Assembly (NCBI GenBank): GCA_001824435.1
Contig: MHXH01000018.1
Coordinates: 1,458 to 65,457, forward strand
DNA: 64,000 nt
Direction of reading: 5' to 3'
Origin: Parcubacteria group bacterium RIFCSPLOWO2_01_FULL_48_18
GTDB lineage: Bacteria > Patescibacteriota > Minisyncoccia > UBA6257 > WO2-01-48-18
Part shown: positions 1-64,000 of the stretch, piece by piece
Layout: the number at the start of each line of letters is the position of its first letter
Numbering within the stretch: the stretch's first letter is position 1
The notes under the pieces: model-generated
Databases searched by the model: none
The model's input: the letters and a program-made list of their open reading frames with translations, nothing else
Told to the model about the DNA's origin: nothing
Program-made: the position numbers and the translations under genes

Positions 1-661
1 TAAAATTGGGATCGAAGAAGTATTCTTTATTTGATACAAGAAAAAATCCGTCGGCAAATTCTCCCTCAACGATAGCAACCATAGCAGGGGAAATGCCCAG
101 GCAGTCCGCAATCTTTTCCGGATCCTCCAGTCCACTTTCGTATACTGCGCCCCCCCATCCTCCGGGGCCCTCATATACAAGCCCGATCACGTTATATTCT
201 GACGGCCCGGACTGAACGAAGGATTCGTCATACAGATCTCCGCTTGGTCGAAACACGCGTTTTTCTATTTCATTGGAAATCAATATCACCGTGCGCGAAC
301 CGGCATCATAGTAATCGCTGTTTCGAGAAAGAATGACTGGGTTCGGATAAATGTCATAGACGATCGCGGATTGCCTGCGAAACTGTACTTCGTGGAACAG
401 CGCCGCCTGATCAAGCGCGTATATCATTCTGGCGCGGAGCCATCGCCATTTTTCCTCGTTTACTTCGTTTTGATCGGTCGGCACAACATAGAATGCCTTA
501 ATCCGTACTTTTTCTATGCTCGTCTCAGGGTCTCCGTAACGATGAATTTGGGATTGTGTAACTTTGACATTTTCCTCAACACGATTTTTAAAAAGAAAAA
601 GGCCGACGGCGCTTGCCGCAACCATACCGCAGAGAAGACCAACAACAAACAACCGCTTCAT
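1..661 (-). CDS. Hypothetical membrane-anchored/secreted protein, 5' portion (ATG at 661, continues past the window start); paralog of the divergent gene 707..1624
   Basis: Manual minus-strand translation from ATG at 661: MKRLFVVGLLCGMVAASAVGLF... with an N-terminal TM/signal segment. Shares blocks with 707..1624 (IKAFYVVP vs VKTIVFIPK; YDIYPNPVIL vs FDIYSDVVYG). Absent from the ORF track because there is no in-window stop. Confidence 0.5.
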   Translation of the reverse strand, partial: MKRLFVVGLLCGMVAASAVGLFLFKNRVEENVKVTQSQIHRYGDPETSIEKVRIKAFYVVPTDQNEVNEEKWRWLRARMIYALDQAALFHEVQFRRQSAIVYDIYPNPVILSRNSDYYDAGSRTVILISNEIEKRVFRPSGDLYDESFVQSGPSEYNVIGLVYEGPGGWGGAVYESGLEDPEKIADCLGISPAMVAIVEGEFADGFFLVSNKEYFFDPNF

Positions 662-688
662 AATTTCATTATATCAACTCTCAGAAAA

Positions 689-697
689 TGGTAGAAT
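689..697 (+). promoter_or_regulatory. Extended -10 element TGGTAGAAT upstream of 707..1624
   Basis: TGnTAnAAT-like motif 10 bp upstream of the ATG; the divergent intergenic region is AT-rich. Confidence 0.3.
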
Positions 698-706
698 ATA
701 GAAATA

Positions 707-1624
707 ATGACGACCCCTAAGAACAAAATCTTTATCGCCGCTCTCGGTTTTATCGTTGGCTTCTTGATTGTGGTTATTCCGATGCGGATATGGAATAACG
801 CGGATAAAGAGGGGACGGTTCCCGCCGAAGAAAAAATAGGAACCGTTCTAAAAGAAAGGGCGCAGAAGCAAGAAGTAGAAAAACCGCTTCGCCTGCATGT
901 CTACGATGATCCTGCTATATCTCTAGACAAGATTGTGGTAAAGACAATTGTCTTTATCCCGAAAAGTTCTGTGTATGCGAAAACAATTGCTGATCATAAA
1001 CAATACTATGACCAAATAATCTCATTCCTTACTACGGCGGTCATTCCGCCGATCAACCAGTTCCACGAAAGAGAATTTAGTGGGGCTTCAAAAATTCGCT
1101 TTGATATCTATTCTGACGTTGTCTACGGCAGACAAGAGGCCAGCACGTATGAGTTAAAATTTCTTCAAAAAACCAAAGAAGGTAAATTGGCAGTTATTAC
1201 TAACGAGTTACACGAGAGAATTTTTTTAAAGAGTGGGGATTTATATAGAGAAGATTTTTCCGGAAGGGCGGAGGGAGAGTATATGATTTTGTTTATTGTA
1301 TATGCTAGTCGGATACCCTTGAATCCGTACGCAATAGAGGCCGGGGTAGGTATTGCCGGCCTAGCGGCTGACATCGGAACTACGATAGTGGTATTTTCTC
1401 CAATGTTTGAACCGGAGGGAATTTACAATCTTAACGCCGCCTCGGTGGTGTATCATGAACTGGCTCATGCCATGGGCGCTCCGGAGCAGTACGATCAGTA
1501 CTCGGCTGATATGATCGAGCAAAGAAACGCTCGCGCCGATATTATGGGCATAGGCGCTTCTGAACCACTACTTACCACCTATCTCGGAAAAGATATAAAG
1601 GTTCAGATGGGCTGGCATGATTAA
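707..1624 (+). CDS. Membrane-anchored putative zinc metallopeptidase-like protein (HExxH)
   Basis: N-terminal hydrophobic helix (IFIAALGFIVGFLIVVIPM). C-terminal VVYHELAHAMGAPEQYD carries an HExxH motif. Confidence 0.55.
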   Translation: MTTPKNKIFIAALGFIVGFLIVVIPMRIWNNADKEGTVPAEEKIGTVLKERAQKQEVEKPLRLHVYDDPAISLDKIVVKTIVFIPKSSVYAKTIADHKQYYDQIISFLTTAVIPPINQFHEREFSGASKIRFDIYSDVVYGRQEASTYELKFLQKTKEGKLAVITNELHERIFLKSGDLYREDFSGRAEGEYMILFIVYASRIPLNPYAIEAGVGIAGLAADIGTTIVVFSPMFEPEGIYNLNAASVVYHELAHAMGAPEQYDQYSADMIEQRNARADIMGIGASEPLLTTYLGKDIKVQMGWHD

Positions 1625-1661
1625 CAGGGGTTGGTGTTTGTAGATCATTTGTTGTCGCCGA

Positions 1662-4600
1662 TTACTTGATGAGACTATTCAATTTCGTTCTCGTTGACGG
1701 ACCAATAAAACCGTTGCCGCTGGTTAAACCGTTCGGGGCAAGAATTTCTGATGCGTACTTTTCTTGGAAACGAATCACCGCGGCTTTGGTCAGCAATCCA
1801 AAGTAGCCGGTAACCAACCCCTCAGGATATACGCCCTCATCTTTGAGCAGCTGCTGCAAGGCCTTGACGTCGTCGCCTTTTGCGCCAAGCGCAAGATTCT
1901 TCTCAAGCCGCGAAACAGCTAACTTTAATCTCGGAACTTCTGGTTTCTTTTCAGCCAGCGCCTTGAGTTTGGCTAGGGCATTAATTTTTGCTCTCGTTGA
2001 CGAACCCACAAAGCCAGTGCCTTTTGTAAGGCCTGCCGGAACCAACACCTCTGATGCGTACTTTTCTTGGAAACGAATCACCGCGGCTTTGGTCAACAGT
2101 CCAAAATAGCCGGTAACCAATCCTTCGGGATAGACTCCTTCGTCTTTAAGGAATTGCTGCAAGGTTTTTACAGTATCTCCCGAATCTCCAAGTTTCAAAC
2201 TTTTGGCGAGCACCGGAGGCAATGCTACTGCTGGTGGCGGCACGACCACCGCTGGCGGGAGCGCAGTTACTGGCGCAGGCGGCGGTGGCGTAACCGTAGA
2301 TGGAGGTGGGGGCGGTGGAGCTACTGCCAATTGAGTTGACGAAGGCAGAGGTGTTACCGATGTCACCGGCTCAGAAGATGGCTGGGACGAAGGCGATGGT
2401 GACGACGGAGTCCCGCCTCCCCCGCTGCTTCCGGTCGAGGCAGCCGATGGAGTTGCAACCGCCGCTCCTACAATCGCAAAACGAGTCAAGTGTTCAAAGC
2501 TGCCCTTGTACGTAATCTGAAAATCTGCATAATAATCAATTCCTGTATTGGTGCCGGTGGCATTTGGATTGTCTAAACCCGACGACATATTCGAAGCGAA
2601 AGTCGCCGGATCAACAGAGACAAATGCATCGCCGGAATTATTCTTTATGAGTACATCAATTGACGTCGGAGCGCTCACCCATGATTGTGTACTTTCGTCA
2701 AAATAGGTGAGCGCTACTTCATCGATGGTGCCGAGCGCTGCAAGACTTCCAAAATCGCCGGAATCGGACATTTGCTGCTTAGTTTTTGTTATTTTGAGCG
2801 TAGAAGCCCCCGAAAGAGTAGTAATTGGAGATCCGTTTGCGTCGACAGCATCAATTTCAATGCCGGTACTTCCAACCGGGTTGGCGGTTCCAGTTATCGG
2901 AATATTGGCGGTTTCCTTAATGGTAATTTGAGCGCTGTTTTGCGATGTACCCAAGGCATTAGCCGGAAAGACCATTTCTACTCCAGAATTAGTATCGCTG
3001 TGGACTCCGCCAGCCGAAGGCGTCATCGATTTTGTTAATGGTTTATTTGTGGAGATGGTCGAACCAAGATTGATATTAAGCGTACTGGGCGGCGCATTTC
3101 CTGCATACGGACCCGCAGTTCCTTGTCCATAGCTGTCTGCGAGCGCCGAAATCGTCCATGTGCCGGCAACCGACGTTAGTTTAAGACTATAGGCGCCGTT
3201 TATATCAGCCGCAGTTGTCACAAAGCTACTATCGCTGTCTACGGCCCTCACCATTGCATTCGCAACCGCCTCTCCGCTGTCAAACGTAGAGTTTGAATTG
3301 GCATCTCTATAGACAAGCCCGGAAACGCTTAAGGTTGCTTCGTATAAGATCAGTTGGGCTCCGCTTGAACCCCCTGCTCCTACAGAAATCGCGGTTGGCT
3401 TTCCGATATAGCCCGGCTTTGAACCAACGATGGTATAGTCTCCTGCGGGCGCACGAAGCGAAAATGCTCCGGTTGAAGTTGATTTCGCGCCAACTCGATA
3501 GCGAGTTGAAGTGCTCATTACTTCCACCCAAACATCAGAGAGCGTATTGCTCGTACTATCTCTATACGTTGTTCCGGAAATGGTTACGAGCGTTGGAAGA
3601 GTAACGGTGATTGTTCGATTGACGGAGGCGTCCAAAGCAGCAGTTGAAGACGCATATCCTGTCCCCGTTGCGTTTTCCTTCGGAATGTTCATACCGTCAA
3701 GCGACAACTTCAAGATGTAGCTGGTCGAACTGGGTACTTGAAGAGAGGTACTCGTTACATTTTGAGCTTCAAACACGTTGCCTCGGTTCGTGCTTGGATC
3801 AAAGACATCAACGAAAAGCTTCGTTGTGGTGGTTGAAAAATTGAATGTAATGGTGTTAGGCGCGCCGGCAACGATATTTCTTCCGGTTGCGTCTGTTGAA
3901 GAAACATCTACAGTTATCTTACCTAATTCTCCTACCGTTGGAGAAAATGACCTGATCGTGTATGTATCCGACGCGCCGGTATTCGCCGGAACCTTCAAGG
4001 TGTAACTGCCAGAAGCATTGGTTAGGGCATCGTTGAATCTATACACGCTCGAGATAAGCGCTTCTGCGTAGACATTCACATTTGAGAACTCTTCGCCGGC
4101 GTCACAGCTTGAATTGCCGTTATTGTCTCGGCATACGGTTCCGGAAATTGATCTAAAGGTAACACCGGCAGTAGTCGGAGAGAAATTTATGCCGGTTGCG
4201 TTTGCGCCGGAAACCACTACGGTTCTCTCCGGAAGCGAGCCAAAACCGGGAATAAACGCCCCTACATTCCACGTGCCGTTCCCGACATATAGCGTATAGA
4301 GGCCCGAGGCATCGGTGTATGCTTCAGTGTGCCCCAGGCCGTCAGTGCGGTATGCATAAATTGATGCTCCTTGCACGACGTTACTCGAATCGTCGACTGC
4401 CTTGCCGCTGATCGAAAAATCTGGTTTTACAACTTTAATAACGATGTTGGCTTTTGGAGTTGGGTCGCTGCCGATAAATAACTGACCGGCCGAGTCGATG
4501 CGAACAGAAATTTCATTGCCCGACGGCATTCCCGGAACGAATACTCCTGCCAGAAACATGCCCTCTATAGCTCTAAGCGAAAAGCTTCCATCCGAACCGG

Positions 4601-7600
4601 TTTGCGCACGCGTTCCCATCTTTTCTATCGGCGAGTACGCATACACTTCTGCTCCGCCGATCCCGAGACCCGATCCGTTAACAACTTGTCCCGTTACAGT
4701 TTTATCTGCAACTCTAATATTGAACGTGGCAGTAGCAATAGTAACAGCGCATGCCGAGGGGCAACCGGAAACTTCTATGTCAAGCGGCTGGGGCATTATC
4801 CAGTTTGGCGGTGTGGGCGGTCCGGCGAAGAAGAAGCTTAAACCCTTGGGCATTGCCGGTCCTACGCCCACAAACCAACGGCCATTTTGGTTGAGATAGA
4901 GGGTGGTGATGGCAGGATCTGAGGCAGAGCGACTGCCGGCGCCGGGCGTTACAGTCCGTACCGAAAAGTTAGCTGGACCGCCGGCAAGAACGTCTAGTTC
5001 TTCAGAGGCCGAGAAAGTATTCGTAGCATGCGTTAATTTGACTGCAATTCCTACTGCGGCGGTACTTGATACAGGGGTGACAGTAAAGTTACGCGTGCAG
5101 ATGTTTGAAACACAGGACGCGCTATCCACTCGCACCGGTGTTGGAAAAGAACTGCCAACGTAATCAGCGCCGCCGACAGTAAAGAACGGTTCGGTAACTA
5201 CAAAGTAATCTCCTCCGACAAGGCTATCGGCCGAATATCTTCCGTCATCCGAGCTCGTGCCAAAGGTCAAATTTGCAGTGACAAGTGGTGCGGGGCCGGT
5301 CATCGGAGAGAACACGACTAGCCGCGCGTCGTTAATTGCCGCTCCGGAAGAAGCATTGGTGATTTGGCCGCGGAGCGTAAAATTGCCGCCGGCTAGAATG
5401 AAGAATGCTTCGGCGCCCACCGATTCAAGAAGCGTGCCGGACGCATCATAGGTTTTCATACCCACTGTATAGCCGCCGGTATTGAAGTCTCGAGGGATGG
5501 CCGTATTTTTGATTCCTGCAATATCAAGATGAATGAAGTCGTGTTGGTCTCCGGATTCGGATCTTGTTGTACCCGCAAGCGTTATTTTTACGACGTTTGA
5601 AACCGTATCAATCGTTACGCCGTCGTCCGAGGCGCCGCCGCTTGCCTCCGTCGAGGTTGAAAACGCGGGCGTTCCGGGTCCGGGACCGTTCAGATCATTG
5701 TTTGTCGGGCTTTGCGGTTCCTTTTTTGCTCCTCCGATGCCAAATCCAGACGGAAATGTCAGCTCAATGCGCCCGCCGCTAGGAATCTGTTTTGAAATCG
5801 GGAGCTCCACGCCATATGTCGTAGTGGCATTCGGCAGCATGGAGAACGGAAACACATGAGCAGATGGAATAAAACCGATAGTGCCGCCGGGTGGAGGAGT
5901 CATCGGGCCCATCACCGAGCCCGCGCCAGGATCAAGCTCGCCGCCAAAAAATGATGCTTGTTCCACCGTACCGTTAAATGTGCTGGTTGCCGACAGATTA
6001 CCAATAAGATCGGGCAATGGGCTTATAATCAGTTTAAAACTGTTGCCCGGCACCAGTTTAAGGTTTTCTACAAATATGGTGTTATCTACCTCGTCATAAT
6101 CAATCCGCTGTCCGCCGATCGCAGAGAGCACTACCGGCGTTCCGCTCGGACTCTCAAAAGAGTACTTCGAAAAGAGTGTTACTTCTCCGGTCGGAACCGG
6201 TTCAGAGAAAGTGACGGCCGCGCCGAAATCATGAGCCCTTGCAAATACAACTGCGGGTCCAGCAGTATCGGTATTGGCTGATTCTACTGTGAAATTAAGA
6301 TTATAGTCATCGCCTGCGGTGCCGTTGCCGTCGCCATCAAACTGAAGCCCCACTATATTTTTAACCCCGCTTGCTCCGCTTTTTATCGTAAGGCGATAGT
6401 TTCTGCCCAAAACGAAAGGATTTGTAGCAACAAAGAAAACATCTTTATTAAAGAAGTCGTACTCAAAGATTCCGGGAAATTCAATATCGTCGGTGGAGGT
6501 AGCGGCAAACACGTTGTCCGGGCCGGCATCCTTGAGCACGACGTTCGTAGTGCCGAAAATAGTTGCCGGATCAAGGTCGTCGTCAGAATGAGCAATAATT
6601 TTCGTCTTAGTCCGTTGAAGGTTGGTTGCGCCCGCAGCAGGGATTGAGGCTACAACCTTGGGCGGCGTGGCGTCGTTTGAGGCCAAGGTTTCAAACGAGG
6701 CAAAAAACGGCGAACCGAGAAAAATATTGTCTTTGCTTTTTACTCCGGTGGTAACTCCTATCTCATAGCGCGAACTTGAAGCAAACGTTGCATCAAATTG
6801 GACCACTTCATCATTAAATGCCAAAGGGAGCGTAAAGTTTGAAGTTGTAACTGCGATTTTTGTTCCGTCAGTATTTAGTTTTGAAAGGTTGATCGTGCCG
6901 CTGTTTGCGCTGGAACTGGCAATTTTGGCCGTAAATTTGATTCCAACTTTAGAGATGTTCGGTGGTACTACCGATCCGGGGAAAGGCATGGTACCTTCCA
7001 CAAACGGCGGGAACGTTGGCGTTATGGTTCCGGACCCAACCGAAAATACTACCCGGAACGATATTCCATCAGTTGATGTTGCGCCCTGGCCATTTACTAA
7101 CCTTCCCGATTGATTCAATGCTTGACCCGCGAAATCTTTAACGCACGTAGTGCAGCTTGAAGTAGCGCCGCCTAAAACTTTAAATACATATGTAGTGCCC
7201 CCCTCAAGCGCGGCCCTGAATTCATACGGCGGCTTCGTGAAATCGTTCGGGTCGTTGATAACCACGGTGCCGGAAACCGATATGTCGTCTCCTGTTTCTG
7301 CTTGTCCGTCCGGCCCTACTTTTCGAAGGAGGACGGTTGAGCTTGTGATCGTGAGATTGTCGACCGGTTCATTGAAACCGAATCCGATACTGGGAATATC
7401 GCGCGGAATATTTGAATCATTGGGGCCCGGGAAGCTGAACTGAACGTACGGCGGACCTGTATCTCCTTGCGGGCCACCGGATGGAAATTCGCTGGCGCTC
7501 AAACTATTTTGAGGAGTAGAGGTCGTCTGCGTCACAAAATTAGCGGCGTTATTGTCAGTATCATAACCATTGCCGCCAAAAACATCGGAAATGTCGCTGT

Positions 7601-9905
7601 CACCCGACCCGGAATCAAACATCGAGTCAGCATTCGAAGTCGATCGCGCTTTTCGTTCAAGAGAGTTATTTAGGCCCAATTGCGGCGACGATGAACCCTC
7701 TACGAGACCCTGCGTTCCCCAGCCAAGCCGATCAATAATTCCTTGCGCGTCTGCCGCGATCGGCGAGAGACTTATGGTAACCCCGCTTGAGGTAGCAAGC
7801 GTTGTACCCACGGGGTTATACGTAGCATCAGGAGAGGTTATATCAGAATAACCGCTCTCCGGGGTAAATAAGTAGAAGCTCCTCGGTTGGAGCACCGAAC
7901 GGTTAACCGTAAGAGCCTTATGGGATGCGGTCGAACTTGCGTCGGCAAGGTGCAGAAATATCCGCTGTGGAGAAGTACGGGCAAGCTTAAGATCCCCGTT
8001 GGTAAAGTCTTGATAGATAACAAAATAGGTGCTCGCGTCGTACGCGTATAGAGATGTGTATCGGCCGACGTCTCCGATATTGTCCAAGGTGTAAAACGTC
8101 CATGTCGTTCCACCGTTTACTGATTTTGCAAATTTAAGATTGTTATTGGCGGCATCTAGATACGTAATAAAAATCGTGCTTGCATCGATCGCAACAAGAG
8201 ATGTGTATTGGCCGACGCTGCCTTGAGAGTCTATGGTTGAGGTAGTCCACGAAGCACCGCCGTTTACGGTTTTGGCGAAACGAAGATCTAATCCATCCGA
8301 TTCGTAATAGCTGATAAAGTATGTGTTCGCGTTGACTGCCCGGATGGATGTTTGCCCGTAGATATTCCCGGCCGCATCAATGGTTGTAGTGCTAAATACT
8401 GCGCCGCCGTCTGTGGACTTCGCGAACTTCAAATCTCCATTACCATGATTCCGGTAGCTTACGATAATGGTGCTTGTGCCGATTCCGTGCACCGAAGTGT
8501 TTTGGCCCATTACGACTCCGGCTGAGTCGAGCGTTGATGTTGTCCACGCTGCGCCGCCGTTGTTTGACCTTGCAAAACGAAGCGACGTAGCGCCCGTATT
8601 GTCGTAGTAACTGATGTAGAAATTGCTGGCGTCCGAGGCGTAGAGCGAAAGATCACGCCCTTGATCTCCCGCGCTATCTATGGTTGAAGTTGTCCATGCT
8701 GTGCCGCCGTTTGTGGATTTTGCGAACTTTAGGTCGAGCGCGGTGAAATCAAAGTAAGCGATAAAAATCGTGCTTGTGCCGATTGATTGCAAGGCGCTGT
8801 ACGACCCCACGTCGTTAGCGCCCCCGTTATCGACAACCACTGTTGTCCAGCTTGATCCGCTGTCCAAAGATTTTGCGAACTTAAGATTACCGTTCGTATT
8901 GTCGTAATAGCTCGCGTAGAGCGTTTGCGCGTCTACCGCGATAATTTGCATCGGTCCCGAACCGATTTCGCCCGTCGTATCAATCGGCCCCGTGGACCAA
9001 TTCGTCCCTCCGGGAGAAAGGTTAAGCGCCATGTCGCCCGTATTATAAAGCTCGACAAATTCATTGAGTTCGTTTCCGGTCTTTCCTCTTCGAACTTCAG
9101 AAATCTTTAGGTTGGGAGTAATACGGTGCGTTGTGGTCGCGATCGCATTGCCGACAATATCTTTAAAATCGGCGCCGATCTGAAGCGTATCTCCCGGAGC
9201 AAACGTAATTACGGCTCCCGTAGCGCTTATATTCACGATTTGCCGATTTCTACAGGCAGAAGGGGGGTCGCATATTATTCCCGGAAGCTGGGTTTGCACC
9301 TCCGAATCACCAGAATTCTCGGTTGAAATGACGTAGGTTGAAGTGACGCCGCTTACTCCCGAAAATCGTAAATCTTCATTGGCAAAGACTAAAATAGAAC
9401 CGGTGTTTTGAAGCACAACGTTTCGTATGACGGGCGCCGCAGTATCTTCGGTTCCTGGAGTAAATTGGATAGTTGATGATCCGGTGACGCACGCTTCATT
9501 CGCGTTATTCCAAATTTGACTTGCGGCACAGGCGATCGAAAGCTGACCCGATGATGTAACGTTTAGATTGGGGCTTATGGTGAGGGAAATGACTCGGTCT
9601 CCCGGTTCGGGAAAGGTATCGGGACTTAACGTATACGCGCTTGAACTTGCGCCGGTCAAGGCAAAATCTGTTGATGTCACCGCGCCGATTGAGCCGGTGG
9701 CGGTGTAAAGCGGTTGATCGAAAATAAGCCCAATTTTATTTTGTCCGTTTTTCCATTTGAGTTCGGTAAGCTGCGGCGCAGCCGCGAACGCATCGTCTGC
9801 GGGAAAAACAGAGAAAAATAAAAAAACGCCGACTGCGACGCAAAAAATAACAACTTTTTTAGGGATCGTCGCCGTGGCCAAAAATTCTTGAAATGCGTTT
9901 ATCAT
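1662..9905 (-). CDS. Giant secreted cell-surface protein (about 2747 aa). It has a lamin-tail-like segment, Asp-box/BNR-like beta-propeller repeats, multiple CarboxypepD_reg-like beta-sandwich domains, a Pro-rich linker and two C-terminal peptidoglycan-binding (PG_binding_1) repeats.
   Basis: The ORF runs 1662..10172. The probable start is the in-frame ATG at 9905 (MINAFQEF...), which gives an immediate signal peptide; the upstream 267 nt overlap the 10087-10272 inverted-repeat element. Repeats LKFAKS(x)NGG(x)WTT recur about 8 times with about 44-aa spacing. ISEV..NELNEFVELYNTGD is lamin-tail-like. Domains of the form G.V.D..G.P..GA.V.......TDA.G.Y.L are present. The PPPPPPSTVTPPPPAP linker precedes 2x LKLGDSGDTVKTLQQFLKDEGVYPEGLVTGYFGLLTKAAVIRFQ. 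Confidence 0.8.
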   Translation of the reverse strand: MINAFQEFLATATIPKKVVIFCVAVGVFLFFSVFPADDAFAAAPQLTELKWKNGQNKIGLIFDQPLYTATGSIGAVTSTDFALTGASSSAYTLSPDTFPEPGDRVISLTISPNLNVTSSGQLSIACAASQIWNNANEACVTGSSTIQFTPGTEDTAAPVIRNVVLQNTGSILVFANEDLRFSGVSGVTSTYVISTENSGDSEVQTQLPGIICDPPSACRNRQIVNISATGAVITFAPGDTLQIGADFKDIVGNAIATTTHRITPNLKISEVRRGKTGNELNEFVELYNTGDMALNLSPGGTNWSTGPIDTTGEIGSGPMQIIAVDAQTLYASYYDNTNGNLKFAKSLDSGSSWTTVVVDNGGANDVGSYSALQSIGTSTIFIAYFDFTALDLKFAKSTNGGTAWTTSTIDSAGDQGRDLSLYASDASNFYISYYDNTGATSLRFARSNNGGAAWTTSTLDSAGVVMGQNTSVHGIGTSTIIVSYRNHGNGDLKFAKSTDGGAVFSTTTIDAAGNIYGQTSIRAVNANTYFISYYESDGLDLRFAKTVNGGASWTTSTIDSQGSVGQYTSLVAIDASTIFITYLDAANNNLKFAKSVNGGTTWTFYTLDNIGDVGRYTSLYAYDASTYFVIYQDFTNGDLKLARTSPQRIFLHLADASSTASHKALTVNRSVLQPRSFYLFTPESGYSDITSPDATYNPVGTTLATSSGVTISLSPIAADAQGIIDRLGWGTQGLVEGSSSPQLGLNNSLERKARSTSNADSMFDSGSGDSDISDVFGGNGYDTDNNAANFVTQTTSTPQNSLSASEFPSGGPQGDTGPPYVQFSFPGPNDSNIPRDIPSIGFGFNEPVDNLTITSSTVLLRKVGPDGQAETGDDISVSGTVVINDPNDFTKPPYEFRAALEGGTTYVFKVLGGATSSCTTCVKDFAGQALNQSGRLVNGQGATSTDGISFRVVFSVGSGTITPTFPPFVEGTMPFPGSVVPPNISKVGIKFTAKIASSSANSGTINLSKLNTDGTKIAVTTSNFTLPLAFNDEVVQFDATFASSSRYEIGVTTGVKSKDNIFLGSPFFASFETLASNDATPPKVVASIPAAGATNLQRTKTKIIAHSDDDLDPATIFGTTNVVLKDAGPDNVFAATSTDDIEFPGIFEYDFFNKDVFFVATNPFVLGRNYRLTIKSGASGVKNIVGLQFDGDGNGTAGDDYNLNFTVESANTDTAGPAVVFARAHDFGAAVTFSEPVPTGEVTLFSKYSFESPSGTPVVLSAIGGQRIDYDEVDNTIFVENLKLVPGNSFKLIISPLPDLIGNLSATSTFNGTVEQASFFGGELDPGAGSVMGPMTPPPGGTIGFIPSAHVFPFSMLPNATTTYGVELPISKQIPSGGRIELTFPSGFGIGGAKKEPQSPTNNDLNGPGPGTPAFSTSTEASGGASDDGVTIDTVSNVVKITLAGTTRSESGDQHDFIHLDIAGIKNTAIPRDFNTGGYTVGMKTYDASGTLLESVGAEAFFILAGGNFTLRGQITNASSGAAINDARLVVFSPMTGPAPLVTANLTFGTSSDDGRYSADSLVGGDYFVVTEPFFTVGGADYVGSSFPTPVRVDSASCVSNICTRNFTVTPVSSTAAVGIAVKLTHATNTFSASEELDVLAGGPANFSVRTVTPGAGSRSASDPAITTLYLNQNGRWFVGVGPAMPKGLSFFFAGPPTPPNWIMPQPLDIEVSGCPSACAVTIATATFNIRVADKTVTGQVVNGSGLGIGGAEVYAYSPIEKMGTRAQTGSDGSFSLRAIEGMFLAGVFVPGMPSGNEISVRIDSAGQLFIGSDPTPKANIVIKVVKPDFSISGKAVDDSSNVVQGASIYAYRTDGLGHTEAYTDASGLYTLYVGNGTWNVGAFIPGFGSLPERTVVVSGANATGINFSPTTAGVTFRSISGTVCRDNNGNSSCDAGEEFSNVNVYAEALISSVYRFNDALTNASGSYTLKVPANTGASDTYTIRSFSPTVGELGKITVDVSSTDATGRNIVAGAPNTITFNFSTTTTKLFVDVFDPSTNRGNVFEAQNVTSTSLQVPSSTSYILKLSLDGMNIPKENATGTGYASSTAALDASVNRTITVTLPTLVTISGTTYRDSTSNTLSDVWVEVMSTSTRYRVGAKSTSTGAFSLRAPAGDYTIVGSKPGYIGKPTAISVGAGGSSGAQLILYEATLSVSGLVYRDANSNSTFDSGEAVANAMVRAVDSDSSFVTTAADINGAYSLKLTSVAGTWTISALADSYGQGTAGPYAGNAPPSTLNINLGSTISTNKPLTKSMTPSAGGVHSDTNSGVEMVFPANALGTSQNSAQITIKETANIPITGTANPVGSTGIEIDAVDANGSPITTLSGASTLKITKTKQQMSDSGDFGSLAALGTIDEVALTYFDESTQSWVSAPTSIDVLIKNNSGDAFVSVDPATFASNMSSGLDNPNATGTNTGIDYYADFQITYKGSFEHLTRFAIVGAAVATPSAASTGSSGGGGTPSSPSPSSQPSSEPVTSVTPLPSSTQLAVAPPPPPPSTVTPPPPAPVTALPPAVVVPPPAVALPPVLAKSLKLGDSGDTVKTLQQFLKDEGVYPEGLVTGYFGLLTKAAVIRFQEKYASEVLVPAGLTKGTGFVGSSTRAKINALAKLKALAEKKPEVPRLKLAVSRLEKNLALGAKGDDVKALQQLLKDEGVYPEGLVTGYFGLLTKAAVIRFQEKYASEILAPNGLTSGNGFIGPSTRTKLNSLIK

Positions 9906-10086
9906 AATTTTACGCCCGACGAATCCGTCCGCCAAAAACAGTACAGTATTGAAGTCATTATAATAAATCCGTGTAGAATCGCAAAACAGAGGACCTGTGG
10001 ATAAGTAGAAACATTGCTTGGGTTTTTCTTTGATACGTTTTTGATGATTTATAAAACCGCATTCTAAGACTCCCAAGTTCTTCAAG

Positions 10087-10272
10087 TCTAAGGGCTTGTA
10101 AATAAATAACCTTCCCATCTCGCTTCCATCTTCACCCCATCTTCGGCTTTTCCTCAATCGCAGAATCTTCACCGTAGCGCTGCTACGCTTCAGATTCCGC
10201 TCAATCGGAAAAACCGAATCTGGGGCAAATCTGTAACCGAATCTGCAAAGGTTATTTATTTACAAGCCCTAA
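10087..10272. repeat. Intergenic inverted-repeat element: 23-bp perfect terminal inverted repeats (26 bp with one mismatch) around a roughly 133-bp internally quasi-palindromic core
   Basis: AGGGCTTGTAAATAAATAACCTT at 10091-10113 is the exact reverse complement of AAGGTTATTTATTTACAAGCCCT at 10247-10269. The core has imperfect dyad symmetry (ccccatcttcgg...ccgaatctgggg) and direct repeats of ccgaatctg. Confidence 0.85.
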
Positions 10273-10274
10273 GC

Positions 10275-10302
10275 CTTGAAAAATTGGACATGCATGGTAT
10301 AT
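10275..10302 (+). promoter_or_regulatory. Sigma70-like promoter for ftsH: TTGAAA, 16-nt spacer, TGgTATATT
   Basis: -35 TTGAAA at 10275-10280; extended -10 at 10294-10302, duplicated again at 10308-10316; it abuts the right arm of the inverted-repeat element. Confidence 0.4.
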
Positions 10303-10358
10303 TATAATGGTATATTATATAGAGAATATCAATTAAAAGGTGGTTAGCATATTATTTC

Positions 10359-12218
10359 ATGCGGAAGAAGCGCATCTATTCCATGACCAATTTTAGCAAA
10401 AATATTCTTTGGGCAATTGCGACGCTTCTGCTCACGGCATTATTATTTGCCTCGCTCGCGGACAACCAAGAAAAGCCGCAGGTGATTTCTCTCAATGAGT
10501 TGGCCGCAAAAGCGAATGCCAACGAAGTGGCAAAAGTCGTCGTTCAGAAAAATGACTTGAAAATTGAACTCAAAAACGGCGGCAAGCTCGTGTCAAAAAA
10601 GGAATTCGATTCAAGCTTGACGGAAACGCTCGTGAATTTCGGCGTTGAAAAAACCGCGCTCTCGCAAGTGGCGATCGAGATTAAAGAAGAATCCGGATTC
10701 AAATTTTGGGCCAGCGTAATTATTCCAGCAATACTCCCGCTCATTTTTATCGGGTTCCTGTTTTGGTTTTTGATGCGCCAGGCGTCGCGCGGAGCAAGCC
10801 AGGCATTTTCGTTCGGAAAAGTAAATCTTAAACTGTTTACCCATTTCAAGGATAAGATCACCTTCAAGGACGTTGCCGGCCTTAAAGAAGCCAAAGAAGA
10901 ACTGAAAGAGGTCGTGGACTTTTTGAGCCATCCGAAAAAGTTTCTGGAAATCGGGGCAAGAATTCCGAGAGGGGCGCTGCTCATGGGCCCGCCGGGAACC
11001 GGAAAGACGCTTCTCGCGCGCGCAGTAGCCGGCGAAGCAAACGTGCCGTTCTTCCATATCTCCGGCTCTGAATTCGTGGAGATGTTCGTCGGCGTAGGCG
11101 CTTCGCGGGTGCGGGATCTTTTCGCCACCGCCAAAAAAGCAGCTCCGGCGATCATCTTCGTCGACGAAATTGATGCCGTGGGCCGCGAACGCGGCGCAGG
11201 GCTCGGCGGCGGCCACGACGAACGCGAACAAACCCTGAATCAAATTCTGGTTGAAATGGACGGCTTTGATCGCGATACCAATATCATTGTGATTGCGGCG
11301 ACCAATCGCCCCGACATTTTGGATCCGGCCCTGCTTCGGCCGGGACGCTTTGACCGCAGAGTCGTATTAGACATGCCCGACATCAATGACCGTGAAGAGA
11401 TTTTAAAAATTCATGCCAAAAACAAACCGCTCGCGGAGGGCGTCGATCTAAGAAAAGTAGCCACTCGCACACCAGGATTTGCGGGAGCAGATCTTGCGAA
11501 CGTAATAAACGAAGCCGCGATTTTTACTGCACGGCAGAACAAAAAAATAATCGAACAAAGTGCTCTCTACGAATCAATTGAAAAGGTGCTCTTGGGTCCC
11601 GAGCGTAAAAGCCGTATCATCTCGCAGAAAGAGAAAGAAATCACCGCGTATCATGAAGCCGGTCACGCGCTTGTTGCTTCAAGTTTGCCGAACGCCGATC
11701 CGGTGCATAAAGTTTCCATTATTGCGCGCGGGAGGGCCGGGGGGTACACATTAAAACTTCCCACCGAAGATCGCAACCTGCGCACGCGATCGCAATTCCT
11801 TACCGATTTAGCGGTATATCTTGGCGGTTATGCGGCGGAAAAAATCGTTTTCAAAGAACTGTCCACCGGGGCGTCGAATGACCTGAAGGAAGCATCCGAG
11901 CTGGCGCGCAAGCTCATCACCAAGTACGGCATGAGCGAAAAGTTGGGTCCCGTGACGTTCGGCAAGTCGGAGGAAATGATTTTCCTCGGAAGAGAAATTG
12001 CAACGGAGAAAAATTATTCCGAGGAAACAGCCGCCCAAATCGACAAAGAGGTCAATCGTTTTATCACGAACGCGTATCAGACGGCCCATGACGTCATCAT
12101 GAAGCATTTTAAGGTGCTCGAAGGGATCGCGCGAGCGTTGATTGAAAGAGAAACCCTTGAGCAGGAGGAATTCGTAGATCTTGTCAAAAAGTTCAAATTG
12201 AAACTGGTGGGAGCGTAA
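10359..12218 (+). CDS. ftsH: ATP-dependent zinc metalloprotease FtsH
   Basis: N-terminal TM segments, AAA Walker A GPPGTGKT, second region of homology, and protease HEAGHA zinc motif; 619 aa. Confidence 0.95.
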
Positions 12219-12233
12219 TAGTTGATCTTCCCG

Positions 12234-12256
12234 CCCCGCGTGTGCGGGGTTTTGTC
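12234..12256 (+). terminator. Rho-independent terminator after ftsH
   Basis: CCCCGC-gtgt-GCGGGG hairpin followed by TTTTG. Confidence 0.6.
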
Positions 12257-12329
12257 TTGGTAGCCCCAGTTTTTTGTCGTACATGCGCTCAAGCTTTCAC
12301 ATGATCCGGCGGTCGGTTATAATAACACC

Positions 12330-13406
12330 ATGAGATTGGATAAAATTTTTAAAGAAGCCCTCGAGCGCGGCGCATCTGATATTTTCATCACTACGGGCAG
12401 CAGACCTGTGTTTCGGATTGCGGGCAATCTTGTTTTAAAAGAAGATCACGCCGTTCTCACCGATGAAACTGCGAGTTTGTACCTTTTTGAGATTATGGGG
12501 GAGGCGAATGTTAAGAAGTTTAAAGAAGAATTGGACATCGACCTTTCGATTGAGGTGCCTGCGGTGGCTCGATTCCGTGTGAACATATTCATGCAGCGCA
12601 AGGGAATCGGCGGGGTCTTTCGTCTCATCCCGTCTAAAATTCCCACCATGGAAGATTTGAGCTTGCCAGAGTCGTTTAAGAAGATACCCTCGTTTCAGAA
12701 TGGCCTTATACTCGTAACCGGGCCGACGGGCTGCGGTAAATCAACAACGCTTGCCGCCATCATCAACGACATCAATATAAATACGGATGCTCACATTATA
12801 ACCATTGAAGATCCGATAGAATTCGTCTACGAGAATAAAAAATCAATCATAGAGCAGCGTGAAGTCCGTACGCACACGCAAAGTTTTCAAAACGCTTTGC
12901 GCGCGACGTTACGCGAGGATCCTGATGTAATTTTGGTCGGCGAGATGCGAGATTTGGAAACAATCGCGCTCGCGATTACAGCCGCGGAAACAGGGCATCT
13001 GGTATTCGCCACGCTGCATACCAGCGGAGCCGCAAAGACAATCGACCGCATTATCAACGTTTTTCCCGGAGATCGTCAGGCCCAGGTTCGTTCTGAACTT
13101 TCCGAGGCTCTTCGAGCAGTCATTTGGAAAAAACTTCTGAAACGCGTGGATGGCGGAGTTGTGGGAGCGCACGAAGTCCTCTTCGTGAACACGGCAACGG
13201 CAAATCTTATTCGGGAAAACAAAACTCACCAAATTTCATCGGTGATAGAAATGGGCGTACAAGAAGGGATGCAAACGATGGAAAAAAACGTCGAGTTTTT
13301 GCTGGACCAAGGTATTATCAGTCTGGAAGAGGCGGCGAAACATCTTCCTCCGGAACAATTGGAAAAACTACAAAAATTGCAAAAGCAGCGCGGAAAACCC
13401 CGTTAG
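12330..13406 (+). CDS. pilT: Type IV pilus retraction ATPase PilT/PilU family
   Basis: PilT N-terminus MRLDKIFKEALERGASDIF, Walker A GPTGCGKSTT, GSP-II ATPase architecture; 358 aa. Confidence 0.85.
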   Translation: MRLDKIFKEALERGASDIFITTGSRPVFRIAGNLVLKEDHAVLTDETASLYLFEIMGEANVKKFKEELDIDLSIEVPAVARFRVNIFMQRKGIGGVFRLIPSKIPTMEDLSLPESFKKIPSFQNGLILVTGPTGCGKSTTLAAIINDININTDAHIITIEDPIEFVYENKKSIIEQREVRTHTQSFQNALRATLREDPDVILVGEMRDLETIALAITAAETGHLVFATLHTSGAAKTIDRIINVFPGDRQAQVRSELSEALRAVIWKKLLKRVDGGVVGAHEVLFVNTATANLIRENKTHQISSVIEMGVQEGMQTMEKNVEFLLDQGIISLEEAAKHLPPEQLEKLQKLQKQRGKPR

Positions 13407-13579
13407 AACGGGCATCTCGCCAAGCTTGACTTGGCTTTGTGACCGACTGATAGAGTGTTAAGCTTCCATCAGTCATTGCTGTCGCCGACCCGCTTCGTCA
13501 AAGCTTCAACGAGACTAGCACGAATCAGCAGCGTTCTAGCGGGATAAATAATTCTTTCGGCGTCCATGCGTATACGACT

Positions 13580-13665
13580 GCCGAGGTGGTGGAATGGCAG
13601 ACACGCAGGACTCAAAATCCTGTGCTCGCAAGGGCATGAGGGTTCGACTCCCTCCCTCGGCACCA
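13580..13665 (+). tRNA. tRNA-Leu (anticodon CAA), type II with long variable arm, CCA encoded
   Basis: Hand-folded: acceptor GCCGAGG/CCTCGGC, anticodon loop CTCAAAA, T-arm GAGGG-TTCGACT-CCCTC, 3' ACCA. Confidence 0.85.
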
Positions 13666-13790
13666 GACAGAAAAACATCGGCTCGAACCATATTTTACGG
13701 AATCGGGAATTTCTTTTTGCCCCGAAAACTCCATACGATTTGGTCGCCGAGCGAAGCGAGGCGACATCTGAATCTTTGACATTTCCAACA

Positions 13791-13878
13791 TGGTGCCCGG
13801 GGTGGGAGTCGAACCCACAAGCCCTGTTAGGGGCCGAGGATTTTAAGTCCTCTGCGTAAACCATTCCGCCACCCGGGC
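13791..13878 (-). tRNA. tRNA-Leu (anticodon TAA), type II, CCA encoded
   Basis: Reverse complement gives GCCCGGGTGGCGGAATGG...GAGGA-CTTAAAA-TCCTC...GGGTTCGACTCCCACCCCGGGCACCA. Confidence 0.85.
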
Positions 13879-13993
13879 ATTAAACTAAAATCTAGAATTT
13901 AAAATCCGAAAAAAAGTTCGCGGAGGCCACGGCGACAATTGCACTTTCGTATAACGGTTTTGTTCCCTATTTGTCCAAAATTGAAGAACAATT

Positions 13994-14053
13994 TTGGTTA
14001 CAAACAGCAATCCCGCTCAAAAATTGGTTACAAACAGCAATCCCGCTCAAAAA
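13994..14053. repeat. Perfect tandem direct repeat, 2 x 30 bp (TTGGTTACAAACAGCAATCCCGCTCAAAAA), immediately 3' of tRNA-Cys
   Basis: Exact duplication at 13994-14023 and 14024-14053. Confidence 0.9.
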
Positions 14054-14061
14054 TTTGACCG

Positions 14062-14133
14062 AGGCCGGGATGGGAATCGAACCCACGTATAAGAGTTTTG
14101 CAGACTCTCGCCTTACCACTTGGCTACCCGGCC
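14062..14133 (-). tRNA. tRNA-Cys (anticodon GCA)
   Basis: Reverse complement GGCCGGGTAGCCAAGTGGTAAGGCGAGAGT-CTGCAAA-ACTCT...GTGGGTTCGATTCCCATCCCGGCCT; discriminator U, no encoded CCA. Confidence 0.8.
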
Positions 14134-14148
14134 AAATTTTTGCGCGGG

Positions 14149-14190
14149 ACAGACCGTCGTGTTAGCTACTTCACCACCCGGCCACAACTT
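14149..14190 (-). pseudogene. Truncated tRNA-like fragment resembling the 5' half of tRNA-Cys
   Basis: Reverse complement GGCCGGGTGGTGAAGTAGCTAACACGACGGTCTGTCC shares GGCCGGGT...AAGT...CGA..GTCTG with the adjacent tRNA-Cys 5' half but has no T-arm. Confidence 0.3.
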
Positions 14191-14285
14191 TGCCCGAAAC
14201 AAATGACTACCACACTGCTTGGTTACCACGCCTGCGTTCAAGTTAAGAACGGGTTAAAAGTTTTTGGGGATTCTTAAGTTGGAAA

Positions 14286-14633
14286 TTACGCAGGGCGACT
14301 AGGGCGCATTGTCTCGTCAAGCAATTTATCTATCCTTTCCGCATTCGCGGACCCTCTATCAATTTTAAAAACCAGGTCGGGGAATGTCCTGATGTTAATT
14401 TTTTTGTTGACCATGCCCTTCAAATAGCGTCCCCGCGCCTGGAGCAGCGTTAGCACGCCCTCGGCTTTCCGAAAAGGATACACGGCTATTACTACCGTTG
14501 CCCTGGCCAAATCCTTGGTGGTTTGCGCATCCAGTACGGTTACCATCGCGCCTTCGAAATCGAAATCTCTTTCGATGATGGTCCCAAGCTCCCTTTTAAT
14601 CAATTCGTTTATTTTATCGATTCGGTGCTTCAA
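14286..14633 (-). CDS. rbfA: Ribosome-binding factor A
   Basis: 115-aa KH-like RbfA sequence directly downstream of infB, the conserved infB-rbfA order. Confidence 0.8.
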   Translation of the reverse strand: MKHRIDKINELIKRELGTIIERDFDFEGAMVTVLDAQTTKDLARATVVIAVYPFRKAEGVLTLLQARGRYLKGMVNKKINIRTFPDLVFKIDRGSANAERIDKLLDETMRPSRPA

Positions 14634-14653
14634 GATACTAAAGACTTCTCGAA

Positions 14654-16147
14654 TTAATAAAAGCGTAATTCGTCTCCTTCCTTAATTATAACATCGCCCT
14701 CGAATAAAATTCCCGCCTCGTTGTCTTTTTCAATCCGGTCAACGTCTTTGCGCTGAGACTGGAGATTGACGATTGTGCCGGATCCTGCTTTTTTCTCCCT
14801 GCGCCAGATTTCGACAGCTGCCTTATTTTTTATCTCCCCTGCCGTTATTTTTCCGCCAACCACTTGCCGTTTTTCAATACCGCGGAACGTGGCAAGTACC
14901 TTCATGACGCCCAGCGGCTCTCGGGGCAACCGCCTTTTAATTTCTTCCTCAACCGCCTTAAGCACGCGGTAAATAACATCGGAGGCGAAAATGGCAATGT
15001 GATTGTTTTTTGCAAGGTTCTCTGCCGATGTATGCACCTTCACATTGAATGCGGCAATTATCGATCCGGTCGAAATGGCCAAATTGACGTCGCCGTTTGT
15101 TATCTCTCCGACGCCAAAATCCACGATGCGAATTTCGATATTTTCTTTACCGAGCCCCTTGAGCAATTCGACAAGCGCCTCGGCAGATCCGGAAACGTCT
15201 GCCCGTACGATAATATTGTACACGTGTTCTTTGTCCGTTTTGAACGGTTGTAAACGAAGCGCGATAGTAACTTCTTCGCGGCGGCGGCGCATCTCTTCTT
15301 CAGCTGCCCTGCCGGCGATAAATTCTTCTCCCACCAGGGGCAATTCATCAAAACCGACAAGCAGCGCCGGCGCAGACGGCTTGACAAGCTTAATCCGCTT
15401 ACCGAAAAAACTCTCCATGATCCGTATTTTCCCTCTTGCGGTAGCAGTCACGATCGCTTCCCCTACTTTCAGGGTGCCGTTCTTCAAAATAACGCTCGCG
15501 GTTGTTCCCCTTTGAGGGTCTGTTCTGGCTTCAATGACGATGCCAGCCGGGTCCCCTGCCGGATCGTACGTCAAGTTTTGGAGCTCCACGGCGATAAGCA
15601 ACAAATCCAGCATCTCGCCGATGCCCTGGCCCGCTTTTGCCGACACTTCCTGATATGAAATATCTCCTCCCATGCCTTCCAGAAATACGCCGGCATCGAG
15701 TAATTCGCGCTTTGTCCTATCGACATCCGCGTTTGATTTGTCGACTTTGTTGATGGCAACGATAAACGGAATTTGCGCGGCCTTGATATGCATGATTGCT
15801 TCTTTTGTTTGTTCTTTAACTCCGTCATCTGCGGCAACAACCAGGATGGCAATATCGGCCACCCGCGCCCCTCGCTGCCGCATGCGCGAAAATGCTTCGT
15901 GGCCCGGCGTGTCAATAAACGTAATCCGCTTGCCGCCATGCACTATTTCATATGCTCCGATGGATTGCGTAATGCCGCCGGCTTCTTTGTCGACAACGTT
16001 GGTTTTCCGTATGGCATCCAGCATCTTTGTCTTTCCGTGATCGACGTGCCCCATTACGACCACCACCGGGGAACGTTCCTCTGGTTTTTTCACCCTTTTT
16101 ATGGTCATGGTACCAATATAGTGTACCATGAGCTTTGGTGAAATCAA
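14654..16147 (-). CDS. infB: Translation initiation factor IF-2, short form (497 aa)
   Basis: GTPase G1 GHVDHGKT, G3 DTPGHEAF, NKVD; the following domains match IF-2 G/II/C1/C2; no long N-terminal domain. Confidence 0.9.
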   Translation of the reverse strand: MISPKLMVHYIGTMTIKRVKKPEERSPVVVVMGHVDHGKTKMLDAIRKTNVVDKEAGGITQSIGAYEIVHGGKRITFIDTPGHEAFSRMRQRGARVADIAILVVAADDGVKEQTKEAIMHIKAAQIPFIVAINKVDKSNADVDRTKRELLDAGVFLEGMGGDISYQEVSAKAGQGIGEMLDLLLIAVELQNLTYDPAGDPAGIVIEARTDPQRGTTASVILKNGTLKVGEAIVTATARGKIRIMESFFGKRIKLVKPSAPALLVGFDELPLVGEEFIAGRAAEEEMRRRREEVTIALRLQPFKTDKEHVYNIIVRADVSGSAEALVELLKGLGKENIEIRIVDFGVGEITNGDVNLAISTGSIIAAFNVKVHTSAENLAKNNHIAIFASDVIYRVLKAVEEEIKRRLPREPLGVMKVLATFRGIEKRQVVGGKITAGEIKNKAAVEIWRREKKAGSGTIVNLQSQRKDVDRIEKDNEAGILFEGDVIIKEGDELRFY

Positions 16148-16177
16148 GCGTTTTCAATACGAAAATGCTATGGTAGG

Positions 16178-16591
16178 GTGTATGGTAATCTAATGATTTC
16201 TGATCGAATAACAATCGGAAAAATCGGAGAAAACCTTGCCGCCGAATACTTGAAAAAAGAGAGGTACGCGATTCTCGATCGAAATTTTAAGACAAAAATC
16301 GGGGAACTCGACATTATAGCGAAGGACAGAAAAAACGTCTTGGTGTTTATCGAAGTAAAAACCCTCGCGGTGCCGGAAAAAAATTTTAAAACCGAACAGC
16401 GGATTTTTCCGGAGGACCACCTCTCTCCAAGCAAATTGAAAAAACTTCTCCGTCTCGCCGAGCTTTATTGCGCCTTGCATGGCGACAAAATTTCCTCCGA
16501 TGCAGAGCGGCGTATCGATCTTGTTGCCATTGACCTTGATCTTGCAAGCGGGAAAACGCATATCCGCCACCTTGAAAATATTATGCCCTAA
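16178..16591 (+). CDS. yraN: YraN/UPF0102 family endonuclease
   Basis: GENLAAEYLKKERYAILDRNFKTKIGELDIIAKDRKNVLVFIEVK matches the YraN signature. Confidence 0.75.
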   Translation: MYGNLMISDRITIGKIGENLAAEYLKKERYAILDRNFKTKIGELDIIAKDRKNVLVFIEVKTLAVPEKNFKTEQRIFPEDHLSPSKLKKLLRLAELYCALHGDKISSDAERRIDLVAIDLDLASGKTHIRHLENIMP

Positions 16592-16667
16592 AGAAGCTCT
16601 TTGCCATTACCAATGTTTTTCTCAAAAACAAAAGCCCTGATGAATATCAAGGCGTTGAAGATGAGGA

Positions 16668-17018
16668 TTATTTTCCCCCGATGATTCTGCGAAGCAATGA
16701 GAGCGTAGAATTTTCCGTGATGAGCGGATTTTCTTTAAGTTGTCCGTTTTCAAACTTGATTTCGCGGTCATTCAACATTACGGTATAGTCCGTCACTCTT
16801 CCAAGCGGGTGCTGCCGGTCAATCTCGGCGATAAGATCGGAGAGCGTAGCGCCTCGCGGCACCGAAATTCTAACATGGGATCCATGGATGGTAACATCCA
16901 CCTCAATGGTGTCGGAGGGCGGTGCGCCTCCCGGTCTCGTCCGTTCTTGCTCGCTCATACATGACTCCTGCTTTGGATTTTTCCGAGGTTCCTTAATCAG
17001 TATAAACGTTTGTTTCAA
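16668..17018 (-). CDS. Ubiquitin-like beta-grasp protein ending ...LSLLRRIIGG-K, probably processed to a C-terminal Gly-Gly. An alternative start at 16958 gives 96 aa.
   Basis: C-terminus RRIIGGK resembles ubiquitin LRLRGG plus one extra residue; about 75-aa beta-grasp-sized core; directly downstream of, and overlapping, the E1-like gene. Confidence 0.6.
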   Translation of the reverse strand: MKQTFILIKEPRKNPKQESCMSEQERTRPGGAPPSDTIEVDVTIHGSHVRISVPRGATLSDLIAEIDRQHPLGRVTDYTVMLNDREIKFENGQLKENPLITENSTLSLLRRIIGGK

Positions 17019-17628
17019 TGGTTGGCAAGTGTTCCATATTCACAGCTATTTCCCACAACTCGCTTCGAGGAATTCTTGAGTTGGAAAAAAACGCCAGCGC
17101 ATTGGAAATTGCGGCCGCGACTACCCAGAGAGTAGGAATCGTTTCTTGATTCGCGCAGGGAGCCGGAACCCCTTCTTCATCGGCATGAAGCGTTCTTTCG
17201 TAGCGCTCGACCAAATCCGGATTGCGAGGGTCAAGAACGTAGACAAGCGCGACGCCTTCCCCGGTTCTTGCATCGATATAGAGAGGGATATTGGCGCGGT
17301 ATTTGCAGGCTTCAAAAACGGCTCTTCGCGCAGCCATGGAATCAACGAGCGTAACGACGATACCGTCAAATTCGTGAGCCGCATCTATTTTTTTGAACTC
17401 TGCTTCTACAGAAGACGTTTCCAGTTCATTGAGTATCTTCTGCAATACCGCCACCTTAGGATAGCCCACGTCGTCCAAGCGGTACAACTGGTTTAAAGCG
17501 TTACGGGGCTCGACGATATCGTGATCAAATACGGTAATTCGCCAATGGAAGGCGCCGGCCATTTTTGAAAGAAGAAACGTCGTGAAGCTTCCGAGGCTTC
17601 CCGCCCCCACGATGTTTATCGAGAACAT
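16993..17628 (-). CDS. E1-like adenylyltransferase (ThiF/MoeB/HesA superfamily)
   Basis: Rossmann GAGSLGS loop and the conserved VFDHDIVEPRNALNQ block (ThiF D.D.VE.SNLNRQ); 211 aa; 1-nt overlap with the JAB gene. Confidence 0.8.
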   Translation of the reverse strand: MFSINIVGAGSLGSFTTFLLSKMAGAFHWRITVFDHDIVEPRNALNQLYRLDDVGYPKVAVLQKILNELETSSVEAEFKKIDAAHEFDGIVVTLVDSMAARRAVFEACKYRANIPLYIDARTGEGVALVYVLDPRNPDLVERYERTLHADEEGVPAPCANQETIPTLWVVAAAISNALAFFSNSRIPRSELWEIAVNMEHLPTIETNVYTD

Positions 17629-18236
17629 TATTCGAAAATCCCGTCTAAGATGTAATCGAAGAGTTTTTCGAAGGGATCATAGACAATGTTCTGTTCGATA
17701 ACCGATTGGATGTGATTTTCTCGCTCGCGCATAAGATGCAGTATGTCTCTTTTTGTGGCTGGATCTGTAAACGCTAGTCCTTCGAACAAAAACGGCGGCT
17801 GCCTCACGGGCTTGAAAACGTCAAGGCGCAGATTCATAGATCCGCGCTTATTCAAGACCAGGCTCATCCACCATTCGTTTAGGGGAATGCTCGACCAGCT
17901 TTCAATGGTTTCATTGTCGGTCTTGCTGAAGCGGGATTCAAAGTATACATGGCTATGCCACCACAGCCGATATTTGTTGATGAGCGGACCTCGGCCTTCA
18001 CGCATCATTTCCTGCGTCCACTTCCCATGCGCCACGGGATCAAACTCCGTTCTGGAATACGAACAAACCTGTCTGAATATGACCGGTTCTCCCGTAATAG
18101 TATAGACGTTTCCGGTTTTCTCTACGAAACCGAGGCCGGATACTTCTGTGGGACAAAGGTGTACGGCGAGGAGCAGGTCTGCGAGCGTGAGAGGATTAAT
18201 GCAAGCTTGCGGTACATCATTATGTTCGCGGTTCAT
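17628..18236 (-). CDS. JAB/MPN+ (JAMM) metalloprotease, candidate Ubl-processing or deconjugating enzyme
   Basis: Complete JAMM motif: E31 in TEVSGLGF, then H94-S-H96-x7-S104-x2-D107 (WWHSHVYFESRFSKTD). Confidence 0.8.
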   Translation of the reverse strand: MNREHNDVPQACINPLTLADLLLAVHLCPTEVSGLGFVEKTGNVYTITGEPVIFRQVCSYSRTEFDPVAHGKWTQEMMREGRGPLINKYRLWWHSHVYFESRFSKTDNETIESWSSIPLNEWWMSLVLNKRGSMNLRLDVFKPVRQPPFLFEGLAFTDPATKRDILHLMRERENHIQSVIEQNIVYDPFEKLFDYILDGIFE

Positions 18237-19486
18237 TGCCGCCTCCTTCGTTCATCGAGCTTTCCCGCGCGTAAAAGCTCAATCACCGCATGCAAATATT
18301 CTACAAAGGACGCGCGAGCATGAAGTTTGGAAAGCTCCTTCAGTGTGTGTGTATCAAGTATGAAATAACCGTTTGGGTCTACCTTTAGCGAGAGAGGGTG
18401 ATCGGACGGGATACCCCTAAGTTTTGGCAATGCATCGGATTTAATTTCGAGTTCAAGCGAAAGATTCCGGAAAGAAAAATTAATACAGAGAGCTGTTTCA
18501 TCGCTTTGCGGCGCATATTCTTGCCGGATCATGTACGCGCCCGCGCCAATGAAGGCCTCAATCTGCTCGTTAACATGATATTCCAAATTTGATGCACGCA
18601 TACGGTACCGCGCTAAAATTTTCTCTGCGCCCTTCATCTGATTCCGGAGATCTAAAACCCTGCTCAAATATTTTGAGAATTCTTCCTCAGCTTCTTTAAG
18701 AGCCTGGCTATTCAGTCTGTTAGCCCGTATAAGCTTGGCTTTGTGCAACAAAGCGGCATAGGCGCGTTTTGCCATCGCGCGTTCGTCGGGCGATCGGTAA
18801 CCAAACTCGAAAATAGGATCATACTGTTGCGGAGTTTCTTTTTTTGACGGCTCACGGAGAGGGACAGGATTCGCTTCGTCCCAGCGCAAAAATGAAAGCA
18901 GAAGATGCACAAGCGGGGCAATCTTGAAATCCGCAATGAGTTTAGAGATATCTTGGTTTAACGGACTTCCAAAACAAACAGAATATCCGGTTGCGCCGGC
19001 ATGCGGATGGCTGTGGGTGCCGCGATATTCGCCGGGAAGAAAGATTATACTGTCCTTAGTAAGATTTTCTTCGAGCAAACGTATGACGATATGAAATTGC
19101 CCGATGTCGTATTCGGTTTGTTGCGTTTTGCCCTCTATTTGCAGCCGAACAACCTGCATGATCCGCTTGGTGCATATACGCAAGTGGCCCTGATGTTCAT
19201 CAACCGAAATGAGTCGTACGCCCTCCATGGCCAAGATCTTTTCAAAATCATCGTCGAGGGTCGCGGCGCTTTCCCCCTCGCGCTTCAACTGTTCAAGGCT
19301 ATCCTGGAGTTCGGCAAGTTCAAGTGCCGCCCCATAACATTCGTCTTCCTCCTTGCTTAAAGCTTCTTTAAGGGCCCTAAGCCGCTCGGAGCCTCTTCTA
19401 AGTCGCTCTTGGTAATACGCACGGAGAAAAATCCGGAAGGCTTTCGTAAATGCGGCCTTCTCTTCGTTTCCCATCGCGAATTCCAC
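18233..19486 (-). CDS. Putative E2-like (UBC-fold) conjugating enzyme with a coiled-coil N-terminus and a roughly 200-aa C-terminal extension
   Basis: GEYRGTHSHPHAGATGYSVCFGSPL contains an HPH-x8-Cys arrangement like the UBC HPN...C active site; overlaps the JAB gene by 4 bp (ATGA). Assignment is by motif only. Confidence 0.4.
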   Translation of the reverse strand: MEFAMGNEEKAAFTKAFRIFLRAYYQERLRRGSERLRALKEALSKEEDECYGAALELAELQDSLEQLKREGESAATLDDDFEKILAMEGVRLISVDEHQGHLRICTKRIMQVVRLQIEGKTQQTEYDIGQFHIVIRLLEENLTKDSIIFLPGEYRGTHSHPHAGATGYSVCFGSPLNQDISKLIADFKIAPLVHLLLSFLRWDEANPVPLREPSKKETPQQYDPIFEFGYRSPDERAMAKRAYAALLHKAKLIRANRLNSQALKEAEEEFSKYLSRVLDLRNQMKGAEKILARYRMRASNLEYHVNEQIEAFIGAGAYMIRQEYAPQSDETALCINFSFRNLSLELEIKSDALPKLRGIPSDHPLSLKVDPNGYFILDTHTLKELSKLHARASFVEYLHAVIELLRAGKLDERRRRQ

Positions 19487-19570
19487 CCTTCCGTACTGAT
19501 ATTTTTAAAAAGCTGTTGTTAGTATAGGATAAATTTTAACAATAGGCAATTTTTTGAAAGCGGAGAAACA

Positions 19571-19598
19571 AATAAGACGCGCCGTCGCGTCTTATTTA
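19571..19598 (-). terminator. Hairpin (TAAGACGCG-ccgt-CGCGTCTTA) with flanking T-run, between the AAA gene and the E2-like gene; possible attenuator or terminator
   Basis: Perfect 9-bp GC-rich stem followed by ATTTGTTT on the minus strand. Confidence 0.4.
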
Positions 19599-19616
19599 CA
19601 GACAATTTTTTGAATA

Positions 19617-21506
19617 CTATACGATTCTTGTCGATTGAGGTTGCGAATTATGTTTACGAAGCTGCTTGGCGAGTTTTTTCCATTTTCCTTCAGGAATGAA
19701 TCGTTCGGAGTTGCAGTAGCTCAAGGCGAGTTCAGTCATGGTTCCGTACCGCAAGAAATCCTGGCCCGGAATGAAATCCTGAAACGCCCTCCGCAGATGT
19801 TCTGCGCCGAGCACCGCCCCTTCGTTGCTCGCGAGCGTATACGCTTTACGTACAATAGTTTCAATCTGCGCGCCGGTCAAACCAACCTCGTCCGACTCTT
19901 CTGTTCCTCGTTCATGCACGTCGGGATCGCATTCGATGAGACCCCGTGACGAATCGTAGTGCCGGTGAGAGAACCAGCCAAACTCCTGAAAGAACGAACC
20001 GTCTATGCTCCAGTTAAACGGAAATTTCTGTAACGCCGCCTGTATTTTCATTTTTTCGAGAATGGCGGGAAGTATTTCCCCTCTTTCCTCCGAAGAGGGA
20101 GGAAAGAACGGAATCCGTTCGTCAAATCGTCCTTCGCGAAGCAGGGCAGGATCGAGAAGATTGGGCATGTTTGAGGCAGCGAGCCACAGAACTCGTCCGC
20201 GGAGATTCGTGTCCGACATAAACTGGAAAAGGCGCGCCTGCATACGATTGTTGACGCCCGTATTGTCAATCATTGTGGACCGACTCTGATATTCCTGATC
20301 GATTTCGTCGACAAAGACTACGACAGGAGCTTGTGCCGCTATAAGTTCCAACGCGAAGTCAAGATTCCGTTCTGATTTACCCACCCACATTTCACGAATA
20401 TTTTTGAGCTTCACAAACGGAAGCCCGGCCTCGTGGGCAATCGCCTCGGCAAAAGCCGTTTTTCCGGTTCCCGGTGCGCCCAAAAGCAGAATGCCCATCG
20501 GTACGGCAAGAAAATCTCCCCGCTTGATGGCCTGCACCACTTCAAAAATATATTCTTTGTGAACCTTGAGTCCGCCGATGGCCTCCACGCCCCAAAGCGG
20601 CTGCATTATTTCAAGAAGTCCGCCCGATTGTTCTTCGATGAATTTCTTTTTCATCCGAAAAACCGTTTCGGCAGCGAGAGGAGCTTTTCTTAAGCCCGCT
20701 TCTTTGATCATGTTGCCGATTGCGTTTCGCGACATGCCCGCCGAAAGATAAGCGAGTTGCTTGGTGTCGATACTTTCTTTGTGCGGAGGGTACGATTTAA
20801 CGTGGAACGCGATTGTTTTTTCGCGCGCCGCGAGATCGGGGAAATAGAGCTTGAGAGGAGCTATGCCGTTTGTTTCCGATCGAAGCTGCGGAGCAATAAG
20901 TCCCAGGCTTTCTCCGACCAAGATTACAATATTACCGGCTTCCGAAATTTTTTTGTTCTTTGCCCATACGAGAAACGTTACCAGGGCATTCCGGTCGATT
21001 TCTTGGTTAGTAGCCGAGTCGCTGGGAGCGAGCGTTTCTATGTAATCGAGAATGGCGGCAAAAAAAGGTATTTTGAGTTCATCCTGCTCTTCAGGACAAC
21101 TCTTTACAGCTTCTCCGTTGCCTGTTTTTCTTGAGGCATAAGTAATTTCGAGCATTTCTCCGAAAAGCTGGAGAGCATATGCCGGATTGAATCGATTCCG
21201 CCTGAATTGTTCCAAAACTACATATTCGCCGGTCATCTGATTTTTTTCAGGATGGAGCATAACGAGAAATTCAAAGAAATCTTTTTCCATCTTGTGGTTC
21301 AGAAATTTAATCCCCGTTCCACGGTTAAAAAACGCAATAAAACGCGCTTTACCCGCCACGGTCCCCGAAACAAGATGTTCGTTCAGTTGTTCAATGCACC
21401 CGCCACGCCCATTTAAGACGTCATCGGCCACGTTCAAATAAAGAAGGAAGACGTGGCTCGATCGGGATTGCCATTTATACCTTAAGGCCTTTTCCCAGCT
21501 TTTCAC
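19617..21506 (-). CDS. Classical-clade AAA ATPase: roughly 330-aa N-terminal domain, one AAA module, C-terminal extension
   Basis: Walker A GAPGTGKT, Walker B VVFVDEID, SRH-like LLDPALLREGRFDERI; 4-bp overlap with the upstream ClpP-like gene. Confidence 0.85.
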   Translation of the reverse strand: MKSWEKALRYKWQSRSSHVFLLYLNVADDVLNGRGGCIEQLNEHLVSGTVAGKARFIAFFNRGTGIKFLNHKMEKDFFEFLVMLHPEKNQMTGEYVVLEQFRRNRFNPAYALQLFGEMLEITYASRKTGNGEAVKSCPEEQDELKIPFFAAILDYIETLAPSDSATNQEIDRNALVTFLVWAKNKKISEAGNIVILVGESLGLIAPQLRSETNGIAPLKLYFPDLAAREKTIAFHVKSYPPHKESIDTKQLAYLSAGMSRNAIGNMIKEAGLRKAPLAAETVFRMKKKFIEEQSGGLLEIMQPLWGVEAIGGLKVHKEYIFEVVQAIKRGDFLAVPMGILLLGAPGTGKTAFAEAIAHEAGLPFVKLKNIREMWVGKSERNLDFALELIAAQAPVVVFVDEIDQEYQSRSTMIDNTGVNNRMQARLFQFMSDTNLRGRVLWLAASNMPNLLDPALLREGRFDERIPFFPPSSEERGEILPAILEKMKIQAALQKFPFNWSIDGSFFQEFGWFSHRHYDSSRGLIECDPDVHERGTEESDEVGLTGAQIETIVRKAYTLASNEGAVLGAEHLRRAFQDFIPGQDFLRYGTMTELALSYCNSERFIPEGKWKKLAKQLRKHNSQPQSTRIV

Positions 21507-22267
21507 GCCCTACCTCCTTCCTGCTTTTCCGACAATGCTTCCGTTGGCGCGTTAAAAATCTCCATAATCTTTCCATCTCCCGGCGGAATTACCGCATCAA
21601 TAATGCCAGCTGCTTGCGCCTCGTACGCAGAAAGGTATGTTTCGTTTTTCAGGAATCTTTTGACGAGCTTTATTCTGCCTTCGTCGTTCTCAAGCATGGT
21701 TTTATCCCTCGGCGCGATTTGTTCTTGCTCCAGGTGATACTCCGGAATTTTAGTCCGCTGCGCCAAGAGAAGATACATTTGACGAGCCAGCCGGTCGGTG
21801 TACTCCTTGGCTCGCTCAAAATCCTCGCCCTGTCCTCCGATAACCCGCGATTCCGCGTGGAGGTGGACGATTGAACGGTCAAGCGCATAGCGCTTTCCTC
21901 TGGTGCCGGAAGCAAGAATGATGGACGCCATACTCATGGAAGAACCGACAACGAGAATTTCTACATCAATTCCCATGGCTTGAACGTGTTCGATTGCCTG
22001 GACAATCATGAGGCCTGCATCAATATCGCCGCCGCGGTTATTAATAACCATCTTGATCGGGTCTCGGCTTTCACCCGCAAGATAAAAAAGCGAGGCGAAG
22101 ATTTCTTCGGCAAGGAATGGAATGCTATCCGCCACAATGATGTCAACATTAATACTGGAATGGATCCTTCCGAAAAGCGTAATAATTCTTGAATTGCTGC
22201 CATAGATCATCCAAGGGGTTACGAGCGGCCCGGTGGGTGTCGGCGAAAACGGTCGTCGTAAGGTCAT
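21503..22267 (-). CDS. ClpP-family serine peptidase (divergent), catalytic triad apparently intact
   Basis: Aligns by eye to ClpP: INNRGGDIDAGLMIVQAIE (INSPGGVITAGMAIYDTMQ), VVGSSMSMASIILASGTRGKRYALDRSIVHLH ([34 protein letters not shown]), GIIDAVI; Ser, His and Asp are all present. Confidence 0.75.
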   Translation of the reverse strand: MTLRRPFSPTPTGPLVTPWMIYGSNSRIITLFGRIHSSINVDIIVADSIPFLAEEIFASLFYLAGESRDPIKMVINNRGGDIDAGLMIVQAIEHVQAMGIDVEILVVGSSMSMASIILASGTRGKRYALDRSIVHLHAESRVIGGQGEDFERAKEYTDRLARQMYLLLAQRTKIPEYHLEQEQIAPRDKTMLENDEGRIKLVKRFLKNETYLSAYEAQAAGIIDAVIPPGDGKIMEIFNAPTEALSEKQEGGRA

Positions 22268-22365
22268 GTGCTGTTTTCCTCAATCAAAAGGATTTTCAAA
22301 TACGCTAAGGTTATTCTACTATAAACAGTTAGTTTATGCAAAATAAAGAATGGAGCATCAAGTGG

Positions 22366-22400
22366 AAAAAAAATCAGCTTCCGAGAAAAGCTGGTTTTTT
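22366..22400 (-). terminator. Rho-independent terminator downstream of rpsA and upstream of the ClpP-like operon
   Basis: A-run, CAGCTT-loop-AAGCTG, T-run (bidirectional). Confidence 0.55.
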
Positions 22401-22425
22401 CATAAACATACGAGCGCCCTAAAGT

Positions 22426-23622
22426 TTATGCTGCGGGGGCGGCGTCCTGACCGTCTTCGGTAGGCGCCTCAATATTTGTTTTTTTGGTCGCGTCCGCGTC
22501 TTGAACAACGCCTCCTTCTTGGTTTTCGATCGCTTCTTTTTTGCGGACGAGCACAATTCTTTTATCCTCCGGCCTGATCGATTTGATGATGAATGGATAT
22601 GATACGCCGACCTCAAGCGTTCCCTTCATTTCGTCAAAACCGCCGAATTCGGAAACATGGATAAGGCCAGAAAAGTCCGCATCAAGTTTTACTAACGCGC
22701 CGAACGGATTGAATTTTATCACCTCGCCTGCGATTTCCTGTCCTTCGGTAAACCGCTCCAACACCTTATCCCACGGATTTTCCTTGAGTTGCTTAAGCGA
22801 AAGGGAAATTTTACTGTCCCTGATATCGACAATCTTCGCTTTCACTAAATCGCTGACATTCAATACCGAACGGGGGGTATCGATTAAGCGGTGGTCGATT
22901 TCGGAAAGATGCACCAGGCCCTCCAGTTCTGAATTGTCGGAAAAACGTACAAATGCTCCGAAGTCTGTCACGCCGGATACGATACCGTCAATGACGTCAC
23001 CGATCCGGTACGTTGCCACCAACGCTCTCAGATCGCTTTCGGCCACCGCGCGTTCTGAAATGACGAGCTTATTACTCTTCTGGTTGAACGAGAGGATTTT
23101 TACCGCCAGCGTTTTCCCCACGAACTGCCGAAGCGCCTCAAGGATTTTCTGCTGATCGGCGCCGACTCGCGGATAATGCTCGTTGCTCAATTGAGATACG
23201 GGCATAAAACCGGCGATGCCGAATACGTCGGCAACCAAACCGCCCCGATTATATCCGGTAATGGACGCCTCAAATTTTTCGTCCTTTGCATGTACGTCCT
23301 GAATCATATCCCAACCTTTCTGTTTGCCGGCTTCTTTCAACGAAAGTTCAATATAGCCCGCATCGTTTTCGGGGTCGATCACCTTTCCCACCACTTCTGC
23401 GCCAACCTCAAGCGTTTTGATCAGGTCGTTCGCGTTGAGATATTCAACGCCGTACACCAAGCCGGTGCCGTATGCGCCCAAATCCACGAAAAGCTTTTTG
23501 GGCCGCTTTTCCATTACCACGCCTTTCGCCAAGTCGCCATCCTTAAGGAGCGCGCACACTTTCTTATCCTTAAGCAACCGCTCCATATACCCATCCTCTT
23601 TTTCTACAACGGTTTGATGCAT
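22426..23622 (-). CDS. rpsA: 30S ribosomal protein S1 (four S1 domains). The ORF extends to 23679; the likely start is ATG at 23622 (MHQTVVEKEDGY).
   Basis: Repeated S1 OB-fold segments (GDLAKGVVMEKRPKKLFVDLG, GDVIDGIVSGVTDFGAFVRF, GQEIAGEVIKFNPFGALVKL). Confidence 0.8.
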   Translation of the reverse strand: MHQTVVEKEDGYMERLLKDKKVCALLKDGDLAKGVVMEKRPKKLFVDLGAYGTGLVYGVEYLNANDLIKTLEVGAEVVGKVIDPENDAGYIELSLKEAGKQKGWDMIQDVHAKDEKFEASITGYNRGGLVADVFGIAGFMPVSQLSNEHYPRVGADQQKILEALRQFVGKTLAVKILSFNQKSNKLVISERAVAESDLRALVATYRIGDVIDGIVSGVTDFGAFVRFSDNSELEGLVHLSEIDHRLIDTPRSVLNVSDLVKAKIVDIRDSKISLSLKQLKENPWDKVLERFTEGQEIAGEVIKFNPFGALVKLDADFSGLIHVSEFGGFDEMKGTLEVGVSYPFIIKSIRPEDKRIVLVRKKEAIENQEGGVVQDADATKKTNIEAPTEDGQDAAPAA

Positions 23623-23831
23623 AATAGGGATAGTATATGCGACGTAGGAAGAAAATGCAAGGAGAGGGACGAAGAACAATATTGTTGAAAAAGTGGCCCA
23701 GGATTGTTATTCTTGAAAATAAACACATAAGTCCTTGATCTTCAACCCGTGACGCACAACGCCTTTTGTGTGCTAAAACTACGAGAGCGTAACTCCCGTC
23801 AGGGGTTATGATCGGCGACCACTGTTAATTT

Positions 23832-24455
23832 TTGACCATTTCTTGGTACGGAGAAAATTGTTTTAAAATACAGAGCGGCCAGCTTACCTTGATGACCGAT
23901 CCGCCTTCCCCGTCAAGCGGCATAAAGCAGCCGCGTTTTCGATACGATATTTTGATACGCACACTCACCGCCGTGCCGGTCGAAAGACCGCGCGAGGAGG
24001 ACGCATTTGTCATCATCGGTCCGGGGGAATACCAGATACAACGCCTTATCATTCGAGGCGCCGCGCTTGAATCAGAATCAAGCAATACCTTCTTAAAAAC
24101 CATCTATCTGATAGACGATGGCAATCTGCGCCTGTGTCTTCTCGGGCATATCAGCGAGAAAGGGCTTGGCCCCAAGCTGATAGAATTTCTCGGAGAGGTT
24201 GATGCAATTATCGTCCCCGGCGGCGGTAAGCCATTCATCAACCAAGAAGACGCAGCAGAACTGATCAATCAGATTGAACCCTCGATTGTTATTCCGTCCT
24301 GCTTCAAGATACCGGGGCTTAAAAGAACTTCTGATGACGCCAAAAGATTTGTCAAAGAATTCGGATCGGCAGCTGCTCCGGTAGAAAAAATCACGATCAA
24401 GAAAAAAGATTTAGACCCGGAAGAAACAAATGTAATTCTCTTAACCCCAAATTAA
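23832..24455 (+). CDS. Degenerate MBL-fold (UPF0173-like) protein lacking the HxHxDH metal-binding motif
   Basis: N-terminus ISWYGENCFKIQ..LTLMTDP resembles MBL/UPF0173 ITWLGHSCF..ILIDP; no HxHxDH. Confidence 0.35.
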   Translation: MTISWYGENCFKIQSGQLTLMTDPPSPSSGIKQPRFRYDILIRTLTAVPVERPREEDAFVIIGPGEYQIQRLIIRGAALESESSNTFLKTIYLIDDGNLRLCLLGHISEKGLGPKLIEFLGEVDAIIVPGGGKPFINQEDAAELINQIEPSIVIPSCFKIPGLKRTSDDAKRFVKEFGSAAAPVEKITIKKKDLDPEETNVILLTPN

Positions 24456-24487
24456 ATGACGCGTCGTGTTAAAATAAATGGCATTCC

Positions 24488-24781
24488 ATGGAGGTATTAA
24501 AAAAACTACAAGAACAAGATGAGGGCATGAGACGGCGTCTCGTGTGGCTTTTGACAGCGACTTCGATGGCGCTGGTGTTGGCCGGCTGGATTTTTTATCT
24601 TAGGCGCAGCGCCGAACCTTATCGGGGGGCAGCAGATGGAACCAAGGGAATTGACACAGCGTCGGCAGTCACCACCCTCAAAGATGAATGGAAAGAGACA
24701 AAAGATACGCTGTCGCCGGCCATCGGCGGTCTTACGCAATCGATTGAAGAACTGACGGAGGCGCTGAAAGAACAACAATAA
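24488..24781 (+). CDS. Small single-pass membrane protein, hypothetical
   Basis: One TM segment (LVWLLTATSMALVLAGWIFYL); short intergenic gap before gyrA. Confidence 0.4.
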   Translation: MEVLKKLQEQDEGMRRRLVWLLTATSMALVLAGWIFYLRRSAEPYRGAADGTKGIDTASAVTTLKDEWKETKDTLSPAIGGLTQSIEELTEALKEQQ

Positions 24782-24825
24782 CCGGTTTTCGCATCGATAT
24801 ATAAGCACTATTCGCGTCAACGCGC

Positions 24826-27285
24826 ATGTCTGAACGCATTCAAAAAAGAGAAATTACGGAAGAAATGCAGACATCCTATCTCGACTACGCAATGTCGGTG
24901 ATTATTTCGCGCGCCCTTCCCGACGTTCGGGACGGCTTCAAGCCGGTGCATCGGAGGATACTCTACGCGATGTACGAGATGGGGCTCAGGCATAATATAA
25001 AGTTCACCAAATGCGCCAACATCGTCGGCTCGGTGCTCGGCCGCTATCATCCGCACGGAGACATCGCGGTCTACGATTCACTCGTGCGCATGGCTCAAGA
25101 TTTTTCGCTGCGTTATCCGCTGATCGAAGGCCAGGGCAATTTCGGTTCAATTGACGGAGACGGCGCAGCCGCATACCGGTACACCGAGGCCCGCCTTACC
25201 AAACTGGCAGAGGAAATGCTAAAAGACATTGAAAAGGATACCGTGAAGTTTAACGACAACTACGACGGCACGCGTAAGGAGCCGGCCGTACTCCCTGCTC
25301 TGCTGCCGAATCTTCTGTTAAACGGCACCGTCGGCATTGCCGTCGGCATGGCTACCAGCATTCCCCCGCATAACCTTACAGAAGTGACAAGCGCCGCCAT
25401 TCACCTCATCGATAATCCGAAGGCGGGAAATGAAGATCTGCTTCAATATATCACCGGCCCGGATTTTCCGACCGGAGGGATCATCTACGATAAAAAGTCG
25501 ATTCTCGAAGCTTATGCAACGGGCCGCGGCAAGGTGACCATACGGGCAGTCGCTGAAATTGGTGAACGCAAAAACAAAGAATTCCAGATCGTGGTAACCG
25601 AAATTCCCTATCAGGTCAATAAAGCGGAACTCATCACGCATATGGCAGAATTGGTGACGGAGAAAAAGCTCGACGGCATCCGCGACATCCGCGACGAATC
25701 GGATAAAGAAGGATTGCGCGTTGTCATTGAGCTTAAAAATACCGCCAATCCCCAACGGGTGCTCAATCAACTCTACAACCGCACCGACCTTCAAAAAGAC
25801 TTTCATTTCAACCTGCTTGCCCTCTCCGACGGCATCCAGCCACAGATACTCTCTCTCAAAAACATCCTTGAGCTACATCTCAAGCACCGGAATGAAGTGA
25901 TCAGGCGCCGCTCTCAGTTTGATCTGAAAAAAACGCAAGAACGGGTGCACATTCTTTTTGGACTTGCCCGAGCCCTCAAGCATATCGACGCCGTCATCCG
26001 TGCCATCAAAAAATCGGAGAGCAAAGAAGATGCCCACAAGAACCTCGTGCGCCAATTTAAATTGACAGCGGCGCAAGCAGACGCGATTTTGGAAATGAGG
26101 CTTCAAACGCTTGCCGGACTTGAACGCAAAAAGATAGAAACCGAGCTCAAGGAAAAACAAGCGCTCGCCGCACAGCTCGAATCAATTCTGAAAAACCCGA
26201 AGAAAATACTCAAGCTCATAAAAGACGACTTGCTCTATTTAAAAGACGCGTACGGCGACGAGCGGCGCACAAAAATCATTTCTTCGGCGCTGAAAGAATT
26301 TAAAGAGGAAGATCTTGTCCCGCAAGAAAAGGCCATCATTACGCTCACGCAAGGAGGGTATATCAAGCGTATGCCGCCGGCCACCGTCAAATCGCAGCGG
26401 CGCGGAGGCAAGGGCGTGATCGGCTTTGAAGTAAAGGAAGAAGATTTTGTATCGCACTTTTTACACGCGAATACGCACGACAATATTCTTTTTTTCACCG
26501 ACAGGGGCCGCGCGTTCCAAACCAAGGTATATGAAATTCCCGAAGGATCGCGAACCAGCCAAGGAAAAGCAATCCATAATTTCCTGGAAGTTCCGGTCGA
26601 CGAAAAAATAAAAGCCCTTGTCGCCTATCCTTCCGTACATGCACCCGGCGGGGGGGCAACGACCGACGGCCAAAGATCAAAAGTCAGCTATTTAGTCATG
26701 GCAACCGCCGGTGGTATGATTAAAAAAACGCCCCTTGAAGAATTCATGAGTGTGCGGCGTTCGGGCATCATCGCCATCCGGCTAAAGAAGGGGGATGAGC
26801 TGCGGTGGGCGCGCCTTTCCTCCGGAGAAGACGATATCATTCTTGTCGGCGACGACGGACAGGCAATCCGTTTTCCGGAAAAACAAACGCGGCCCATGGG
26901 AAGAACCGCTGCCGGCGTTACCGGCATGCGGCTCAAGACGGGTGCGAAAGTAAGCGCACTCGATATCGTGTCAAGGCATACCGCGTCCACAAACCTTCTG
27001 GTGGTTACCCAAAACGGCTTCGGCAAACAAACCCCGCTCAAAGAATACCGCCGACAGAGCCGCGGAGGCAGAGGGATTAAAACCGCAAAAGTCACGCCGA
27101 AAACCGGGCGAGTGGTCTGTGCAGAAATTATCGTAGAACAGAAAGAGTTGATCACGCTTTCAGAAAAAGGACAAATCATGAAAACCGACATCGCGAGCAT
27201 CCGCACAATGGGCCGCGCTACGCAAGGAGTAAAAATCATGAATCTTCAAAAGAAAGATGCAATAGCAGGGGTAATTTCTATCTAG
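24826..27285 (+). CDS. gyrA: DNA gyrase subunit A
   Basis: GyrA N-terminus with active-site region [15 protein letters not shown]-like motifs, C-terminal beta-pinwheel repeats; 819 aa. Confidence 0.95.
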
Positions 27286-27385
27286 TACTTCATCAACTTA
27301 ATTTTGCCTGCTCTGTGACAAAAAACTGTGTGTATGAGATGTTTTGTGGCAACGACGGCATCAAAATTAAGTTAATTCAGCACTA

Positions 27386-27456
27386 GCTTGTAGCTTTTTA
27401 ACTTGTAGCTTCTTAGATAATCCTACAAGCTACAAGCTACAAGCTAACAGCTAACC
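27386..27456. promoter_or_regulatory. Array of CTTGTAGC / GCTACAAG motifs (two direct, three or more inverted) directly upstream of the solute-binding protein gene
   Basis: agCTTGTAGCt, aaCTTGTAGCtt, then cCTACAAGCTACAAGCTACAAGCTAACAGCTAACc. Confidence 0.4.
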
Positions 27457-27457
27457 T

Positions 27458-28792
27458 GTGCATTTCGATCGCCGCCAACTCATTCTCATAGGCTTTGTCG
27501 CGCTCATCATTGTCGGCGCGGTGATTACGTATCTTTTCGGCCGCAAAGATCCGATGAATCAACCGCGGGGAGAAGAGACTAGCATTGTTATGTGGGGCGT
27601 ATACGATCCCATCAGTTTTTACGATGCGGCTGCCGCGAACTATTATGCGCAGAAAAACGCCGACGCCAAAATCATATACTACCAGATGGACCCCGAAACG
27701 TATGAAGAGGACCTGCTCAACGCGCTGGCCGCCGGAGAAGGACCGGATATTTTCATGATCCACAACACGTGGATCCCTAAGCACTTCAACAAGATCTGGT
27801 ACGCCAATGAATCCATGGTTACGGCCGCAACAGCAGAACCGCTGTTCCCCGAAGTCGTCATGGGCGATTTTGCGCCCCAGGGATCTGTCTATGCGCTTCC
27901 TCTATCCATTGATACGCTCGCCCTCTATTACAACAAGGATCTATTTGATCAGGCGGGAATCGCGCTCCCCCCGAAAACGTGGAGCGAGTTCGAAGCGGCG
28001 GCAGATAAACTAAAGAAGATTGACCGTGTTACCGGCAAAGTGATCCGCGCCGGCGCCGCGCTTGGCGGCTCGGCCAAAAGCATCAGCCGCGCTGCGGATA
28101 TTGTATCTCTCTTAATGCTCCAGCGCAGGGCACAGATGGTAAGCGACGGCTTTGATCGCGCAACATTCGGCGCGGAAACCGGAGACCTGTTCAGCGGCAG
28201 TAATCCCGGCCTCGAGGCCCTGGAATTTTATACGAAATTCGCCAATCCGTATGCCCTGCAGTTTACGTGGTCCGACGACTTTTCTACTGCAATCGATGCG
28301 TTTTCCGAAGGAAGCGCGGCGATGATGCTTGGCTACCTCAGCGAGCAGCCGAACATACGCGAGAAAAATCCGTTTCTCAATTTCGGCATCGCGCCGATGC
28401 TCCAACAAAACCCCGATGCGCCGGTTAACTACGCAAGCTACTGGGGATATACCGTACGGGCAAATTCGGAGAACTACCATGCGGCGTGGGATTTTATTCT
28501 TTTCCTGACCACGCAAGAAGATCAGGCAAGGGTTTACATGGACGCGAGCGGCAAACCGCCGGCGCTGCGCGCGCTCATCGGCGAAAAAATAAACGATTCC
28601 CGTCTCGGCGCATTCGCGCGCCAATCGCTGACTGCGCGTTCATGGCTTCAACCGGACAGCCGCGCGGTTGATGCGATTTTTTCCGATATGATACAATCAG
28701 TAATAACAGGAAGGTTCGGCCTCGACGAAGCGCTTTCCAATGCCGAACGGGAAGTAACGGCGCTTATCGAACGGTCAAGGTTTATGAAGTAA
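27458..28792 (+). CDS. Extracellular solute-binding protein (ABC transporter SBP family 1-like), membrane-anchored; no adjacent permease or ATPase
   Basis: N-terminal TM helix, then a sugar-SBP-like fold (IVMWGVYDP...DIFMIHNTWIPKH...YALPLSIDTLALYYNKDLF..PPKTWSEF). Confidence 0.65.
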   Translation: MHFDRRQLILIGFVALIIVGAVITYLFGRKDPMNQPRGEETSIVMWGVYDPISFYDAAAANYYAQKNADAKIIYYQMDPETYEEDLLNALAAGEGPDIFMIHNTWIPKHFNKIWYANESMVTAATAEPLFPEVVMGDFAPQGSVYALPLSIDTLALYYNKDLFDQAGIALPPKTWSEFEAAADKLKKIDRVTGKVIRAGAALGGSAKSISRAADIVSLLMLQRRAQMVSDGFDRATFGAETGDLFSGSNPGLEALEFYTKFANPYALQFTWSDDFSTAIDAFSEGSAAMMLGYLSEQPNIREKNPFLNFGIAPMLQQNPDAPVNYASYWGYTVRANSENYHAAWDFILFLTTQEDQARVYMDASGKPPALRALIGEKINDSRLGAFARQSLTARSWLQPDSRAVDAIFSDMIQSVITGRFGLDEALSNAEREVTALIERSRFMK

Positions 28793-28809
28793 CCCGCTTA
28801 ATAGGTTTC

Positions 28810-29259
28810 ATGATTTTTTCATACTTTTCATCTTTGTCATTACGCTCTTTGCGTTATCCGGCTGTAGTTGTTATCGCGGCTGTGGTGCTTGCCGTATTTT
28901 TGTCGGCTCCATCCTATGCAGTAGCAGTGTCCATCGTACCCCAGACATGCGCTACAGCCAGTAGTAGCGAAATTCTTGCCAAATGCGGCGTTTGCGCGCT
29001 TGCCCAAGCGTTTAAAAACGCGACGGACATTATGATCACCATTTCCGGTCCCTTGGCAGTAATGTTTCTTTTGTATGCCGCAGTACTTTTTTTGACATCA
29101 GGCGGATCCCAAGAAAGAGTGAGCCAAGCGAAAAAAGTGGCAACGTCAGCAGCAGTAGGGCTTGTGATTGTTCTTCTGTCCTGGGTTATTTTAAATACCA
29201 TTATCAATGTTATTTTCGGCGCAAAACTATCCGCTCCATGGTCTAGCTTTACGTGTTAA
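28810..29259 (+). CDS. TrbC/VirB2-like pilin paralog 1 (149 aa)
   Basis: Signal/TM segment, then two hydrophobic helices separated by a short polar loop (LAVMFLLYAAVLFLTSGGSQERVSQAKKVATSAAVGLVIVLLSWVI), the topology of conjugative T4SS pilins. Confidence 0.45.
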   Translation: MIFSYFSSLSLRSLRYPAVVVIAAVVLAVFLSAPSYAVAVSIVPQTCATASSSEILAKCGVCALAQAFKNATDIMITISGPLAVMFLLYAAVLFLTSGGSQERVSQAKKVATSAAVGLVIVLLSWVILNTIINVIFGAKLSAPWSSFTC

Positions 29260-29266
29260 TTAATCT

Positions 29267-29632
29267 TTGCAAAAGAACCAGCGGCCAAAAATTATAAAAA
29301 ATGGGGGAGGCGCCATATTTCTTGTCGCACTGTTCCTTTTATGGGTTACCACTACATCAGCAGTAACCACTATATCAGTCACCAATCCTTTAGGAGGCAC
29401 CTGCAACGATCTTGTATGCATACTGGATAAGGTCGCCGGAGCGCTCTGGTGGATCGGTTCTCCGCTCGCGGTCATGATGGTCATCTGGGGCGCGATACAG
29501 ATTCTTACTTCAGCCGGCAATGCAGAGCGGGTCAAAACCGGCAAGCACACAATCCTCTATGCGGTGGTGGGCATTATCTTTCTTCTGCTTGCGGGCGGCT
29601 TAAACCTTATTATTCAAAGCCTTTTTGCATGA
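29267..29632 (+). CDS. TrbC/VirB2-like pilin paralog 2 (121 aa)
   Basis: LWWIGSPLAVMMVIWGAIQILTSAGNAERVKTGKHTILYAVVGIIFLLLAGGLNLIIQSL. Confidence 0.5.
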   Translation: MQKNQRPKIIKNGGGAIFLVALFLLWVTTTSAVTTISVTNPLGGTCNDLVCILDKVAGALWWIGSPLAVMMVIWGAIQILTSAGNAERVKTGKHTILYAVVGIIFLLLAGGLNLIIQSLFA

Positions 29633-29952
29633 AACTCGTCATACCATCACTTGTACTGGTTATCTTCTTCGCAGTATCAACGCATTCCGCGTTCGCGGCG
29701 CTTTCAAACCCGCTTGACCCCTGTAAAGAGATCACCTGCATTTTGGACAAATTCGCAGCCGGATTGTGGTGGATCGGCTCTCCACTCGCAGTCATCTTTG
29801 TCCTCTGGGGCGCGATTCAGATTCTCACCGCAGGCGGCGACGTAGAACGATTAAAAAAGGGCAAAAGTACCATTACCTATGCGATCATAGGGCTTATCAT
29901 CCTTTTTGCAGGCGCTGGCGTAAACCTTATTATCCAGAGTCTTTTGAAATGA
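29629..29952 (+). CDS. TrbC/VirB2-like pilin paralog 3 (107 aa). The start ATG overlaps the stop of paralog 2 (ATGA).
   Basis: MKLVIPSLVLVIFFAVSTHSAFA signal peptide, then LWWIGSPLAVIFVLWGAIQILTAGGDVERLKKGKSTITYAIIGLIILFAGAGVNLIIQSL; the ORF-track N-terminal extension is rejected. Confidence 0.5.
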   Translation: MKLVIPSLVLVIFFAVSTHSAFAALSNPLDPCKEITCILDKFAAGLWWIGSPLAVIFVLWGAIQILTAGGDVERLKKGKSTITYAIIGLIILFAGAGVNLIIQSLLK

Positions 29953-30122
29953 GGCGGCTGGTTATCCCCAACCCTTGCAATGTGCCGGATCCTATGGTAT
30001 GATACCGATAGGCAAAGAGAGGCTTGTCCATTCCACGGCCAAACCCCCTGCCTTAGCAAAGCAATCAAAGAGTTTAAAGGTCGCCTTCAAAGTCCCAAAT
30101 CTAATTTTGGGAAAAACGATAT

Positions 30123-30500
30123 ATGAGCATTGTAATTAATAAGAAAGCGTTTGTTGCCGCAGTCGCGCTTTTTGCGGTCATGTTCGCGGTACTGCCGTTT
30201 TTGACGTTTGCAGGTACCCCGGGAGGACCTACGCAGCCCCCGAAGAACATTACCAGCATTAGCAACTTCGTCACGGTGCTGCAGACTGTTTTGGGCTGGA
30301 TGTTCACGATCTTTCTGATTCTCGCGGTCGTAATGATCATCTGGGCAGCGTTTCTGTACTTGACTGCCGGCGGCGATGAAGAAAAAACCAAGAAGGCAAA
30401 GCAGGTATTGATTTACGCAGTTGTCGCGATCGTCGTTGCATTGGTTGCGGCAGGCGTGCCGAACATTGTCGGCTCGCTCATCGGTTCTCCGCTTCCATAA
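30123..30500 (+). CDS. TrbC/VirB2-like pilin paralog 4 (125 aa)
   Basis: Signal peptide, GPTQPPKNITSI, then two hydrophobic helices; near-identical to paralog 6. Confidence 0.5.
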   Translation: MSIVINKKAFVAAVALFAVMFAVLPFLTFAGTPGGPTQPPKNITSISNFVTVLQTVLGWMFTIFLILAVVMIIWAAFLYLTAGGDEEKTKKAKQVLIYAVVAIVVALVAAGVPNIVGSLIGSPLP

Positions 30501-30522
30501 CGGCAAAAAGTGCCTCTATGAT

Positions 30523-30552
30523 AGTTCTGGGCGCTTGCGAGCGCCCAGAACT
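30523..30552 (+). terminator. Perfect 12-bp hairpin (AGTTCTGGGCGC-ttgcga-GCGCCCAGAACT) after pilin paralog 4
   Basis: Perfect GC-rich stem; the downstream T-tract is weak. Confidence 0.35.
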
Positions 30553-30573
30553 GCGTAAGGCATTCATTCTGGA

Positions 30574-30966
30574 ATGGTTATTGGAAAAAATAAAAAAGGG
30601 GTCGCCAAAGCAAACATGATAATGACAGCTCTATTGCTGATGTTGGTTGTATTGCCTTCTTTTATTTTCGCCCAAACTACCCCCGCAAAGCCGCCGAGAT
30701 CGATCACGAGTATTGGTCAATTCGTTACCGCTCTCTGCACCGTCATGAATTGGCTATACACTTTTTTTCTGGTATTGTCGGTTCTCATGATCCTGTGGGC
30801 CGCGTTTCTATACGTCACGAGCGCCGGAAGCGATGAAAAAATCAAACAGGCAAAACAAACCATCGTCTATGCGGTAATTGCTATCATCGTTGCCGCGATT
30901 GCCGCAGGGCTCCCGAACATTATCGAAACCCTTCTTTCTGCGCCGGCTTCTAAAATACCCTGTTAA
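30574..30966 (+). CDS. TrbC/VirB2-like pilin paralog 5 (130 aa)
   Basis: Same architecture: PRSITSIGQFVTALCTVMNWLYTFFLVLSVLMILWAAFLYVTSAGSDEKIKQAKQTIVYAVIAIIVAAIAAGLPNII. Confidence 0.5.
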   Translation: MVIGKNKKGVAKANMIMTALLLMLVVLPSFIFAQTTPAKPPRSITSIGQFVTALCTVMNWLYTFFLVLSVLMILWAAFLYVTSAGSDEKIKQAKQTIVYAVIAIIVAAIAAGLPNIIETLLSAPASKIPC

Positions 30967-31045
30967 TACAAAAAGACATTGTCTAACAGTTAGAGGATTA
31001 CATTACAAAAAGGTCGTAGAAATTCAGTTATATACGTATTTATTT

Positions 31046-31420
31046 ATGAGCATTGCCATGCGTCCAAAGACTATTATGATTGCGATTGCGTTATTGATGG
31101 CTGCGCTATTGCCGCTTGTCAGTTTTGCCGCAGCGCCGCCCGGAGGACCGACCCAACCGCCGAAAAACATCACAAGTATCGGTACATTAGTGACCGTGCT
31201 TCAAACCGTACTCGGCTGGATGTTCACGATCTTTCTGATTCTCGCGGTCGTCATGATCATCTGGGCAGCGTTTATTTATCTGACTGCCGGGGGAGAAGAA
31301 GAAAAACTGGGCAAAGCCAAATCAATCCTTATTTACGCGGTGGTAGCCGTCGTAGTGGCATTAGTTGCCGCAGGACTCCCGAACATTGTCGGCTCTTTAA
31401 TCGGATCGCCCCTTCCATAA
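31046..31420 (+). CDS. TrbC/VirB2-like pilin paralog 6 (124 aa). The ORF-track start 30878 is rejected; ATG at 31046 gives a signal peptide.
   Basis: MSIAMRPKTIMIAIALLMAALLPLVSFAAAPPGGPTQPPKNITSI...; a 60-bp segment is near-identical to paralog 4 with one mismatch. Confidence 0.5.
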   Translation: MSIAMRPKTIMIAIALLMAALLPLVSFAAAPPGGPTQPPKNITSIGTLVTVLQTVLGWMFTIFLILAVVMIIWAAFIYLTAGGEEEKLGKAKSILIYAVVAVVVALVAAGLPNIVGSLIGSPLP

Positions 31421-31452
31421 TGGTTTTTCGGATGAAGAATATCATATAACCA

Positions 31453-31486
31453 AATTCCGCCCCTCTGGGGCGGAATTTGTATTTTA
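31453..31486 (+). terminator. Rho-independent terminator after the pilin array
   Basis: AAATTCCGCCCC-tct-GGGGCGGAATTT, perfect 12-bp stem, then GTATTTT. Confidence 0.65.
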
Positions 31487-31534
31487 CGCAGAGAGTAAAA
31501 TATACTATCATGGGTTGTGGAGCAGAATATGCAT

Positions 31535-31616
31535 GGGCGGGTGGCGGAATCGGCAGACGCGCAGGGTTTAGGACCCTGTGGGGAAACCCGTGAGAGTTCA
31601 AATCTCTCCCCGCCCA
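31535..31616 (+). tRNA. tRNA-Leu (anticodon TAG), type II
   Basis: Acceptor GGGCGGG/CCCGCCC, anticodon stem CAGGG/CCCTG with loop TTTAGGA, variable arm TGGGGAAACCCGT, T-arm GAGAG-TTCAAAT-CTCTC; discriminator A, no encoded CCA. Confidence 0.8.
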
Positions 31617-32049
31617 CACTTCGACTCGCTTCGCTCGCTCAGTGTAAACCCATTAGAGCGAGGCGAAGTGCCCTGGGCCCATCGGGTCTGAGATCCTCAG
31701 GCCATTCGGCTCAGAGAGCCTCAGGCTCGATGAGGTCGAATGACTTGTCGAAAGGCTTTTAATTTTCGATTAGTGACCCAGAGCGTGTCCGGAAACCCCC
31801 TTTTCTACTGCAATCTCTTTCGTTCGGCTGCGGCTTCGTCGCTCCCCTGCCTATCAGCAGACAGACCTGCCTGCCGACAGGCAGGTCCTCGGCGTATACT
31901 CCGTATACAACCTCGTCGTCGCTCCTTACCTCGCTCGAACGGAGAAGAGATTTCGCTACGAAAAAGGGTTCCGGACATACTCTAGTGAGTCCACCGGTTT
32001 CAACGCACTTGCAAAAAAGAACTTTTCGTGGTATAATTGTAAACATACG

Positions 32050-33729
32050 ATGGCTTTAGGTGCAACAACTCCAAATTTTATTTCTTCTTCGCCTCTAGCG
32101 GCACGAGCTTACGATTTCGCGAAAAAGGCTCACGAGGGACAAAGGCGCGCAACCGGCGAGCCGTACATCAATCATGCAGTAGAAACGGCAAAAACCGTAT
32201 CCGCATGGAAATTAGACGAGAACGCGATAGCCGCTGCCCTCCTGCACGACGTTGCCGAAGATACGAACTGCACGCTTGATGACGTGCAAAAAGAATTCGG
32301 CGACGAAATCGTTTTTCTGGTTGCCGGAATCACCAAGCTCGGAAAGATTAAATACCGCGGTATCGAGGCGCAAATTGAGAATATGCGGAAAATGGTATTA
32401 GCAATGGCAGAGGATATCCGCGTCGTGCTGATCAAATTGGCAGATCGACTGCACAACATGGAAACGCTTTCCGTCATGCCGAACCAAAAACAGAAACGCA
32501 TCGCATTGGAAACGGCAGAAATATACGCCCCGCTCGCCTACCGACTCGGCATGCAGAACTTAAGCGGACATCTTAGAGACCTTGCGATGCCGTTCTTGAA
32601 TCCAAAAGAATACGGATGGTTACTCGAGAACGTCAAAGATCATTATGAAAGTCGCGTCGCTTATCTTGAGAGGGTGAAACCGACCATTGAAAGCTCGCTA
32701 AGAGAAAACGGCATCCATCAATTCCGTATTGACTTTCGCGCCAAACGCTACTCAAGTTTGTACAATAAACTCCTGCGCTACAACATGGACATTGACAGCA
32801 TCTACGACCTCGTGGCTCTCCGTCTTATCGTGCCATCGGTGAACGACTGTTACGCGGCGCTCGGAGTTATTCATTCGCTCTGGCCGCCCATGCCGGGAAG
32901 AATCAAAGATTATATCGCCATGCCCAAGCCGAACGGATACCGCAGCATTCATACGACGGTATTTTGTTTTGACAACAAAATTACCGAATTCCAAATACGC
33001 ACACAACAAATGCACGAAGAGGGGGAATTCGGCATCGCGGCGCACTGGGCGTACAAGGAACATAAAAGTTCACAGGAGCTTATCAAAAACGCGCAAGAGC
33101 TGACGTGGGTCAAGCAACTCCGGCAATGGCAAGAACACTTTTCCGATTCGAAACAATTCATGGAGTCGCTTAAAATCGACTTCTTCAGGGACAGGATTTT
33201 TGTTGTTACGCCACGAGGAGAAGTCATCGATTTGCCCGCCGGTGCGACGCCGATTGATTTTGCGTACAGAATACACACCGAGGTTGGCAATAGCTGCGTC
33301 GGCGCGAAAATAAATGGCAAGATTGTTCCGCTTGAGTTTGAACTCAGGTCCGGCGACGTAGTCCATATCCTGACGCAGAAAAACAAAAAGCCGTCGGAGT
33401 CATGGTTGCGTTTTGCAAAAACTGCGGCAGCGCGGGATCATATCAGGGGCGCTGTACGAACACAAAAAAGAACATTGCTCGGCATGCAGCCAAGAAAAAT
33501 CGTTGAATTCAAAATCGCGGCGGGAGATCGGATCGGCCTTCTCAAAGACGTATGCGCTGTCTTTGCGGCCTCCAAGATCAACATCGTGAAGGCCCAAACC
33601 GTTTCCACGGCCTCCATGCCGCTTATGAAAATTCAATGCGAGATAAAAGAAACCCGCGAGATCGAAAAAATGCTCATCAAACTCAAACGGCTTAAGGAAA
33701 TAAAAGAGGTAGGATACCGATATGTGTAG
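32050..33729 (+). CDS. RelA/SpoT-family (p)ppGpp synthetase/hydrolase, short form (559 aa)
   Basis: HD hydrolase domain (HAVETAKTV...LLHDVAEDT), synthetase region (RAKRYSSLYNKLLRYNMDIDSIYDLVALRLIV), TGS-like and C-terminal ACT-like regions. Confidence 0.85.
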   Translation: MALGATTPNFISSSPLAARAYDFAKKAHEGQRRATGEPYINHAVETAKTVSAWKLDENAIAAALLHDVAEDTNCTLDDVQKEFGDEIVFLVAGITKLGKIKYRGIEAQIENMRKMVLAMAEDIRVVLIKLADRLHNMETLSVMPNQKQKRIALETAEIYAPLAYRLGMQNLSGHLRDLAMPFLNPKEYGWLLENVKDHYESRVAYLERVKPTIESSLRENGIHQFRIDFRAKRYSSLYNKLLRYNMDIDSIYDLVALRLIVPSVNDCYAALGVIHSLWPPMPGRIKDYIAMPKPNGYRSIHTTVFCFDNKITEFQIRTQQMHEEGEFGIAAHWAYKEHKSSQELIKNAQELTWVKQLRQWQEHFSDSKQFMESLKIDFFRDRIFVVTPRGEVIDLPAGATPIDFAYRIHTEVGNSCVGAKINGKIVPLEFELRSGDVVHILTQKNKKPSESWLRFAKTAAARDHIRGAVRTQKRTLLGMQPRKIVEFKIAAGDRIGLLKDVCAVFAASKINIVKAQTVSTASMPLMKIQCEIKETREIEKMLIKLKRLKEIKEVGYRYV

Positions 33730-33740
33730 TCGGAAATTGT

Positions 33741-34448
33741 ATGCAGGAACCCCATGTTATTTACGAAGACAACGATTTTCTTGCCATCAACAAACCTGCC
33801 GGTATGCTTGTCGATCAGGTAAGAGCCCTAGGGAAACTTCTTCCGGAACATAGAGAAGAAACACTTGCCGGTTGGCTTGAAAAAAAAATTCCCAGCGCAA
33901 AACTGGTACATCGACTTGATAAAGACACGTCCGGGATCATACTTGCCGCCAAAACTCCGGCATATTTTGATTATTTCAAGTTGCTTTTCAGGGAACGATT
34001 AATAAAAAAAACGTACCTTGCGCTTGTCGCTGGAAAATTCAAAAAGAAAACCGGCGTGATCAATGCACCGATAGGAATAAAACAAGGCATGATACGACAC
34101 ACGACCCATGAACCAAGGCGGCCGACAGAAGCGATAACGGAGTATAAGGTGGTCGGTGAATTTATCGCAGACGAAAAACCAATTTCCCTCCTTGAGGTAT
34201 ATCCTAAAACCGGAAGGACGCATCAAATCCGGGTACATCTGAATTCAATTCATCGCCCCGTCGTTGGCGACCCCCTCTACGGCGGCATCAGCGTTTCCAC
34301 GCTAGGCGCATCGCGTCAGATGCTTCATGCGCAATCGCTCGAATTTATCCTCAAAGACGGCGGCCGCATTAAATTGGAAGCAAACGCACCGGATGATTTT
34401 AACCGCATCGTAAATCATCTAGCGGCAGCTTCACGTAATGCTTCGTAA
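33741..34448 (+). CDS. RluA-family pseudouridine synthase
   Basis: LAINKPAGMLV...HRLDKDTSGIILAAKT catalytic motif. Confidence 0.85.
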   Translation: MQEPHVIYEDNDFLAINKPAGMLVDQVRALGKLLPEHREETLAGWLEKKIPSAKLVHRLDKDTSGIILAAKTPAYFDYFKLLFRERLIKKTYLALVAGKFKKKTGVINAPIGIKQGMIRHTTHEPRRPTEAITEYKVVGEFIADEKPISLLEVYPKTGRTHQIRVHLNSIHRPVVGDPLYGGISVSTLGASRQMLHAQSLEFILKDGGRIKLEANAPDDFNRIVNHLAAASRNAS

Positions 34449-34467
34449 CCATACTTAAAACTATATT

Positions 34468-35352
34468 CTATTCGTAAAGTAGCCGCCGCAGAATTCCTGC
34501 GATATACCGAGCCCGTATAGCCGCAATCGAGAACGTCCTGTTATATATTTTTATCTCGTCGATGATACCGTTGAAGTAGCCCGAAGTGGTTCGGGCGCCA
34601 ATCGAAATATCTTCGCCTTGCCGAAGGGTTCCGGTAAGCGTTGCTCGTTCCATCACTCTGCCGTTTCGATAAAGCACCATGTTTCCTACTTTGTTGATAG
34701 CGCCGACAAAATAGTACCATTGATTAGCTTTCAGATACTTTTCAGTATCAACCTGAAAACCGGTTCCCCCGGTGTTGAATACCTTAAACGCGGTTTGATC
34801 ACCCCACCCCTCATAGCCAAATTCCATTTTATATCCGGAAGGCGCATCCCACCATACAAAGTAATACCACTGGCTTGGCTCTTCCCCGTAGTCGCGCAGC
34901 GGCTTTACCCACACCTCAACAGTGAGTTCGTCGGTCGAGGCCGAAAGGCTTGTTGATGTGCCAACAGCCACCCGATCGTCAACGCCGTCAAATTGCAGAG
35001 CCCAATTTCCGCCTCCCCTCTTAATTACTTTATGCGGCGTATCGCCTGTCCACGTTGCACCGTAGATGGTGCCGTGGTTTTTATTTCCCGATGTGTCGGA
35101 CGTCGAAGTTCCAGCACCCTCATGAAAACCCCAATACGCAACAGGTTCTCCCGCTACATTGATGGCATTTCTAATGTCATGGCTCATTTGAAACCCTTTA
35201 ACTATAGTTGATTGCTGTTGAGCCTCATTGAAGGCACGGCGAAATTCCGGATATCCGACTGCGGCGATGATAAGAATAATAGCCATCGTTATGATGAGCT
35301 CGAGCACGCTGAATCCTTGCCGCCTTTCGCCATTAAAATTCTTTCTCCTCAT
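34468..35352 (-). CDS. Type IV pilin/pseudopilin-like protein with a LamG (concanavalin-like) C-terminal domain
   Basis: Prepilin-type N-terminus RRQGFSVLELIITMAIILIIAAV (G/FxxxE class III signal); LamG-like block DGVDDRVAVGTS...LTVEVWVKP. Confidence 0.65.
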   Translation of the reverse strand: MRRKNFNGERRQGFSVLELIITMAIILIIAAVGYPEFRRAFNEAQQQSTIVKGFQMSHDIRNAINVAGEPVAYWGFHEGAGTSTSDTSGNKNHGTIYGATWTGDTPHKVIKRGGGNWALQFDGVDDRVAVGTSTSLSASTDELTVEVWVKPLRDYGEEPSQWYYFVWWDAPSGYKMEFGYEGWGDQTAFKVFNTGGTGFQVDTEKYLKANQWYYFVGAINKVGNMVLYRNGRVMERATLTGTLRQGEDISIGARTTSGYFNGIIDEIKIYNRTFSIAAIRARYIAGILRRLLYE

Positions 35353-35610
35353 GGCTAATTATGAGCTGATAGTACAAATATAACACGACGAAGCTCCGCA
35401 AGCTCACACCTACGAAACTTCATTTCTCATCCGCAGGAATACTGTGCGCCTGTCATCAACGGCGTCTCACCCGAAGGACATCGCAAGTCCTTCGGGTAGA
35501 GCATGCCCGAAAAATCCTTTTCCGCCGTGAAATTGTTTATGTTCGAACCTTAACCGCCAAGCCAAATTGGATTTGACAGAGGCGTATCCGAGATATAGCA
35601 TACTAAAAGC

Positions 35611-36072
35611 ATGTCCTCAGGGCACGGATGGAGGTATAGGCCGGTGATTATTCGCGAGATGCACGTGGAGGATTTAGCAAGAGGGTTTTTGGAAACACTC
35701 CAAAGCTTGAGCACAACAGGAAATTTAACACCGATAGAGTGGACTGACGTTTATAACGAACTCAGAAACGACCCCGTCTACAGAATCTTCGTAGCGGAGG
35801 AGGATAAAAAAGTGATCGGAACCATCACGCTCCTCCTTGAGCGAAAATTCATTCATGCCGGAGGCATGGTCGGTCATATTGAAGACGTTGCCGTGCGAAA
35901 GGGCTGGCAAGGGCAAGGCGTCGGAAGAAAACTTGTGGAACACGCGCTTCGCGAAGCCGAACAATTTGGTTGTTATAAAGTTATTTTGGACTGCGGCGAA
36001 GACAACGTTCTGTTTTACGAAAAACTTGGTTTTCGAAAACACGAAATATGCATGCGTCGTGATATGACGTAG
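35611..36072 (+). CDS. GNAT-family N-acetyltransferase (glucosamine-6-phosphate acetyltransferase-like)
   Basis: Acetyl-CoA binding motif VAVRKGWQGQGVGRKLVEHAL; 153 aa. Confidence 0.75.
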   Translation: MSSGHGWRYRPVIIREMHVEDLARGFLETLQSLSTTGNLTPIEWTDVYNELRNDPVYRIFVAEEDKKVIGTITLLLERKFIHAGGMVGHIEDVAVRKGWQGQGVGRKLVEHALREAEQFGCYKVILDCGEDNVLFYEKLGFRKHEICMRRDMT

Positions 36073-36411
36073 CCGCCCCGGAATTTGGCGGTTTTTCTAT
36101 TTTTCTTTGAATTACGAAACTCAACGAGAGCACCTTTTCACAGATAAACAAAGGTGCGCGGCGTATATCCGCGGAAGATCATTGGAATGAAGTTGTGGTG
36201 GTGAAACTGGAAAAAAAACAAAAAACTTTAAGTCTCCTAAGAGCGAAGCTCGAGGTAAGATTTTCAAGGATCCCGTCTGTCCGCGGGGCAAGCTATATCT
36301 CAACACTCATTCGGAGATAAACGGGATTACGCCAACTGTATCCGCTCTCCCGCTCTCAGCGTGATCGCGGACAGTTACGGGACAACAGAAAAGAGGGTTT
36401 TCAGACATACT

Positions 36412-37797
36412 CTAAGGTTTTGTCAACGTTTCGCCGTACAGCGGCACACCGATGCCTACGATGCCCGCTCCAACCTGATACGGACTGGAAAGGGTTCCAA
36501 AAAGCACATCATTTCCATCTTCAATGCTCAATCGAAACGTACTCCCTTTTTGGGGAAAACCTCCGAGATTCGCCCTGACATAAAATGTTTTTGACGTTCC
36601 CCTCGGGACGGTTGCCGCGACATCTGAAAAATCAAGCCTCCCTCCGTTTGAAAATGGCAAGGTAATAGTAAGCGCCACAGGTTTATTGATTGCCGCATCA
36701 TAGAGCGTGAAGTCGTCGGCAATTGCTGCGGTAGGCGAAGCGAAAACAGTAAAACTCATTGAGTGCGCGACGCCGTCAAATATAACGTCGTCTGATGCGT
36801 CCGCCGTAATGCTGAAACGCATTACCTCTGTCGTAGTAGCAAGAAGAGTTTCGCCGGCAGTCACTTTTGCACAACCGCTTGCGCCTATTTCGCACGCCGA
36901 GAATATGAGCGGGGGTGGGGGCGCCGCAGTTGTAAATTGCCCCTCGGCAAATGACACATTCCGCGATGGGTCTTCGGACTGGGCCTCAAAATAATACAAC
37001 GTATACGATGAAAGTCCGCTCAGTGCCGAACAGTGACTCGTGGCATATTGCAAGCCGCCGCAGCGATCAGTCGAAATTCCCGGATAATACCCATAGGACG
37101 TTCCAAAAAGTACTCCAGTAGTGGCGGGTTCGTCGGTAAACCACTTAATGCGCGCGCTGGAGGGTGTGATATTTTCAGTCTTTACTCCGGAGATGGAAGG
37201 CGGGGTGGTATCAGATATTGTCGGAACCGGGGGGGTGGAAGAAGAAACCGCAGAAGAAGACTGCGTTGGCGTTGGCGCGGATGGCGCCTGCGGCAAGGAT
37301 GGACCGGTTAACCCATCGGCTGAGACAGGCGGGACGGCAGCTCCCAACGCATTAATCTTTTCCTGCAAAAACGCAATTTGTTTGAGGAGTTCTTGCAGCT
37401 GTAGAGACAGAACAACAGATGTAGGGTCAGGGGGAGGTGGTCCGGCGACCGGCGGCGGAGGCGGCGGTTTTTCCATTAGGGGCTGCGTGGGTAATTGCTT
37501 AAGAAGGATTTCATTCGCCTTGCCTCGCGAAAGAGGACCGAAAAATCCGGAAACCGGACTAATGCCGTACGCATTCTGGAATTTCTTCACGGCCGCGAAC
37601 GTGAGCGTAAGAAAGTTGCCGGTTACCGGACCGTTATAAAACCCCTGTTTTGTCAGAAATTCCTGCAGTCGAACGACGTCCGCATTATTTTCCATGCCGA
37701 AACTTAAATTTCGATCAAACGCCCGGGGCGCTGCCGCATAAACAAACGAATACCCGACGCAAAACACTATAATTAAACAAAGGGCTATTTTTTTCAT
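36412..37797 (-). CDS. Secreted protein: signal peptide, PG_binding_1 domain, Pro-rich linker, fibronectin type III-like domain, beta-rich C-terminus
   Basis: MKKIALCLIIVFCVGYSFVYAAAP; DVVRLQEFLTKQGFYNGPVTGNFLTLTFAAVKKFQ; PPPPPPVAGPPPP; IKWFTDEPATTGVLFGTSYGYY. Confidence 0.65.
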   Translation of the reverse strand: MKKIALCLIIVFCVGYSFVYAAAPRAFDRNLSFGMENNADVVRLQEFLTKQGFYNGPVTGNFLTLTFAAVKKFQNAYGISPVSGFFGPLSRGKANEILLKQLPTQPLMEKPPPPPPVAGPPPPDPTSVVLSLQLQELLKQIAFLQEKINALGAAVPPVSADGLTGPSLPQAPSAPTPTQSSSAVSSSTPPVPTISDTTPPSISGVKTENITPSSARIKWFTDEPATTGVLFGTSYGYYPGISTDRCGGLQYATSHCSALSGLSSYTLYYFEAQSEDPSRNVSFAEGQFTTAAPPPPLIFSACEIGASGCAKVTAGETLLATTTEVMRFSITADASDDVIFDGVAHSMSFTVFASPTAAIADDFTLYDAAINKPVALTITLPFSNGGRLDFSDVAATVPRGTSKTFYVRANLGGFPQKGSTFRLSIEDGNDVLFGTLSSPYQVGAGIVGIGVPLYGETLTKP

Positions 37798-37912
37798 AAG
37801 AAGACGAAAAATACGATATATTATTTTATAGTAACAGGGAGTGGAATCCTATACAAACGATGCGTTTGTGCTATAATTAAAATATTAATGGAAAAAATTA
37901 TACTCAAAAAAC

Positions 37913-38245
37913 TTGCAGCATTATTTCTTAATAGGAGACGCACTAACCTTTTTCGGTTTTTGGATCGTGGTCGCAATGGTTGGCGCATCACCGTTCCCAT
38001 TTTTCGACTTTATGCTCGGTGAAGTTATTTTTACAATCATTGTTTTGCCACTAATTTTTTACTTAATCCGGTTTACTTCTTATCTACAGAAAGGGATTAA
38101 ACAAATATCTCTATCAAACAGCCAGTCGGGACTATTTAGGCAAGTATCGCAAAATGCAGAAAAAGCCCTGCTTTTTATTGCCATAATGAGCTTACTACTT
38201 CTCTTGGGCGGACTTATAGTGTTCACAATTTCTTTCTCCCAATGA
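37913..38245 (+). CDS. Hypothetical polytopic small membrane protein
   Basis: Three predicted TM helices in 110 aa. Confidence 0.35.
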   Translation: MQHYFLIGDALTFFGFWIVVAMVGASPFPFFDFMLGEVIFTIIVLPLIFYLIRFTSYLQKGIKQISLSNSQSGLFRQVSQNAEKALLFIAIMSLLLLLGGLIVFTISFSQ

Positions 38246-38288
38246 TTCTCCTCGAACGCCCTAAAATTGGTTACGCTTCACACTAAAC

Positions 38289-38693
38289 ATGATCCCTATT
38301 CTCTGGGTTTTCAACGATTTTGCGCTTCTTGTCGTCCGTATTGTGTTCGGCATTATTTTTATTGCCCATGGGCTTCCGAAATTGCGCAACATCGAAGCAA
38401 CGTCTCAAGGATTTCAGGCAATGGGCTTTGCGCCCGGCGCGTTCTGGGCGCGGTTCATTGCGCTGCTCGAAGTGCTCGGCGGGGGCGCGATGATCGTCGG
38501 AGTTATGGTTCAGCCGCTCGCATGGCTCTTTGCAATTGAAATGCTTGTTACCGCGCTAAAAGTGAATAGAAAGAAAGGGCTGGTGGGTGGTTATGAATTT
38601 GATTTAATTCTCTTGGCAGTTGCGGTTTTGCTTGGAACCTTGGGCGCGGGCAAAATCTCGCTGGATCAATATCTTCCTGTTTTCCTCTTTTAA
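38289..38693 (+). CDS. DoxX-family membrane protein
   Basis: LRIVFGIIFIAHGLPKL...RFIALLEVLGGGAMIVG. Confidence 0.65.
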   Translation: MIPILWVFNDFALLVVRIVFGIIFIAHGLPKLRNIEATSQGFQAMGFAPGAFWARFIALLEVLGGGAMIVGVMVQPLAWLFAIEMLVTALKVNRKKGLVGGYEFDLILLAVAVLLGTLGAGKISLDQYLPVFLF

Positions 38694-38780
38694 ACCGGCC
38701 GCGCTTAATTTTGGTTTCAAAACAAATTAAGAAATCAAAAAGTTAAAATGAATTATCGCGCCGCAGAGCGGCGCGATAAT

Positions 38781-40880
38781 TCATTCCTGGTATACTCTCT
38801 TTCTTAATTCTTCCACCCGCGTTTTCAGCAGGGGGTATTTTTTAAATCGTTGATCTTTTTGAATAATTTTTACCGCTTCGGTGCGGGCAAGTTTGACCAG
38901 ATCGAGGTTTTTAAGCGCTTTCATGGCAAGATCGGGAATGCCGGACTGCTTGGTTCCCAAAAATTCTCCGGGTCCGCGGATTTCAAGATCCTTCTGCGCA
39001 AGTTCGAAACCGTTCTTCGCGATCAGAAGCGCCCTCAAACGCTGGTGCGTTGAAACCGCCGGAGAATCCGTAAACAAAAAGCAGTGCGATTGATACTCTC
39101 CTCTCCCCACCCTTCCGCGAAATTGATACAACTGGGCAAGGCCGAACCGATCGGCGCCCTCAATCATCATAATCGTGGCGTTGGGCACGTCGACGCCCAC
39201 CTCAATGACGGAGGTCGAAACCAACACATCGTGATCGCGACTCCGAAACTCATTCATGATTCTTTCTTTTTCTTTCGGTTTCATCTGCCCGTGCAGCATG
39301 ACGATTCTCAAGTCAGGAAAGACGGAATTTTTCAACTTCTCATATTGCTCAGTTACCGACTTTGCCTCCAGGTGCGGAGAATCTTCAATGAGCGGGCAAA
39401 TAATAAAAACCTGCTGTCCTTTCTGAACCTCACTGCGGATAAAATCATACGCATTTTGGCGGTCTGCCGGAGCGACTATCTGCGTAATGATCTCCTGCCT
39501 TCCTTTCGGTAATTCGTCGATAATGGAAATATCGAGATCGCCGAAGAGCGCCAAACTAAGCGTGCGCGGGATAGGCGTAGCGCTCATGGAAAGCAGATGC
39601 GGATAGTATTTCGTTTTAGCCGTTTTCTGCCAATCGCGCGCAAGACGAGCTCGCTGACTGACCCCAAACCGATGCTGCTCGTCAATAACCGCGAGCCCGA
39701 GTTTGTTAAATTTCACTTTTTCCTGAATAAGCGCGTGCGTGCCGATAATGATATGTACCCTTCCGGCGTCGATTTCTTTTATCACGTTTGCTTTTTTGCT
39801 TTGCGCTTCAAGCCCTGAAAATGCAAGCCGTTGTTGCCCCGAAGTCAAAAGTGCGATGCCGCAATCAAAGCCTTTAAACAGGTCGCTGATTGTTTTAAAG
39901 TGTTGGTATGCGAGTACCTCGGTAGGCGCCATAAATGCCGCCTGATGTCCCCTTTCCGACACCAGCAGGGCTGCGACGGCTGCGACAACTGTCTTACCAG
40001 ACCCCACATCACCCTCCAAAAGCCGGTTCATCGGCTTGCCCTGCTTGATGTCTTTCAAAATTTCCCACAGCGATCGTTTCTGCGCAAACGTGAGTTCAAA
40101 CGGAAGAACCCCAATAATCTGTTTAACGCGTTCAATATCCCATTGGATCGTCGCCGCTTTTTCTTGCGCCAGTTTTAATTTTTCTTCGACATTGATAAGC
40201 TGAACTATGAATAATTCTTCGAAGGCGAATCTTCGCTTCGCGGCATCCGCGTCTTCAATCGAAGGCGGGAAATGAATATGCTGCATGGCGTCATTTATTT
40301 CCGGAAGTTTCGTTCGCGCTCGAACTTCTTTCGGAATCGAATCCGGGAGCAATTCAAGGGCGTCAAGAATCGGCTTGATGACGAATCGGAGCGCCTTAGA
40401 GGTCAGCCCCTTTGTTTCGGGATAAATAGGAACGAGTCTTGCAGTATGCCGCGGTTGGCCCTGACGCTCATCCGTGATGATTTCATAAACCGGATTTGAA
40501 AAATATATTTCGTCTTCGTCCCAGCCAATCTTCCCGGCAAGGTTCACCAGGCTCCCGCGGCGCAAAATGCTTGCGATAAAAGGCTGGTTAAACCAGATTG
40601 CCCGCACCGCACCGCTTTGGTCGGCTACGGTCGCTTCGGTAATAAACATTCGCTTGCGCCAACTCTGCCGGACGCCGATATCCCGTACAAACCCCTGAAC
40701 CGTCGCCTGTTCATTCGGTTCAAGTTCCATGATCGACGTGATTTTGGAAAAATCTTCGTATCTGAAAGGAAAGTGAAAAATCAAATCGCGCACCGTTTCG
40801 ATTTTCAATTTCTCGAGTTTTCGAAGATACTTAGGACCGATTCCACGAATATGTATCAGCTGAGTATTTAGAGAAAACAT
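38781..40880 (-). CDS. recG: ATP-dependent DNA helicase RecG
   Basis: Wedge/OB N-terminal domain, SF2 helicase motifs (GDVGSGKTVVA, DEQHRFGV, TATPIPRT); 699 aa. Confidence 0.9.
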   Translation of the reverse strand: MFSLNTQLIHIRGIGPKYLRKLEKLKIETVRDLIFHFPFRYEDFSKITSIMELEPNEQATVQGFVRDIGVRQSWRKRMFITEATVADQSGAVRAIWFNQPFIASILRRGSLVNLAGKIGWDEDEIYFSNPVYEIITDERQGQPRHTARLVPIYPETKGLTSKALRFVIKPILDALELLPDSIPKEVRARTKLPEINDAMQHIHFPPSIEDADAAKRRFAFEELFIVQLINVEEKLKLAQEKAATIQWDIERVKQIIGVLPFELTFAQKRSLWEILKDIKQGKPMNRLLEGDVGSGKTVVAAVAALLVSERGHQAAFMAPTEVLAYQHFKTISDLFKGFDCGIALLTSGQQRLAFSGLEAQSKKANVIKEIDAGRVHIIIGTHALIQEKVKFNKLGLAVIDEQHRFGVSQRARLARDWQKTAKTKYYPHLLSMSATPIPRTLSLALFGDLDISIIDELPKGRQEIITQIVAPADRQNAYDFIRSEVQKGQQVFIICPLIEDSPHLEAKSVTEQYEKLKNSVFPDLRIVMLHGQMKPKEKERIMNEFRSRDHDVLVSTSVIEVGVDVPNATIMMIEGADRFGLAQLYQFRGRVGRGEYQSHCFLFTDSPAVSTHQRLRALLIAKNGFELAQKDLEIRGPGEFLGTKQSGIPDLAMKALKNLDLVKLARTEAVKIIQKDQRFKKYPLLKTRVEELRKRVYQE

Positions 40881-40955
40881 TTTTGGAAAGAAAGTTTAGT
40901 CATTGGGGGTTGGTAATTGCTTGCCCGCCTAAGCCTTGGCGTAGGTGGGGGAATT

Positions 40956-42275
40956 TTATCTGTATCCCTTAAATTGTTCGGCGCCGTAAATCCTCTTCTG
41001 TCGTTCAATATTTCCGAGCAGCGCCAGGGGAATAATTGCAACTGCCGATGTGGCGGCCGCGAAGATAAACGGCGCCGGTTTGCCGATGTCTTGCCACAGT
41101 ATACCACCGAAAAAATTGGCAGGCAAGGCCGCCAGTCCTGCTACAAGATGGTATGCCCCAAAAGCTTTTCCGCTTTGCTGAAGCGGAGCAAGGTCGGCAA
41201 CCAACGCCCGAAATATAGTATCTCCTGCTGCGACAAAGATACCATACAATGCAAAAAGAATCCAAACGGTGTATGCGTTCGCCCCAAAGGCGAACCCAAG
41301 ATTCGTGAGCGAGAATAACACAAATCCGGCAATCAAAACTTTTGTCCTTCCGATCCGGTCAGAAAGCCTACCGATCGGATATGCAGCTGCGGCGTACGAC
41401 GCATTATAGAGAAGGTAGACAAGCGGGATGAAGGCAAGGTCAGTGCCCGCATCCTGCGCGCGCAGGATGAAAAATGCGTAACTGAAATTACCAAGGGCAA
41501 AAATAGCCGCCGCAACAAGGAGCAGCTTGAAATTTTTTGAAAAAACCAAGGGTCGGCCATCGGCTTCGCCACGAAAACCGGCGTCTTGCACCGATGGTTT
41601 CACGGCTGCATCAAGCATCTGGGGCGGGAAAGCACTTTCTTCCCCTCCACGTCGCGGCTCTTTCACGAATACCACCAGGCAGAAAACGGCTAACGCAGCA
41701 GGAATAAACGAAAGCCAAAAAATATTCCGCAGGTGTTCGGCAGAACTACCCCATGTAAACAGCGCCACCGAAACAATGATGGTTCCCGCGATCGCTCCGA
41801 ACGTATCCATGGCCCGATGCAGGCCAAATGATCGTCCGATACGCTCTTCGTCGACAGATTCTTTAATAAGCGCGTCTCGAGGCGAAGTTCTGATGCCCTT
41901 GCCTACCCTATCAAGAAAACGAAACACCAGCACATGCCACCAGAAAAAAGACAGCGCAAAAAATGGCTTTGAAACCGCAGAGAAAGAATAACCGAAAACC
42001 GTAAGCGTCTTGCGCCTCTTAACCTTATCCGAAACCCGGCCGGAAACATATTTAAATATGGATGCGGTTGCCTCGGCAATACCTTCAATAACTCCGACTA
42101 TAGGCATCGGCGCGCGCAATACGCCGGTAAGAAAAATGGGAAGGATCGGAAAAATCATTTCCGAGCTTACGTCGGTGAGAAGCGACGTGAGCCCGAGCCA
42201 GAATACATTCTTGGGATTTTTTACGCTACCGCCCCTTGGTACGCCTTCAGTCATTTCGCAATTGTACCACACCAA
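40956..42275 (-). CDS. MFS transporter
   Basis: 12-TM profile; MFS motif-A-like GRLSDRIGRTKVL. Confidence 0.75.
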   Translation of the reverse strand: MVWYNCEMTEGVPRGGSVKNPKNVFWLGLTSLLTDVSSEMIFPILPIFLTGVLRAPMPIVGVIEGIAEATASIFKYVSGRVSDKVKRRKTLTVFGYSFSAVSKPFFALSFFWWHVLVFRFLDRVGKGIRTSPRDALIKESVDEERIGRSFGLHRAMDTFGAIAGTIIVSVALFTWGSSAEHLRNIFWLSFIPAALAVFCLVVFVKEPRRGGEESAFPPQMLDAAVKPSVQDAGFRGEADGRPLVFSKNFKLLLVAAAIFALGNFSYAFFILRAQDAGTDLAFIPLVYLLYNASYAAAAYPIGRLSDRIGRTKVLIAGFVLFSLTNLGFAFGANAYTVWILFALYGIFVAAGDTIFRALVADLAPLQQSGKAFGAYHLVAGLAALPANFFGGILWQDIGKPAPFIFAAATSAVAIIPLALLGNIERQKRIYGAEQFKGYR

Positions 42276-42326
42276 TAATAAAACCGCACGCCGTGGTGCG
42301 GTAATAACTGCAAAACTACCAATGGT

Positions 42327-43415
42327 CTACTGAATTCTCGAGAAAATGATCACCGTTGCCATGGCAAGAAAGATCGCGAATATTTTCTTCGCGGTCATCT
42401 TTTCTTTCAGAACGAAAAAACCGAGAAGGACGGTTACCGCCGGATACATGGAAGAGATCGGAGCGACAACGGATACGTAGTGCGCATCGAGGAGCTGCCA
42501 AAGGCAGAACAGCACAACCTGAAAAATCAAAATCTTCGCAAGCATCAAGGCAATGCCCGCGGTGCTCCATTTGAGCGGCGGGAGCAGCGCCGGTTTGTAT
42601 ATACGCAAGAACGGCAACGCTGGTGCGGCAATAATCCAGAAAAGGGTTTTTCCAAAAAATACCATTCCCCCGTCCCACACAAAAGGGATCAAAGCAGGGC
42701 TCCCCCGTCTTTTGAGTATGCGATGGTAAACAAAAATGCTTAGCGGCGACGTGGCATTCCCGAGAATAAAGCCCCACAAAAAACGACCGCCGATACCAGC
42801 TCCTTCCACGGCGATTTTATCAAGAAATCCGATAACCCCGGAAATAAGGATAAGGAAAAATACGGAGCGCAAAACGGCGCCGGACGCACGAACAGCCTTG
42901 TCCCTGCCTTGATAGAGAAGATACACCGCAAAAACCGCGCATGCGACAACAAAAATTCTTGAAAATCCCAACGGCTCCCGAAGGATAGCGACCCCCAATA
43001 AAACAGTTATGAGAGGATGGATGGAAGTTGCCGGCACCACAAAGCTTATGGGTTCTTTCTCTACAAGTTCAAAGTAGAGAATTCCATGAAGGTGCACCAG
43101 GGCGACAAGCGCCAATATCCACGGGATTGCCGCCGCATCCTTGATAACGAAAAGCGAAGGAAAGAAAGCCCGATAGAAGACAAAGAATGAAAAAACGATC
43201 CAGGGACCGAGGATGGTTCCCCATAGAAGCCGTGACATCCCGAATCTTTCCTGAATCGGCTTATCGATGAACGCGGCTACGCCTTGGCCAATAATAATGA
43301 CGGTCAGCGCGAGCGCCAGCGACAATTTACATCTCCTCTCATCGGACGAGCAGAGAACGTCCAGGAATACAAAATGCTTAAACGAACTGCGTATATCATA
43401 GCACGCTCGCCACAC
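42327..43415 (-). CDS. DMT-superfamily (EamA-like) membrane transporter; the start may be an internal Met
   Basis: Two roughly 130-aa hydrophobic repeats typical of EamA domains. Confidence 0.5.
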   Translation of the reverse strand: MWRACYDIRSSFKHFVFLDVLCSSDERRCKLSLALALTVIIIGQGVAAFIDKPIQERFGMSRLLWGTILGPWIVFSFFVFYRAFFPSLFVIKDAAAIPWILALVALVHLHGILYFELVEKEPISFVVPATSIHPLITVLLGVAILREPLGFSRIFVVACAVFAVYLLYQGRDKAVRASGAVLRSVFFLILISGVIGFLDKIAVEGAGIGGRFLWGFILGNATSPLSIFVYHRILKRRGSPALIPFVWDGGMVFFGKTLFWIIAAPALPFLRIYKPALLPPLKWSTAGIALMLAKILIFQVVLFCLWQLLDAHYVSVVAPISSMYPAVTVLLGFFVLKEKMTAKKIFAIFLAMATVIIFSRIQ

Positions 43416-43491
43416 TCCATCAATGCGTCATAGGACAAAACAAAAAAGGCCCCGAAGGGCATAGCTCATTATTTGTTAGAATTCCGTGCTG

Positions 43492-43770
43492 TTATTTAAC
43501 GAAGTACTCGACAAGCTTAATGACGAACGCAGCAACAAGCAGTGCTTCCGCTACATAGCCCAGGGAAACCGCAATAAATAAGAACGGGGATTCTTGAGAA
43601 ACGCTTCTATGTAACTCCTTAAACGCTGTATCAGCATCGCCCTGGCTAGCTTTCCGTACCGCGCCCCACACTCCCCTAAAACGTCTGAGCTGATTCCACG
43701 AAACATACCCCAAGCAACCAATCAACGCTACCAACCAGACGTACCAGTAGCCTGCGATAAAACCGATCAT
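43492..43770 (-). CDS. Small two-TM membrane protein, hypothetical
   Basis: 92 aa, two hydrophobic helices. Confidence 0.35.
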   Translation of the reverse strand: MIGFIAGYWYVWLVALIGCLGYVSWNQLRRFRGVWGAVRKASQGDADTAFKELHRSVSQESPFLFIAVSLGYVAEALLVAAFVIKLVEYFVK

Positions 43771-43863
43771 ACCCTTCCTTTCCTATACGCACACCGTGAA
43801 TAACGGGTGCTGCGGCGAAAACGCCTAGTACCGAAGCAGCCCGAGAACTGATACAATTATAGC

Positions 43864-44739
43864 ATGCTTATGCTTCCTGTCAAGATTCCAAAGCTTATCG
43901 ACTCGCACACACATGTCCAGTTCGCCGCATACGACGCCGACCGCGATGCGGTTATTCAACGCGCGCTTGAAAACGGTGTGTGGTGTATTAACGTCGGCAC
44001 CCAACGCGACACTTCGAAAAAGGCAGTAGAACTTGCGGAACAATACGAAGGCCTTTTTGCGACGGTCGGACTCCATCCGATTCACACGGAAAAGTCGTAC
44101 CATGACGCGCAAGAACTTGGCGCATCCGAAGACGCAAAGGGATTTTCAAGCCGCGGCGAAGTATTTGATAAACCATACTATGCATCGCTGGCTGCGCATC
44201 CGAAGACGGTTGCGATCGGCGAGTGCGGATTGGATTACTTTCGCCTTCCGAACGATGAAAAGTCGAAACAAACACAGAAGGATGTCTTTGAAAAGCATAT
44301 TACCGTGGCGGTCGATGTTCGCAAATCCCTCATGTGCCACTGCCGGCCGTCAAAAAACAACCAAGACGCATACGATGAATTATATGAAATCGTGAAGCCG
44401 CGCATCGATACGTTGAAAGCCACGGTTCTTCACTTTTTCGTCGGCAACCTCGATACGGCTAAAAAATTCCTCGATTTGGGATTTTACTTTACCTTCGGCG
44501 GCGTCATCACTTTTGCGCGCAATTACGACGAGGTCATTGCATATCTCCCGCTCGACCGGATCCTACTTGAAACCGACGCACCATATGTTACGCCCGAACC
44601 CTATCGCGGTAAACGCAATGAACCGGCCCATATCGTAGAAGTTGCAAAAAGAATGTGCGAGTTGAAAAAAACAGACATCGAAGCGCTACAGTATAAAATT
44701 CTCAAAAACAACCGTACGGTGTTCGGAATAACGCATTAA
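43864..44739 (+). CDS. TatD-family metal-dependent hydrolase/DNase
   Basis: IDSHTHVQF, GLHP, GECGLDYF and ETDAPY motifs. Confidence 0.85.
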   Translation: MLMLPVKIPKLIDSHTHVQFAAYDADRDAVIQRALENGVWCINVGTQRDTSKKAVELAEQYEGLFATVGLHPIHTEKSYHDAQELGASEDAKGFSSRGEVFDKPYYASLAAHPKTVAIGECGLDYFRLPNDEKSKQTQKDVFEKHITVAVDVRKSLMCHCRPSKNNQDAYDELYEIVKPRIDTLKATVLHFFVGNLDTAKKFLDLGFYFTFGGVITFARNYDEVIAYLPLDRILLETDAPYVTPEPYRGKRNEPAHIVEVAKRMCELKKTDIEALQYKILKNNRTVFGITH

Positions 44740-44765
44740 TAAAAATGGCCCCGCGATTTACGAGG

Positions 44766-45728
44766 TCATATCTTCCCATTCGCCTTGGCCTTACGGTAGC
44801 CGGGTAACAGAATATCAATAAGCTGCTGCTCAACTGTTTTCTTTGGTTTCGGCTCCACGGTAATCCATGTTCTGCTAACTTCTCCTTCTTTAGCAAATCC
44901 CTCATCACCCTTTCCCCAAACTCCATCGTATACGATTCTGGGGGCTCCCTTCGTTGAATCCACTCGCGCCCGCGCATACGCAAGCGCGATGGGCGTCCTT
45001 CCGCGCTCCTTGTCTTCATACGAAGTAATAATCAATTTTCCCTGATGCCCTTCATCCAAAAAGCACTCTTGCACTTTTACGGTAATGCCGCTTAAAAACC
45101 GTTTAATCCCCCCCTTCGGAAAAAGTTCAATTTTTTTGCACAGCACATACTCCAATGCCAGAAGATTCATGCTGTCCCTCGAAATTCCCAGCTCTTCAAA
45201 AGGATCGAAGTTAAGGTCTACCCGCTTCACTGCGGCCCGCCGCACAAAATCTGCAGCAAGCGCATGAAACGTAAGAGAGTCGGCCAGCATCCATTCCCGT
45301 AAGATTCCGCTCGGATTACCCTTGAGCAAAAATTGATCATCAACCCACAGCCGTTCAATCGTATGTCTGCCGGATGAATCCTCACGCTCCAGCGAGACAG
45401 CAAATACGATTGGTTCAAACTCCGTCCGTTCGGCTAAAAGAGTGAGTGTCAAAGCGTTGCGGTCAATAACTTCAAGACTGTCCTTCACATACGTTTTTTT
45501 ATAAACAATCGTGAGGGATTTCAGAAGCGGGTGTTGGGCTGGAAAGTCATAGGCGAACAACTGGTATGAGCCGAATTCAGAAACGTATGGCGCATCAAAC
45601 GGCTGTACTGCCCGGTATGAGCGTTCAATCGCCTGCACCACCGAGTCAGCAATCTGCGCTCTTAAAGTGCTGGCGCCGCCGCACAGAAATAGACCCAACA
45701 CAGCTAAGGCGCGAGCGACCATGAACAC
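44766..45728 (-). CDS. Secreted hypothetical protein (signal peptide)
   Basis: MFMVARALAVLGLFLCGGASTLRAQ. Confidence 0.5.
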   Translation of the reverse strand: MFMVARALAVLGLFLCGGASTLRAQIADSVVQAIERSYRAVQPFDAPYVSEFGSYQLFAYDFPAQHPLLKSLTIVYKKTYVKDSLEVIDRNALTLTLLAERTEFEPIVFAVSLEREDSSGRHTIERLWVDDQFLLKGNPSGILREWMLADSLTFHALAADFVRRAAVKRVDLNFDPFEELGISRDSMNLLALEYVLCKKIELFPKGGIKRFLSGITVKVQECFLDEGHQGKLIITSYEDKERGRTPIALAYARARVDSTKGAPRIVYDGVWGKGDEGFAKEGEVSRTWITVEPKPKKTVEQQLIDILLPGYRKAKANGKI

Positions 45729-45881
45729 GAATCTCCGGATAGCCGCATTGATAAGGCACTAGAATAAGCATACAACCCGCTCGTCTGCGCCGCAAGCCGC
45801 AATGCTTTCTATGGGGCAAGCTGCGCGGTATTCTAATGAACAAACAAAAAAGCCGCTTCACAAAACGGCTTTCCAAAGAAA

Positions 45882-46265
45882 TTACTGATCGAATGACGGA
45901 AACTTTTTCCGCATCTTTCGCCCTCCCACCAGCATTGTTACAAGCATAGGGCCTAACACAAGATAAAGAATGCCTACAGCGAACAAAATTACTCCCCCCT
46001 CGGTACTCATAAGGACATCCACGGCCTGCCTAAGCACGACCAGAGACAAAAACGCTCCGACCACCCAAAAACTAAATCCTACGACGAAAGAACCCACAAG
46101 CCACCTCATTGAGTATGCCGCCGCTTCTTTGGCCTGCTGTCTCCTCTCGACAACAATAGAAACAACAAATGCTCTACCGCAGAAAGGACAATGCAACCAA
46201 CCATCCTGAACCGTTAGTCGTCTATTGCACGAATCGCATGTGTACGTCGCGGACAAAACGGCCAT
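45882..46265 (-). CDS. Zinc-ribbon plus two-TM membrane protein, hypothetical
   Basis: CDSC...x15...CPFC zinc ribbon, then two TM helices. Confidence 0.45.
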   Translation of the reverse strand: MAVLSATYTCDSCNRRLTVQDGWLHCPFCGRAFVVSIVVERRQQAKEAAAYSMRWLVGSFVVGFSFWVVGAFLSLVVLRQAVDVLMSTEGGVILFAVGILYLVLGPMLVTMLVGGRKMRKKFPSFDQ

Positions 46266-46328
46266 ATCGATAACCCCCCGTTCGTTATTTTCAAAAACCC
46301 GAATTTAAGATACACTATAAACAAAGTA

Positions 46329-49300
46329 TTGTCAATGAAAAAATACAATTTTAGAACAATCGAATCGTTCTGGCAGAAAGAATGGCGCACGGAACAAATC
46401 CATGAGCCGAACTTCTCGCGACCGCAAAAACCCTTTCGGCAAGCTCTTCAGCCGCGAGCTCAGGGCCGAGTGGCTCGGGGCAGGCCTTTTTATAATCTCA
46501 TGATGTTCCCGTATCCGTCTGCCGAAGGACTCCATGTCGGCAATATGTACGCATTCACCGGCTCGGACATTTACGGCAGGTTTAAACGCATGCAAGGATA
46601 TGACGTATTCGAACCGATCGGGCTTGACGGCTTTGGCATCCACAGCGAAAACTACGCGCTCAAAACCAACCAGCATCCGATGAAACTTGCGGAAAAATCA
46701 GAGAAGAATTTTTACCGCCAGCTCCGGATGCTCGGAAACAGTTTTGCATGGAACGAAACGCTCGAAACCTACGATCCGGAATATTACAAGTGGACCCAAT
46801 GGATTTTAACGGAAATGTTCAAACGCGGGCTCATGTACCGGAAGAAGGCAGCGGTGAATTGGTGCCCATCGTGCAAAACCGTGCTTGCGGATGAACAAGT
46901 TTTGCAGAAATCTCAAGTCTCAAGTCCCAAATCTCAAAAAAACTCCAAACCCCAAATTCCAAATTCTGAACAAGACAAAGAAAATATTCCATATTCCAAA
47001 TTCCATATTCCAAATTCCAAAGTAGGGGCGTGCGAGAGATGCGAGACGCCGGTCGTGAAAAAAGAACTTGAACAGTGGTTTTTGAAAATTACGGATTATG
47101 CCGAACGGCTCTTGAGCGATCTGGAGAAAATCGATTGGTCTGAAAAAGTAAAAATCGCGCAGAGGAATTGGATCGGAAAATCTGAAGGAGCGGAGATTGA
47201 TTTTGAAATCCGGACGAAAGAAAAACCTAATTTCGTCCTACTTCACGGCTACACCGGGTCGCCAAAGCATAACTTCTTTCCTTGGCTTAAAAAAGAACTG
47301 GAGAAACGGGGATACAAGGTTCAGTCTCCAACCTTGCCGCATAGCGACGCATCCCGCGCAAACGAGAATGACGATATGGATGCGTTTCGGAAACAGGTGG
47401 AGTTAAACAGAAATACCGTACTTCTCGGCCATAGTTTGGGAACAATTGTGGCAATGAAGGCTCTTGAAAAGTTGGATTACCCGATCCGCAAACTTGCACT
47501 CGTTGGCGGATTTCTTGAGCCGCGCTTCCGCGACCACGCCCGATCCTTCACCAAAACGTTCAATTGGCGCTTTAACTTCGAAAAGATTAGGACGAACGCC
47601 GGAAAAATCACGATATTACATGACCCTAACGACCGAGCTATCCCATACGATCAGGGCGTGAAGCTCCACGACGCGCTCGGCGGCGAACTTATCGAGCCAA
47701 TACCGAAAAAATCACACTTCTGCGGAAAGGAAGAACCGGAAATTTTAAAATATGCTCTTGATCGTCTTACCGTCTTCACCACGCGACCGGACACGATTTT
47801 TGGCGCAACCTATATGGTGCTGGCGCCGGAACATCCGCTAGTCAAGAATCTGGAATCTGGAATTTTGAATTTGGAAAGAGTTAAAGATTATATCCGAAAA
47901 ACAAAAAACAAATCAGAGGAAGAACGAATTGCCGATGGGCGCGAAAAGACCGGTGTTGAACTAAAAGGAATAAAAGCAATAAATCCCGCAAACGGCGAAG
48001 AAATTCCGGTGTGGGTCGCGGATTATGTATTGAATTCGGTGGGCACAGGAGCAATCATGGCCGTGCCAGCGCACGATGAGCGAGATTTTGAGTTTGCGAA
48101 GAAATACAAACTGCCCATCATAGAGGTCGTTGAGCCCTTATTTGTAAAAACCGATGACATAGACGGAGTTCGCCCCGGATTGCCTCTTAAGGAGAGAAGC
48201 GCAATCGTTGCGGTTGTGAAGCACTGGTCCGAGGACAAATATCTTTGTCTAAAATGGAAAAAAACGGATTGGCGGGGATTTATTATTGGCGGCATCGAGG
48301 AAGACGAGGATATGGCTGAAGCCGCGGCTCGCGAGATTCGCGAAGAAACCGGTTATGCATCGGCAAGGTTTATCAGGAACTTAGGCGGTATTGTCCACGC
48401 GCGGTTTTATCATGCGGTGAAGAACGAAAATCGATGGGCCCGTTTTCACGGCTTATATTTTGAGTTAGCTGACGGAACAAGAGAGAAAATCTCCGACGAG
48501 GAAAAACAGATTCACGACGTGGTTTGGGTAGACAGAAAAGAAGTTGACCATTTCCTTGATTGGGTTACGGATATGCGTTTGATATGGCATAGGGTCTCAA
48601 GCCCGGACGACTTTCCCGGCCGGAACGACATTCACGAATCAAGCCGGGTAAACAAACAAGGTGTTTTAGCGTGCTCGGGGGAATTTAACGGAATGAACTC
48701 AGGGGAGGCGAAATGGAAGATCACCAATTTTGTAGGCGGCAAGCGGGGGAATCGGTATCGTCTCCGCGACTGGTTAATATCGCGCCAGCGCTACTGGGGG
48801 CCGCCAATACCGCTAATTTTTTGCGAAAACTGTGCAAACAAAATTAAGGAAGCCCCTCGACAAGCTCGGGGCAAATTCACCAAAGGTGAATTTGAAAACC
48901 CCGGATGGATTCCGGTGCCGGAAAAAGACTTACCCGTAAAACTTCCGTATGTAAAAGGTTTTCGACCCAGGGGAAAGGGGCAGTCGCCGCTTGCTTCGGT
49001 AAAATCTTTTTATGAGGTAAACTGCCCACGCTGCGGCAGTAGAGCGCGCGGAGAAACTGATGTTTCTGACACCTTTCTTGATTCTTCTTGGTATTACTTC
49101 GGCTACCTCGCAAAAGAAAATTCTAAATTCGAAATTCTAAATTCCAAATTCCGGGGCCGAGCAAAACAATGGCTGCCGGTTGACATGTATATCGGCGGGG
49201 CAGAGCATTCGGTTTTACATCTCCTTTACACACGTTTTATTACGAAAGTATTCCACGATTGGAAACTCATTAATTTCAACGAACCGTTTAAAAGATTCCG

Positions 49301-50099
49301 CGCTCACGGACTCCTTATAAAAGATGGCGCCAAAATGTCAAAGTCAAAGGGCAATGTCGTGAATCCTGATTTTTATATCAAGGAATTCGGCGCCGATGCG
49401 CTCCGGATGTATCTCATGTTTCTGGGGCCGTTTGAGCAAGGCGGCGATTTTCAGGATCGAGGAATACTGGGGATAACGAGATTTTTAGAAAGAGTGTGGA
49501 ACTTGTGTCAAAAATCCGAAATCCAAAATCCGAAATCCAAAACAAATTCTAATGACAAAAATCAAAATGACAAAAACATTGAAAGGGCCCTACACAAAAC
49601 CGTAAAAAAGGTTACCGAAGATATTGAAAACTTGCATTACAATACTGCAATCAGCGCGCTGATGATTTTGCTCAACGAAATGGAAAAAAACTCTTCTCGC
49701 TTGTCGCTCTTGGCTCTTCGCTCGTTTTTAAAATTGCTTGCTCCGTTTGCGCCGCATATCACCGAAGAATTGTGGTCCCGATTTTTTGATCCCCAAAAAT
49801 TGAAGACCCCCGATTCGCAAAGCGAATCGGGACACAATTCCTCCAAAAAGTATCGATCGGTCCACAAAGAATCGTGGCCCATATACGATCCAGCGTTAAC
49901 CGAGGAAGATACATTCAAGCTGGTCGTACAGGTAAACGGCAGAGTCCGTGATACGATTACCGCGCGAAAGGGAATCTCACAAAAAGAAGCAGAAGCGCTC
50001 GCGCGCACATCAGAGAACGTAATGCGTCACCTCGACAAAAAAGCCGCCAAAAAGATAATCCTTGTTAAGGATCGACTGATCAACTTTGTCCTCCAATAG
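46329..50099 (+). CDS. leuS: Leucyl-tRNA synthetase with inserted alpha/beta-hydrolase and Nudix domains and three low-complexity in-frame inserts (1256 aa)
   Basis: HVGNMY (HIGH variant), KMSKS, editing-domain blocks TTRPDTIFGATYMVLAPEHPL and GTGAIMAVPAHDERDFEFAKKYKLPI, NRYRLRDWLISRQRYWGPPIP. Inserted GHSLG esterase-like domain at about 47215-47770 and a Nudix box GGIEEDEDMAEAAAREIREETG at about 48190-48600. Confidence 0.9.
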   Translation: MSMKKYNFRTIESFWQKEWRTEQIHEPNFSRPQKPFRQALQPRAQGRVARGRPFYNLMMFPYPSAEGLHVGNMYAFTGSDIYGRFKRMQGYDVFEPIGLDGFGIHSENYALKTNQHPMKLAEKSEKNFYRQLRMLGNSFAWNETLETYDPEYYKWTQWILTEMFKRGLMYRKKAAVNWCPSCKTVLADEQVLQKSQVSSPKSQKNSKPQIPNSEQDKENIPYSKFHIPNSKVGACERCETPVVKKELEQWFLKITDYAERLLSDLEKIDWSEKVKIAQRNWIGKSEGAEIDFEIRTKEKPNFVLLHGYTGSPKHNFFPWLKKELEKRGYKVQSPTLPHSDASRANENDDMDAFRKQVELNRNTVLLGHSLGTIVAMKALEKLDYPIRKLALVGGFLEPRFRDHARSFTKTFNWRFNFEKIRTNAGKITILHDPNDRAIPYDQGVKLHDALGGELIEPIPKKSHFCGKEEPEILKYALDRLTVFTTRPDTIFGATYMVLAPEHPLVKNLESGILNLERVKDYIRKTKNKSEEERIADGREKTGVELKGIKAINPANGEEIPVWVADYVLNSVGTGAIMAVPAHDERDFEFAKKYKLPIIEVVEPLFVKTDDIDGVRPGLPLKERSAIVAVVKHWSEDKYLCLKWKKTDWRGFIIGGIEEDEDMAEAAAREIREETGYASARFIRNLGGIVHARFYHAVKNENRWARFHGLYFELADGTREKISDEEKQIHDVVWVDRKEVDHFLDWVTDMRLIWHRVSSPDDFPGRNDIHESSRVNKQGVLACSGEFNGMNSGEAKWKITNFVGGKRGNRYRLRDWLISRQRYWGPPIPLIFCENCANKIKEAPRQARGKFTKGEFENPGWIPVPEKDLPVKLPYVKGFRPRGKGQSPLASVKSFYEVNCPRCGSRARGETDVSDTFLDSSWYYFGYLAKENSKFEILNSKFRGRAKQWLPVDMYIGGAEHSVLHLLYTRFITKVFHDWKLINFNEPFKRFRAHGLLIKDGAKMSKSKGNVVNPDFYIKEFGADALRMYLMFLGPFEQGGDFQDRGILGITRFLERVWNLCQKSEIQNPKSKTNSNDKNQNDKNIERALHKTVKKVTEDIENLHYNTAISALMILLNEMEKNSSRLSLLALRSFLKLLAPFAPHITEELWSRFFDPQKLKTPDSQSESGHNSSKKYRSVHKESWPIYDPALTEEDTFKLVVQVNGRVRDTITARKGISQKEAEALARTSENVMRHLDKKAAKKIILVKDRLINFVLQ
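46909..47022. repeat. Short-unit repeat (TCTCAAGTC / CCAAATTCC / ATATTCCAAATTCC) inside the leuS reading frame
   Basis: Translates in frame as QKSQVSSPKSQKNSKPQIPNSEQDKENIPYSKFHIPNSK between the LeuS zinc-knuckle cysteines. Confidence 0.8.
49127..49153. repeat. AATTCTAAATTCGAAATTCTAAATTCCAAATTCC repeat copy inside leuS
   Basis: Encodes KENSKFEILNSKF. Confidence 0.7.
49511..49577. repeat. AAATCCGAAATCCAAAATCC... repeat copy inside leuS
   Basis: Encodes KSEIQNPKSKTNSNDKNQNDKN. Confidence 0.7.
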
Positions 50100-50200
50100 A
50101 AATCCCGCAGGCAAACTCTATGATGGCCTTAAAAAGATTCCGCCGTGGCGGCGGATGTTCATTTAAAAAGACGCCTGCGCGATGCAGACGAATTTTAAAT

Positions 50201-50635
50201 CTATCCCAACATTCTTTGCCAATAACCGGATACCACTACGTTCATCAGAAGACATAAAAGGATAACTCCGAGCGCCACATACATCGGCCGCTTATCGCCC
50301 GTGACAAGAGTATATCCCTGCGCCAGACTTACGCCGAAAAGAATCGCTGCGCTGACACGAATGTAAAATCCCAGGTAAGGAATCTTTTCATAAAGCGCCA
50401 GCACGGACTTAAGTTCCAAAAAGGCAATTAACTCTTTCGGGAGGCATAAAAACGTAAACGAGGCCGCGGCCAAAAACGCAACCGCCAACAAAAGTAAATC
50501 GTGCAGCAACGCCCCCTGCACAGATTTTACTTCAGCGTATAACTCTTTCCACTGCGGCCACCACTCTTTCAAGCGCTTCATCCGGTTTTGTCTCCTTTCT
50601 GATGAGTGTGACCGGCGGCACCTGTATGTATGCAT
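50201..50635 (-). CDS. Hypothetical three-TM membrane protein, last gene of the MoxR-VWA module; the start is probably ATG at 50584
   Basis: Hydrophobic helices; overlaps the 3' end of the VWA gene. Confidence 0.4.
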   Translation of the reverse strand: MHTYRCRRSHSSERRQNRMKRLKEWWPQWKELYAEVKSVQGALLHDLLLLAVAFLAAASFTFLCLPKELIAFLELKSVLALYEKIPYLGFYIRVSAAILFGVSLAQGYTLVTGDKRPMYVALGVILLCLLMNVVVSGYWQRMLG

Positions 50636-51629
50636 CTGCCACCCCCTTCAAAAACGGCTTCGGGCTGCTTCCGGTAATCACGAAATGAAGCGGAATACCT
50701 CCCAGCGCGATTCGCAGCCCATCCTCGCTAATCGTTTCTTCCAGCTCGCCATCGGTAATTGCAATAATGCCTCTTTCTTCGTCCTTGGATTCGCGCAGGT
50801 CTTTCACGGCTGCCGCGACTGCCGGAAGAAATCGCGTTCCCGTATCCCACTTTGCGGGTATATTCCATTGAAAAACTCGCATTGCAGATTCAAGCGCCTC
50901 TTTTTCGTTACGCGCTACAAAAGGAACAGATGGGACGCCTGCCCAAAATCGCACATAAAACGGGTATTGCCGCTTTTCTATCCATTTCCTGATAATTTGA
51001 AGAGCGATCGCCTTTGCATGAATCTTGTTCACTTCCAGAAAAAGCTGATCCATGGAACCGGAGCCGTCTATAATCAGATACTTGCCCGGAATAATGCCGG
51101 AGGATTCATAGTAGTAAGACGCGGCGGTCTCGTTGCGCGCAAGGCGCTCCCAGAAAACATTTTCCTCGAAAAGGTGTTCGCGCCGAACGAGATGTCGCAG
51201 CTGAGCCGGATTTTCAATTGGCGCAACGATAAACTCTTCGGCCTTGTGCGGAACCCGTTCTTTCCGCGGACTCTCAAAACTATCTAAATCCAGATGATAA
51301 AAACTATACAACAGTTCCAAGTCAGATAAGGTCAGGTACGGACTCAACTGCGCAGCGTTATTCAAATATTGAGTTATCGTTCCTTCCACCATAAGCCCGA
51401 CCTTCCAGCGGCTCAGCTCTTCCGGGCGCAACAAAAAAGTCTTGAACGCGATCGGCGCATCTACGTCTTCCCGCGAACGATTGTTTCGTTCCGAAGGCAT
51501 CGTGGCCGCGACCCTTGCATACAAGGAGGGTGTCCCCGGTCGCGCCGCAATCAAAAGAATCACAAGCAGGATTTCAATTTTCATCCAGAGCTGTACCGTC
51601 GATGCGAAGAGCAATAGCTCTTTTTCCAT
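50532..51629 (-). CDS. von Willebrand factor type A (VWA) domain protein
   Basis: MIDAS motif IIDGSGSMDQ; shares its start/stop junction with the MoxR-like gene at 51629. Confidence 0.7.
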   Translation of the reverse strand: MEKELLLFASTVQLWMKIEILLVILLIAARPGTPSLYARVAATMPSERNNRSREDVDAPIAFKTFLLRPEELSRWKVGLMVEGTITQYLNNAAQLSPYLTLSDLELLYSFYHLDLDSFESPRKERVPHKAEEFIVAPIENPAQLRHLVRREHLFEENVFWERLARNETAASYYYESSGIIPGKYLIIDGSGSMDQLFLEVNKIHAKAIALQIIRKWIEKRQYPFYVRFWAGVPSVPFVARNEKEALESAMRVFQWNIPAKWDTGTRFLPAVAAAVKDLRESKDEERGIIAITDGELEETISEDGLRIALGGIPLHFVITGSSPKPFLKGVADAYIQVPPVTLIRKETKPDEALERVVAAVERVIR

Positions 51630-53200
51630 CAGCTTTTCCTGACTTTCTCAAGCGCGGATTGAAACGCCTTCTCTTCCTCTTCCTGTCCCACCACAATCAA
51701 CCCGTATCGGGTTACGGCCAAGTCTTCTGCGGCTACTCGATTACTTTTGCGTAGAAGCGCTTCCGCTTCCAAAAGCCGGCGGCAAACAGCTTCACGCCTA
51801 TCGCTAATGTCAATGCGGCCTTTCCGAAGCGCATCGCACAATGCATGATACTGGTCCAGTATCTCGGGCGGCACCACAATAAAGTCCGGCTTCTCCAAAA
51901 ATCTATTTAACAGCTGCACGTCCTTAAACGATATTTTGTGGGGCGGATTTTGCGTCAGTTGATCGTATGCGCGAGTCTTGTCATGTCGATCAACAATGCG
52001 CTTGCTTTCCGCGGACTGGAGCCGACGAGCACATGAACGCAGCAGGAATCGATCAATCGTCGCATCCAACCGTTTTTCGTGGCGCGAAACTACATAACGC
52101 AAATCTTGATTTGTGGTCGCAATAACACTGTGGAGCGGTAGTCGCTCGAGGTTCTGATTCCCGCGCTGGAAACGCCTAAGAAAAAGAACGCTGTGAAGCT
52201 CTCTCAATAACCGTTCGTCCGCATCCAAAAACTCATCAATACACGCAATGTCCGCGGTTAAGATTGAATTATCGGTCTTCCGGATAAACTCGCCCTCTTC
52301 GCGAAGCCGTTTCACGTCAAAAGGCCCAAACAATTCTTCATCCGAGTACGAACGGCCTATCTGCTGAAACCACAACCGTGCTCCCTCAACCGCTTTCACC
52401 AAAGTAAGCGCCAACGTAGTTTTCACAGTACCCTTCTCGCCGCTGATAAGCGCGTGTTCCTTGAGTAGAAGGCTATAAAGAATTTGCCGCAACAGATCTT
52501 CTCTTTCAGGAAAGTACTCCCGGTATCCCATTACCGATTGCTGAAGCGCCACGACAGCTTTTACAACTCCTGCATTTTCCATTAAAGCAAAATCGCTCTT
52601 CGCGTCATCCGGAACTTCCAGCGAATCCTCTCTAGTTCTTCTCACCTTAACGACCTCCTTCATCTTCGGAACGTGGTTGTTGTTCTGGAGCGAGAGACTC
52701 AAGGCGTTCTGATCAATCGACGCCCTTCTTCTCAAAAACGATACGGCCTGTTGGCGTACTCGTGCATTACGCATCAGGACAAGAAAGACGGCGATGGCCG
52801 CTCCAATAATAACGATGGTAGCTGCCATTCTTAGCGGACCTTGAGGCAGGTTCTGCGACGCAACGTGCAGCCGTCCGATTATGAAATATATCATCCATGC
52901 CGTCCCTGCAAGCAACGCAACTCTCAACACGAAAAACAAAGAAAACAAGGGCGGATTGCGAACTTGCTTCAAAAGAGAAAGGGACGCTAAAATGCCGAGC
53001 CTAGATAAAAACAGCATGGCTCCGAAAGCGGCGGTGGCCCACGATAAAATAAAAAGCCCTCTCGAGTCCACAAGCAACGCAGAGCACCAGGAAAACACGG
53101 AAAATCCTCCAAAACATCCTACCAGCACTATAAATTCCCGGGGTAACGTACGGTAAAAAAGCGCCAGTTCCGTAAACAGCTTTCTCATATCACGCTCCAT
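51629..53200 (-). CDS. Membrane-anchored MoxR-like AAA ATPase
   Basis: N-terminal roughly 150 aa with four hydrophobic helices; MoxR-type P-loop GEKGTVKTT (GxPGxAKT pattern); Walker B ACIDEFLDADE. Confidence 0.6.
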   Translation of the reverse strand: MERDMRKLFTELALFYRTLPREFIVLVGCFGGFSVFSWCSALLVDSRGLFILSWATAAFGAMLFLSRLGILASLSLLKQVRNPPLFSLFFVLRVALLAGTAWMIYFIIGRLHVASQNLPQGPLRMAATIVIIGAAIAVFLVLMRNARVRQQAVSFLRRRASIDQNALSLSLQNNNHVPKMKEVVKVRRTREDSLEVPDDAKSDFALMENAGVVKAVVALQQSVMGYREYFPEREDLLRQILYSLLLKEHALISGEKGTVKTTLALTLVKAVEGARLWFQQIGRSYSDEELFGPFDVKRLREEGEFIRKTDNSILTADIACIDEFLDADERLLRELHSVLFLRRFQRGNQNLERLPLHSVIATTNQDLRYVVSRHEKRLDATIDRFLLRSCARRLQSAESKRIVDRHDKTRAYDQLTQNPPHKISFKDVQLLNRFLEKPDFIVVPPEILDQYHALCDALRKGRIDISDRREAVCRRLLEAEALLRKSNRVAAEDLAVTRYGLIVVGQEEEEKAFQSALEKVRKS

Positions 53201-53351
53201 GAGTAAGATATCAAACAGCTACTCTACATGGTACGGGGAAAGAAAATGACAGTCAAACAACCGCACAGGGAGTTGTGTACAACATATGAACATCCATTTG
53301 ACAGACTATGCGACGGCTGGTATCTTGGGAAAGGATCGTTGAGAATGCTCA

Positions 53352-54581
53352 TTGTTCCCGGGGCCCACAATGGCAGACGCCGAAAAGGATCAGCCGAAAT
53401 ACCAGCTTGATTTGCCGCAAGAATTCTTTGACAAGGGCTATGCGTTAATGGGGGAATTCGGCGAGGCGCTCAAAGAGCTGCGCAAATTTCTCAAAACAGG
53501 CCGCCGCGGAGTATGGGCAGGGATGTTCAACTGGATCATCGGACTTACCATTAGCGGCCTCATGCTTCTTTTTTATTTCTCGATCTTTCGCGGAAATGCG
53601 TCCCAATCCCCATACTCAAACTATGCTATGGCACCCGTACAGCTTCATGCGGTTAGCGTACCGGGGGATTCGCTCGGTGCCGCAGGGCTGCTACCCTCGC
53701 CTACCACAGACACAGAAAAAACAGGAACATTCGTATTCATAGACCTGCATGGTGTCATCTCGGATGAACCGCAACAAAACGGACTATTTAGTCAACCGGG
53801 GCTTTCGTTTCTGGATAACGTCCTAGGCCAACTCGGCGCAGCTTCACGCTTACCAGACATTCGCGCAGTCATTCTGCTTATCAACAGTCCCGGCGGCACC
53901 GTATCCGGGTCAGAAAAACTACGCAATGAAATTCTGCGCCTCAAGAAAGCCGGTATTACGGTTATCGCCGCCTATGAAGACCTTGCCGCGTCCGGCGCAA
54001 TATATGCCAGCGTTGACGCCGACTATATTATCGCATCCCGCTCTTCGCTCGTCGGTTCAATCGGAGTTATTTTTTCCTATTTCAATATCAGCGGCTTCAT
54101 GGGCCGCCACGGTCTGAAACTGGAAGTTTTCAAATCAGGCTCCATGAAAGACATGGGTTCGTTTGCCAGGGATCCTACGCAGGAAGAAAGAGCCAGGCTC
54201 GAACAGATCATCAAGGAAGATTTTGACCGCTTCGTGTCTATCGTCATGGAAGGAAGAAATTTGGCCCGGAGCAAGGTGCTCGCGTTTGCCGACGGATCGA
54301 TATTCTCTCCTGCTCAAGCCGTAAACTTTAACCTGATTGACCAAGTAAGTGACGACCCAAGATACGACGCAGCGCTAAAGGCTATGGAACTTACAGGGGT
54401 TAAATATCCGTCGCTGGTCAAACCGCTCCGTAAACTGCCGGGGGTTATCGGCGCGTTTGCTTCAATCATGCGCCCGCCTCGGCAAAAAACCGTTCAAGAA
54501 GAAATCGGAGATATGATTGCTACTGTTCCGACGCTTCGCTACGAGTGGAAGCCGTTCGGCTCCTTCGTAGTAAGTCAATAA
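53352..54581 (+). CDS. sppA: Signal peptide peptidase SppA (S49 family, 36K type)
   Basis: N-terminal TM; ClpP/crotonase fold; LINSPGGTVSGSE...GSIGVIF with Ser-Lys dyad context. Confidence 0.8.
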   Translation: MFPGPTMADAEKDQPKYQLDLPQEFFDKGYALMGEFGEALKELRKFLKTGRRGVWAGMFNWIIGLTISGLMLLFYFSIFRGNASQSPYSNYAMAPVQLHAVSVPGDSLGAAGLLPSPTTDTEKTGTFVFIDLHGVISDEPQQNGLFSQPGLSFLDNVLGQLGAASRLPDIRAVILLINSPGGTVSGSEKLRNEILRLKKAGITVIAAYEDLAASGAIYASVDADYIIASRSSLVGSIGVIFSYFNISGFMGRHGLKLEVFKSGSMKDMGSFARDPTQEERARLEQIIKEDFDRFVSIVMEGRNLARSKVLAFADGSIFSPAQAVNFNLIDQVSDDPRYDAALKAMELTGVKYPSLVKPLRKLPGVIGAFASIMRPPRQKTVQEEIGDMIATVPTLRYEWKPFGSFVVSQ

Positions 54582-54685
54582 CTTCAAAACGCCTACCGTG
54601 AATCGGTGGGCTGTTTTTTACAAAATCAAAAAAGAGCTCTACGCGAGAGCTCTATTTTCATATTACATAATTTTTAATGCGCTGG

Positions 54686-55387
54686 TTACTTTTTATTCTG
54701 ATCTTTCGGCACCTGGAGGGGTTCCATGGTGCCGCTTTCATACGCTTCGCGCGCCGCAGATGTAAGAACGATCTGATACATCTTCTTCCGCGCAGCTTCC
54801 CCGGTAATCTCGTTCGTCCCGATACGCGCCACGAGGTTATCGCTCGGCAAAAAATTCCGAAGAACAAGATTCCGAATGATGCCTTGCTTGCGCCAGGTAT
54901 CGTATGAACGGAGCTGGTCGAGGAGCTTGTCCTGCATATCTCGGTATCCGGCGCGGCCCGCAATGATGTAATCTTGCAGTTTTCCGAAGTTCGCCATAAG
55001 CTCTTTCACGCCTGCTTCCGGGTACGCTTCGGCAACCGACTTAAACGCCAGCATGAGCGGCGTATTCACGTTCGTGCCGCCACCTACCTGGCTGGGTTCA
55101 TCGTACCGGCCACTCACGGCGTCCTCCAGGACCTGGGAGAGCGCATCGCGAGCCTCCTGCGCAACGCTCGCCTGTTCAAAGAAACCGCTCACATATGCGC
55201 TCAAATAATTCTGGTTGGAAGGATATTGAGCGCTGAGTTGTATTTCCCGGCTGATTCCTTCGTTGCGCGTCGCATTTGCAATGCCGTAAAGCCAGAGGCC
55301 GCCCACGACGAGCGTGCCGAGAACACCGAGAAGTACCGCAAGCCCGACGCCTACTTTTCCGCTGCGGTTACCGCCGATCTGCTTCAT
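54686..55387 (-). CDS. lemA: LemA-family protein
   Basis: N-terminal TM plus the conserved LemA C-terminal block AEAYPEAGVKELMANFGKLQDYIIAGRAGYRDMQDKLLDQLRSYDTWRKQ..RNFLPSDNLVA. Confidence 0.75.
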   Translation of the reverse strand: MKQIGGNRSGKVGVGLAVLLGVLGTLVVGGLWLYGIANATRNEGISREIQLSAQYPSNQNYLSAYVSGFFEQASVAQEARDALSQVLEDAVSGRYDEPSQVGGGTNVNTPLMLAFKSVAEAYPEAGVKELMANFGKLQDYIIAGRAGYRDMQDKLLDQLRSYDTWRKQGIIRNLVLRNFLPSDNLVARIGTNEITGEAARKKMYQIVLTSAAREAYESGTMEPLQVPKDQNKK

Positions 55388-55441
55388 ACACCCTCCTTTT
55401 TGGGGGGGTTGGGGGTTAATTGGAGAGTTGCTGGATTATCG

Positions 55442-56839
55442 TCAGTTTGAACTACGCCACGTTCGCTCGCCCACGCGAACGAAGACAACCCATACGATCA
55501 TACATACAAGGAATGTAACGAACACAATCGCCGCCCTCTGGCCGCCGGTCAACTGAATTTCACTCTTCAGATACAGGAATCCGCCGCCAAAATCATCGAT
55601 GTTATTCGCGGTCATGCTCACGCGCTGAAACTTCGTTGCCGGATTCTTCAACCCCCACAACACGATCTCGAGAACGCCCGTGCCGTGCACGGTACGAATC
55701 TTTGCCCCTGGAAGAAGTTCCGCCCTCATGGAACCGATCACGGAATCCGGATCAAGACGAACGCCCTTCAGGTCGTTCTGCAGCGCAACGAGCATCTGAT
55801 CGTTGCCAAAAGGCATTCCAGTCGTGGCGCGGCCCCAGAGAACGCGTTCACCGTCCTGCGTTCCTAAAACGACAATAATGCTGTTCTTACTCAGGGCATC
55901 TCGTCCGAATACTGTCCGGTTTTGCCAGTGGGCCTTGAGCGCAAGGATATACTCATCCGGGGCCCTCACAATCTCTTCGCTCTTCGCGATGACAAGATGA
56001 AGATCACCCTGCAACTCGGGACCGAGCGCGGCATTCAGGTAATTCAGCGACATCTGCCACGTATTCGCGTTCGAAGGGCGAAACCCGACAAACGATATCT
56101 TGTCTGCCCAATAGAAGTTGTGGATTCCGCTTTGCGGAGAGGGCAACAGGTGTCGCGAAACAAATCGATCGATCTGGCTCGAATACTGTTTCAAAATCGT
56201 AAGATCGCTCGCGAGGATGTAATTCTCATAATTGTTCCGCTTCGTAACCGGTCCTGGCAAGGCCGAGTCGATTCGCGCCTTCGCATCCCTCCAGAAATCC
56301 GGAACGCCTACACCCGCACGATCAATAATGTTCTGCGGGACAGCTTTTTGTTTCCGCCACCGACGAAGATCAGGGTGGTACGGAAAACGGTTCGCCGCAA
56401 TGGTAAAGGGATCCAAGGTGGTATTAACCACAAATGTCCACTCTTCATCACAGTAAGGACAGTCGTGGTAGCATGTATCCCAACAAGTGCTGCAATTTTT
56501 CCCTTCTGAATCGCAATTGCATGGATGCGGATTGCATGGGTAAGAATCGCAGTCGTACTCCCAATAACATGGACCGTCGCGGCTGCACGGGATCTTCTCC
56601 CACACCACGCCGGTTTCCGAACCGTTCCAGTATTCACGGAAGGTGACGTTGTTATTTTTGGCCATACCCCAACCAATCTTTGCGGTAAGGGGTGCCAAAA
56701 CCAAACTGATGACGCTCATGCCGATCGCGTATTCGGTCCACGTAATAGAAAGATAACTGCCATTTCGATCGAGGGTGTATCGGATAATAAGACCGGCGAT
56801 ACCGGCCGCTATAATGCTGCCGAGGATTACGCCGAACAT
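55442..56839 (-). CDS. Membrane protein with an extracytoplasmic cysteine-rich module, hypothetical; transcribed immediately before lemA
   Basis: N- and C-terminal TM helices; CSRDGPCYWEYDCDSYPCNPHPCNCDSEGKNCSTCWDTCYHDCPYCDEEW has 16 Cys in about 50 aa. Confidence 0.5.
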   Translation of the reverse strand: MFGVILGSIIAAGIAGLIIRYTLDRNGSYLSITWTEYAIGMSVISLVLAPLTAKIGWGMAKNNNVTFREYWNGSETGVVWEKIPCSRDGPCYWEYDCDSYPCNPHPCNCDSEGKNCSTCWDTCYHDCPYCDEEWTFVVNTTLDPFTIAANRFPYHPDLRRWRKQKAVPQNIIDRAGVGVPDFWRDAKARIDSALPGPVTKRNNYENYILASDLTILKQYSSQIDRFVSRHLLPSPQSGIHNFYWADKISFVGFRPSNANTWQMSLNYLNAALGPELQGDLHLVIAKSEEIVRAPDEYILALKAHWQNRTVFGRDALSKNSIIVVLGTQDGERVLWGRATTGMPFGNDQMLVALQNDLKGVRLDPDSVIGSMRAELLPGAKIRTVHGTGVLEIVLWGLKNPATKFQRVSMTANNIDDFGGGFLYLKSEIQLTGGQRAAIVFVTFLVCMIVWVVFVRVGERTWRSSN

Positions 56840-56987
56840 AACACATTCCCTCCCTCTGTCGCATCGTTAAATAAGTTTTAAGAATCTAACCCATTATATA
56901 TCCACCGCGGTCCGCCTTGTCAAGTTCGGTCCGGAACCGCAAAGTATTGAAACTATCGAAGAAAGAGGGTACTATACCTGTGTATTA

Positions 56988-57045
56988 AATCTCCAATTCC
57001 CAATTTCCAAACAAAAAGTTTTAAACCCTAGGTTCTAAATTTCAA
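56988..57045. repeat. ATTCCAAAT/ATTCTAAAT-family repeat copy upstream of glmS
   Basis: aaatCTCCAATTCCCAATTTCCAAAcaaaaagttttaaaccctagGTTCTAAATTTCAATgc. Confidence 0.7.
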
Positions 57046-57148
57046 TGCAATCCGCCTTCGCCAAACCGAATCTTGTTTGGCTTCGACGGATGCTGATTTT
57101 TGCAACCGCTCGCGTAGCGCATATCGTGCGCTCGCGGGCAAAAATCGC

Positions 57149-58972
57149 ATGTGCGGCATCGTTGGTTACATTGGTAAACGGCAAGCACTGCCCATAGGAC
57201 TGGCCGGCTTAGAGACTTTAGAATACCGCGGCTATGACAGCGCGGGTTTTGCAATTTGCAATCCGGGCCGCGTAACGCTGGTGAAACAGGTCGGCTACGT
57301 TCAACAACTTAAAGACAAAATCGAAAATCAGAATATAGCCGGCAACCTCTGCATACTCCATACAAGATGGGCAACGCATGGCACCCCGAACGAAGTAAAT
57401 GCGCATCCGCACCATGATTGCGCCGGTCGGGTTTATCTTGTCCATAACGGCATCATTGAAAACTATAAAGAACTCAAGAATTATCTTGGGCAGCGCGGCC
57501 ACGCATTTATTTCAGAAACCGACACCGAGGTCATGCCTCACCTTATCGAAGAGCTCCTTAAGGATGAGAACGATTTCAAGACGGCGCTTTTCAACGCCTT
57601 AAAAATGATCGAGGGGACGTATGCGTTCGCGATCATCAACAAAGAGGATCCGCACACTCTCTATGCCGCACGCCTTTCTTCTCCTCTGGTTATCGGCGTG
57701 GGCAACGAAGAGAACTTTCTGGCATCGGACCCATCAGCGCTCATTGAATCCACCAGAAAGGTCATCTACCTCAAAGACGGCGAAGTGGCGGAAATGACGA
57801 AAGACTCCATTGTCATTACCGACCTTGATCAGCGCCCCACCCCATTAAAAGTCGAACAGTTAGAATGGACTCTCGAGCAGGCGCAAAAAGGCAATTTTCC
57901 ACACTTCATGCTCAAAGAAATTTTCGAGGGACCGGAGGTGGTCAAAGCCGCAATACAAGGACGCCTCAAGCCACGCGAGCATCTTGTAAAATTGGGAGGG
58001 CTTGAGCTTGCGCAAAAAAGACTAAACGCCATGCGCCGTCTTATTATTCTCGCGTGCGGAACTTCATATTATGCAGGCCTTGTCGGCGAATACATTTTTG
58101 AAGAAATTGCAGGAATCCCGACCGAAGTGCATTTTGCTTCAGAATTTCGCTACCGCGAGGAGCCGTTTGAACCCGGAACCGTCGCGCTTGCCATTTCCCA
58201 GTCCGGAGAAACCGCCGATACGCTTGCGGCCCTACGCAAAGCGAAAAAAGCCGGACTACTAACTCTTGGCCTTGTCAATGTCGTGGGTTCGACTATCGCG
58301 CGGGAAACAGATGCAGGGGTATACAACCACGCAGGGCCGGAAATAGGCGTTGCCTCGACCAAGGCATTCCTCTCACAACTCACCACTCTAATACTTATGG
58401 CGCTCTACGTATCCAAAAAACGCGGCGCGTTCCACACGGCGTTGATGCAAGAACTTATGGAAATTCCAAAAAAAATTCAATCGATACTCGACGCATCAGA
58501 ACAAATACAGCAATTGGCGGCCACCTATGCCACGCATTCCAATTTTCTCTTTTTGGGAAGACGATATAATTATCCGGTTGCCCTGGAGGGCGCCTTAAAA
58601 CTCAAAGAAATTTCTTACATCCATGCCGAAGGATACGGCGCCGGGGAAATGAAGCACGGCCCCATCGCAATGGTCGGACCGGATTTTCCAACCATCGCAG
58701 TCGTACCCTCGAACAGCGTATCGGATAAGATGTATTCCAATATCCAGGAAATCAAGGCTCGTCGGGGACCGATGATTGCCGTCGCCACCGAGGGCGACGA
58801 ACACATCTCGTCGCTTGCCGACCATGTGCTGTATATTCCCAAAACCCTCGAGCCGCTTGAACCGCTTCTCTCGATTGTCCCGCTTCAACTGTTCGCATAC
58901 TACATGGGCACCAAACGCGGTTATAATGTAGATAGACCGAGAAATCTCGCAAAAAGCGTTACTGTTGAATAA
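57149..58972 (+). CDS. glmS: Glutamine--fructose-6-phosphate aminotransferase (isomerizing)
   Basis: Start chosen at MCGIVGY (N-terminal nucleophile Cys2); the ORF track begins at 57077 in the same frame. Two SIS domains and the C-terminal ...VDRPRNLAKSVTVE are present. Confidence 0.95.
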   Translation: MCGIVGYIGKRQALPIGLAGLETLEYRGYDSAGFAICNPGRVTLVKQVGYVQQLKDKIENQNIAGNLCILHTRWATHGTPNEVNAHPHHDCAGRVYLVHNGIIENYKELKNYLGQRGHAFISETDTEVMPHLIEELLKDENDFKTALFNALKMIEGTYAFAIINKEDPHTLYAARLSSPLVIGVGNEENFLASDPSALIESTRKVIYLKDGEVAEMTKDSIVITDLDQRPTPLKVEQLEWTLEQAQKGNFPHFMLKEIFEGPEVVKAAIQGRLKPREHLVKLGGLELAQKRLNAMRRLIILACGTSYYAGLVGEYIFEEIAGIPTEVHFASEFRYREEPFEPGTVALAISQSGETADTLAALRKAKKAGLLTLGLVNVVGSTIARETDAGVYNHAGPEIGVASTKAFLSQLTTLILMALYVSKKRGAFHTALMQELMEIPKKIQSILDASEQIQQLAATYATHSNFLFLGRRYNYPVALEGALKLKEISYIHAEGYGAGEMKHGPIAMVGPDFPTIAVVPSNSVSDKMYSNIQEIKARRGPMIAVATEGDEHISSLADHVLYIPKTLEPLEPLLSIVPLQLFAYYMGTKRGYNVDRPRNLAKSVTVE

Positions 58973-58990
58973 GAACCCCTAAAGGGGCGA

Positions 58991-59029
58991 GATTCCAAAT
59001 TCAAGATTCCAGATTCTAAATTCTAAACC
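58991..59029. repeat. ATTCCAAAT/ATTCTAAAT-family repeat copy downstream of glmS
   Basis: GATTCCAAATTCAAGATTCCAGATTCTAAATTCTAAACC. Confidence 0.7.
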
Positions 59030-60421
59030 TTGAACGCTCCTCTTGTTGTCATAGCCGTCATAATAGGTATTGTGATTCTGGTATATGTCGTCAACAACCC
59101 TCCGCCGATTCAGATGCAGGGCGTTGTTGAGGTTGGAAAAAATCAAACCGGGCCTACCGGCGCAAACGAAACTCCGGCGCCGGTCACCGGCGTGGTAGAA
59201 CAATCAACCCCTCCTTCGCGGCCGTCCGCGCAAACAAAAACTCCTCCACCTTCGCGTCCGGCTTCCCCGCAAAAATCCCCTTCGGCGTCCTCCCCGTGCG
59301 AGAAACCGTATATCAACGCATTTATCGGTTGCTATTATACAGGCACTGATCTTGACGAATTTAAATTCAGCCGCATAGATGCGCAAATTAATTTCGACTG
59401 GGGATTTAATGCTCCGGATGAACGCCTGTTTTCCGATATCTTTTCGGTGAAATGGAGCGGCTTTTTTGCTTTTGCGTCCGACACGTACGAATTCCAGGCG
59501 ACGAGCGACGACGGCATGCGGGCTTATGTTGACGGCAAGCTCATTCTCGACAAATGGTTCAAGCAAACACCGACACTCTACCGCGTACAAAAACATCTAA
59601 GCGCGGGCGCGCATACGGTCACGGTTGAATATTATGAAGACGGCGGCGGCGCAGTGGCAAAGCTTTCGTGGATGAAAGCAAACGAAGCCGCAAAAATCGC
59701 TCCACCCTCTCTCGCGTCAGACGCAGTTCCTCCGTCCGGCTTCCAACTGAAAGACCTGTCGCCGTTTTACGGAAAAGCGTGGCTGTCGATCTCTGGCGGA
59801 TGGTGGTACGGCAGCGGCTTTCCGTCAGTAGAGGTTGGATCCCGAGCCGCGAGCGGTGAATCAAAGCTGAACATCACCGGATGGCGAATTAAATCGAATA
59901 GGGACGAAATAACGGTGCCGCAGGCAGTGGAAATAGTGTATCCGGGTGGGGTCGGCGCTGCGCAAGACATCATGCTCGCATCAAATCAATTTGCCCGCAT
60001 CTTTCTCACCGGCGGCAGCGCCGGAAGCCAACTGGGCTATAACATCCGCTTGAATATGTGTACCGGCTATCTCAACGAAACGTACGGCTTTGATCCGGCG
60101 CTCCCCGTCTCCTGTCCGAGACCGTCATGGTCTGACGACGACCACCTTCCCGGTTATTGCCAAGATTACATTGCGCAAATATCCACGTGCACCACGCCGC
60201 AAGACATGCCGCTTTACATACAAAATGAAGAACCATGCCGCAATTTTATAAACGAACGCTTCGGTTATCCCGTCTGTTTTGAACAAAACCGGCTGCGTCC
60301 TAATTTCCTCTCCGATGAATGGCGAGTATATGTTAATCGTTCAAGCATCCTGGATCCCCTACACGACAGAGTTCTTCTGCTCGATAGGAACAGCCTTTTA
60401 GTGGATATGTATACCTATTAA
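59030..60421 (+). CDS. Membrane-anchored PA14-domain protein
   Basis: N-terminal TM; Pro/Ser linker; PA14 block FDWGFNAPDE..FSVKWSGFFAFASDTYEFQATSDDGMRAYVDGKLILDKW..HTVTVEYYEDGG; Cys-rich C-terminal region. Confidence 0.7.
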   Translation: MNAPLVVIAVIIGIVILVYVVNNPPPIQMQGVVEVGKNQTGPTGANETPAPVTGVVEQSTPPSRPSAQTKTPPPSRPASPQKSPSASSPCEKPYINAFIGCYYTGTDLDEFKFSRIDAQINFDWGFNAPDERLFSDIFSVKWSGFFAFASDTYEFQATSDDGMRAYVDGKLILDKWFKQTPTLYRVQKHLSAGAHTVTVEYYEDGGGAVAKLSWMKANEAAKIAPPSLASDAVPPSGFQLKDLSPFYGKAWLSISGGWWYGSGFPSVEVGSRAASGESKLNITGWRIKSNRDEITVPQAVEIVYPGGVGAAQDIMLASNQFARIFLTGGSAGSQLGYNIRLNMCTGYLNETYGFDPALPVSCPRPSWSDDDHLPGYCQDYIAQISTCTTPQDMPLYIQNEEPCRNFINERFGYPVCFEQNRLRPNFLSDEWRVYVNRSSILDPLHDRVLLLDRNSLLVDMYTY

Positions 60422-60631
60422 GGCGTTCGAGCGTCCTGGATCCGTTCCACGACCGAATTCTTCTGCTCGACGGAGCGGAACCCCGTACTGAAAGCCACTC
60501 ATCTATGGGTTTACGCCCGTGGCTTTCTGGTGCGTGGGTAAACGTTTAGTCAATATTCCTACGATCGCAAAGATATTGACTAATGGCACCAGAACTTACG
60601 CAGTTGTCAGTAGCAATTCAAATCCTGCAGA

Positions 60632-61678
60632 TCATTTTCTCTCGGCGAGCGTTACCGGAATTTTCATCTCTTTGCCCTTGCGCATGACGGTAAGGGCAAT
60701 GACGTCTCCCACGCCATATTCATCCAAATGGTCCTGGAGGGTTTTTTCGGCAGTAAGTTTTTGGCCGTTGCACGCAATCACAATATCTTTTTCTTTCACG
60801 CCTGCCTGATCCGCGGGAGAGCCGGGTATAACCCCATAATCCGACGGCCCTTCTTTAATGACATACGCTCCGTGGTCAACGGGCAGTGTATACTTCTTCT
60901 GCAACTTCTCGTCCAAAATAAGATATCTCAAACCGAGCAGCGGCCTCCTGATGCGTCCGTACGTTTGCAAATCAGCGAGGTCGCGTTTTGCGGTATCTAT
61001 AGGAATTGCAAAGCTGATATTCTGCGCGCCGGATATCACCGCGGCGTTTATGCCGATTACTTTCCCTTCAATGTCCACAAGCGGTCCTCCCGAGTTTCCG
61101 GGATTGATTGCGGCATCGGTCTGAATGAGTCCGCGCAATTCCTGCGCCGGCCCTGTCGGGTCCGGACGAGCGGAAATATACCGCGAGAGTCCGGAAACAA
61201 TTCCGGCGGAAACCGTATTCTTGAAAAGGCCGAGCGCGTTTCCGACGGCAATTACCGTTTGCCCCAATTCAAGATCGGAAGAGTTTCCGAGTTCGATAAC
61301 GGGCAAATGTTCCGCCGCAATTTTTATTATCGCGACATCATTGATCGGATCGCGTGCCAATATTTGAGCCGGATACTTCTCGCCGGTATCAAGAAGCACC
61401 GTGTACTCTGCTTTTCCTTCGGAAACCACGTGTTTATTGGTAAGAATGATCCCGTCCTTATCGACGACAAAGCCGGAGCCGCCGCCGACGCGCACCCGAC
61501 CATCGGCTTCCACCTCCTCTTCCGGCACCTGCAATTTTCCTCCTTGGTGCGGAAGATACGGCAGTAGTTCTGCCGGCACCTCTTTTTCAACCTCTTCCAG
61601 CGTCTTCGTCACTACGATCGAAACAACCGCGGGCATCACTTTTTTTATTGCGTCAATAACAGGAGATGATTCCTTCAT
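60632..61678 (-). CDS. htrA: HtrA/DegP-family serine protease with one PDZ domain
   Basis: Catalytic His in TNKHVV, catalytic Ser in GNSGGPL, C-terminal PDZ. Confidence 0.9.
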   Translation of the reverse strand: MKESSPVIDAIKKVMPAVVSIVVTKTLEEVEKEVPAELLPYLPHQGGKLQVPEEEVEADGRVRVGGGSGFVVDKDGIILTNKHVVSEGKAEYTVLLDTGEKYPAQILARDPINDVAIIKIAAEHLPVIELGNSSDLELGQTVIAVGNALGLFKNTVSAGIVSGLSRYISARPDPTGPAQELRGLIQTDAAINPGNSGGPLVDIEGKVIGINAAVISGAQNISFAIPIDTAKRDLADLQTYGRIRRPLLGLRYLILDEKLQKKYTLPVDHGAYVIKEGPSDYGVIPGSPADQAGVKEKDIVIACNGQKLTAEKTLQDHLDEYGVGDVIALTVMRKGKEMKIPVTLAERK

Positions 61679-61937
61679 GATGCTTTTTTTATAATTTACG
61701 TCACGTCCGTCTCGACTCGCGTCAGCGAAGTTGGGCCGGATCGAAGGAGAAACAGATCGCTCGCCCCTTATCCCTGTCCCTTGTCACTATTGATGATATC
61801 ACATGGCCGGCTTCGTTGAAACGCCACGGCCGAGGAATATCACGCGCAGAGGAATCACCACCTTCATCCGTGCAACAAGCTGCTGGATATTCTGGAAAAA
61901 CAATAACCCCGATTAACCATCAAGGTTTCTTAACCCG

Positions 61938-61978
61938 ATAAAAATCAGTTCCGATGAGACCGAAACTGATTTTTTATT
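61938..61978 (-). terminator. Rho-independent terminator downstream of the surface-protein gene 62008..64000
   Basis: AAAAATCAGTT...AACTGATTTTT hairpin with flanking A and T runs. Confidence 0.5.
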
Positions 61979-62007
61979 GCGCAGCCCCGCTAATCTACAT
62001 AGCCTGC

Positions 62008-64000
62008 CTATTCGATGAGGCTGTTTATTTTCGCCCGCGTCGCCACACCCACAAATCCGTTGCCGGCGCCTAGTCCATTCGGAGTAAGAATTTCAGACGC
62101 ATACTTTTCTTGGAATTTCATCACCGCAGCTTTGGTAAGCGGACCAAGGTACCCGGTTATCTCTCCGGTCGGATACACTCCTTCGTCTTTGAGCAGCTGC
62201 TGAAGCGTTTTTACGTCGTCGCCGCGGGATCCTGCCGTAAGATTTCTCTCAAGACGCCGGAGCGCTGTTTTTAGTCCCGGAACCGAAGGCAATTTCTCAA
62301 CTAAACCGCGCAGCTGGGCCAGCGCGTTCAGTTTAAGTCGCGTAAGCGAGCCCACAAAGCCAGTACCCCTCAAAACTCCGGCCGGTTTCAAAACCTCGGA
62401 ATTATATTTTTCTTGAAGTCGCGCTACGGCTGTCTGCGTGAGCGGACCGAATGTACCCGTAACAAGGCCTTCCGGATACACTCCTTCTATTTTCAAAAGC
62501 TCTTGCAATTTCTTTACGTCCTCTCCCCGATCGCCTAACTTAAGACTTCTCGCAAACACCGATACCAATGAGGGGGGAAACGGTAGTACAGTAACCGTAG
62601 AAGAAGAAACCTCTTTTGCAGACGTTTTGCTCGGCGTTCCGACAACAGTTGCGGCAACCTGATTCACGTTCGGCGACTCATTGCCCGCAGAATCTACGGC
62701 GCGAACAATATAATAGTATGTGACGCCGCCTGTAAGTCCTGTATCCTTCTGGGAGGCGCCGGTTACATTGTTATATACGACAGCTCCAGGTTCTCCTTTT
62801 TTCTCCGAACGATACATCTTTGCATACTTAAAATCTTTAGCCGGATTCTGCCATGAAATAAGGACTACGCCCGCTTCCGAATTTGAAAGCGTGACACCAG
62901 CGGGTGCCTCTGGCGCAGTACTGTCCGCACTTCCTATAATCGCAAACCGCGTAAGATGATCGACGAGGGCCGTCACCACATTATTGGTTTTGTCCACAGC
63001 CGACTGGTCCAATTCGCGCCATGAATCGGTTGTTTCGTCCCAGAACGCGGCCTTAAGCTGATCCTCTGTAATGCCGTACTGCACTAGCAGATCGTCGGTA
63101 TATGGAATTTCTACGGTTGCGCCTTGATTTAATTTAGTCACCAGCGACCCTGCCGTATCTCGCGCTTCAATATTGTATGCCACGCCTATCACCTGACTGG
63201 TACCCTGCGAAGGAGCCTCGGCATCCGGAGTAATGCTCACCGTCACCGTACCTCCGGTGGCAACCGCAGACCCGGGAAGCGTAAGCGCAGTACCATTTGC
63301 AGTTTCCACATATGCTGCGCCGGATGCGTCTATTTTCTTTATTTCAGGCGGCGGCAGTACAAATTCAAACAAGGACAACACAAGGTCTTGAACCACGTTC
63401 GCATCAATAACCTCAATCTGCAACTCGCTACTCTTATAAGGTTTTCCCTCTAATTCTTTGCCCGCCCTCACTCGCCAGGGTCCGGCTGCTACTTTTAAGG
63501 AATAGACCCCATTTTGGTCTGTCCGCGCTTCTGAAAATCCGCCTTGTTCTGACCATCCCCACACAAACGCATTCGCGACTCCCTTATCCTCAAGCAACAC
63601 GCGGCCGGAAATCATCAATCCCGCGGACCGAAACGCCAAATTGACAGTAGCCACCCCTCCTCCTGATACAGAGAACTCCTGCTCGAGAGGATTCAAAAGG
63701 CCAGAATCAAACGGCACAAATGCATTCACATAGTACGTTCCTGCCGGCACGCTTACCTTGTATGTGCCGTCGCTCGCGGTTTCTGTTCCTGCAACAAATA
63801 CGTTATACGCAGGAGGCGATCCATATCCTCCTGCTAAACTTACCTTGGCAATCTTCACAAAAGCACCTGGCGCCGGCTCGCCGTTCGGTTTAGTCGCTTT
63901 TCCGCTCACGGTTGCGTCCGCTTTAACTACCGTGAAGTCCCGGCTCGCTTGTGCTCCTTTAGCAACTATCACGGTTACTTCCCCTTTCTGCACAGAATAA
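62008..64000 (-). CDS. Large secreted surface protein, C-terminal 660+ aa (open to the window edge): CarboxypepD_reg-like domains, FN3 domain, two C-terminal PG_binding_1 repeats
   Basis: Reading frame open through 64000 (...YSVQKGEV...); FN3-like PEAPAGVTLSNSEAGVVLISWQNP...YYYIVRAVDSAGNES; C-terminal 2x LKLGDRGEDVKKLQELLKIEGVYPEGLVTGTFGPLTQTAVARLQ. Confidence 0.8.
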   Translation of the reverse strand, partial: YSVQKGEVTVIVAKGAQASRDFTVVKADATVSGKATKPNGEPAPGAFVKIAKVSLAGGYGSPPAYNVFVAGTETASDGTYKVSVPAGTYYVNAFVPFDSGLLNPLEQEFSVSGGGVATVNLAFRSAGLMISGRVLLEDKGVANAFVWGWSEQGGFSEARTDQNGVYSLKVAAGPWRVRAGKELEGKPYKSSELQIEVIDANVVQDLVLSLFEFVLPPPEIKKIDASGAAYVETANGTALTLPGSAVATGGTVTVSITPDAEAPSQGTSQVIGVAYNIEARDTAGSLVTKLNQGATVEIPYTDDLLVQYGITEDQLKAAFWDETTDSWRELDQSAVDKTNNVVTALVDHLTRFAIIGSADSTAPEAPAGVTLSNSEAGVVLISWQNPAKDFKYAKMYRSEKKGEPGAVVYNNVTGASQKDTGLTGGVTYYYIVRAVDSAGNESPNVNQVAATVVGTPSKTSAKEVSSSTVTVLPFPPSLVSVFARSLKLGDRGEDVKKLQELLKIEGVYPEGLVTGTFGPLTQTAVARLQEKYNSEVLKPAGVLRGTGFVGSLTRLKLNALAQLRGLVEKLPSVPGLKTALRRLERNLTAGSRGDDVKTLQQLLKDEGVYPTGEITGYLGPLTKAAVMKFQEKYASEILTPNGLGAGNGFVGVATRAKINSLIE

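Follow-up and report, generated by a model that had tools for sequence, protein, structure and literature searches.

Six adjacent minus-strand genes in a Parcubacteria (CPR) MAG raise the question of whether a bacterial chromosome may encode both a ubiquitin-like (Ubl) conjugation system and the machinery that destroys the tagged proteins. The initial annotation of the window (the whole 64,000-nucleotide stretch of DNA that was analysed) had read the cluster as targeted tagging for degradation. Its features, in transcription order, are as follows.

22375-22393: terminator-like hairpin after rpsA, preceding the promoter-like site at 22313..22342 (consensus scan)
22313..22342, minus strand: promoter-like site TTTGCA-18-TAGAAT, upstream of the ClpP-like gene (consensus scan, weak match, sites no more numerous than the shuffled expectation)
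21503..22267, minus strand: ClpP-like serine peptidase, 254 aa (Pfam CLP_protease, 5e-28)
19617..21506, minus strand: Cdc48/VAT-like AAA ATPase, 629 aa (Pfam AAA, 5e-31)
19563..19596, minus strand: intrinsic-terminator-like hairpin AATAAGACGCG-ACGG-CGCGTCTTATT with T-rich tail, in the AAA/E2-like gap (sequence reading, fold)
19521..19549, minus strand: promoter-like site TTGCCT-17-TATACT, upstream of E2L (consensus scan, weak evidence)
18233..19486, minus strand: E2-like protein (E2L), 417 aa (UBC-type core model and profile alignment)
17628..18236, minus strand: JAB/JAMM metallopeptidase, 202 aa (Pfam Prok-JAB, 1e-4, and motif)
16993..17628, minus strand: minimal ThiF/MoeB-type E1, 211 aa (Pfam ThiF, 3e-15)
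16668..16958, minus strand: Ubl with a beta-grasp fold, 96 aa, start ATG 16958, tail RRIIGG-K (RBS, ortholog alignment, profile)
16634..16653, minus strand: terminator-like hairpin then T-run, just past the Ubl stop (consensus scan)

The open reading frames and family calls bear out all six genes, and the layout first described stands except for one overlap and one residue of the ClpP triad (see below). The ClpP-like and AAA genes overlap by 4 nt, E2L and JAB by 4 nt and JAB and E1 by 1 nt. The last of the overlaps originally listed for the final four genes (4, 1 and 26 nt) is lost, as ATG 16958 is the most likely Ubl start codon, giving a 96-aa protein and a 34-nt spacer beyond the E1 stop. 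This codon has AGGAG 7 nt upstream and corresponds to the Met from which the orthologs align. The surroundings are housekeeping, as had been observed, with infB and rbfA on one side and rpsA on the other; gyrA, ftsH and a YraN/UPF0102 gene are also neighbours in the window.

The cluster is two separate transcription units, split by a conserved terminator. The 130-nt gap between the AAA and E2L genes holds the hairpin seen at the outset, a perfect 11-bp stem (19571-19596) with the T-rich tail next to it in sequence and fold; the consensus scan for promoters and terminators did not list it. A GC-rich hairpin with a T-run is found at this junction in 9 of 9 loci examined. The ClpP-AAA unit ends in the terminator and the E2L-JAB-E1-Ubl unit is preceded by its own promoter-like site. 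The conserved terminator thus makes the cluster two modules and not one operon.

The putative conjugation module

Sequence and modelling indicate that the Ubl is a beta-grasp protein made as a precursor, with GG plus 1-3 residues. The tail RRIIGG-K, first reported as ending one residue beyond Gly-Gly, is indeed present, and the GG is invariant in 6/6 orthologs (precursor tails GGK, GGKI, GGCSL, GGSRF, GGN and GGA). The window protein was assigned no Pfam family; its orthologs pass Pfam ThiS, and the family profile matches MoaD (6e-4) and ubiquitin, the alignment reaching the C-terminal Gly-Gly. By sequence, the E1 is a minimal ThiF-type enzyme. It exceeds the Pfam ThiF cutoff, its profile matches ThiF (2e-9), UBA5 (7e-9) and UBA3 (1e-7), and it conserves GxGxxG, D35xD37 and Cys158 (PCA). 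To the original ThiF/MoeB-type call must be added a variant, N-x-x-N-Q, where ThiF and MoeB have N-x-x-R-Q; loss of the canonical Arg counts against the explanation that we favour.

The JAB protein is closest to Rpn11-type deubiquitinases and has a complete predicted metal site. Its Prok-JAB match lies just below the Pfam cutoff, and the full E...HxH-x7-S-xx-D motif recognised earlier (E31, H94-S-H96, S104, D107) is invariant in 9 sequences. Compared with solved structures, its profile matches a Caldiarchaeum Rpn11-like protein best (1.5e-5), PSMD14 from 2.7e-4 and yeast RPN11 from 1.6e-3; the match to CSN5 is above the 0.001 threshold.

The E2 assignment was the weakest link in the initial annotation and is now considerably firmer. 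E2L, whose start NCBI annotates at Met5, consists of a long N-terminal helix, a UBC/RWD-like core (approximately residues 74-201), a helical hairpin (233-314) and a C-terminal alpha/beta domain (317-406). The core is modelled with a pLDDT of 92.9 and carries the motif H160-P-H162-x8-C171; among 49 E2L sequences Cys171 is invariant and His160 nearly so. In profile alignments these residues fall in register with the HPN His of UbcH7 and its catalytic Cys86. By sequence and model, E2L is a new E2-like protein, with a UBC-type core in which an HPN-like His comes before an invariant Cys. Since no model in Pfam, NCBIfam, PHROG or PADLOC covers it, the family (376 representatives) is uncatalogued.

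The ATPase and the peptidase

By sequence and model the ATPase is Cdc48/VAT-like, its pore loop intact and its first domain degenerate. Among solved structures, Cdc48, p97 and VAT are its best relatives. The N-half is a degenerate D1-like domain that has lost its P-loop, and its profile positions 151-326 match VAT (7e-6). Walker A and B, the pore loop and the Arg fingers are conserved in six orthologs, upholding the classical AAA call. The pore loop of the active domain (M-W-V-G) has a conserved aromatic-hydrophobic-Gly pattern that aligns with the Cdc48 D2 pore loop. The family also shares a W/H/H/C/H insertion and a C-terminal CNSERFIPEGxW motif. Neither a known ClpP-docking motif (IGF-type) nor an HbYX motif was recognised in the AAA orthologs, and their C-termini are not conserved.

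The peptidase had been credited with an intact Ser/His/Asp triad. Membership of the CLP_protease family, the Ser and the His hold; in alignment with human ClpP, Glu occupies the Asp position, and all three residues are conserved in five orthologs. We regard it as a ClpP-fold peptidase with a putative Ser-His-Glu triad. It has an insertion of some 25 aa relative to ClpP and scores below every NCBIfam ClpP cutoff.

Linkage across loci and alternative readings

Checking the neighbourhood in related genomes, as had been suggested, showed that the order AAA-E2L-JAB-E1-Ubl recurs, to contig limits, in at least 11 distinct loci (the window, L001, L002, L003, L004, L008, L009, L010, L014, L020 and L023), with AAA-E2L-JAB alone in L057. 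Named sources are Parcubacteria, Paceibacteria, Wolfebacteria and Saccharibacteria. The AAA gene adjoins the Ubl module in every clade locus with upstream sequence. A genome scan seeded with the AAA N-domain alone, using strict search patterns, recovered three loci and all three carry ClpP-AAA-E2L; L009 and L010 hold all six genes of the cluster, and the contig of L008 stops inside E2L. The ClpP-like gene lies directly upstream of, and overlaps, the AAA gene in seven loci and is absent from 4 of the 11 with sufficient upstream sequence (L004, L014, L020, L057). It is facultative, so proteolysis cannot be obligatory. The flanks are housekeeping, with miaA upstream in six loci, gatB downstream in four and mnmA close by in L009; the flanks that were annotated, also with PADLOC, revealed no integrase, transposase or defence domain. 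AAA identities between loci (45-66%) track those of miaA (48-66%). As the modules stay adjacent and diverge together with their housekeeping neighbours, the data point to a proteostasis or regulatory role, strengthening the earlier preference for proteostasis over antiphage function.

A protease operon might simply lie beside a Ubl operon by chance, with no functional coupling, as the conserved terminator and separate promoter-like site between the units would allow. This seems very unlikely, given that adjacency and order are kept in several CPR lineages, between proteins only 45-55% identical, and in at least four flanking contexts, that the Ubl module is present in all AAA-seeded loci, and that the AAA N-domain was never found apart from the module among the loci recovered. 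A more credible, if still improbable, proposal is that the ATPase is non-proteolytic, either a Cdc48-like segregase or remodeller of tagged proteins or a chaperone that assembles or regulates the conjugation enzymes, with the ClpP-like protein optional. The AAA gene that is universal in the clade beside a ClpP-like gene missing from 4 of 11 loci, the Cdc48/VAT-type similarity with a degenerate D1 and the lack of a recognised ClpP-docking motif fit this proposal. However, where the ClpP-like gene is found it shares 4 nt with the start of the AAA gene and retains Ser/His/Glu, the pore loop belongs to the translocating type, and genomes without the linked gene could employ a peptidase encoded elsewhere.

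We also give some weight, while thinking it unlikely, to a conflict system directed at phage or mobile elements, in which the Ubl would be attached either to proteins of the invader, like in Bil, or to an effector, the case of type II CBASS, and the AAA and ClpP-like proteins would form an effector or regulatory arm. Antiphage immunity is the role assigned to the E1/E2/JAB pathways of type II CBASS and Bil, and genomic context suggests it for Bub (PMC10097602). PADLOC matches IetA (8e-23) and TRIP13 to the AAA protein and Cap2 E1-E2 to the E1, but these are limited to generic AAA and ThiF domains. Distant E2L-JAB-E1 homologs occur on 36 IMG/VR contigs (classified viral by IMG/VR), yet none has the AAA N-domain or the ClpP-like gene. 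The three loci of the genome scan would suit a sporadic CPR distribution, though the search patterns were strict. Against a conflict role, neither CD-NTase, nuclease or toxin genes nor defence genes of other kinds turned up in the annotated flanks, miaA and/or gatB adjacency is stable across Parcubacteria, Wolfebacteria and Saccharibacteria, and the cluster has diverged as much as miaA. Least probable of all is a ThiS/MoaD-type sulfur carrier, for instance in tRNA thiolation, at which the neighbouring miaA might hint, with JAB merely exposing Gly-Gly as in QbsD/QbsE or Mec+/CysO. The Ubl family is equally close to MoaD/ThiS and ubiquitin, the E1 is closest to ThiF, and miaA is adjacent in six loci, with mnmA near L009's cluster. 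MiaA, however, uses no sulfur carrier; every locus has an E2-like protein whose Cys is invariant, the E1 lacks a rhodanese domain, and no sulfurtransferase, ThiG/ThiH, MoaE, CysM, TtuA-type or linked biosynthetic gene was seen in the annotated flanks. A sulfur carrier would also leave the AAA and ClpP-like genes unexplained.

Relation to known systems and a model

The cluster resembles the ubiquitin-proteasome pathway, including the Caldiarchaeum Ub/E1/E2/RING/Rpn11 operon (PMC3082918, PMC5654768), in its beta-grasp tag ending Gly-Gly, E1, UBC-fold E2 with a His...Cys active site, Rpn11-like JAMM enzyme, classical-clade AAA unfoldase and self-compartmentalising peptidase. It differs in that (i) the peptidase has the ClpP serine fold, not the 20S Ntn-threonine fold; (ii) the ATPase is Cdc48/VAT-like with a dead D1, where the proteasome has Rpt or PAN; (iii) the E1 is minimal and ThiF-like, with 211 aa; (iv) E2L fails to match UQ_con and bears coiled-coil and C-terminal domains; and (v) there is no RING/E3 gene and the host is a CPR bacterium.

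An operon of E1-like, E2-like and deconjugating peptidase genes is shared with Bil, type II CBASS (Cap2/Cap3), Bub and classes 6a-6e of Iyer et al. 2006 (PMC1779556; bioRxiv 10.1101/2024.11.21.623953), and a Ubl gene with Bil and Bub. The peptidase is JAB in Bil and CBASS and the serine protease BubE in Bub, which employs oxyester chemistry, whereas Cys-based catalysis is predicted here. E2L matches no Pfam model, hence none of the Prok-E2 families, and the CPR cluster lacks both a CD-NTase and an E1-E2 fusion. Linkage to AAA and ClpP-like genes is seen here and in none of those classes ('AAA' and 'ClpP' occur 0 times in PMC1779556), and no paper describing such a Ubl system was found. The context here is housekeeping synteny, in contrast to those systems, for which an antiphage setting has been reported or inferred.

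The actinobacterial Pup-proteasome (Mpa/ARC plus 20S; PMC8755798) likewise combines a small protein tag on lysines, an AAA reader and unfoldase and a compartmental peptidase, features here predicted, but Pup is disordered and ligated by glutamine-synthetase-like PafA, there is no E1/E2/JAB and a 20S proteasome serves as peptidase. The archaeal SAMP/UbaA/JAMM system, working with PAN or Cdc48 and 20S (PMC4895103), provides ThiS/MoaD-like Ubls, a MoeB-type E1, JAMM removal and AAA-dependent proteolysis, again predicted here; it has no E2, its genes are dispersed and it uses the 20S proteasome. As in ClpXP and ClpAP, a ClpP-fold serine peptidase gene adjoins and is translationally coupled to that of its presumed ATPase, but the partner is a classical-clade Cdc48-like AAA in place of a Clp/Hsp100 ATPase, an IGF-type loop was not recognised, Glu provides the acid of the triad and the scores fall far under the NCBIfam ClpP cutoffs.

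We propose, with a probability of roughly one half, that the cluster is a chromosomal CPR Ubl-conjugation system with genetic ties to an unfoldase and a peptidase of its own, and with Ubl-directed unfolding and degradation as the best reading. This agrees with the tagging first suggested. Besides the altered E1 motif, several observations weigh against it: the ClpP-like gene missing from 4 of 11 loci, the terminator between the modules, the lack of a recognised docking motif, the antiphage role of characterised bacterial E1/E2/JAB operons (type II CBASS, Bil) and the distant relatives on contigs classified as viral. The findings named at the outset as able to overturn it were an E2L without a UBC fold, a Ubl without a beta-grasp fold, a sulfur-carrier pair in a biosynthetic context and an AAA/ClpP pair consistently unlinked from Ubl genes; none of the four was obtained. 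JAB would trim the Ubl tail to expose Gly-Gly, the E1 would adenylate the Ubl, and the Ubl would pass as a thioester to Cys171 of E2L, whose coiled-coil and C-terminal domains may select targets or dock the machinery. Target lysines would then receive the Ubl, and an AAA hexamer would recognise and unfold the tagged proteins. Where the ClpP-like gene is present, we infer that the ATPase docks on the ClpP-like chamber and passes the unfolded chains into it for degradation, with JAB recycling the tag in the manner of proteasomal Rpn11. On this view the cluster would be a bacterial counterpart of the ubiquitin-proteasome pathway that has yet to be described.

Cluster layout and transcription units

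The six minus-strand open reading frames described in the initial annotation are all present, and in the direction of transcription they read:

21503-22267, minus strand, ClpP-like peptidase
19617-21506, minus strand, AAA ATPase
18233-19486, minus strand, 417-aa E2-like protein (E2L)
17628-18236, minus strand, JAB metalloprotease
16993-17628, minus strand, ThiF-type E1
16668-16958, minus strand, 96-aa ubiquitin-like protein (Ubl) ending RRIIGG-K

Overlaps of 4 nt (ClpP-like/AAA), 4 nt (E2L/JAB) and 1 nt (JAB/E1) stand as annotated. The fourth, an overlap of 26 nt between Ubl and E1, does not: the Ubl most likely starts at ATG 16958, a Met that is preceded by AGGAG and from which every ortholog aligns, and with this start the two genes are separate. 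The AAA and E2L genes are 130 nt apart. The hairpin reported in this gap lies at 19563-19596, and in 9/9 loci examined the gap opens with a GC-rich hairpin and a T-run. A consensus scan, itself weak evidence, places promoter-like hexamers after the hairpin. The cluster therefore forms two adjacent units (ClpP-AAA and E2L-JAB-E1-Ubl) and not a single operon.

The housekeeping context holds, with rpsA, a YraN/UPF0102 gene, infB, rbfA, gyrA and ftsH flanking the cluster in the window. Two further features of the flanks are:

1662-10172, minus strand, single ORF of 2836 aa, upstream of ftsH
13580-14133, tRNA genes Leu-CAA, Leu-TAA and Cys-GCA, between a pilT-like gene and rbfA

Peptidase, ATPase, JAB, E1 and Ubl

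The peptidase has a ClpP fold by profile, scoring 98.6 bits against Pfam CLP_protease (cutoff 20.2; 5e-28) and matching human ClpP at 7e-17. Its catalytic Ser, part of an SMSMA motif, and its His are conserved, and in alignment with human ClpP a Glu occupies the canonical Asp position in 5/5 orthologs; the triad is Ser-His-Glu and not the intact Ser/His/Asp first assigned. A prophage head-maturation protease was considered for this gene and rejected, as its NCBIfam match (4e-14) is weaker than that to ClpP (3e-24) and the neighbours are ribosomal and translation genes. By NCBIfam cutoffs the cluster proteins are orthologous neither to housekeeping ClpP (NF001368, 86 bits against 249; TIGR00493, 64 against 308.6) nor to Cdc48, a family defined by two active AAA domains and an N-terminal double-psi barrel (111.6 bits against 802).

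The ATPase belongs to the classical AAA clade, as annotated from its Walker A/B motifs and second region of homology. It matches Pfam AAA at 5e-31, its active domain is closest to Cdc48/p97/VAT, and GAPGTGKT (Walker A), VDEID (Walker B) and LREGRFD (Arg fingers) are kept across orthologs. The pore loop, MWVG, aligns to MWYG of Cdc48 D2 and is of the translocating type. The N-terminal half resembles the VAT D1 region (7e-6) with the P-loop replaced by FLLYLNVADD, and a search for the Cdc48-type N-domain (double-psi barrel) found no match; the protein is thus of the tandem AAA type, its first domain being dead. Two conserved elements in its C-terminal third (window 19617-20100) match no known motif: a W-x-[ST]-H-x-H ... 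C ... H signature in a lid-region insertion and an almost invariant CNSERFIPEGxW near the C-terminus. The insertion may form a zinc site, and docking is a possible role for either element. No docking motif of the HbYX or IGF type was found in the AAA protein, the C-terminus of which varies among orthologs.

The JAB, the ThiF-type E1 and the predicted beta-grasp Ubl belong to known superfamilies. In the JAB, annotated as carrying the full E...HxH-x7-S-xx-D motif, the metal and catalytic residues (E31, H94, H96, S104, D107) are indeed invariant in 9 sequences. The score against Pfam Prok-JAB falls just below the cutoff (22.6 bits against 25; E 1e-4), and similarity of the JAB profile to known JAMM proteins places it in the JAMM/MPN+ family. 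Among solved proteins the profile comes closest to the Caldiarchaeum Rpn11-like protein (1.5e-5), followed by human PSMD14 (from 2.7e-4) and yeast RPN11 (from 1.6e-3); CSN5 is also matched, above the 0.001 threshold.

The E1 passes Pfam ThiF (56.4 bits, cutoff 28.1; 3e-15), in agreement with its assignment as ThiF/MoeB-type, and G8, G10 and G13 of GxGxxG are invariant in 7 orthologs together with D35, D37 and D96, which include the Mg-binding Asp. The Arg of the ATP-binding motif NxxRQ is absent, the sequence being N43-x-x-N46-Q47 in 7/7 orthologs. A single invariant Cys158 (PCA), in the region of the crossover loop, is a candidate catalytic residue for an E1~Ubl thioester. The protein is a minimal ThiF-type enzyme, with ThiF, UBA5 and UBA3 as the closest matches of its profile.

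All 8 aligned Ubl orthologs have the C-terminal Gly-Gly, followed in the 6 cluster orthologs by 1-3 extra residues (tails GGK, GGKI, GGCSL, GGSRF, GGN and GGA), which makes them precursors in need of trimming. Aligned to the GG, the profile of the family matches MoaD (6e-4), di-ubiquitin (1e-3) and single ubiquitin (0.1-0.9). Orthologs pass Pfam ThiS; the Ubl in the window has no Pfam match of its own.

The E2-like protein

E2L was the weakest call of the initial annotation, a putative E2 named from one motif and its context. Its 417-aa sequence matches, at 100% identity, a protein of Parcubacteria group bacterium RIFCSPHIGHO2_02_FULL_48_10, as fits a window from a Parcubacteria (CPR) metagenome-assembled genome. 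Indexed searches gave 3-4 proteins each, probably as the word filter was swamped by coiled-coil and AAA words, and such a search alone gave two E2L relatives; an exhaustive profile search of 1.84 billion representatives was needed to size the family, at 376 clusters at 50% identity. Sampled members matched zero Pfam, NCBIfam or PHROG models. The window protein likewise had no match, even at E up to 1, to the E2 models of Pfam (UQ_con, Prok-E2_A to E), NCBIfam, PHROG and PADLOC. An alignment of 49 members shows no exception at Cys171 and few at His160, and distant members carry HPH[IV]..G..C[LF]G, which resembles the UBC motif HPN[IV]..G..IC.

AlphaFold2 models full-length E2L on the family alignment with pLDDT 93.4 and predicts four parts:

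N-terminal, long helix
74-201, alpha/beta core
233-314, helical hairpin
C-terminal, alpha/beta domain

Coiled-coil matches dominate the Foldseek list for this model, in which weak UFC1 matches are the sole E2 hint, and for this reason the core was modelled separately (pLDDT 92.9). It has the UBC/RWD-type alpha/beta fold of an N-terminal helix, antiparallel sheet and C-terminal helices, and Cys171 is placed like the catalytic Cys of an E2, in the loop that follows the sheet and some 8-10 residues past an HPN-type His. The Foldseek search of E2L gave no significant match, with Cap2 and CdnG-E2 within the top three. Against PDB sequences the best real match of the E2L profile is UbcH7 (E 0.14), ranked below spurious designed-repeat matches. 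The UbcH7 alignment stops exactly at catalytic Cys86 and sets H160 on the HPN His and C171 on Cys86 (hhalign P 9.5e-4), pairing YDIGQF.I.I...I.F...H.H...G..C of E2L with Y..G.F.I.I...I.F...HPN...G..C of UBC. We conclude from the modelled fold and the active-site register that E2L is a probable UBC-fold, Cys-dependent E2-like enzyme outside every curated family, which strengthens the original call. The extra domains may add an E3-like role to the E2 role.

In Saccharibacteria (L010:15529-16443) a second, divergent E2L ORF (core profile 4e-7, full-length profile 4e-9) directly follows the Ubl and runs off the contig end.

Linkage and inheritance across loci

Loci found through E2L have the order ClpP-AAA-E2L-JAB-E1-Ubl (L001, L002) or AAA-E2L-JAB-E1(-Ubl) (L003, L004). 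When 185,579 species genomes were scanned with the AAA N-domain alone, three loci were found (Paceibacteria, Wolfebacteria and Saccharibacteria). Two of them, L009 and L010, hold the whole six-gene cluster in unchanged order; the 4.9-kb contig of the third, L008, has ClpP and AAA and stops inside the E2L gene. The same scan of JGI metagenomes returned nothing; loci were sought there instead by the JAB motif [RK]LWWHSH, giving 80. An E2L core gene lies immediately upstream of the JAB in 40 of the 49 JGI loci with at least 1.2 kb of upstream sequence. Loci with the AAA N-domain are those of the clade nearest to the window (L014, L018, L020, L023/24) plus the more distant L057; 16 further distant loci with enough upstream sequence lack it. 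The ClpP-like gene is present in the window, L001, L002, L008, L009, L010 and L023, and absent from L004 and L014 (in both, miaA abuts the AAA gene), L020 and L057. There is thus a broad E2L-JAB-E1-Ubl family; in one CPR clade it has invariably gained the AAA and, in about two thirds of loci, the ClpP-like gene as well.

Individual loci vary further. At L057:7246-10570 an AAA N-domain protein (3e-93) is followed by a short, 273-aa E2L and then the JAB; within 2.5 kb downstream no E1 or Ubl was detected, and an M20 peptidase is found instead. An HslU/ClpX-like AAA_2 protein directly follows the Ubl at L023:11734-13203, and a Lon N-terminal-domain protein lies two genes past the Ubl at L003:5625-6701.

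The cluster lies directly downstream of miaA in six loci (L001, L002, L004, L009, L010, L014), with gatB on its downstream side in four (L001, L002, L009, L014). Other settings are rpsA/yraN (window), PAP2/parB (L020) and holA with the HslU/ClpX-like gene (L023). Between loci, AAA identity is 45-66% and that of miaA 48-66%; AAA divergence tracks that of miaA, as expected under vertical co-inheritance.

Distant E2L-JAB-E1 relatives occur on 36 IMG/VR contigs classed as viral (L094-L129; for example L105:6612-9448 and L096:5172-8561), some of 60-190 kb, with JABs 25-39% identical. L103 is the same contig as L084 (both 59,442 bp). The AAA N-domain and the ClpP-like gene are missing from all 36. 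PHROG matches are sparse in their flanks (a primase in L105), and neither the JAB nor an E2L protein from a viral contig has a match among GenBank phages, so that the viral class is putative. On L105, a putative viral contig of 189 kb (locus GC 0.35), four ORFs matching the E2L core profile surround a single JAB-E1 pair:

6612-7946, E2L core
10001-11212, E2L core
14037-14525, E2L core
14522-15115, E2L core

Function and relation to known systems

We propose Ubl-directed unfolding and degradation as the function of the cluster, at a probability of about one half. E1 and an E2-like enzyme new to the catalogues would attach the Gly-Gly Ubl, which would mark proteins for a Cdc48-like AAA ring; the ring would feed a ClpP-fold chamber, and the Rpn11-like JAB would recycle the tag. 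That CPR bacteria possess a self-contained ubiquitin-proteasome analogue, with every step of tag cascade, AAA ring, ClpP-fold chamber and JAB recycling, is a more tentative claim. The main weaknesses of the degradation reading are the facultative ClpP-like gene, the terminator between the modules, the lack of a recognisable docking motif and the moderate structural scores for the E2 fold.

The use of ubiquitin-type tags for degradation is regarded as a trait of eukaryotes and archaea, and to our knowledge Pup, with unrelated chemistry, is the one bacterial tag-and-degrade pathway. The bacterial E1/E2/JAB systems so far characterised (type II CBASS, Bil and, by genomic context, Bub) are tied to antiphage defence. 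An antiphage or conflict system is the foremost alternative here and is unlikely. The annotated flanks contain no integrase or transposase and, as first noted, no defence domain, and PADLOC matches are to generic AAA and ThiF. The miaA/gatB setting, these defence-free flanks and the co-divergence of AAA and miaA favour, without proving, a part in housekeeping or regulation rather than a mobile defence island. Unlike type II CBASS (CD-NTase, Cap2 E2-E1 fusion and Cap3), the cluster has no CD-NTase within it or its flanks and no E1-E2 fusion; PADLOC E1-E2 matches to its E1 cover the ThiF region only. Bub uses oxyester chemistry, whereas E2L is predicted to use Cys chemistry.

Action of the AAA as a non-proteolytic segregase or chaperone, for which the loci with AAA and no ClpP-like gene speak, ranks next and is also doubtful; against it, the ClpP-like gene, where present, overlaps the AAA gene. 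That the two transcription units are unrelated neighbouring operons is very improbable; the hairpin that separates them speaks for it, and the unchanged six-gene order in L009 and L010 against it. A sulfur carrier, which the MoaD and ThiS matches of the Ubl family might bring to mind, is the least probable explanation. The initial annotation had named a sulfur-carrier pair in a linked biosynthetic context as grounds for abandoning the conjugation reading, but the sulfur-transfer and biosynthetic genes ThiG/ThiH, MoaE, CysM, TtuA and rhodanese are all absent from the annotated flanks.

Under Ubl-directed degradation the cluster would work like the ubiquitin-proteasome pathway; its likeness to the Pup-proteasome pathway is conceptual. 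We rate as new the E2-like family and the conserved link between Ubl conjugation, a Cdc48-like AAA and a ClpP-like peptidase. None of the Iyer classes 6a-6e (PMC1779556) contains AAA or ClpP, whereas the cluster has both. Full-text literature searches, of incomplete coverage and so no proof of absence, found no published description of it.

In these organisms, whose genomes are minimal, an apparently vertically inherited Ubl-E1-E2-JAB module is physically linked to genes for a Cdc48-like unfoldase and a ClpP-fold peptidase. If the degradation reading is correct, tag-directed proteolysis would have arisen independently a third time, after ubiquitin/20S and Pup/20S, and this would be the first pairing of a ubiquitin-type cascade with ClpP, so that Ubl targeting and compartmental proteolysis would have been coupled more than once. 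The E2-like protein would define a new family outside Pfam, NCBIfam, PHROG and PADLOC models, and the six-gene system would be small enough for reconstitution in vitro. It would also inform our view of proteostasis in CPR bacteria.

Follow-up and report, generated by a model that had tools for sequence, protein, structure and literature searches.

Why would a patescibacterium encode six small pilin-like genes in a row, with no type IV secretion system (T4SS) in view, and what might their products build? The question is raised by an array on a groundwater metagenome scaffold of an uncultured, "ultra-small" bacterium, in which six consecutive plus-strand open reading frames at 28810-31420 of the window (the whole 64 kb stretch of DNA analysed here) encode proteins of 149, 121, 107, 125, 130 and 124 aa. 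The initial annotation took them for TrbC/VirB2-like pilins and suggested antigenic variation of a surface filament as a possible purpose. Pilin arrays have already been described in Patescibacteria (PMC12102498, PMC10633639), and the present one is another array of this known sort. As such, one more array adds little, and the value of this one lies in its context.

Family membership and architecture

That six tandem small genes of one architecture occupy this interval is borne out by the open reading frames, by hydropathy and by independent annotation of identical metagenome contigs, which reproduces the six gene calls. Two deviating calls are not strain variants: a 148-aa "g3" (contig L005) is a scaffolding artefact with a run of N, and a 116-aa "g5" (contig L006) reflects an alternative start-codon call on identical DNA. 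The proposed translational coupling of g2 and g3 is real, with the start of g3 overlapping the stop of g2 in an ATGA at 29629-29632 that can be read directly in the sequence.

All six products score above the gathering threshold of the Pfam family T4SS_pilin (PF18895; 26.6 bits), with values from 30.4 to 45.4 bits. Specifically, g1 (28810..29259) reaches 37.5 bits, g2 (29267..29632, TTG start) 39.0, g3 (29629..29952) 43.1, g4 (30123..30500) 45.4, g5 (30574..30966) 30.4 and g6 (31046..31420) 43.0 bits. These scores show g1-g6 to be members of the patescibacterial VirB2-like pilin family, and the earlier call of T4SS pilins holds. The TrbC/VirB2 profile that had been suggested for checking it (PF04956; threshold 27.9 bits) is less uniform: g3 passes with 29.5 bits, g4 and g5 fall just under the cut-off with 25.2 bits each, and g1, g2 and g6 have no match at E <= 1. 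The NCBIfam model of Mycoplasma ICE pilin-like proteins (NF045849; cut-off 40 bits) gives 38 bits for g4 and 20 bits for g1. PF18895 is annotated on all but one of the 34 g4 homologues found, that one being unannotated, and a search with the pilin profile recovers 70,486 cluster representatives. A PDB search with a sequence profile from the pilin alignment returned nothing relevant, and Foldseek found generic helical hairpins alone (best E = 1.7), with no link to solved VirB2 or TraA.

The topology described earlier, a signal or transmembrane segment followed by two hydrophobic helices, is confirmed by hydropathy for each protein and by the AlphaFold2 model of g4, a helical hairpin with helices at residues 7-28, 46-81 and 86-120, a disordered stretch at 29-45 and a loop at 82-85. 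The two helices are joined by a common loop, T-[AS]-[GA]-G-x-x-E-[RK], kept in 39 aligned sequences; the shared motif thus exists as noted initially, except that the position given as G or S can also be A, as in the A-G of g2 and g5. Cysteines flank the hairpin in patterns that differ between genes. Specifically, g1 has a long N-terminal region with Cys 47, 59 and 62 as well as a C-terminal Cys 149, a 3+1 pattern common to 17 of 39 relatives of its type (type A, below), g2 carries a C-x4-C pair ahead of the first helix, and g5 has C55 before helix 1 and C130 at its C-terminus. Among relatives of g4-g6 (type C), 13 of 49 have one cysteine on each side and 35 of 49 have none, as does g4 itself. 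The counts are even (3+1 in type A, 0 or 1+1 in type C), which counts as support for the proposed topology with both ends outside. Natural polyproteins of 2-17 fused hairpin units, lacking internal signal peptides, also exist among the relatives, and a bundle embedded in the membrane explains them no worse than a polymerised filament does.

A conserved operon with ordered pilin types

The array is preceded by a plus-strand gene at 27458..28792, the conserved first gene of the cassette, whose 444-aa product is a family-1 (sugar-type) solute-binding protein (Pfam SBP_bac_8 1.8e-31 and SBP_bac_1 1.1e-28, 101-110 bits). It has a single N-terminal hydrophobic anchor, in keeping with the membrane anchoring stated in the initial annotation, and in a profile alignment residues 60-437, covering both lobes, match 5ci5 and further sugar/maltose binders, with sugar/maltose-binding proteins as the nearest solved relatives. 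A cognate ABC permease or ATPase was found neither in the 64 kb window by Pfam scans nor as a recurrent neighbour of the cassette at related loci.

Strong terminators had been proposed on both sides of the array, and one is found only 3' of g6: an intrinsic terminator at 31451..31479 of the plus strand, with a 13-bp stem, 8 G-C pairs and a U-rich tail, the following TATTTTA (z = -4.95). On the other side, g1 starts 17 nt past the binding-protein gene, with no hairpin in between, and none of note follows gyrA. A further, very stable plus-strand hairpin lies within the array after g4 (core 30523..30552), with no U tail; the fold at 30498-30575 has -40.4 kcal/mol (z = -7.06), was matched in stability by 0 of 200 shuffles, and may act as an attenuator or mRNA-stabilising element. 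Downstream of the terminator follows a tRNA-Leu(tag) at 31535-31617. The pilT and the LamG pseudopilin noted nearby are present, in the form of a PilT-like T2SSE ATPase at 12330-13406 and an N_methyl plus Laminin_G_3 protein at 34468-35352 on the minus strand (both by Pfam), but as members of the type IV pilus/T2SS family they are unrelated to a VirB2-type filament and were rejected as parts of the pilin system. N_methyl (PF07963), the class III signal peptide motif, was found by Pfam scan on none of the six array proteins.

The arrangement was compared across 80 related loci, which are Patescibacteria records except for two titled otherwise. In 77 of them, pilin genes come next after the binding-protein gene on the same strand, with a median gap of 8 nt and 14 overlapping gene pairs, and gyrA lies upstream of the binding-protein gene in 58 of 62 loci. 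Arrays comprise 1-7 pilin genes with a modal size of 3. Some relatives have an SLT lytic transglycosylase, with VirB1-like activity, fused to the pilin that comes directly behind the binding protein, and type A in some relatives carries Ig-like and lytic-transglycosylase domains. On comparative sequence grounds, the window array is an expanded copy of an operon conserved across Parcubacteria/Paceibacteria, composed of gyrA, the binding protein and pilins A, B and C. The conservation of upstream gyrA also means that the linkage to the binding protein may partly be inherited synteny rather than function. A literature search found no described association of a binding protein with pilins, which is not proof that there is none.

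Three pilin types can be told apart by position-specific profiles, which correctly classified 43 of 48 held-out genes. In the window, they assign g1 to type A (90.5 bits with the position-1 profile, against 54.0 and 36.9 with the others), g2 and g3 to type B (position-2 profile, 89.9 and 78.5 bits) and g4, g5 and g6 to type C (position-3 profile, 124.4, 108.7 and 116.8 bits). The order A-B-C is kept even between lineages so distant that their binding proteins share only 37-48% identity. These data show three ancient, ordered types in the ancestral array, and the window holds an A-B-B-C-C-C expansion of it. The fact that the order is kept and that the types are separable by profile indicates distinct, non-redundant roles.

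Recombination between paralogs

The duplicated genes have diverged to different degrees, with 55% identity between g2 and g3, 51-77% among the type C copies and 77% between g4 and g6. Within the latter pair, a 60-nt tract of g4 (30294..30353, plus strand) is identical to 31214-31273 of g6 at 59 of 60 positions. Inside this tract 19 of 20 codons are identical; outside it, 54% of the codons for the same amino acid differ synonymously. The tract is a putative gene-conversion patch or recombination hot spot. In addition, one contig (L092) carries a hybrid g4::g6 gene and lacks g5, with the crossover at 30294-30331, and together the tract and the hybrid suggest recent recombination between paralogs of type C. 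The high synonymous difference outside the tract at 77% protein identity, in turn, indicates that g4 and g6 stem from an old duplication and have evolved under purifying selection. When assemblies of several samples are compared, the array agrees at 99.8-100% identity along 4.3 kb, and a search for silent cassettes or invertible elements found none.

T4SS genes in the window and in related genomes

As had been observed at the outset, no VirB4, VirB6 or VirD4 domain is found in the 64 kb window by Pfam scans of all plausible open reading frames, and the same scans returned no VirB3 domain or other T4SS machinery. The 80 related loci show no T4SS machinery either, none appears among the recurrent neighbours of 84 related loci, and the cassette never adjoins virB4 in the loci examined. 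The lack of VirB4 in the window is not unusual by this gene-neighbourhood evidence, since all related loci examined have the cassette apart from T4SS genes. At the level of whole genomes, VirB4 is marked in 8 of 11 cassette-bearing relatives and undetected in three, all of them draft assemblies (Table S1, PMC12102498). Across the phylum, 2,474 virB4 genes are known from 3,035 genomes, roughly 80%; the rate of 8/11 matches this figure.

Of the family as a whole, the literature reports no filament of PF18895 proteins for any patescibacterium, and reviews mention the potential for pili only. In cultured Paceibacteria, the genes for PF18895 proteins rank in the top five by expression among those of unknown function with a signal peptide (PMC10936435). 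The patescibacterial T4SS is indispensable to the only species in which this has been tested; it has no relaxase and is suspected to import material from the host.

Possible functions of the array

We lean towards a model in which the six proteins are subunits of a T4SS-derived surface structure that is built by machinery encoded elsewhere, from an expanded A-B-B-C-C-C copy of the conserved operon, and regard it as somewhat probable. In its favour are the essential array of the same family beside VirB6-like and VirB4-like genes in Southlakia epibionticum, the SLT fusions, the strong expression of the family and the VirB4 genes of 8 of 11 cassette-bearing relatives; against it speak the missing match to any solved VirB2 or TraA, the lack of an observed PF18895 filament, the separation of the cassette from virB4, the three drafts in which VirB4 is undetected, and the polyproteins. 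Specifically, the proteins would be exported by Sec and, after signal-peptide cleavage, would expose both ends outside while the Lys/Arg-rich loop stays cytoplasmic, with disulfides tying the outside ends in types A, B and some type C proteins. From this membrane pool of hairpin proteins, machinery of the VirB4/VirB3/VirB6 type, with its genes at another place in the genome, could then build a surface filament or conduit for host contact. The roles of types A, B and C would differ: the bulk subunit is probably type C, and type A is probably an initiator or tip subunit, the latter because of its fusions to Ig-like and lytic-transglycosylase domains in some relatives, whereas the extra B and C copies would be duplicates particular to the lineage and a source of variety. 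At the same surface, the binding protein, which is co-transcribed with the pilins, might bind a carbohydrate-like ligand.

Could the paralogs instead be interchangeable variants of one major pilin, maintained for antigenic variation or a wider host range? The duplicated B and C copies beyond the usual three genes, the conversion tract between g4 and g6 and the hybrid contig without g5 are what such a system might produce, and host-strain adaptation has been proposed as the role of VirB2 arrays (PMC12102498), the literature drawing a parallel to the VirB2 arrays of Bartonella and Anaplasma. Yet the A-B-C order has outlasted the divergence of the binding proteins, the types are recognized by their profiles in most held-out genes, g4 and g6 are old copies held by purifying selection, and the array is near-identical across samples with neither silent cassettes nor invertible elements found. 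Antigenic variation is therefore at best a secondary role rather than the best reading of the paralogy, and we consider interchangeable variants quite unlikely. It is extremely improbable that the six have nothing to do with pilins and are small membrane proteins of another kind (holins, for instance, or proteins of bacteriocin immunity) whose pilin matches stem from hydrophobic composition. They are short and hydrophobic, and they do have weak sub-threshold Pfam matches to many unrelated membrane families; nevertheless, all six pass PF18895, and the only other families above threshold are TrbC and, marginally, Srsx for g1 (24.3 vs 24.1 bits). No PHROG family matches any of g1-g6 at E <= 0.01, by which a holin or phage origin was rejected, the neighbours are gyrA, relA/spoT and a tRNA with no phage or bacteriocin context, and the loop motif and cysteine pattern are common to thousands of relatives.

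A different possibility is that the binding protein and the A, B and C hairpins form an envelope module independent of any T4SS, with VirB2 homology that is ancestral only, for example a membrane bundle or channel that acts with the anchored binding protein to take up or recognize carbohydrate from the host. In its favour, linkage to the binding protein is strict and in many cases involves translational coupling, the recurrent neighbours include no ABC permease, ATPase or T4SS gene, VirB4 is undetected in three relatives, and the polyproteins resemble polytopic membrane proteins. This possibility is nonetheless unlikely: in Saccharimonadia the PF18895 family is part of a T4SS cluster and shares its essentiality, the fusions of type A to SLT lytic transglycosylases recall the association of VirB1 with VirB2, the VirB4-negative genomes are drafts in a set that follows the phylum-wide rate, and gyrA, as another conserved neighbour, may make the linkage partly a matter of synteny. 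The T4SS-derived surface structure stays our preferred reading, and the context constrains models of it through a co-transcribed binding protein, types in fixed order, lytic-domain fusions and hairpin polyproteins. The structure may be a heteromer that associates with the cell wall, and possibly one with a link to a ligand. A bolder proposal, conceivable but doubtful, is that the gyrA-linked operon of binding protein and A-B-C pilins represents a distinct, phylum-scale module of the Parcubacteria/Paceibacteria, not described as such, in which the binding protein acts in physical partnership with a heteromeric VirB2-derived conduit or bundle and the two together capture or recognize host-derived carbohydrate. 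If true, this would connect the enigmatic T4SS of Patescibacteria, or an offshoot that works without the T4SS, with nutrient acquisition rather than export.

Comparison with known systems

A survey by Quinonero-Coronel et al. (2025, PMC12102498) counted 441 VirB2 arrays of 2-11 genes in 383 patescibacterial assemblies, with the highest abundance in Microgenomatia and Saccharimonadia; it mapped the arrays relative to virB4 and found pilins apart from that gene in about 40% of assemblies. Those arrays share tandem PF18895/PF04956 genes with the window, but their maximum within-array identity is 54%, compared with 77% for g4 and g6, and a text search of that paper found nothing on solute-binding proteins, a link to gyrA or an order of pilin types. 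In Southlakia epibionticum ML1, likewise a monoderm member of the Patescibacteria, a six-pilin array (SEML1_0014-0019) lies in a T4SS cluster and is essential by Tn-seq (Wang et al. 2023, PMC10633639). Both arrays consist of six tandem PF18895 genes, some also matching PF04956, of similar sizes and without a relaxase context. However, the ML1 genes directly follow VirB6-like, PrgI and VirB4-like genes near dnaA in a cluster without a solute-binding protein, whereas the window array follows gyrA and such a protein, with no T4SS gene within 64 kb.

Outside the phylum, the VirB2 arrays of Bartonella and Anaplasma phagocytophilum, as they are cited in PMC12102498, have been interpreted as versions of a single pilin that serve to evade immunity. 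They, too, consist of VirB2 genes that have been amplified in tandem and have diverged, in bacteria that depend on a host; the window cassette differs in its three ordered, long-conserved types, with only the extra B and C copies looking recent. The Mbov_0395 family of Mycoplasma ICEs (NF045849) offers a small VirB2-like hairpin protein of a monoderm, MPF-FATA-type system, against which the window proteins score below the cut-off; its gene is single and inside an ICE transfer module, whereas the window has a chromosomal array plus a binding-protein gene. PrgZ/TraC of enterococcal conjugative plasmids are pheromone-binding, family-5 peptide binders that feed the chromosomal Opp permease for signalling. 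They resemble the window protein as solute-binding proteins beside T4SS-related genes without a permease of their own, and differ from it in that the latter is a chromosomal family-1 protein with a predicted sugar-type ligand. The classical TrbC/VirB2/TraA pilins of Gram-negative T4SSs, finally, have in common with the window proteins a signal peptide, two hydrophobic helices, a short basic loop and both ends predicted on the outer face, and g3 even passes their profile. The window proteins depart from them in having no detectable similarity to solved pilins, no adjacent VirB3-B11 genes and a monoderm host. In TrbC and VirB2, the placement of both ends on the outer face allows head-to-tail cyclisation; in the window pilins, to judge by their cysteine patterns, paired cysteines rather than a cyclase may tie the ends together.

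Results

Six small genes on the forward strand make up the pilin array: g1 (28810-29259, 149 aa), g2 (29267-29632, 121 aa, TTG start), g3 (29629-29952, 107 aa), g4 (30123-30500, 125 aa), g5 (30574-30966, 130 aa) and g6 (31046-31420, 124 aa). The same six genes are called on identical public metagenome contigs, and the window is matched by a 96.9 kb groundwater-metagenome scaffold (scaffold_407 of ANAN16-1_SAMN03842437) and by contigs of other samples. Each product carries one N-terminal hydrophobic segment and two more, and the loop between the latter two reads T-[AS]-[GA]-G-x-x-E-[RK], followed by lysine-rich residues. An AlphaFold2 model of g4, built from an alignment of 39 sequences (mean pLDDT 71, about 80 in the hairpin), places a signal-type helix at residues 7-28, a disordered stretch at 29-45 and helices at 46-81 and 86-120, joined by a loop at 82-85. 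Open reading frames, hydrophobicity and model thereby agree with the initial annotation, which had described six genes with a signal or transmembrane segment and two hydrophobic helices; the ATGA overlap on which it based translational coupling of g2 and g3 is present as well (29629-29632). The terminators that it placed at both ends of the array are found on the 3' side only, in the form of an intrinsic terminator past g6 with a 13-bp stem and a U-rich tail (31451-31479; z = -4.95). On the 5' side, 17 nt without any fold separate the stop codon of the upstream gene from the start of g1. A very stable internal hairpin without a U tail follows g4 (core 30523-30552; -40.4 kcal/mol, z = -7.1).

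Profile comparison supports the assignment of g1-g6 to the PF18895/VirB2-like pilins and, with it, the TrbC/VirB2-like family call made earlier. Specifically, all six exceed the Pfam threshold of PF18895 (T4SS_pilin), and g3 also passes that of the TrbC/VirB2 family PF04956 (29.5 against a cut-off of 27.9), with g4 and g5 slightly below it at 25.2 each. PF18895 is annotated on 33 of 34 g4 homologues in a large protein collection, and g4 reaches 38 bits, near the cut-off of 40, against NCBIfam NF045849, a pilin-like conjugal transfer protein of Mycoplasma ICEs. At E <= 0.001 the family profile matches 70,486 sequences, each representing one cluster at 50% identity. A PHROG search with g1-g6 matched no family, a PDB profile search for relatives among solved pilins returned nothing relevant, and Foldseek matched generic helical hairpins only (best E = 1.7), a two-helix hairpin being too simple to discriminate.

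Directly upstream of g1 lies a family-1 (sugar-type) solute-binding protein (27458-28792, forward strand), whose family-1 domain and single N-terminal anchor bear out the membrane-anchored protein first noted there; among solved structures it comes closest to sugar- and maltose-binding proteins. The order S1 protein, MBL-fold protein, gyrA, binding protein and pilin array also occurs in three relatives reached via g4 homologues. Searching the genome collection with a binding-protein alignment yielded at least 505 relatives, nearly all from Patescibacteria records (closest 48% identical) and spread over Lipton-, Harrison-, Yanofsky-, Wolfe-, Jorgensen-, Colwell-, Azam- and Portnoybacteria and the Parcubacteria group; the best 80 were analysed with 10 kb flanks. 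Among these best 80, a same-strand reading frame matching the pilin profile lies downstream of the binding protein at 77 loci, and the other three each have less than 1 kb of downstream sequence. The gap between binding protein and pilin in this set has a median of 8 nt (65 gaps of at most 60 nt; 14 overlaps), and gyrA lies upstream on the same strand at 58 of the 62 loci with enough flank. One carrier of the cassette is the complete Paceibacteria genome OY970216.1 (804,691 bp; locus L071). Synteny ends 3' of the array, where the commonest neighbours are PNPase, a XerC/D-like recombinase, VanW, PrsW, FtsH, LeuRS and Band-7 proteins. An operator or a promoter-region element could lie between gyrA and the binding-protein gene of the window, where a near-palindrome (27402-27418 / 27420-27436) occurs together with a tandem CTACAAGCTACAAG repeat (27423-27450).

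The arrays are ordered. Three genes is the modal size, seen at 32 of the 58 loci that have 3 kb or more of downstream sequence; six or seven genes occur at four loci. Profiles for positions 1, 2 and 3, termed types A, B and C, were built from half of the three-gene arrays and put 43 of 48 genes of the held-out half in the right type. They classify g1 as type A (90.5 bits, versus 54.0 and 36.9 for the other two profiles), g2 and g3 as type B, and g4, g5 and g6 as type C. Pairwise identities agree with this typing: g2/g3 share 55%, g4/g6 77%, g4/g5 52% and g5/g6 51%, and g1 shares 26-37% with g2-g6. The most frequent type strings over all loci are ABC (34), ABCC (7), ABCCC (3) and ABBC (2), and the window is the sole ABBCCC among the loci typed. 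The scheme is established for only part of the group, with more distant lineages classifying poorly (for example, ABAAA).

In one tract, g4 (30294-30353) and g6 (31214-31273) are identical at 59 of 60 nt. Elsewhere 54% of their same-amino-acid codons differ synonymously, and the two are old duplicates. A hybrid gene on L092, a 6.4 kb contig assembled from a different sample (ERZ4903055), matches g4 up to the 60-nt tract and g6 after it, and the normal downstream genes come directly behind; relative to the window this is a 920-bp deletion that removes g5 (L092:1-640 against 29924-30560 and 30850-31484). Either a true variant produced by unequal crossing-over or a chimeric assembly would account for the hybrid. 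Two independent assemblies, the contigs L092 and L005, share a breakpoint near the 3' end of g3 (29920-29924), where L005 has foreign sequence and a run of N (L005:1845-1977) and L092 begins exactly at 29924. The array is otherwise 99.8-100% identical across assemblies from several samples, which argues against rapid diversification. The antigenic variation suggested in the initial annotation is at best a secondary explanation.

Pfam scans of every plausible reading frame in the 64-kb window found no VirB4, VirB6 or VirD4 domain, as first reported. The orphan pilT and LamG pseudopilin noted nearby are both present, as a PilT-like ATPase (12330-13406) and an N_methyl plus LamG protein (34468-35352); both belong to the type IV pilus/T2SS family, which has no relation to pilins of the VirB2 type, and they drop out as parts of this system. 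Directly downstream of the pilT-like gene is a three-tRNA cluster (13580-14133): Leu-caa (+), Leu-taa (-) and Cys-gca (-). Other features of the window include a five-gene row on the reverse strand (16993-22267) of a ThiF/E1-like gene with weak PADLOC E1-E2 matches, Prok-JAB, a 417-aa protein of no family, an AAA ATPase (PADLOC IetA, 79 bits) and a ClpP-like protease, possibly a cluster of ubiquitin-like conjugation or of defence type. The 1,256-aa leucyl-tRNA synthetase (46329-50099, +) contains a serine-hydrolase/alpha-beta-hydrolase insert at about aa 300-456 and a NUDIX domain at aa 634-743, besides its editing domain. A MoxR-type AAA ATPase (bpMoxR domain) adjoins a weak VWA-domain protein (50532-53200, -), with two unannotated membrane proteins nearby (54686-55387 and 55442-56839). 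PG_binding_1 domains occur in three surface proteins (1662-10172, 36412-37797 and 62008-63993, all -), one of them a giant of 2,836 aa that also bears CarboxypepD_reg and Big_5 domains; peptidoglycan-binding proteins of similar kind are highly expressed in cultured Paceibacteria (PMC10936435).

Discussion

The best-supported reading is that g1-g6 constitute a subunit pool of a patescibacterial surface structure derived from a T4SS. The products would be exported by Sec as VirB2-like hairpin proteins, types A, B and C would have separate roles, the additional B and C copies would have arisen by lineage-specific duplication, and the assembly machinery would be encoded elsewhere in the genome. 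On this reading the co-transcribed binding protein would probably bind some carbohydrate-like ligand on that surface. Its chief competitor is a module in which binding protein and hairpin proteins work together independently of any T4SS. The most frequent downstream neighbours of related loci include no T4SS component, ABC permease or ATPase, so that missing machinery is a constant property of the cassette of gyrA, binding protein and array rather than a peculiarity of this window.

Fusions in relatives bear on the same choice. In several, the first gene 3' of the binding protein is a large fusion of 510-1,202 aa, with an N-terminal PF18895 domain, Ig-like domains (He_PIG, fn3, PKD) and an SLT lytic transglycosylase (among loci L012-L091, for instance L058:11240-13522, L063:11188-12720, L078:11338-13128, L083:6120-8069 and L087:9223-12831). 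Lytic transglycosylase is the VirB1 activity of T4SSs, and the fusion thereby independently supports a connection with envelope biology of the T4SS type; it also suggests that type A carries accessory functions. Many top profile matches are single polypeptides of 2-17 fused hairpin units with conserved linkers and without internal signal peptides (P0035, 606 aa, 7 units; P0142, 1,775 aa, 17 units; P0048, 238 aa). These suggest different hairpins side by side in one assembly and are no less compatible with a membrane bundle than with a filament. Regarding machinery elsewhere, VirB4 is marked present in 8 of 11 cassette-bearing genomes matched by name (Table S1, PMC12102498), close to the phylum-wide 2,474 virB4 genes in 3,035 genomes, and the remaining three are draft assemblies. 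PF18895 proteins are highly expressed in cultured Paceibacteria (PMC10936435), in keeping with a structural role for the subunit pool.

Patescibacterial tandem VirB2-like arrays away from virB4 are an already described kind. Quinonero-Coronel et al. 2025 (PMC12102498), searching 3,035 Patescibacteria genomes with PF04956 and PF18895, found such pilins in 1,948 assemblies that have VirB4, of which only 1,135 carry them close to virB4; they counted 441 arrays in 383 assemblies, with 2-11 pilin genes per array, and place the T4SS machinery near dnaA in most Paceibacteria. Tn-seq in Southlakia epibionticum identified the six-gene PF18895 array SEML1_0014-0019, which adjoins VirB6-like, PrgI and VirB4-like genes, as essential (Wang et al. 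2023, PMC10633639). Neither a solute-binding protein nor gyrA was found mentioned in PMC12102498, and no paper in the literature collection searched connects a solute-binding protein with these pilins; the interest of the locus for follow-up lies in the conserved binding-protein/A-B-C cassette. The identity of g4 and g6 also exceeds the 54% maximum for arrays in that survey (PMC12102498). A further comparison concerns the cysteines, whose counts are even. Three lie ahead of helix 1 and one C-terminally in g1 (a pattern common to 17 of 39 type A relatives), and g2 and g3 hold a C-x4-C pair; type C has none in 35 of 49 relatives, as in g4, or one ahead of helix 1 and one at the C-terminal end in 13 of 49, as in g5 (C55 and C130). 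From this we infer that both protein ends face outward and can be disulfide-tied. TrbC and VirB2 undergo head-to-tail cyclisation, to which such putatively tied ends would be a functional parallel.

Follow-up and report, generated by a model that had tools for sequence, protein, structure and literature searches.

Tandem 7-base repeats in frame within the leucyl-tRNA synthetase gene of a Patescibacteria bacterium

The locus described here belongs to a Patescibacteria (CPR) bacterium, a member of a group of tiny, uncultivated organisms, and lies in a stretch of 64,000 nucleotides, hereafter called the window. The gene leuS (46335–50099, plus strand) encodes a leucyl-tRNA synthetase (LeuRS) of 1254 amino acids, as established from its open reading frame and translation, Pfam, the gene call of the source contig and alignment to solved LeuRS structures; Pfam also places two extra domains in it, an inserted serine hydrolase at residues 298–454 and a NUDIX domain at residues 632–741. 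The gene carries six period-7 arrays. Arrays were called by self-matching at lag 7, with a strict threshold of at least 17/21 matches and a lower one of 15/21. The repeating unit is 7 bases long, AAATTCY, and the window holds seven to nine period-7 tandem arrays, six inside leuS and three intergenic (leuS 6/9), each a run of 28–60 bases with direct 7-base periodicity, variable units and no terminal structure. Translation shows that the reading frame is kept through every leuS array. The encoded peptides are hydrophilic, rich in K, N, S, Q, E and P, and most of them fall in variable loops. A sequence-only reading of this DNA had named repeats at five places, all of which are present, and its statement that those within leuS are in frame is borne out.

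From the 5′ end of the gene, the first two arrays make up an insert of about 39 residues in the zinc module (ZN1), where the first had been placed before, and alignment to Thermus thermophilus LeuRS (PDB 1H3N) agrees: the insert is extra relative to homologues and falls, in the alignment, between Thermus residues 173 and 174. The degenerate array at 46908–46967 (plus strand; AAATCTC AAGTCTC AAGTCCC AAATCTC ... AAATTCC AAATTCT) encodes residues 192–211, the first part of the insert, and separates the two halves of the ZN1 zinc site. The second, at 46982–47024 (plus strand; five units of ATTCCAT/ATTCCAA, perfect at period 14), encodes the second part, residues 217–230, IPYSKFHIPNSK; the insert peptide that spans the arrays reads NIPYSKFHIPNSK. 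Residues 194–229 have pLDDT below 50 and no secondary structure in the AlphaFold2 model. A third array, at 47842–47877, was missed by the sequence-only reading. It lies in the editing domain (residues 504–514) and has its AAATTCC/AGATTCC-type unit on the minus strand, so that the sense strand reads GAATCTG GAATCTG GAATTTT GAATTTG and encodes NLESGILNLE, which aligns to Thermus LTLELAAPEKREEV. The length of this segment is fixed, with no insertion, and the model has pLDDT of 74–91 there, with helices at 501–505 and 513–524.

The remaining three arrays lie in the 3′ part of the gene. That at 49116–49154 (plus strand; AAATTCT AAATTCG AAATTCT AAATTCC AAATTCC) encodes ENSKFEILNSKFR, residues 928–940, in a loop that exceeds the 81-base baseline of most relatives by 12 bases and is predicted as a loop with modest confidence. 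The array at 49508–49543 (plus strand; 4.6 units of AAATCCG/AAATCCA, perfect at period 14) encodes KSEIQNPKSK, residues 1059–1069, in a length-variable linker preceding the anticodon-binding domain, predicted as a loop between two helices; a repeat had been claimed over 49511–49577, and the array accounts for it up to 49543, beyond which there is no 7-base array. The last, at 49690–49726 (plus strand; TCGCTTG TCGCTCT TGGCTCT TCGCTCG), had likewise gone unmentioned; it is a weak period-7 stretch of an unrelated unit at residues 1119–1130, detected only at the 15/21 threshold and with a Tandem Repeats Finder (TRF) score of 33. The models of the two LeuRS halves are mediocre (mean pLDDT 61 and 64), giving the loop and disorder calls above weak support. 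Neither the borders of the hydrolase insert nor the bases right after the leuS stop hold leftover arrays.

Outside leuS, the gene glmS (57149–58972, plus strand), identified by its gene call, Pfam and synteny in relatives, has repeats in both adjacent spacers. Downstream, an array at 58987–59029 (plus strand; AGATTCC AAATTCA AGATTCC AGATTCT AAATTCT AAA) and a small hairpin at 58975–58988 together take up the spacer that separates the glmS stop codon (58972) from the TTG start of a PA14-domain gene (59030). Upstream, the divergent spacer between an unknown gene (55442–56839, minus strand) and glmS holds three weak units at 56983–57010 (plus strand; AATCTCC AATTCCC AATTTCC), which pass 15/21 and fail 17/21. 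Of the copies claimed earlier on both sides of glmS, the upstream one is weak. Consensus scans for a terminator or promoter role of these two arrays gave only the small hairpin and nothing specific; known RNA families matched neither the arrays nor the region 5′ of glmS, the whole window yielding four tRNAs and no other hit. The third intergenic feature, at 27384–27457 (plus strand), consists of two inverted heptamer arrays of an unrelated unit (AGCTTGT ... CTACAAG, three times) between gyrA and a solute-binding-protein gene, extending up to the GTG start of the latter and forming a hairpin of −30.9 kcal/mol (z = −4.5). These arrays show that the genome forms period-7 arrays from other units too.

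The unit had been taken to be nine (or eight) bases long, but both TRF and lag-7 self-matching return a period of 7. The 9-mer in question, ATTCCAAAT, is one whole ATTCCAA unit running two bases into the next; with at most one mismatch it occurs 39 times, compared with 29.9 ± 5.2 in shuffled sequence, and 4 of 100 shuffles reached 39. The 9-mer count is thus marginally enriched, and the signal is the tandem arrangement, not the word. TRF reports period 7 or 14 at 46908–46938, 46940–46963, 46986–47021, 49118–49151, 49511–49542 and 58990–59027, with 2.2–5.1 copies across sites and both periods, as head-to-tail heptamers. At the strict threshold the window contains seven period-7 arrays and none at each of periods 5, 6 and 8–12, and 30 second-order Markov simulations for each of periods 6–9 produced none. 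Six independent assemblies, from different samples of the same population, are 99.99–100% identical over the region, so the arrays are not an assembly artefact. Five contigs with the same LeuRS are identical or one base apart. Copy number does not vary among the six assemblies, which are consensus assemblies of one population in which minor alleles are not visible, and the strain-level length polymorphism that had been proposed as a check does not appear among them.

Period 7 stands out in relatives as well. Across 80 related genomes and the window (1.48 Mb) there are 129 period-7 arrays and at most 10 at any other period except 14; an independent scan of metagenome contigs (0.73 Mb) gave 233, against at most 35 at other periods, and the 50 kb around leuS of Escherichia coli, used as a control, gave no period-7 arrays. 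With the genome sample centred on leuS and gene models at related loci defined as open frames of at least 100 amino acids, leuS carries 2.43 arrays per 10 kb, other ORFs about tenfold fewer (0.25) and sequence outside ORFs 3.46 (leuS excess, binomial p = 3e-19). Nine recurrent LeuRS positions hold 65 of the 68 arrays truly inside leuS. Matches to leuS spanning 4.5–5.6 kb, present at many loci, had the look of genes that are split or contain introns; they arise from hits joined to LeuRS-like sequence further upstream, with tatD between, and the leuS count leaves out four arrays that fall in them. In the metagenome sample, 77 of 124 arrays lie inside ORFs of at least 100 amino acids, and in-frame hosts beyond leuS include TrmD (three), PGK (two), MiaA (two), PolA, TGT, AlaRS and TsaD. 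Adenine makes up 46% of the array sense strand. The A-rich strand is the sense strand in 61/68 leuS arrays (p = 7e-12) and in about 60/72 of the other ORF-borne metagenome arrays, whereas in spacers between co-directional genes the ratio is only 20:12, for which reason a transcription-coupled bias was discarded as its source. The strand bias in ORFs is the selection filter made visible.

How arrays change over time was followed at fixed protein positions. The closest leuS homologue among 5.8 billion proteins is only 57% identical, which makes recent change at the window arrays untraceable, and trmD relatives with 70–76% protein identity were used instead. Their TrmD linker consists of (AAATTCG)×4, (GAATCAA)×3, alternating GAATCAT/GAATCAA, (AAAAATC/T)×4 or decayed sequence, with a total length of 75–81 bases throughout. 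Within leuS, unit sequence and copy number vary across related genomes at sites 288/480, 502–514 and 926–941. Two sites, the CP1 hairpin (75 bases) and residues 503–515 (69 bases between anchors), conserve their length with or without periodicity, and this length equals that of lineages without arrays and of Thermus. Lag-7 self-identity at the two sites is 0.45–0.46, as opposed to 0.17–0.32 in eight control leuS segments, and units there are uniform inside each lineage and different between lineages; identity is 0.45 within genomes and 0.37 between them, the two being equal in control segments. The units there share a register (AATnnnn from Asn504) and are otherwise lineage-specific: AATCTCA, AGTTACC, AGTATCA and AATCACG, with AATCTGG in the window. 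Among related genomes, no in-frame variants of ±21 bases were seen at the fixed-length sites. Fixed length, a common register and lineage-uniform units together indicate that a coding microsatellite is probably undergoing concerted evolution, with selection acting at the protein level. At residues 926–941 the relatives' lengths differ by 12–36 bases, without a constant block. Exact heptamers are shared by 20.6% of within-genome array pairs and 12.1% of between-genome pairs in the whole sample (permutation p ~0.0015), and by 10/15 pairs among the six AAATTC-type arrays of the window, for which the between-genome background is 12%. This greater sharing within genomes could mean that arrays exchange sequence with one another, an outcome not expected from simple slippage.

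We consider it probable that these features belong to the heptanucleotide simple-sequence repeats (microsatellites whose unit is 7 bases), a class abundant in Patescibacteria, and that they are made by slippage, filtered by selection and not mobile. A DNA-level process specific to period 7 would make short arrays of four to six units and keep the units alike, the most likely route being that the nascent strand realigns out of register while DNA is replicated or repaired. Selection would then pick the survivors. In spacers almost any array could persist; in a gene, an array would persist only if it keeps the frame, has a sense strand free of stops in all three phases and encodes a 7-residue peptide that suits the site; (AAATTCN)3, for example, encodes N-S-K-F-x-I-x. 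The near-intergenic array density of LeuRS would follow from its offering at least nine suitable sites. Because slippage by one unit (7 bases) shifts the frame of an essential gene, and because ±21-base variants are lacking, homogenisation is assumed to be length-neutral. In the window LeuRS, arrays would in this way have yielded a disordered 39-residue zinc-module insert, two short loop extensions and one rewritten editing-domain segment. The arrays are best understood as by-products of mutation that have passed through selection and that secondarily supply new hydrophilic loop and linker sequence. A DNA-, RNA- or protein-level function may lie behind the preference for leuS and, apparently, other tRNA-handling enzymes.

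Other origins were weighed against this one. That the peptides are ordinary low-complexity linkers, shaped by selection on amino-acid composition with the DNA periodicity incidental, would suit their hydrophilic character and their placement mostly in variable loops, but a protein-level repeat would give a DNA period of 21 or 3, not 7, and periods 6 and 9, which ORFs tolerate freely, are almost absent; the same type of array also occurs in non-coding spacers, and perfect arrays remain where flanking synonymous sites are saturated, leaving this account scarcely credible. The sequence-only reading had itself argued for a DNA-level repeat tolerated inside an essential synthetase, a view that would have suffered had relatives encoded the inserts in non-repetitive DNA with no copies elsewhere; the period is 7, the relatives' DNA is repetitive and further copies are many. 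Its stronger proposal, that a mobile or recombinogenic short repeat disperses into genes and spacers and that glmS moved as a cassette flanked by two copies, keeps one element, namely that arrays share exact heptamers far more within this genome than between genomes. The same orientation of the arrays in both glmS-flanking spacers would also fit it, as would one relative (L207) in which a single gene carries the same GAATCAA/GAATTAA unit at two different sites. Against mobility stand the lack of a fixed element length, of defined ends and of inverted repeats, the absence of net insertion at two leuS sites and the absence of an integrase or transposase nearby.

The cassette is refuted: gene order around glmS is conserved, and the copy upstream of glmS amounts to three degenerate units. 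Eight relatives have glmS downstream of leuS, four of them (L042, L056, L040 and L038) within about 750 bases of the leuS match, and in a ninth it is on the opposite strand and further from leuS. At 23 loci a PA14-domain gene homologue is located after leuS or glmS, and the order leuS-glmS-PA14 is also kept in relatives without arrays around glmS. By this synteny glmS is in its ancestral context, and the novelty of the lineage is the ~7 kb placed between leuS and glmS. The neighbouring genes encode a MoxR-type ATPase, an S49 peptidase, the PA14-domain protein and unknowns, and no recombinase, integrase or transposase domain was found among them; an array in each of two adjacent spacers is unremarkable at the intergenic density of the clade, about 3.5 per 10 kb. 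We judge the mobile-repeat model as a whole very unlikely. Templated exchange between the arrays of one genome, by ectopic gene conversion or microhomology-mediated repair, would spread and homogenise them into genome-specific unit families and needs no mobile element. It draws on the excess of within-genome heptamer sharing, on the two sites with one unit in the L207 gene, which is trmD, and on the family unit found on the opposite strand at 47842–47877, yet very different units coexist in many genomes (L037, L074 and L028, for example), the site-specific register and core (AAT at Asn504) across lineages points to local evolution, and the excess sharing could stem from genome-specific composition or codon preference. 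It is an unlikely source of the arrays, though a less unlikely one than reading of the tracts as functional cis-elements by a protein or the ribosome, with the leuS copies acting on leuS mRNA, of which we are distinctly doubtful. The readers might be cold-shock or S1-type proteins, each bound to one heptamer; alternatively the tracts might set promoter spacing, as TTTTGAT does at ctxAB, or serve as translational leaders, as proposed for TAACTGA repeats. Two intergenic arrays do stop exactly at start codons that lack a Shine-Dalgarno sequence (27457/27458 and 59029/59030), Beggiatoaceae, Xanthomonas and Nostoc have intergenic heptamer repeats close to gene starts, and arrays are enriched in leuS and other tRNA-related genes. 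A sequence-specific reader is nonetheless hard to reconcile with units this diverse, even at one site in close relatives; the strand bias is strong in ORFs and weak in spacers, as peptide selection predicts, and no Rfam family matched.

A further-reaching possibility, which we hold to be improbable, is that Patescibacteria possess active heptamer-specific repeat-writing, as a property of replication or repair or through a dedicated enzyme, that overwrites segments of essential genes while keeping frame and length. If so, a 7-base repeat read in three phases as a 7-residue peptide repeat would be a standing source of protein segments, among them loops, linkers, a LeuRS β-hairpin and the TrmD interdomain linker; arrays would mark points of later whole-domain insertion, such as that of the hydrolase in the CP1 hairpin, and the preference for LeuRS and tRNA enzymes would reflect K- and N-rich peptides acting in tRNA binding. 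A microsatellite with a unit not divisible by three would be expected to disappear from an essential gene; throughout this radiation of small-genome bacteria, core enzymes such as LeuRS, TrmD, MiaA and PolA instead carry such repeats in frame, at recurring positions and homogenised lineage by lineage. The repeats offer a natural system for asking why bacterial slippage favours period 7, how units are homogenised without change of length and how new loop and linker sequence enters proteins. Arrays will also mislead marker alignments, phylogenies and structure predictions of Patescibacteria, so array segments should be masked.

Heptanucleotide repeats of bacteria are known, mostly between genes; in-frame arrays in essential genes are apparently undescribed. 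The open-access literature yielded no paper on heptamer or tandem repeats in Patescibacteria or on LeuRS with NUDIX or hydrolase inserts, and no description of heptamer arrays in frame in essential genes. Heptanucleotides are, as later papers relate the work of Mrazek et al. 2007 (PMC4679880, PMC4692102), the most abundant class of long simple-sequence repeats in many prokaryotes, with polymerase slippage proposed as their origin; other described cases are the STRR of heterocystous cyanobacteria, GGGAATC in Xanthomonas and GGGGAYT in Nostoc. The present arrays agree with these in their head-to-tail arrangement of typically about four units, in the strong preference for period 7 and in a length and sequence that vary between related genomes at one locus, and also in the placing of many copies no more than 50 bp from the start or end of a gene and in the hairpins formed by inverted arrays (PMC4692102). 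They differ in that known cases are mainly intergenic and under-represented in coding sequence, whereas here arrays lie in frame in essential genes at near-intergenic density, turn up repeatedly at the same positions of the proteins throughout a phylum-level radiation and in two places encode fixed-length structural segments; their units are A-rich instead of G-rich, and no single unit dominates. The TAACTGA direct repeats of marine Beggiatoaceae and some cyanobacteria and Bacteroidetes are similar in having 2–6 heptamer copies, mostly just upstream of starts, with one orientation translatable as a 7-residue repeat, but the forward orientation has stop codons and is for that reason nearly excluded from ORFs (PMC4679880). 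One heptamer dominates there and related heptamers are rarely repeated, whereas here many stop-free units are used and coding copies are common.

Borg tandem repeats resemble the arrays in being A-rich (48% A, close to the sense-strand value here), in their independent origin and fast evolution and in encoding disorder-promoting residues, with slippage discussed as their origin; their in-ORF units are all divisible by three (PMC9879509). A unit of 7, in contrast, shifts the phase with each copy, so that the peptide repeat spans three DNA units, and the proteins that carry it here belong to the core housekeeping enzymes encoded by a cellular genome. Phase-variable heptamer tracts are described at the hmw1A promoter of Haemophilus influenzae and, as TTTTGAT, at the ctxAB promoter of Vibrio cholerae. 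These too are tandem heptamers, and the two arrays that precede glmS and the PA14-domain gene might in principle work in the same way; however, copy number is constant in the six assemblies and most copies here sit in essential ORFs, where switching would be lethal, which makes phase variation at leuS implausible. Rickettsia palindromic elements, as Ogata and colleagues reportedly described in 2000, are selfish DNA in frame in protein-coding genes. Similar to the arrays, they place repetitive DNA in frame at surface positions of conserved, functional genes, but they are 100–150 bp long, palindromic, conserved in sequence and thought to be mobile, whereas the arrays are 28–60 bases of direct repeats with no conserved sequence. 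The same leuS loops of relatives also contain GC-rich palindromic in-frame inserts, a separate class that resembles the Rickettsia elements more closely than the arrays do.

Repeats are present at all five places in leuS (46335..50099, plus strand) and around glmS (57149..58972, plus strand) named in a sequence-only reading of the window, with a repeat period of 7 bases. Tandem Repeats Finder returns a period of 7 or 14 at 46908–46938, 46940–46963, 46986–47021, 49118–49151, 49511–49542 and 58990–59027. A scan of the 64-kb window for stretches that match themselves at 17 or more of 21 positions for a chosen lag finds seven period-7 arrays, none with periods of 5, 6 or 8–12, and none in second-order Markov simulations. 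With a lowered threshold the window holds nine arrays. Six are in leuS, at 46908–46967, 46982–47024, 47842–47877, 49116–49154, 49508–49543 and, more weakly, 49690–49726; three are in spacers, at 27416–27460, 58987–59035 and, more weakly, 56983–57010. The signal is the tandem arrangement, the 9-mer word singled out in that reading being barely enriched (39 copies versus 29.9 ± 5.2). Other housekeeping genes of the window (those for FtsH, IF-2, S1, GyrA, RelA/SpoT and RecG) carry no arrays. Between gyrA and a solute-binding-protein gene, two heptamer arrays in inverted orientation (AGCTTGT and CTACAAG, 27384–27457) run up to the GTG start of the latter gene and fold as a hairpin (−30.9 kcal/mol, z = −4.5); heptamer repeats likewise occur in inverted pairs in Xanthomonas.

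Across 80 Patescibacteria leuS loci taken from GTDB species genomes (1.48 Mb including the window), the scan yields 129 period-7 arrays, versus at most 10 for every other period from 4 to 15 except 14. Units are diverse and mostly A-rich (AAATTGG, AAAATTG, AAAAATC, AAGAATC, AAATCTC). As a control, the 50 kb around leuS of E. coli K-12 contain no arrays. In this sample, which is centred on leuS and in which the gene models of the relatives are open-frame approximations, array density per 10 kb is 2.43 for leuS, compared with 0.25 for the remaining open frames of 100 aa or more and 3.46 for DNA outside them (leuS excess, binomial p = 3 × 10−19). Four arrays counted as leuS sat in non-leuS stretches, and since those stretches are also part of the denominator, the tenfold contrast is conservative.

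The window LeuRS is a protein of 1254 aa with serine-hydrolase and NUDIX domains inserted in its editing region. An identical protein is encoded on six metagenome contigs, from the Rifle aquifer and elsewhere; the five of them that were compared agree with the window at 99.99–100% identity, with no assembled length variants, and the arrays are therefore real. Homologues belong to Patescibacteria (Paceibacteria, Liptonbacteria and related groups), the best being only 57% identical. Alignment to the Thermus thermophilus LeuRS structure 1H3N bears out the earlier placement of the first two arrays in the zinc module ZN1, where they form a 39-residue insert between the halves of the zinc site. The same alignment places the array at 47842–47877 in the editing domain, 49116–49154 in a variable loop ahead of the ‘WLPVD’ motif and 49508–49543 in a variable linker ahead of the anticodon-binding domain. 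In AlphaFold2 models of the two halves, which are mediocre, aa 194–229 lack secondary structure and stay below a pLDDT of 50, the two C-terminal array sites are loops, and the region of aa 500–520 is confidently folded.

The serine-hydrolase (alpha/beta hydrolase) domain (window 47220–47700, aa 298–454, model pLDDT about 90) is inserted in the hairpin that leads to the editing domain, and the NUDIX hydrolase domain (48230–48560, aa 632–741) within the editing region. Both domains, or just one of them, occur in dozens of Patescibacteria homologues; a search of open-access papers found none on LeuRS with hydrolase and NUDIX inserts. At aa 27–50 (46400–46480), the N terminus carries a 20-residue basic insert, ‘SRPQKPFRQALQPRAQGRVARG’, where relatives have different ones such as ‘FAPASAKATAGKKASKGKP’. 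Together with additional families elsewhere in the alignment (‘INADGNADKRRYISENLRSNQRKS’, ‘YADNTRTSAEKFPR’), these look like translations of further short DNA repeats.

Mapped onto window LeuRS numbering, 65 of the 68 arrays truly inside leuS fall at nine positions: approximately 190–230 (ZN1), 288–298/478 (the beta-hairpin leading into the editing domain, and the insertion point of the hydrolase domain in the window's lineage), 502–514 (editing domain), 835–855, 926–941 (the loop ahead of ‘WLPVD’), 1057–1073 (the linker ahead of the anticodon-binding domain), 1117–1129, 1148–1174 and 1206–1217. Two of these, 502–514 and the hairpin, are not insertions: the anchors P498 and I520 are exactly 69 bases apart in most loci, and G281 and R484 are 75 bases apart in lineages that lack the hydrolase, as in the aligned Thermus segment. 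Both fixed-length segments are near-perfect 7-base arrays in many lineages, in the same register and with differing units. At Asn504 the unit is AATCTGG in the window and, in leuS loci of relatives, AATCTCA (×3.7, L013), AGTTACC (×3, L027), AGTATCA (L009) or AATCACG (L044); in the hairpin it is CAAAATT (‘FKIQNSKFKI’) in L037, L074 and L041, and CAATTTT (‘FSISNSQFSI’) in L060, L018, L008, L012 and L040.

Self-identity at lag 7 is 0.45–0.46 at the two fixed-length sites, against 0.20–0.36 at other lags (0.42–0.44 at lag 14, twice the period) and 0.17–0.32 in eight control leuS segments. Lag-7 identity is higher within a genome (0.45) than between genomes (0.37), and equal in controls. This combination of old shared periodicity and lineage-specific homogenisation is the signature of concerted evolution. 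Units are probably homogenised without a frameshift by a realignment that leaves the register and regains it in the course of a single synthesis event; at these sites no variants of plus or minus 21 bases were seen. At site 926–941, arrays lengthen an 81-base baseline by 12–36 bases, with lineage-specific units. The LeuRS loops that bear arrays in some lineages hold GC-rich palindromic in-frame inserts in others, at site 926–941 in L006, L010, L016 and L021, at site 288/480 in L010, L022, L035 and L078, and also in L015, L047, L078 and L007; examples are ‘STRSARSGQ’, from CTTCGACTCGCTC...CTCAGGGCAAG, and ‘VILNSFQDL...MLKPVQHD’. They make up another class of small repeats that these genes tolerate in frame, nearer in style to Rickettsia palindromic elements.

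TrmD of Patescibacteria (proteins P0121–P0240) has 7-residue-periodic peptides in the interdomain linker ahead of ‘EYPQYTRP’, with lineage-specific changes common to both repeats (KIKNQKSKIKNP, KIPNTKYQIPNT, KIRNPKSEIRNP). The gene lies at 58–876 of locus L091, 88–891 of L152 and 1501–2316 of L206–L209. Among five relatives with 70–76% protein identity, the linker DNA is (AAATTCG)×4 in L091, (GAATCAA)×3 in L207, alternating GAATCAT/GAATCAA in L209 and (AAAAATC/T)×4 in L206, and has decayed in L208, leaving no array; its total length is 75–81 bases in all five. The arrays are therefore replaced more quickly than the gene around them diverges. An AGTTCCA array elsewhere in trmD is orthologous in L206 and L209, however, which shows that an array may also pass down a lineage for a while. 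A second loop of TrmD also carries arrays.

A scan of metagenome contigs for AAATTCN ×3 followed by AAATTC, independent of the leuS loci, returned at least 124 arrays on at least 120 contigs. Among the matches listed, 5 are in leuS, 72 in non-leuS open frames of 100 aa or more, and 47 outside any long frame; the hosts by Pfam include TrmD (×3), PGK (×2), MiaA (×2), PolA, TGT, AlaRS, TsaD, another class I synthetase, glycosyltransferases and transporters. The tRNA-handling hosts of the 77 ORF-borne arrays listed are LeuRS (×5), TrmD (×3), MiaA (×2), TGT, TsaD, AlaRS and the other class I synthetase. LeuRS is a favoured host, as other tRNA-handling enzymes seem to be. The listed contigs carry 233 period-7 arrays, with no other period exceeding 35; a genome with one array therefore tends to have many. 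Their G+C content is 22–68%, and not all need be Patescibacteria.

The A-rich strand is the sense strand in about 60 of the 72 non-leuS ORF arrays listed, giving ‘NSKF[KQE]I[QPR]NSKF’, and leuS arrays are 46% A on the sense strand, with A exceeding T in 61 of 68 (p = 7 × 10−12). For arrays in spacers between co-directional genes the ratio is only 20:12. The best explanation of the ORF bias is therefore selection that acts on the peptide product and excludes stop codons, rather than a transcription-linked mutation bias. The sequence-only reading had also suggested a mobile or recombinogenic short repeat. The window arrays do form a family: of the six AAATTC-type arrays, 10 of the 15 possible pairs have an exact heptamer in common. 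Nothing points to a mobile element; the arrays lack a defined length, ends and inverted repeats, and the two fixed-length leuS sites show no net insertion. Overall, heptamers are shared by 20.6% of within-genome pairs versus 12.1% of between-genome pairs (p about 0.0015), an excess that may come from a bias particular to each genome or from exchange among arrays.

The proposal that glmS moved as a repeat-flanked cassette is contradicted by synteny. Eight relatives have glmS downstream of leuS, separated from the leuS match by no more than about 750 bases in L042, L056, L040 and L038 and by a larger gap in L013, L052 and L024; in a ninth, L033, it is on the opposite strand and further from leuS. 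In 23 loci, leuS or glmS is followed by a homologue of the PA14-domain gene. Arrays around glmS are absent from all of these relatives, and the window neighbourhood of glmS has no recombinase. Approximately 7 kb (50.1–57.0 kb) now separates leuS and glmS in the window. This stretch (50100–57000) encodes small unknown ORFs, a bpMoxR-type AAA ATPase, an S49 peptidase and two unknown proteins; relatives have glmS or a PA14-like gene close behind leuS. It looks like a lineage-specific insertion or rearrangement.

According to PMC4679880 and PMC4692102, which summarise Mrazek et al. 2007, many prokaryotes have heptanucleotides as their commonest class of long simple-sequence repeat, and the proposed cause is slippage of the polymerase across a 7-base contact. 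The described cases (STRR in cyanobacteria, GGGAATC in Xanthomonas, GGGGAYT in Nostoc and TAACTGA in Beggiatoaceae) lie mostly between genes, with coding DNA under-represented. Borg tandem repeats generate disordered protein regions, but their units inside ORFs are all divisible by three (PMC9879509), unlike the 7-base unit of the leuS arrays. A search of the open-access literature brought up no account of heptamer arrays read in frame, either in Patescibacteria or in aminoacyl-tRNA synthetases. Elsewhere in the window, a perfect 30-base unit, TTGGTTACAAACAGCAATCCCGCTCAAAAA, is repeated 2.1 times at 13994–14055, flanked by tRNA-Leu(taa) (13791–13878) and tRNA-Cys (14061–14133), and the minus strand of 1662–10172 is one open frame of 2836 aa.
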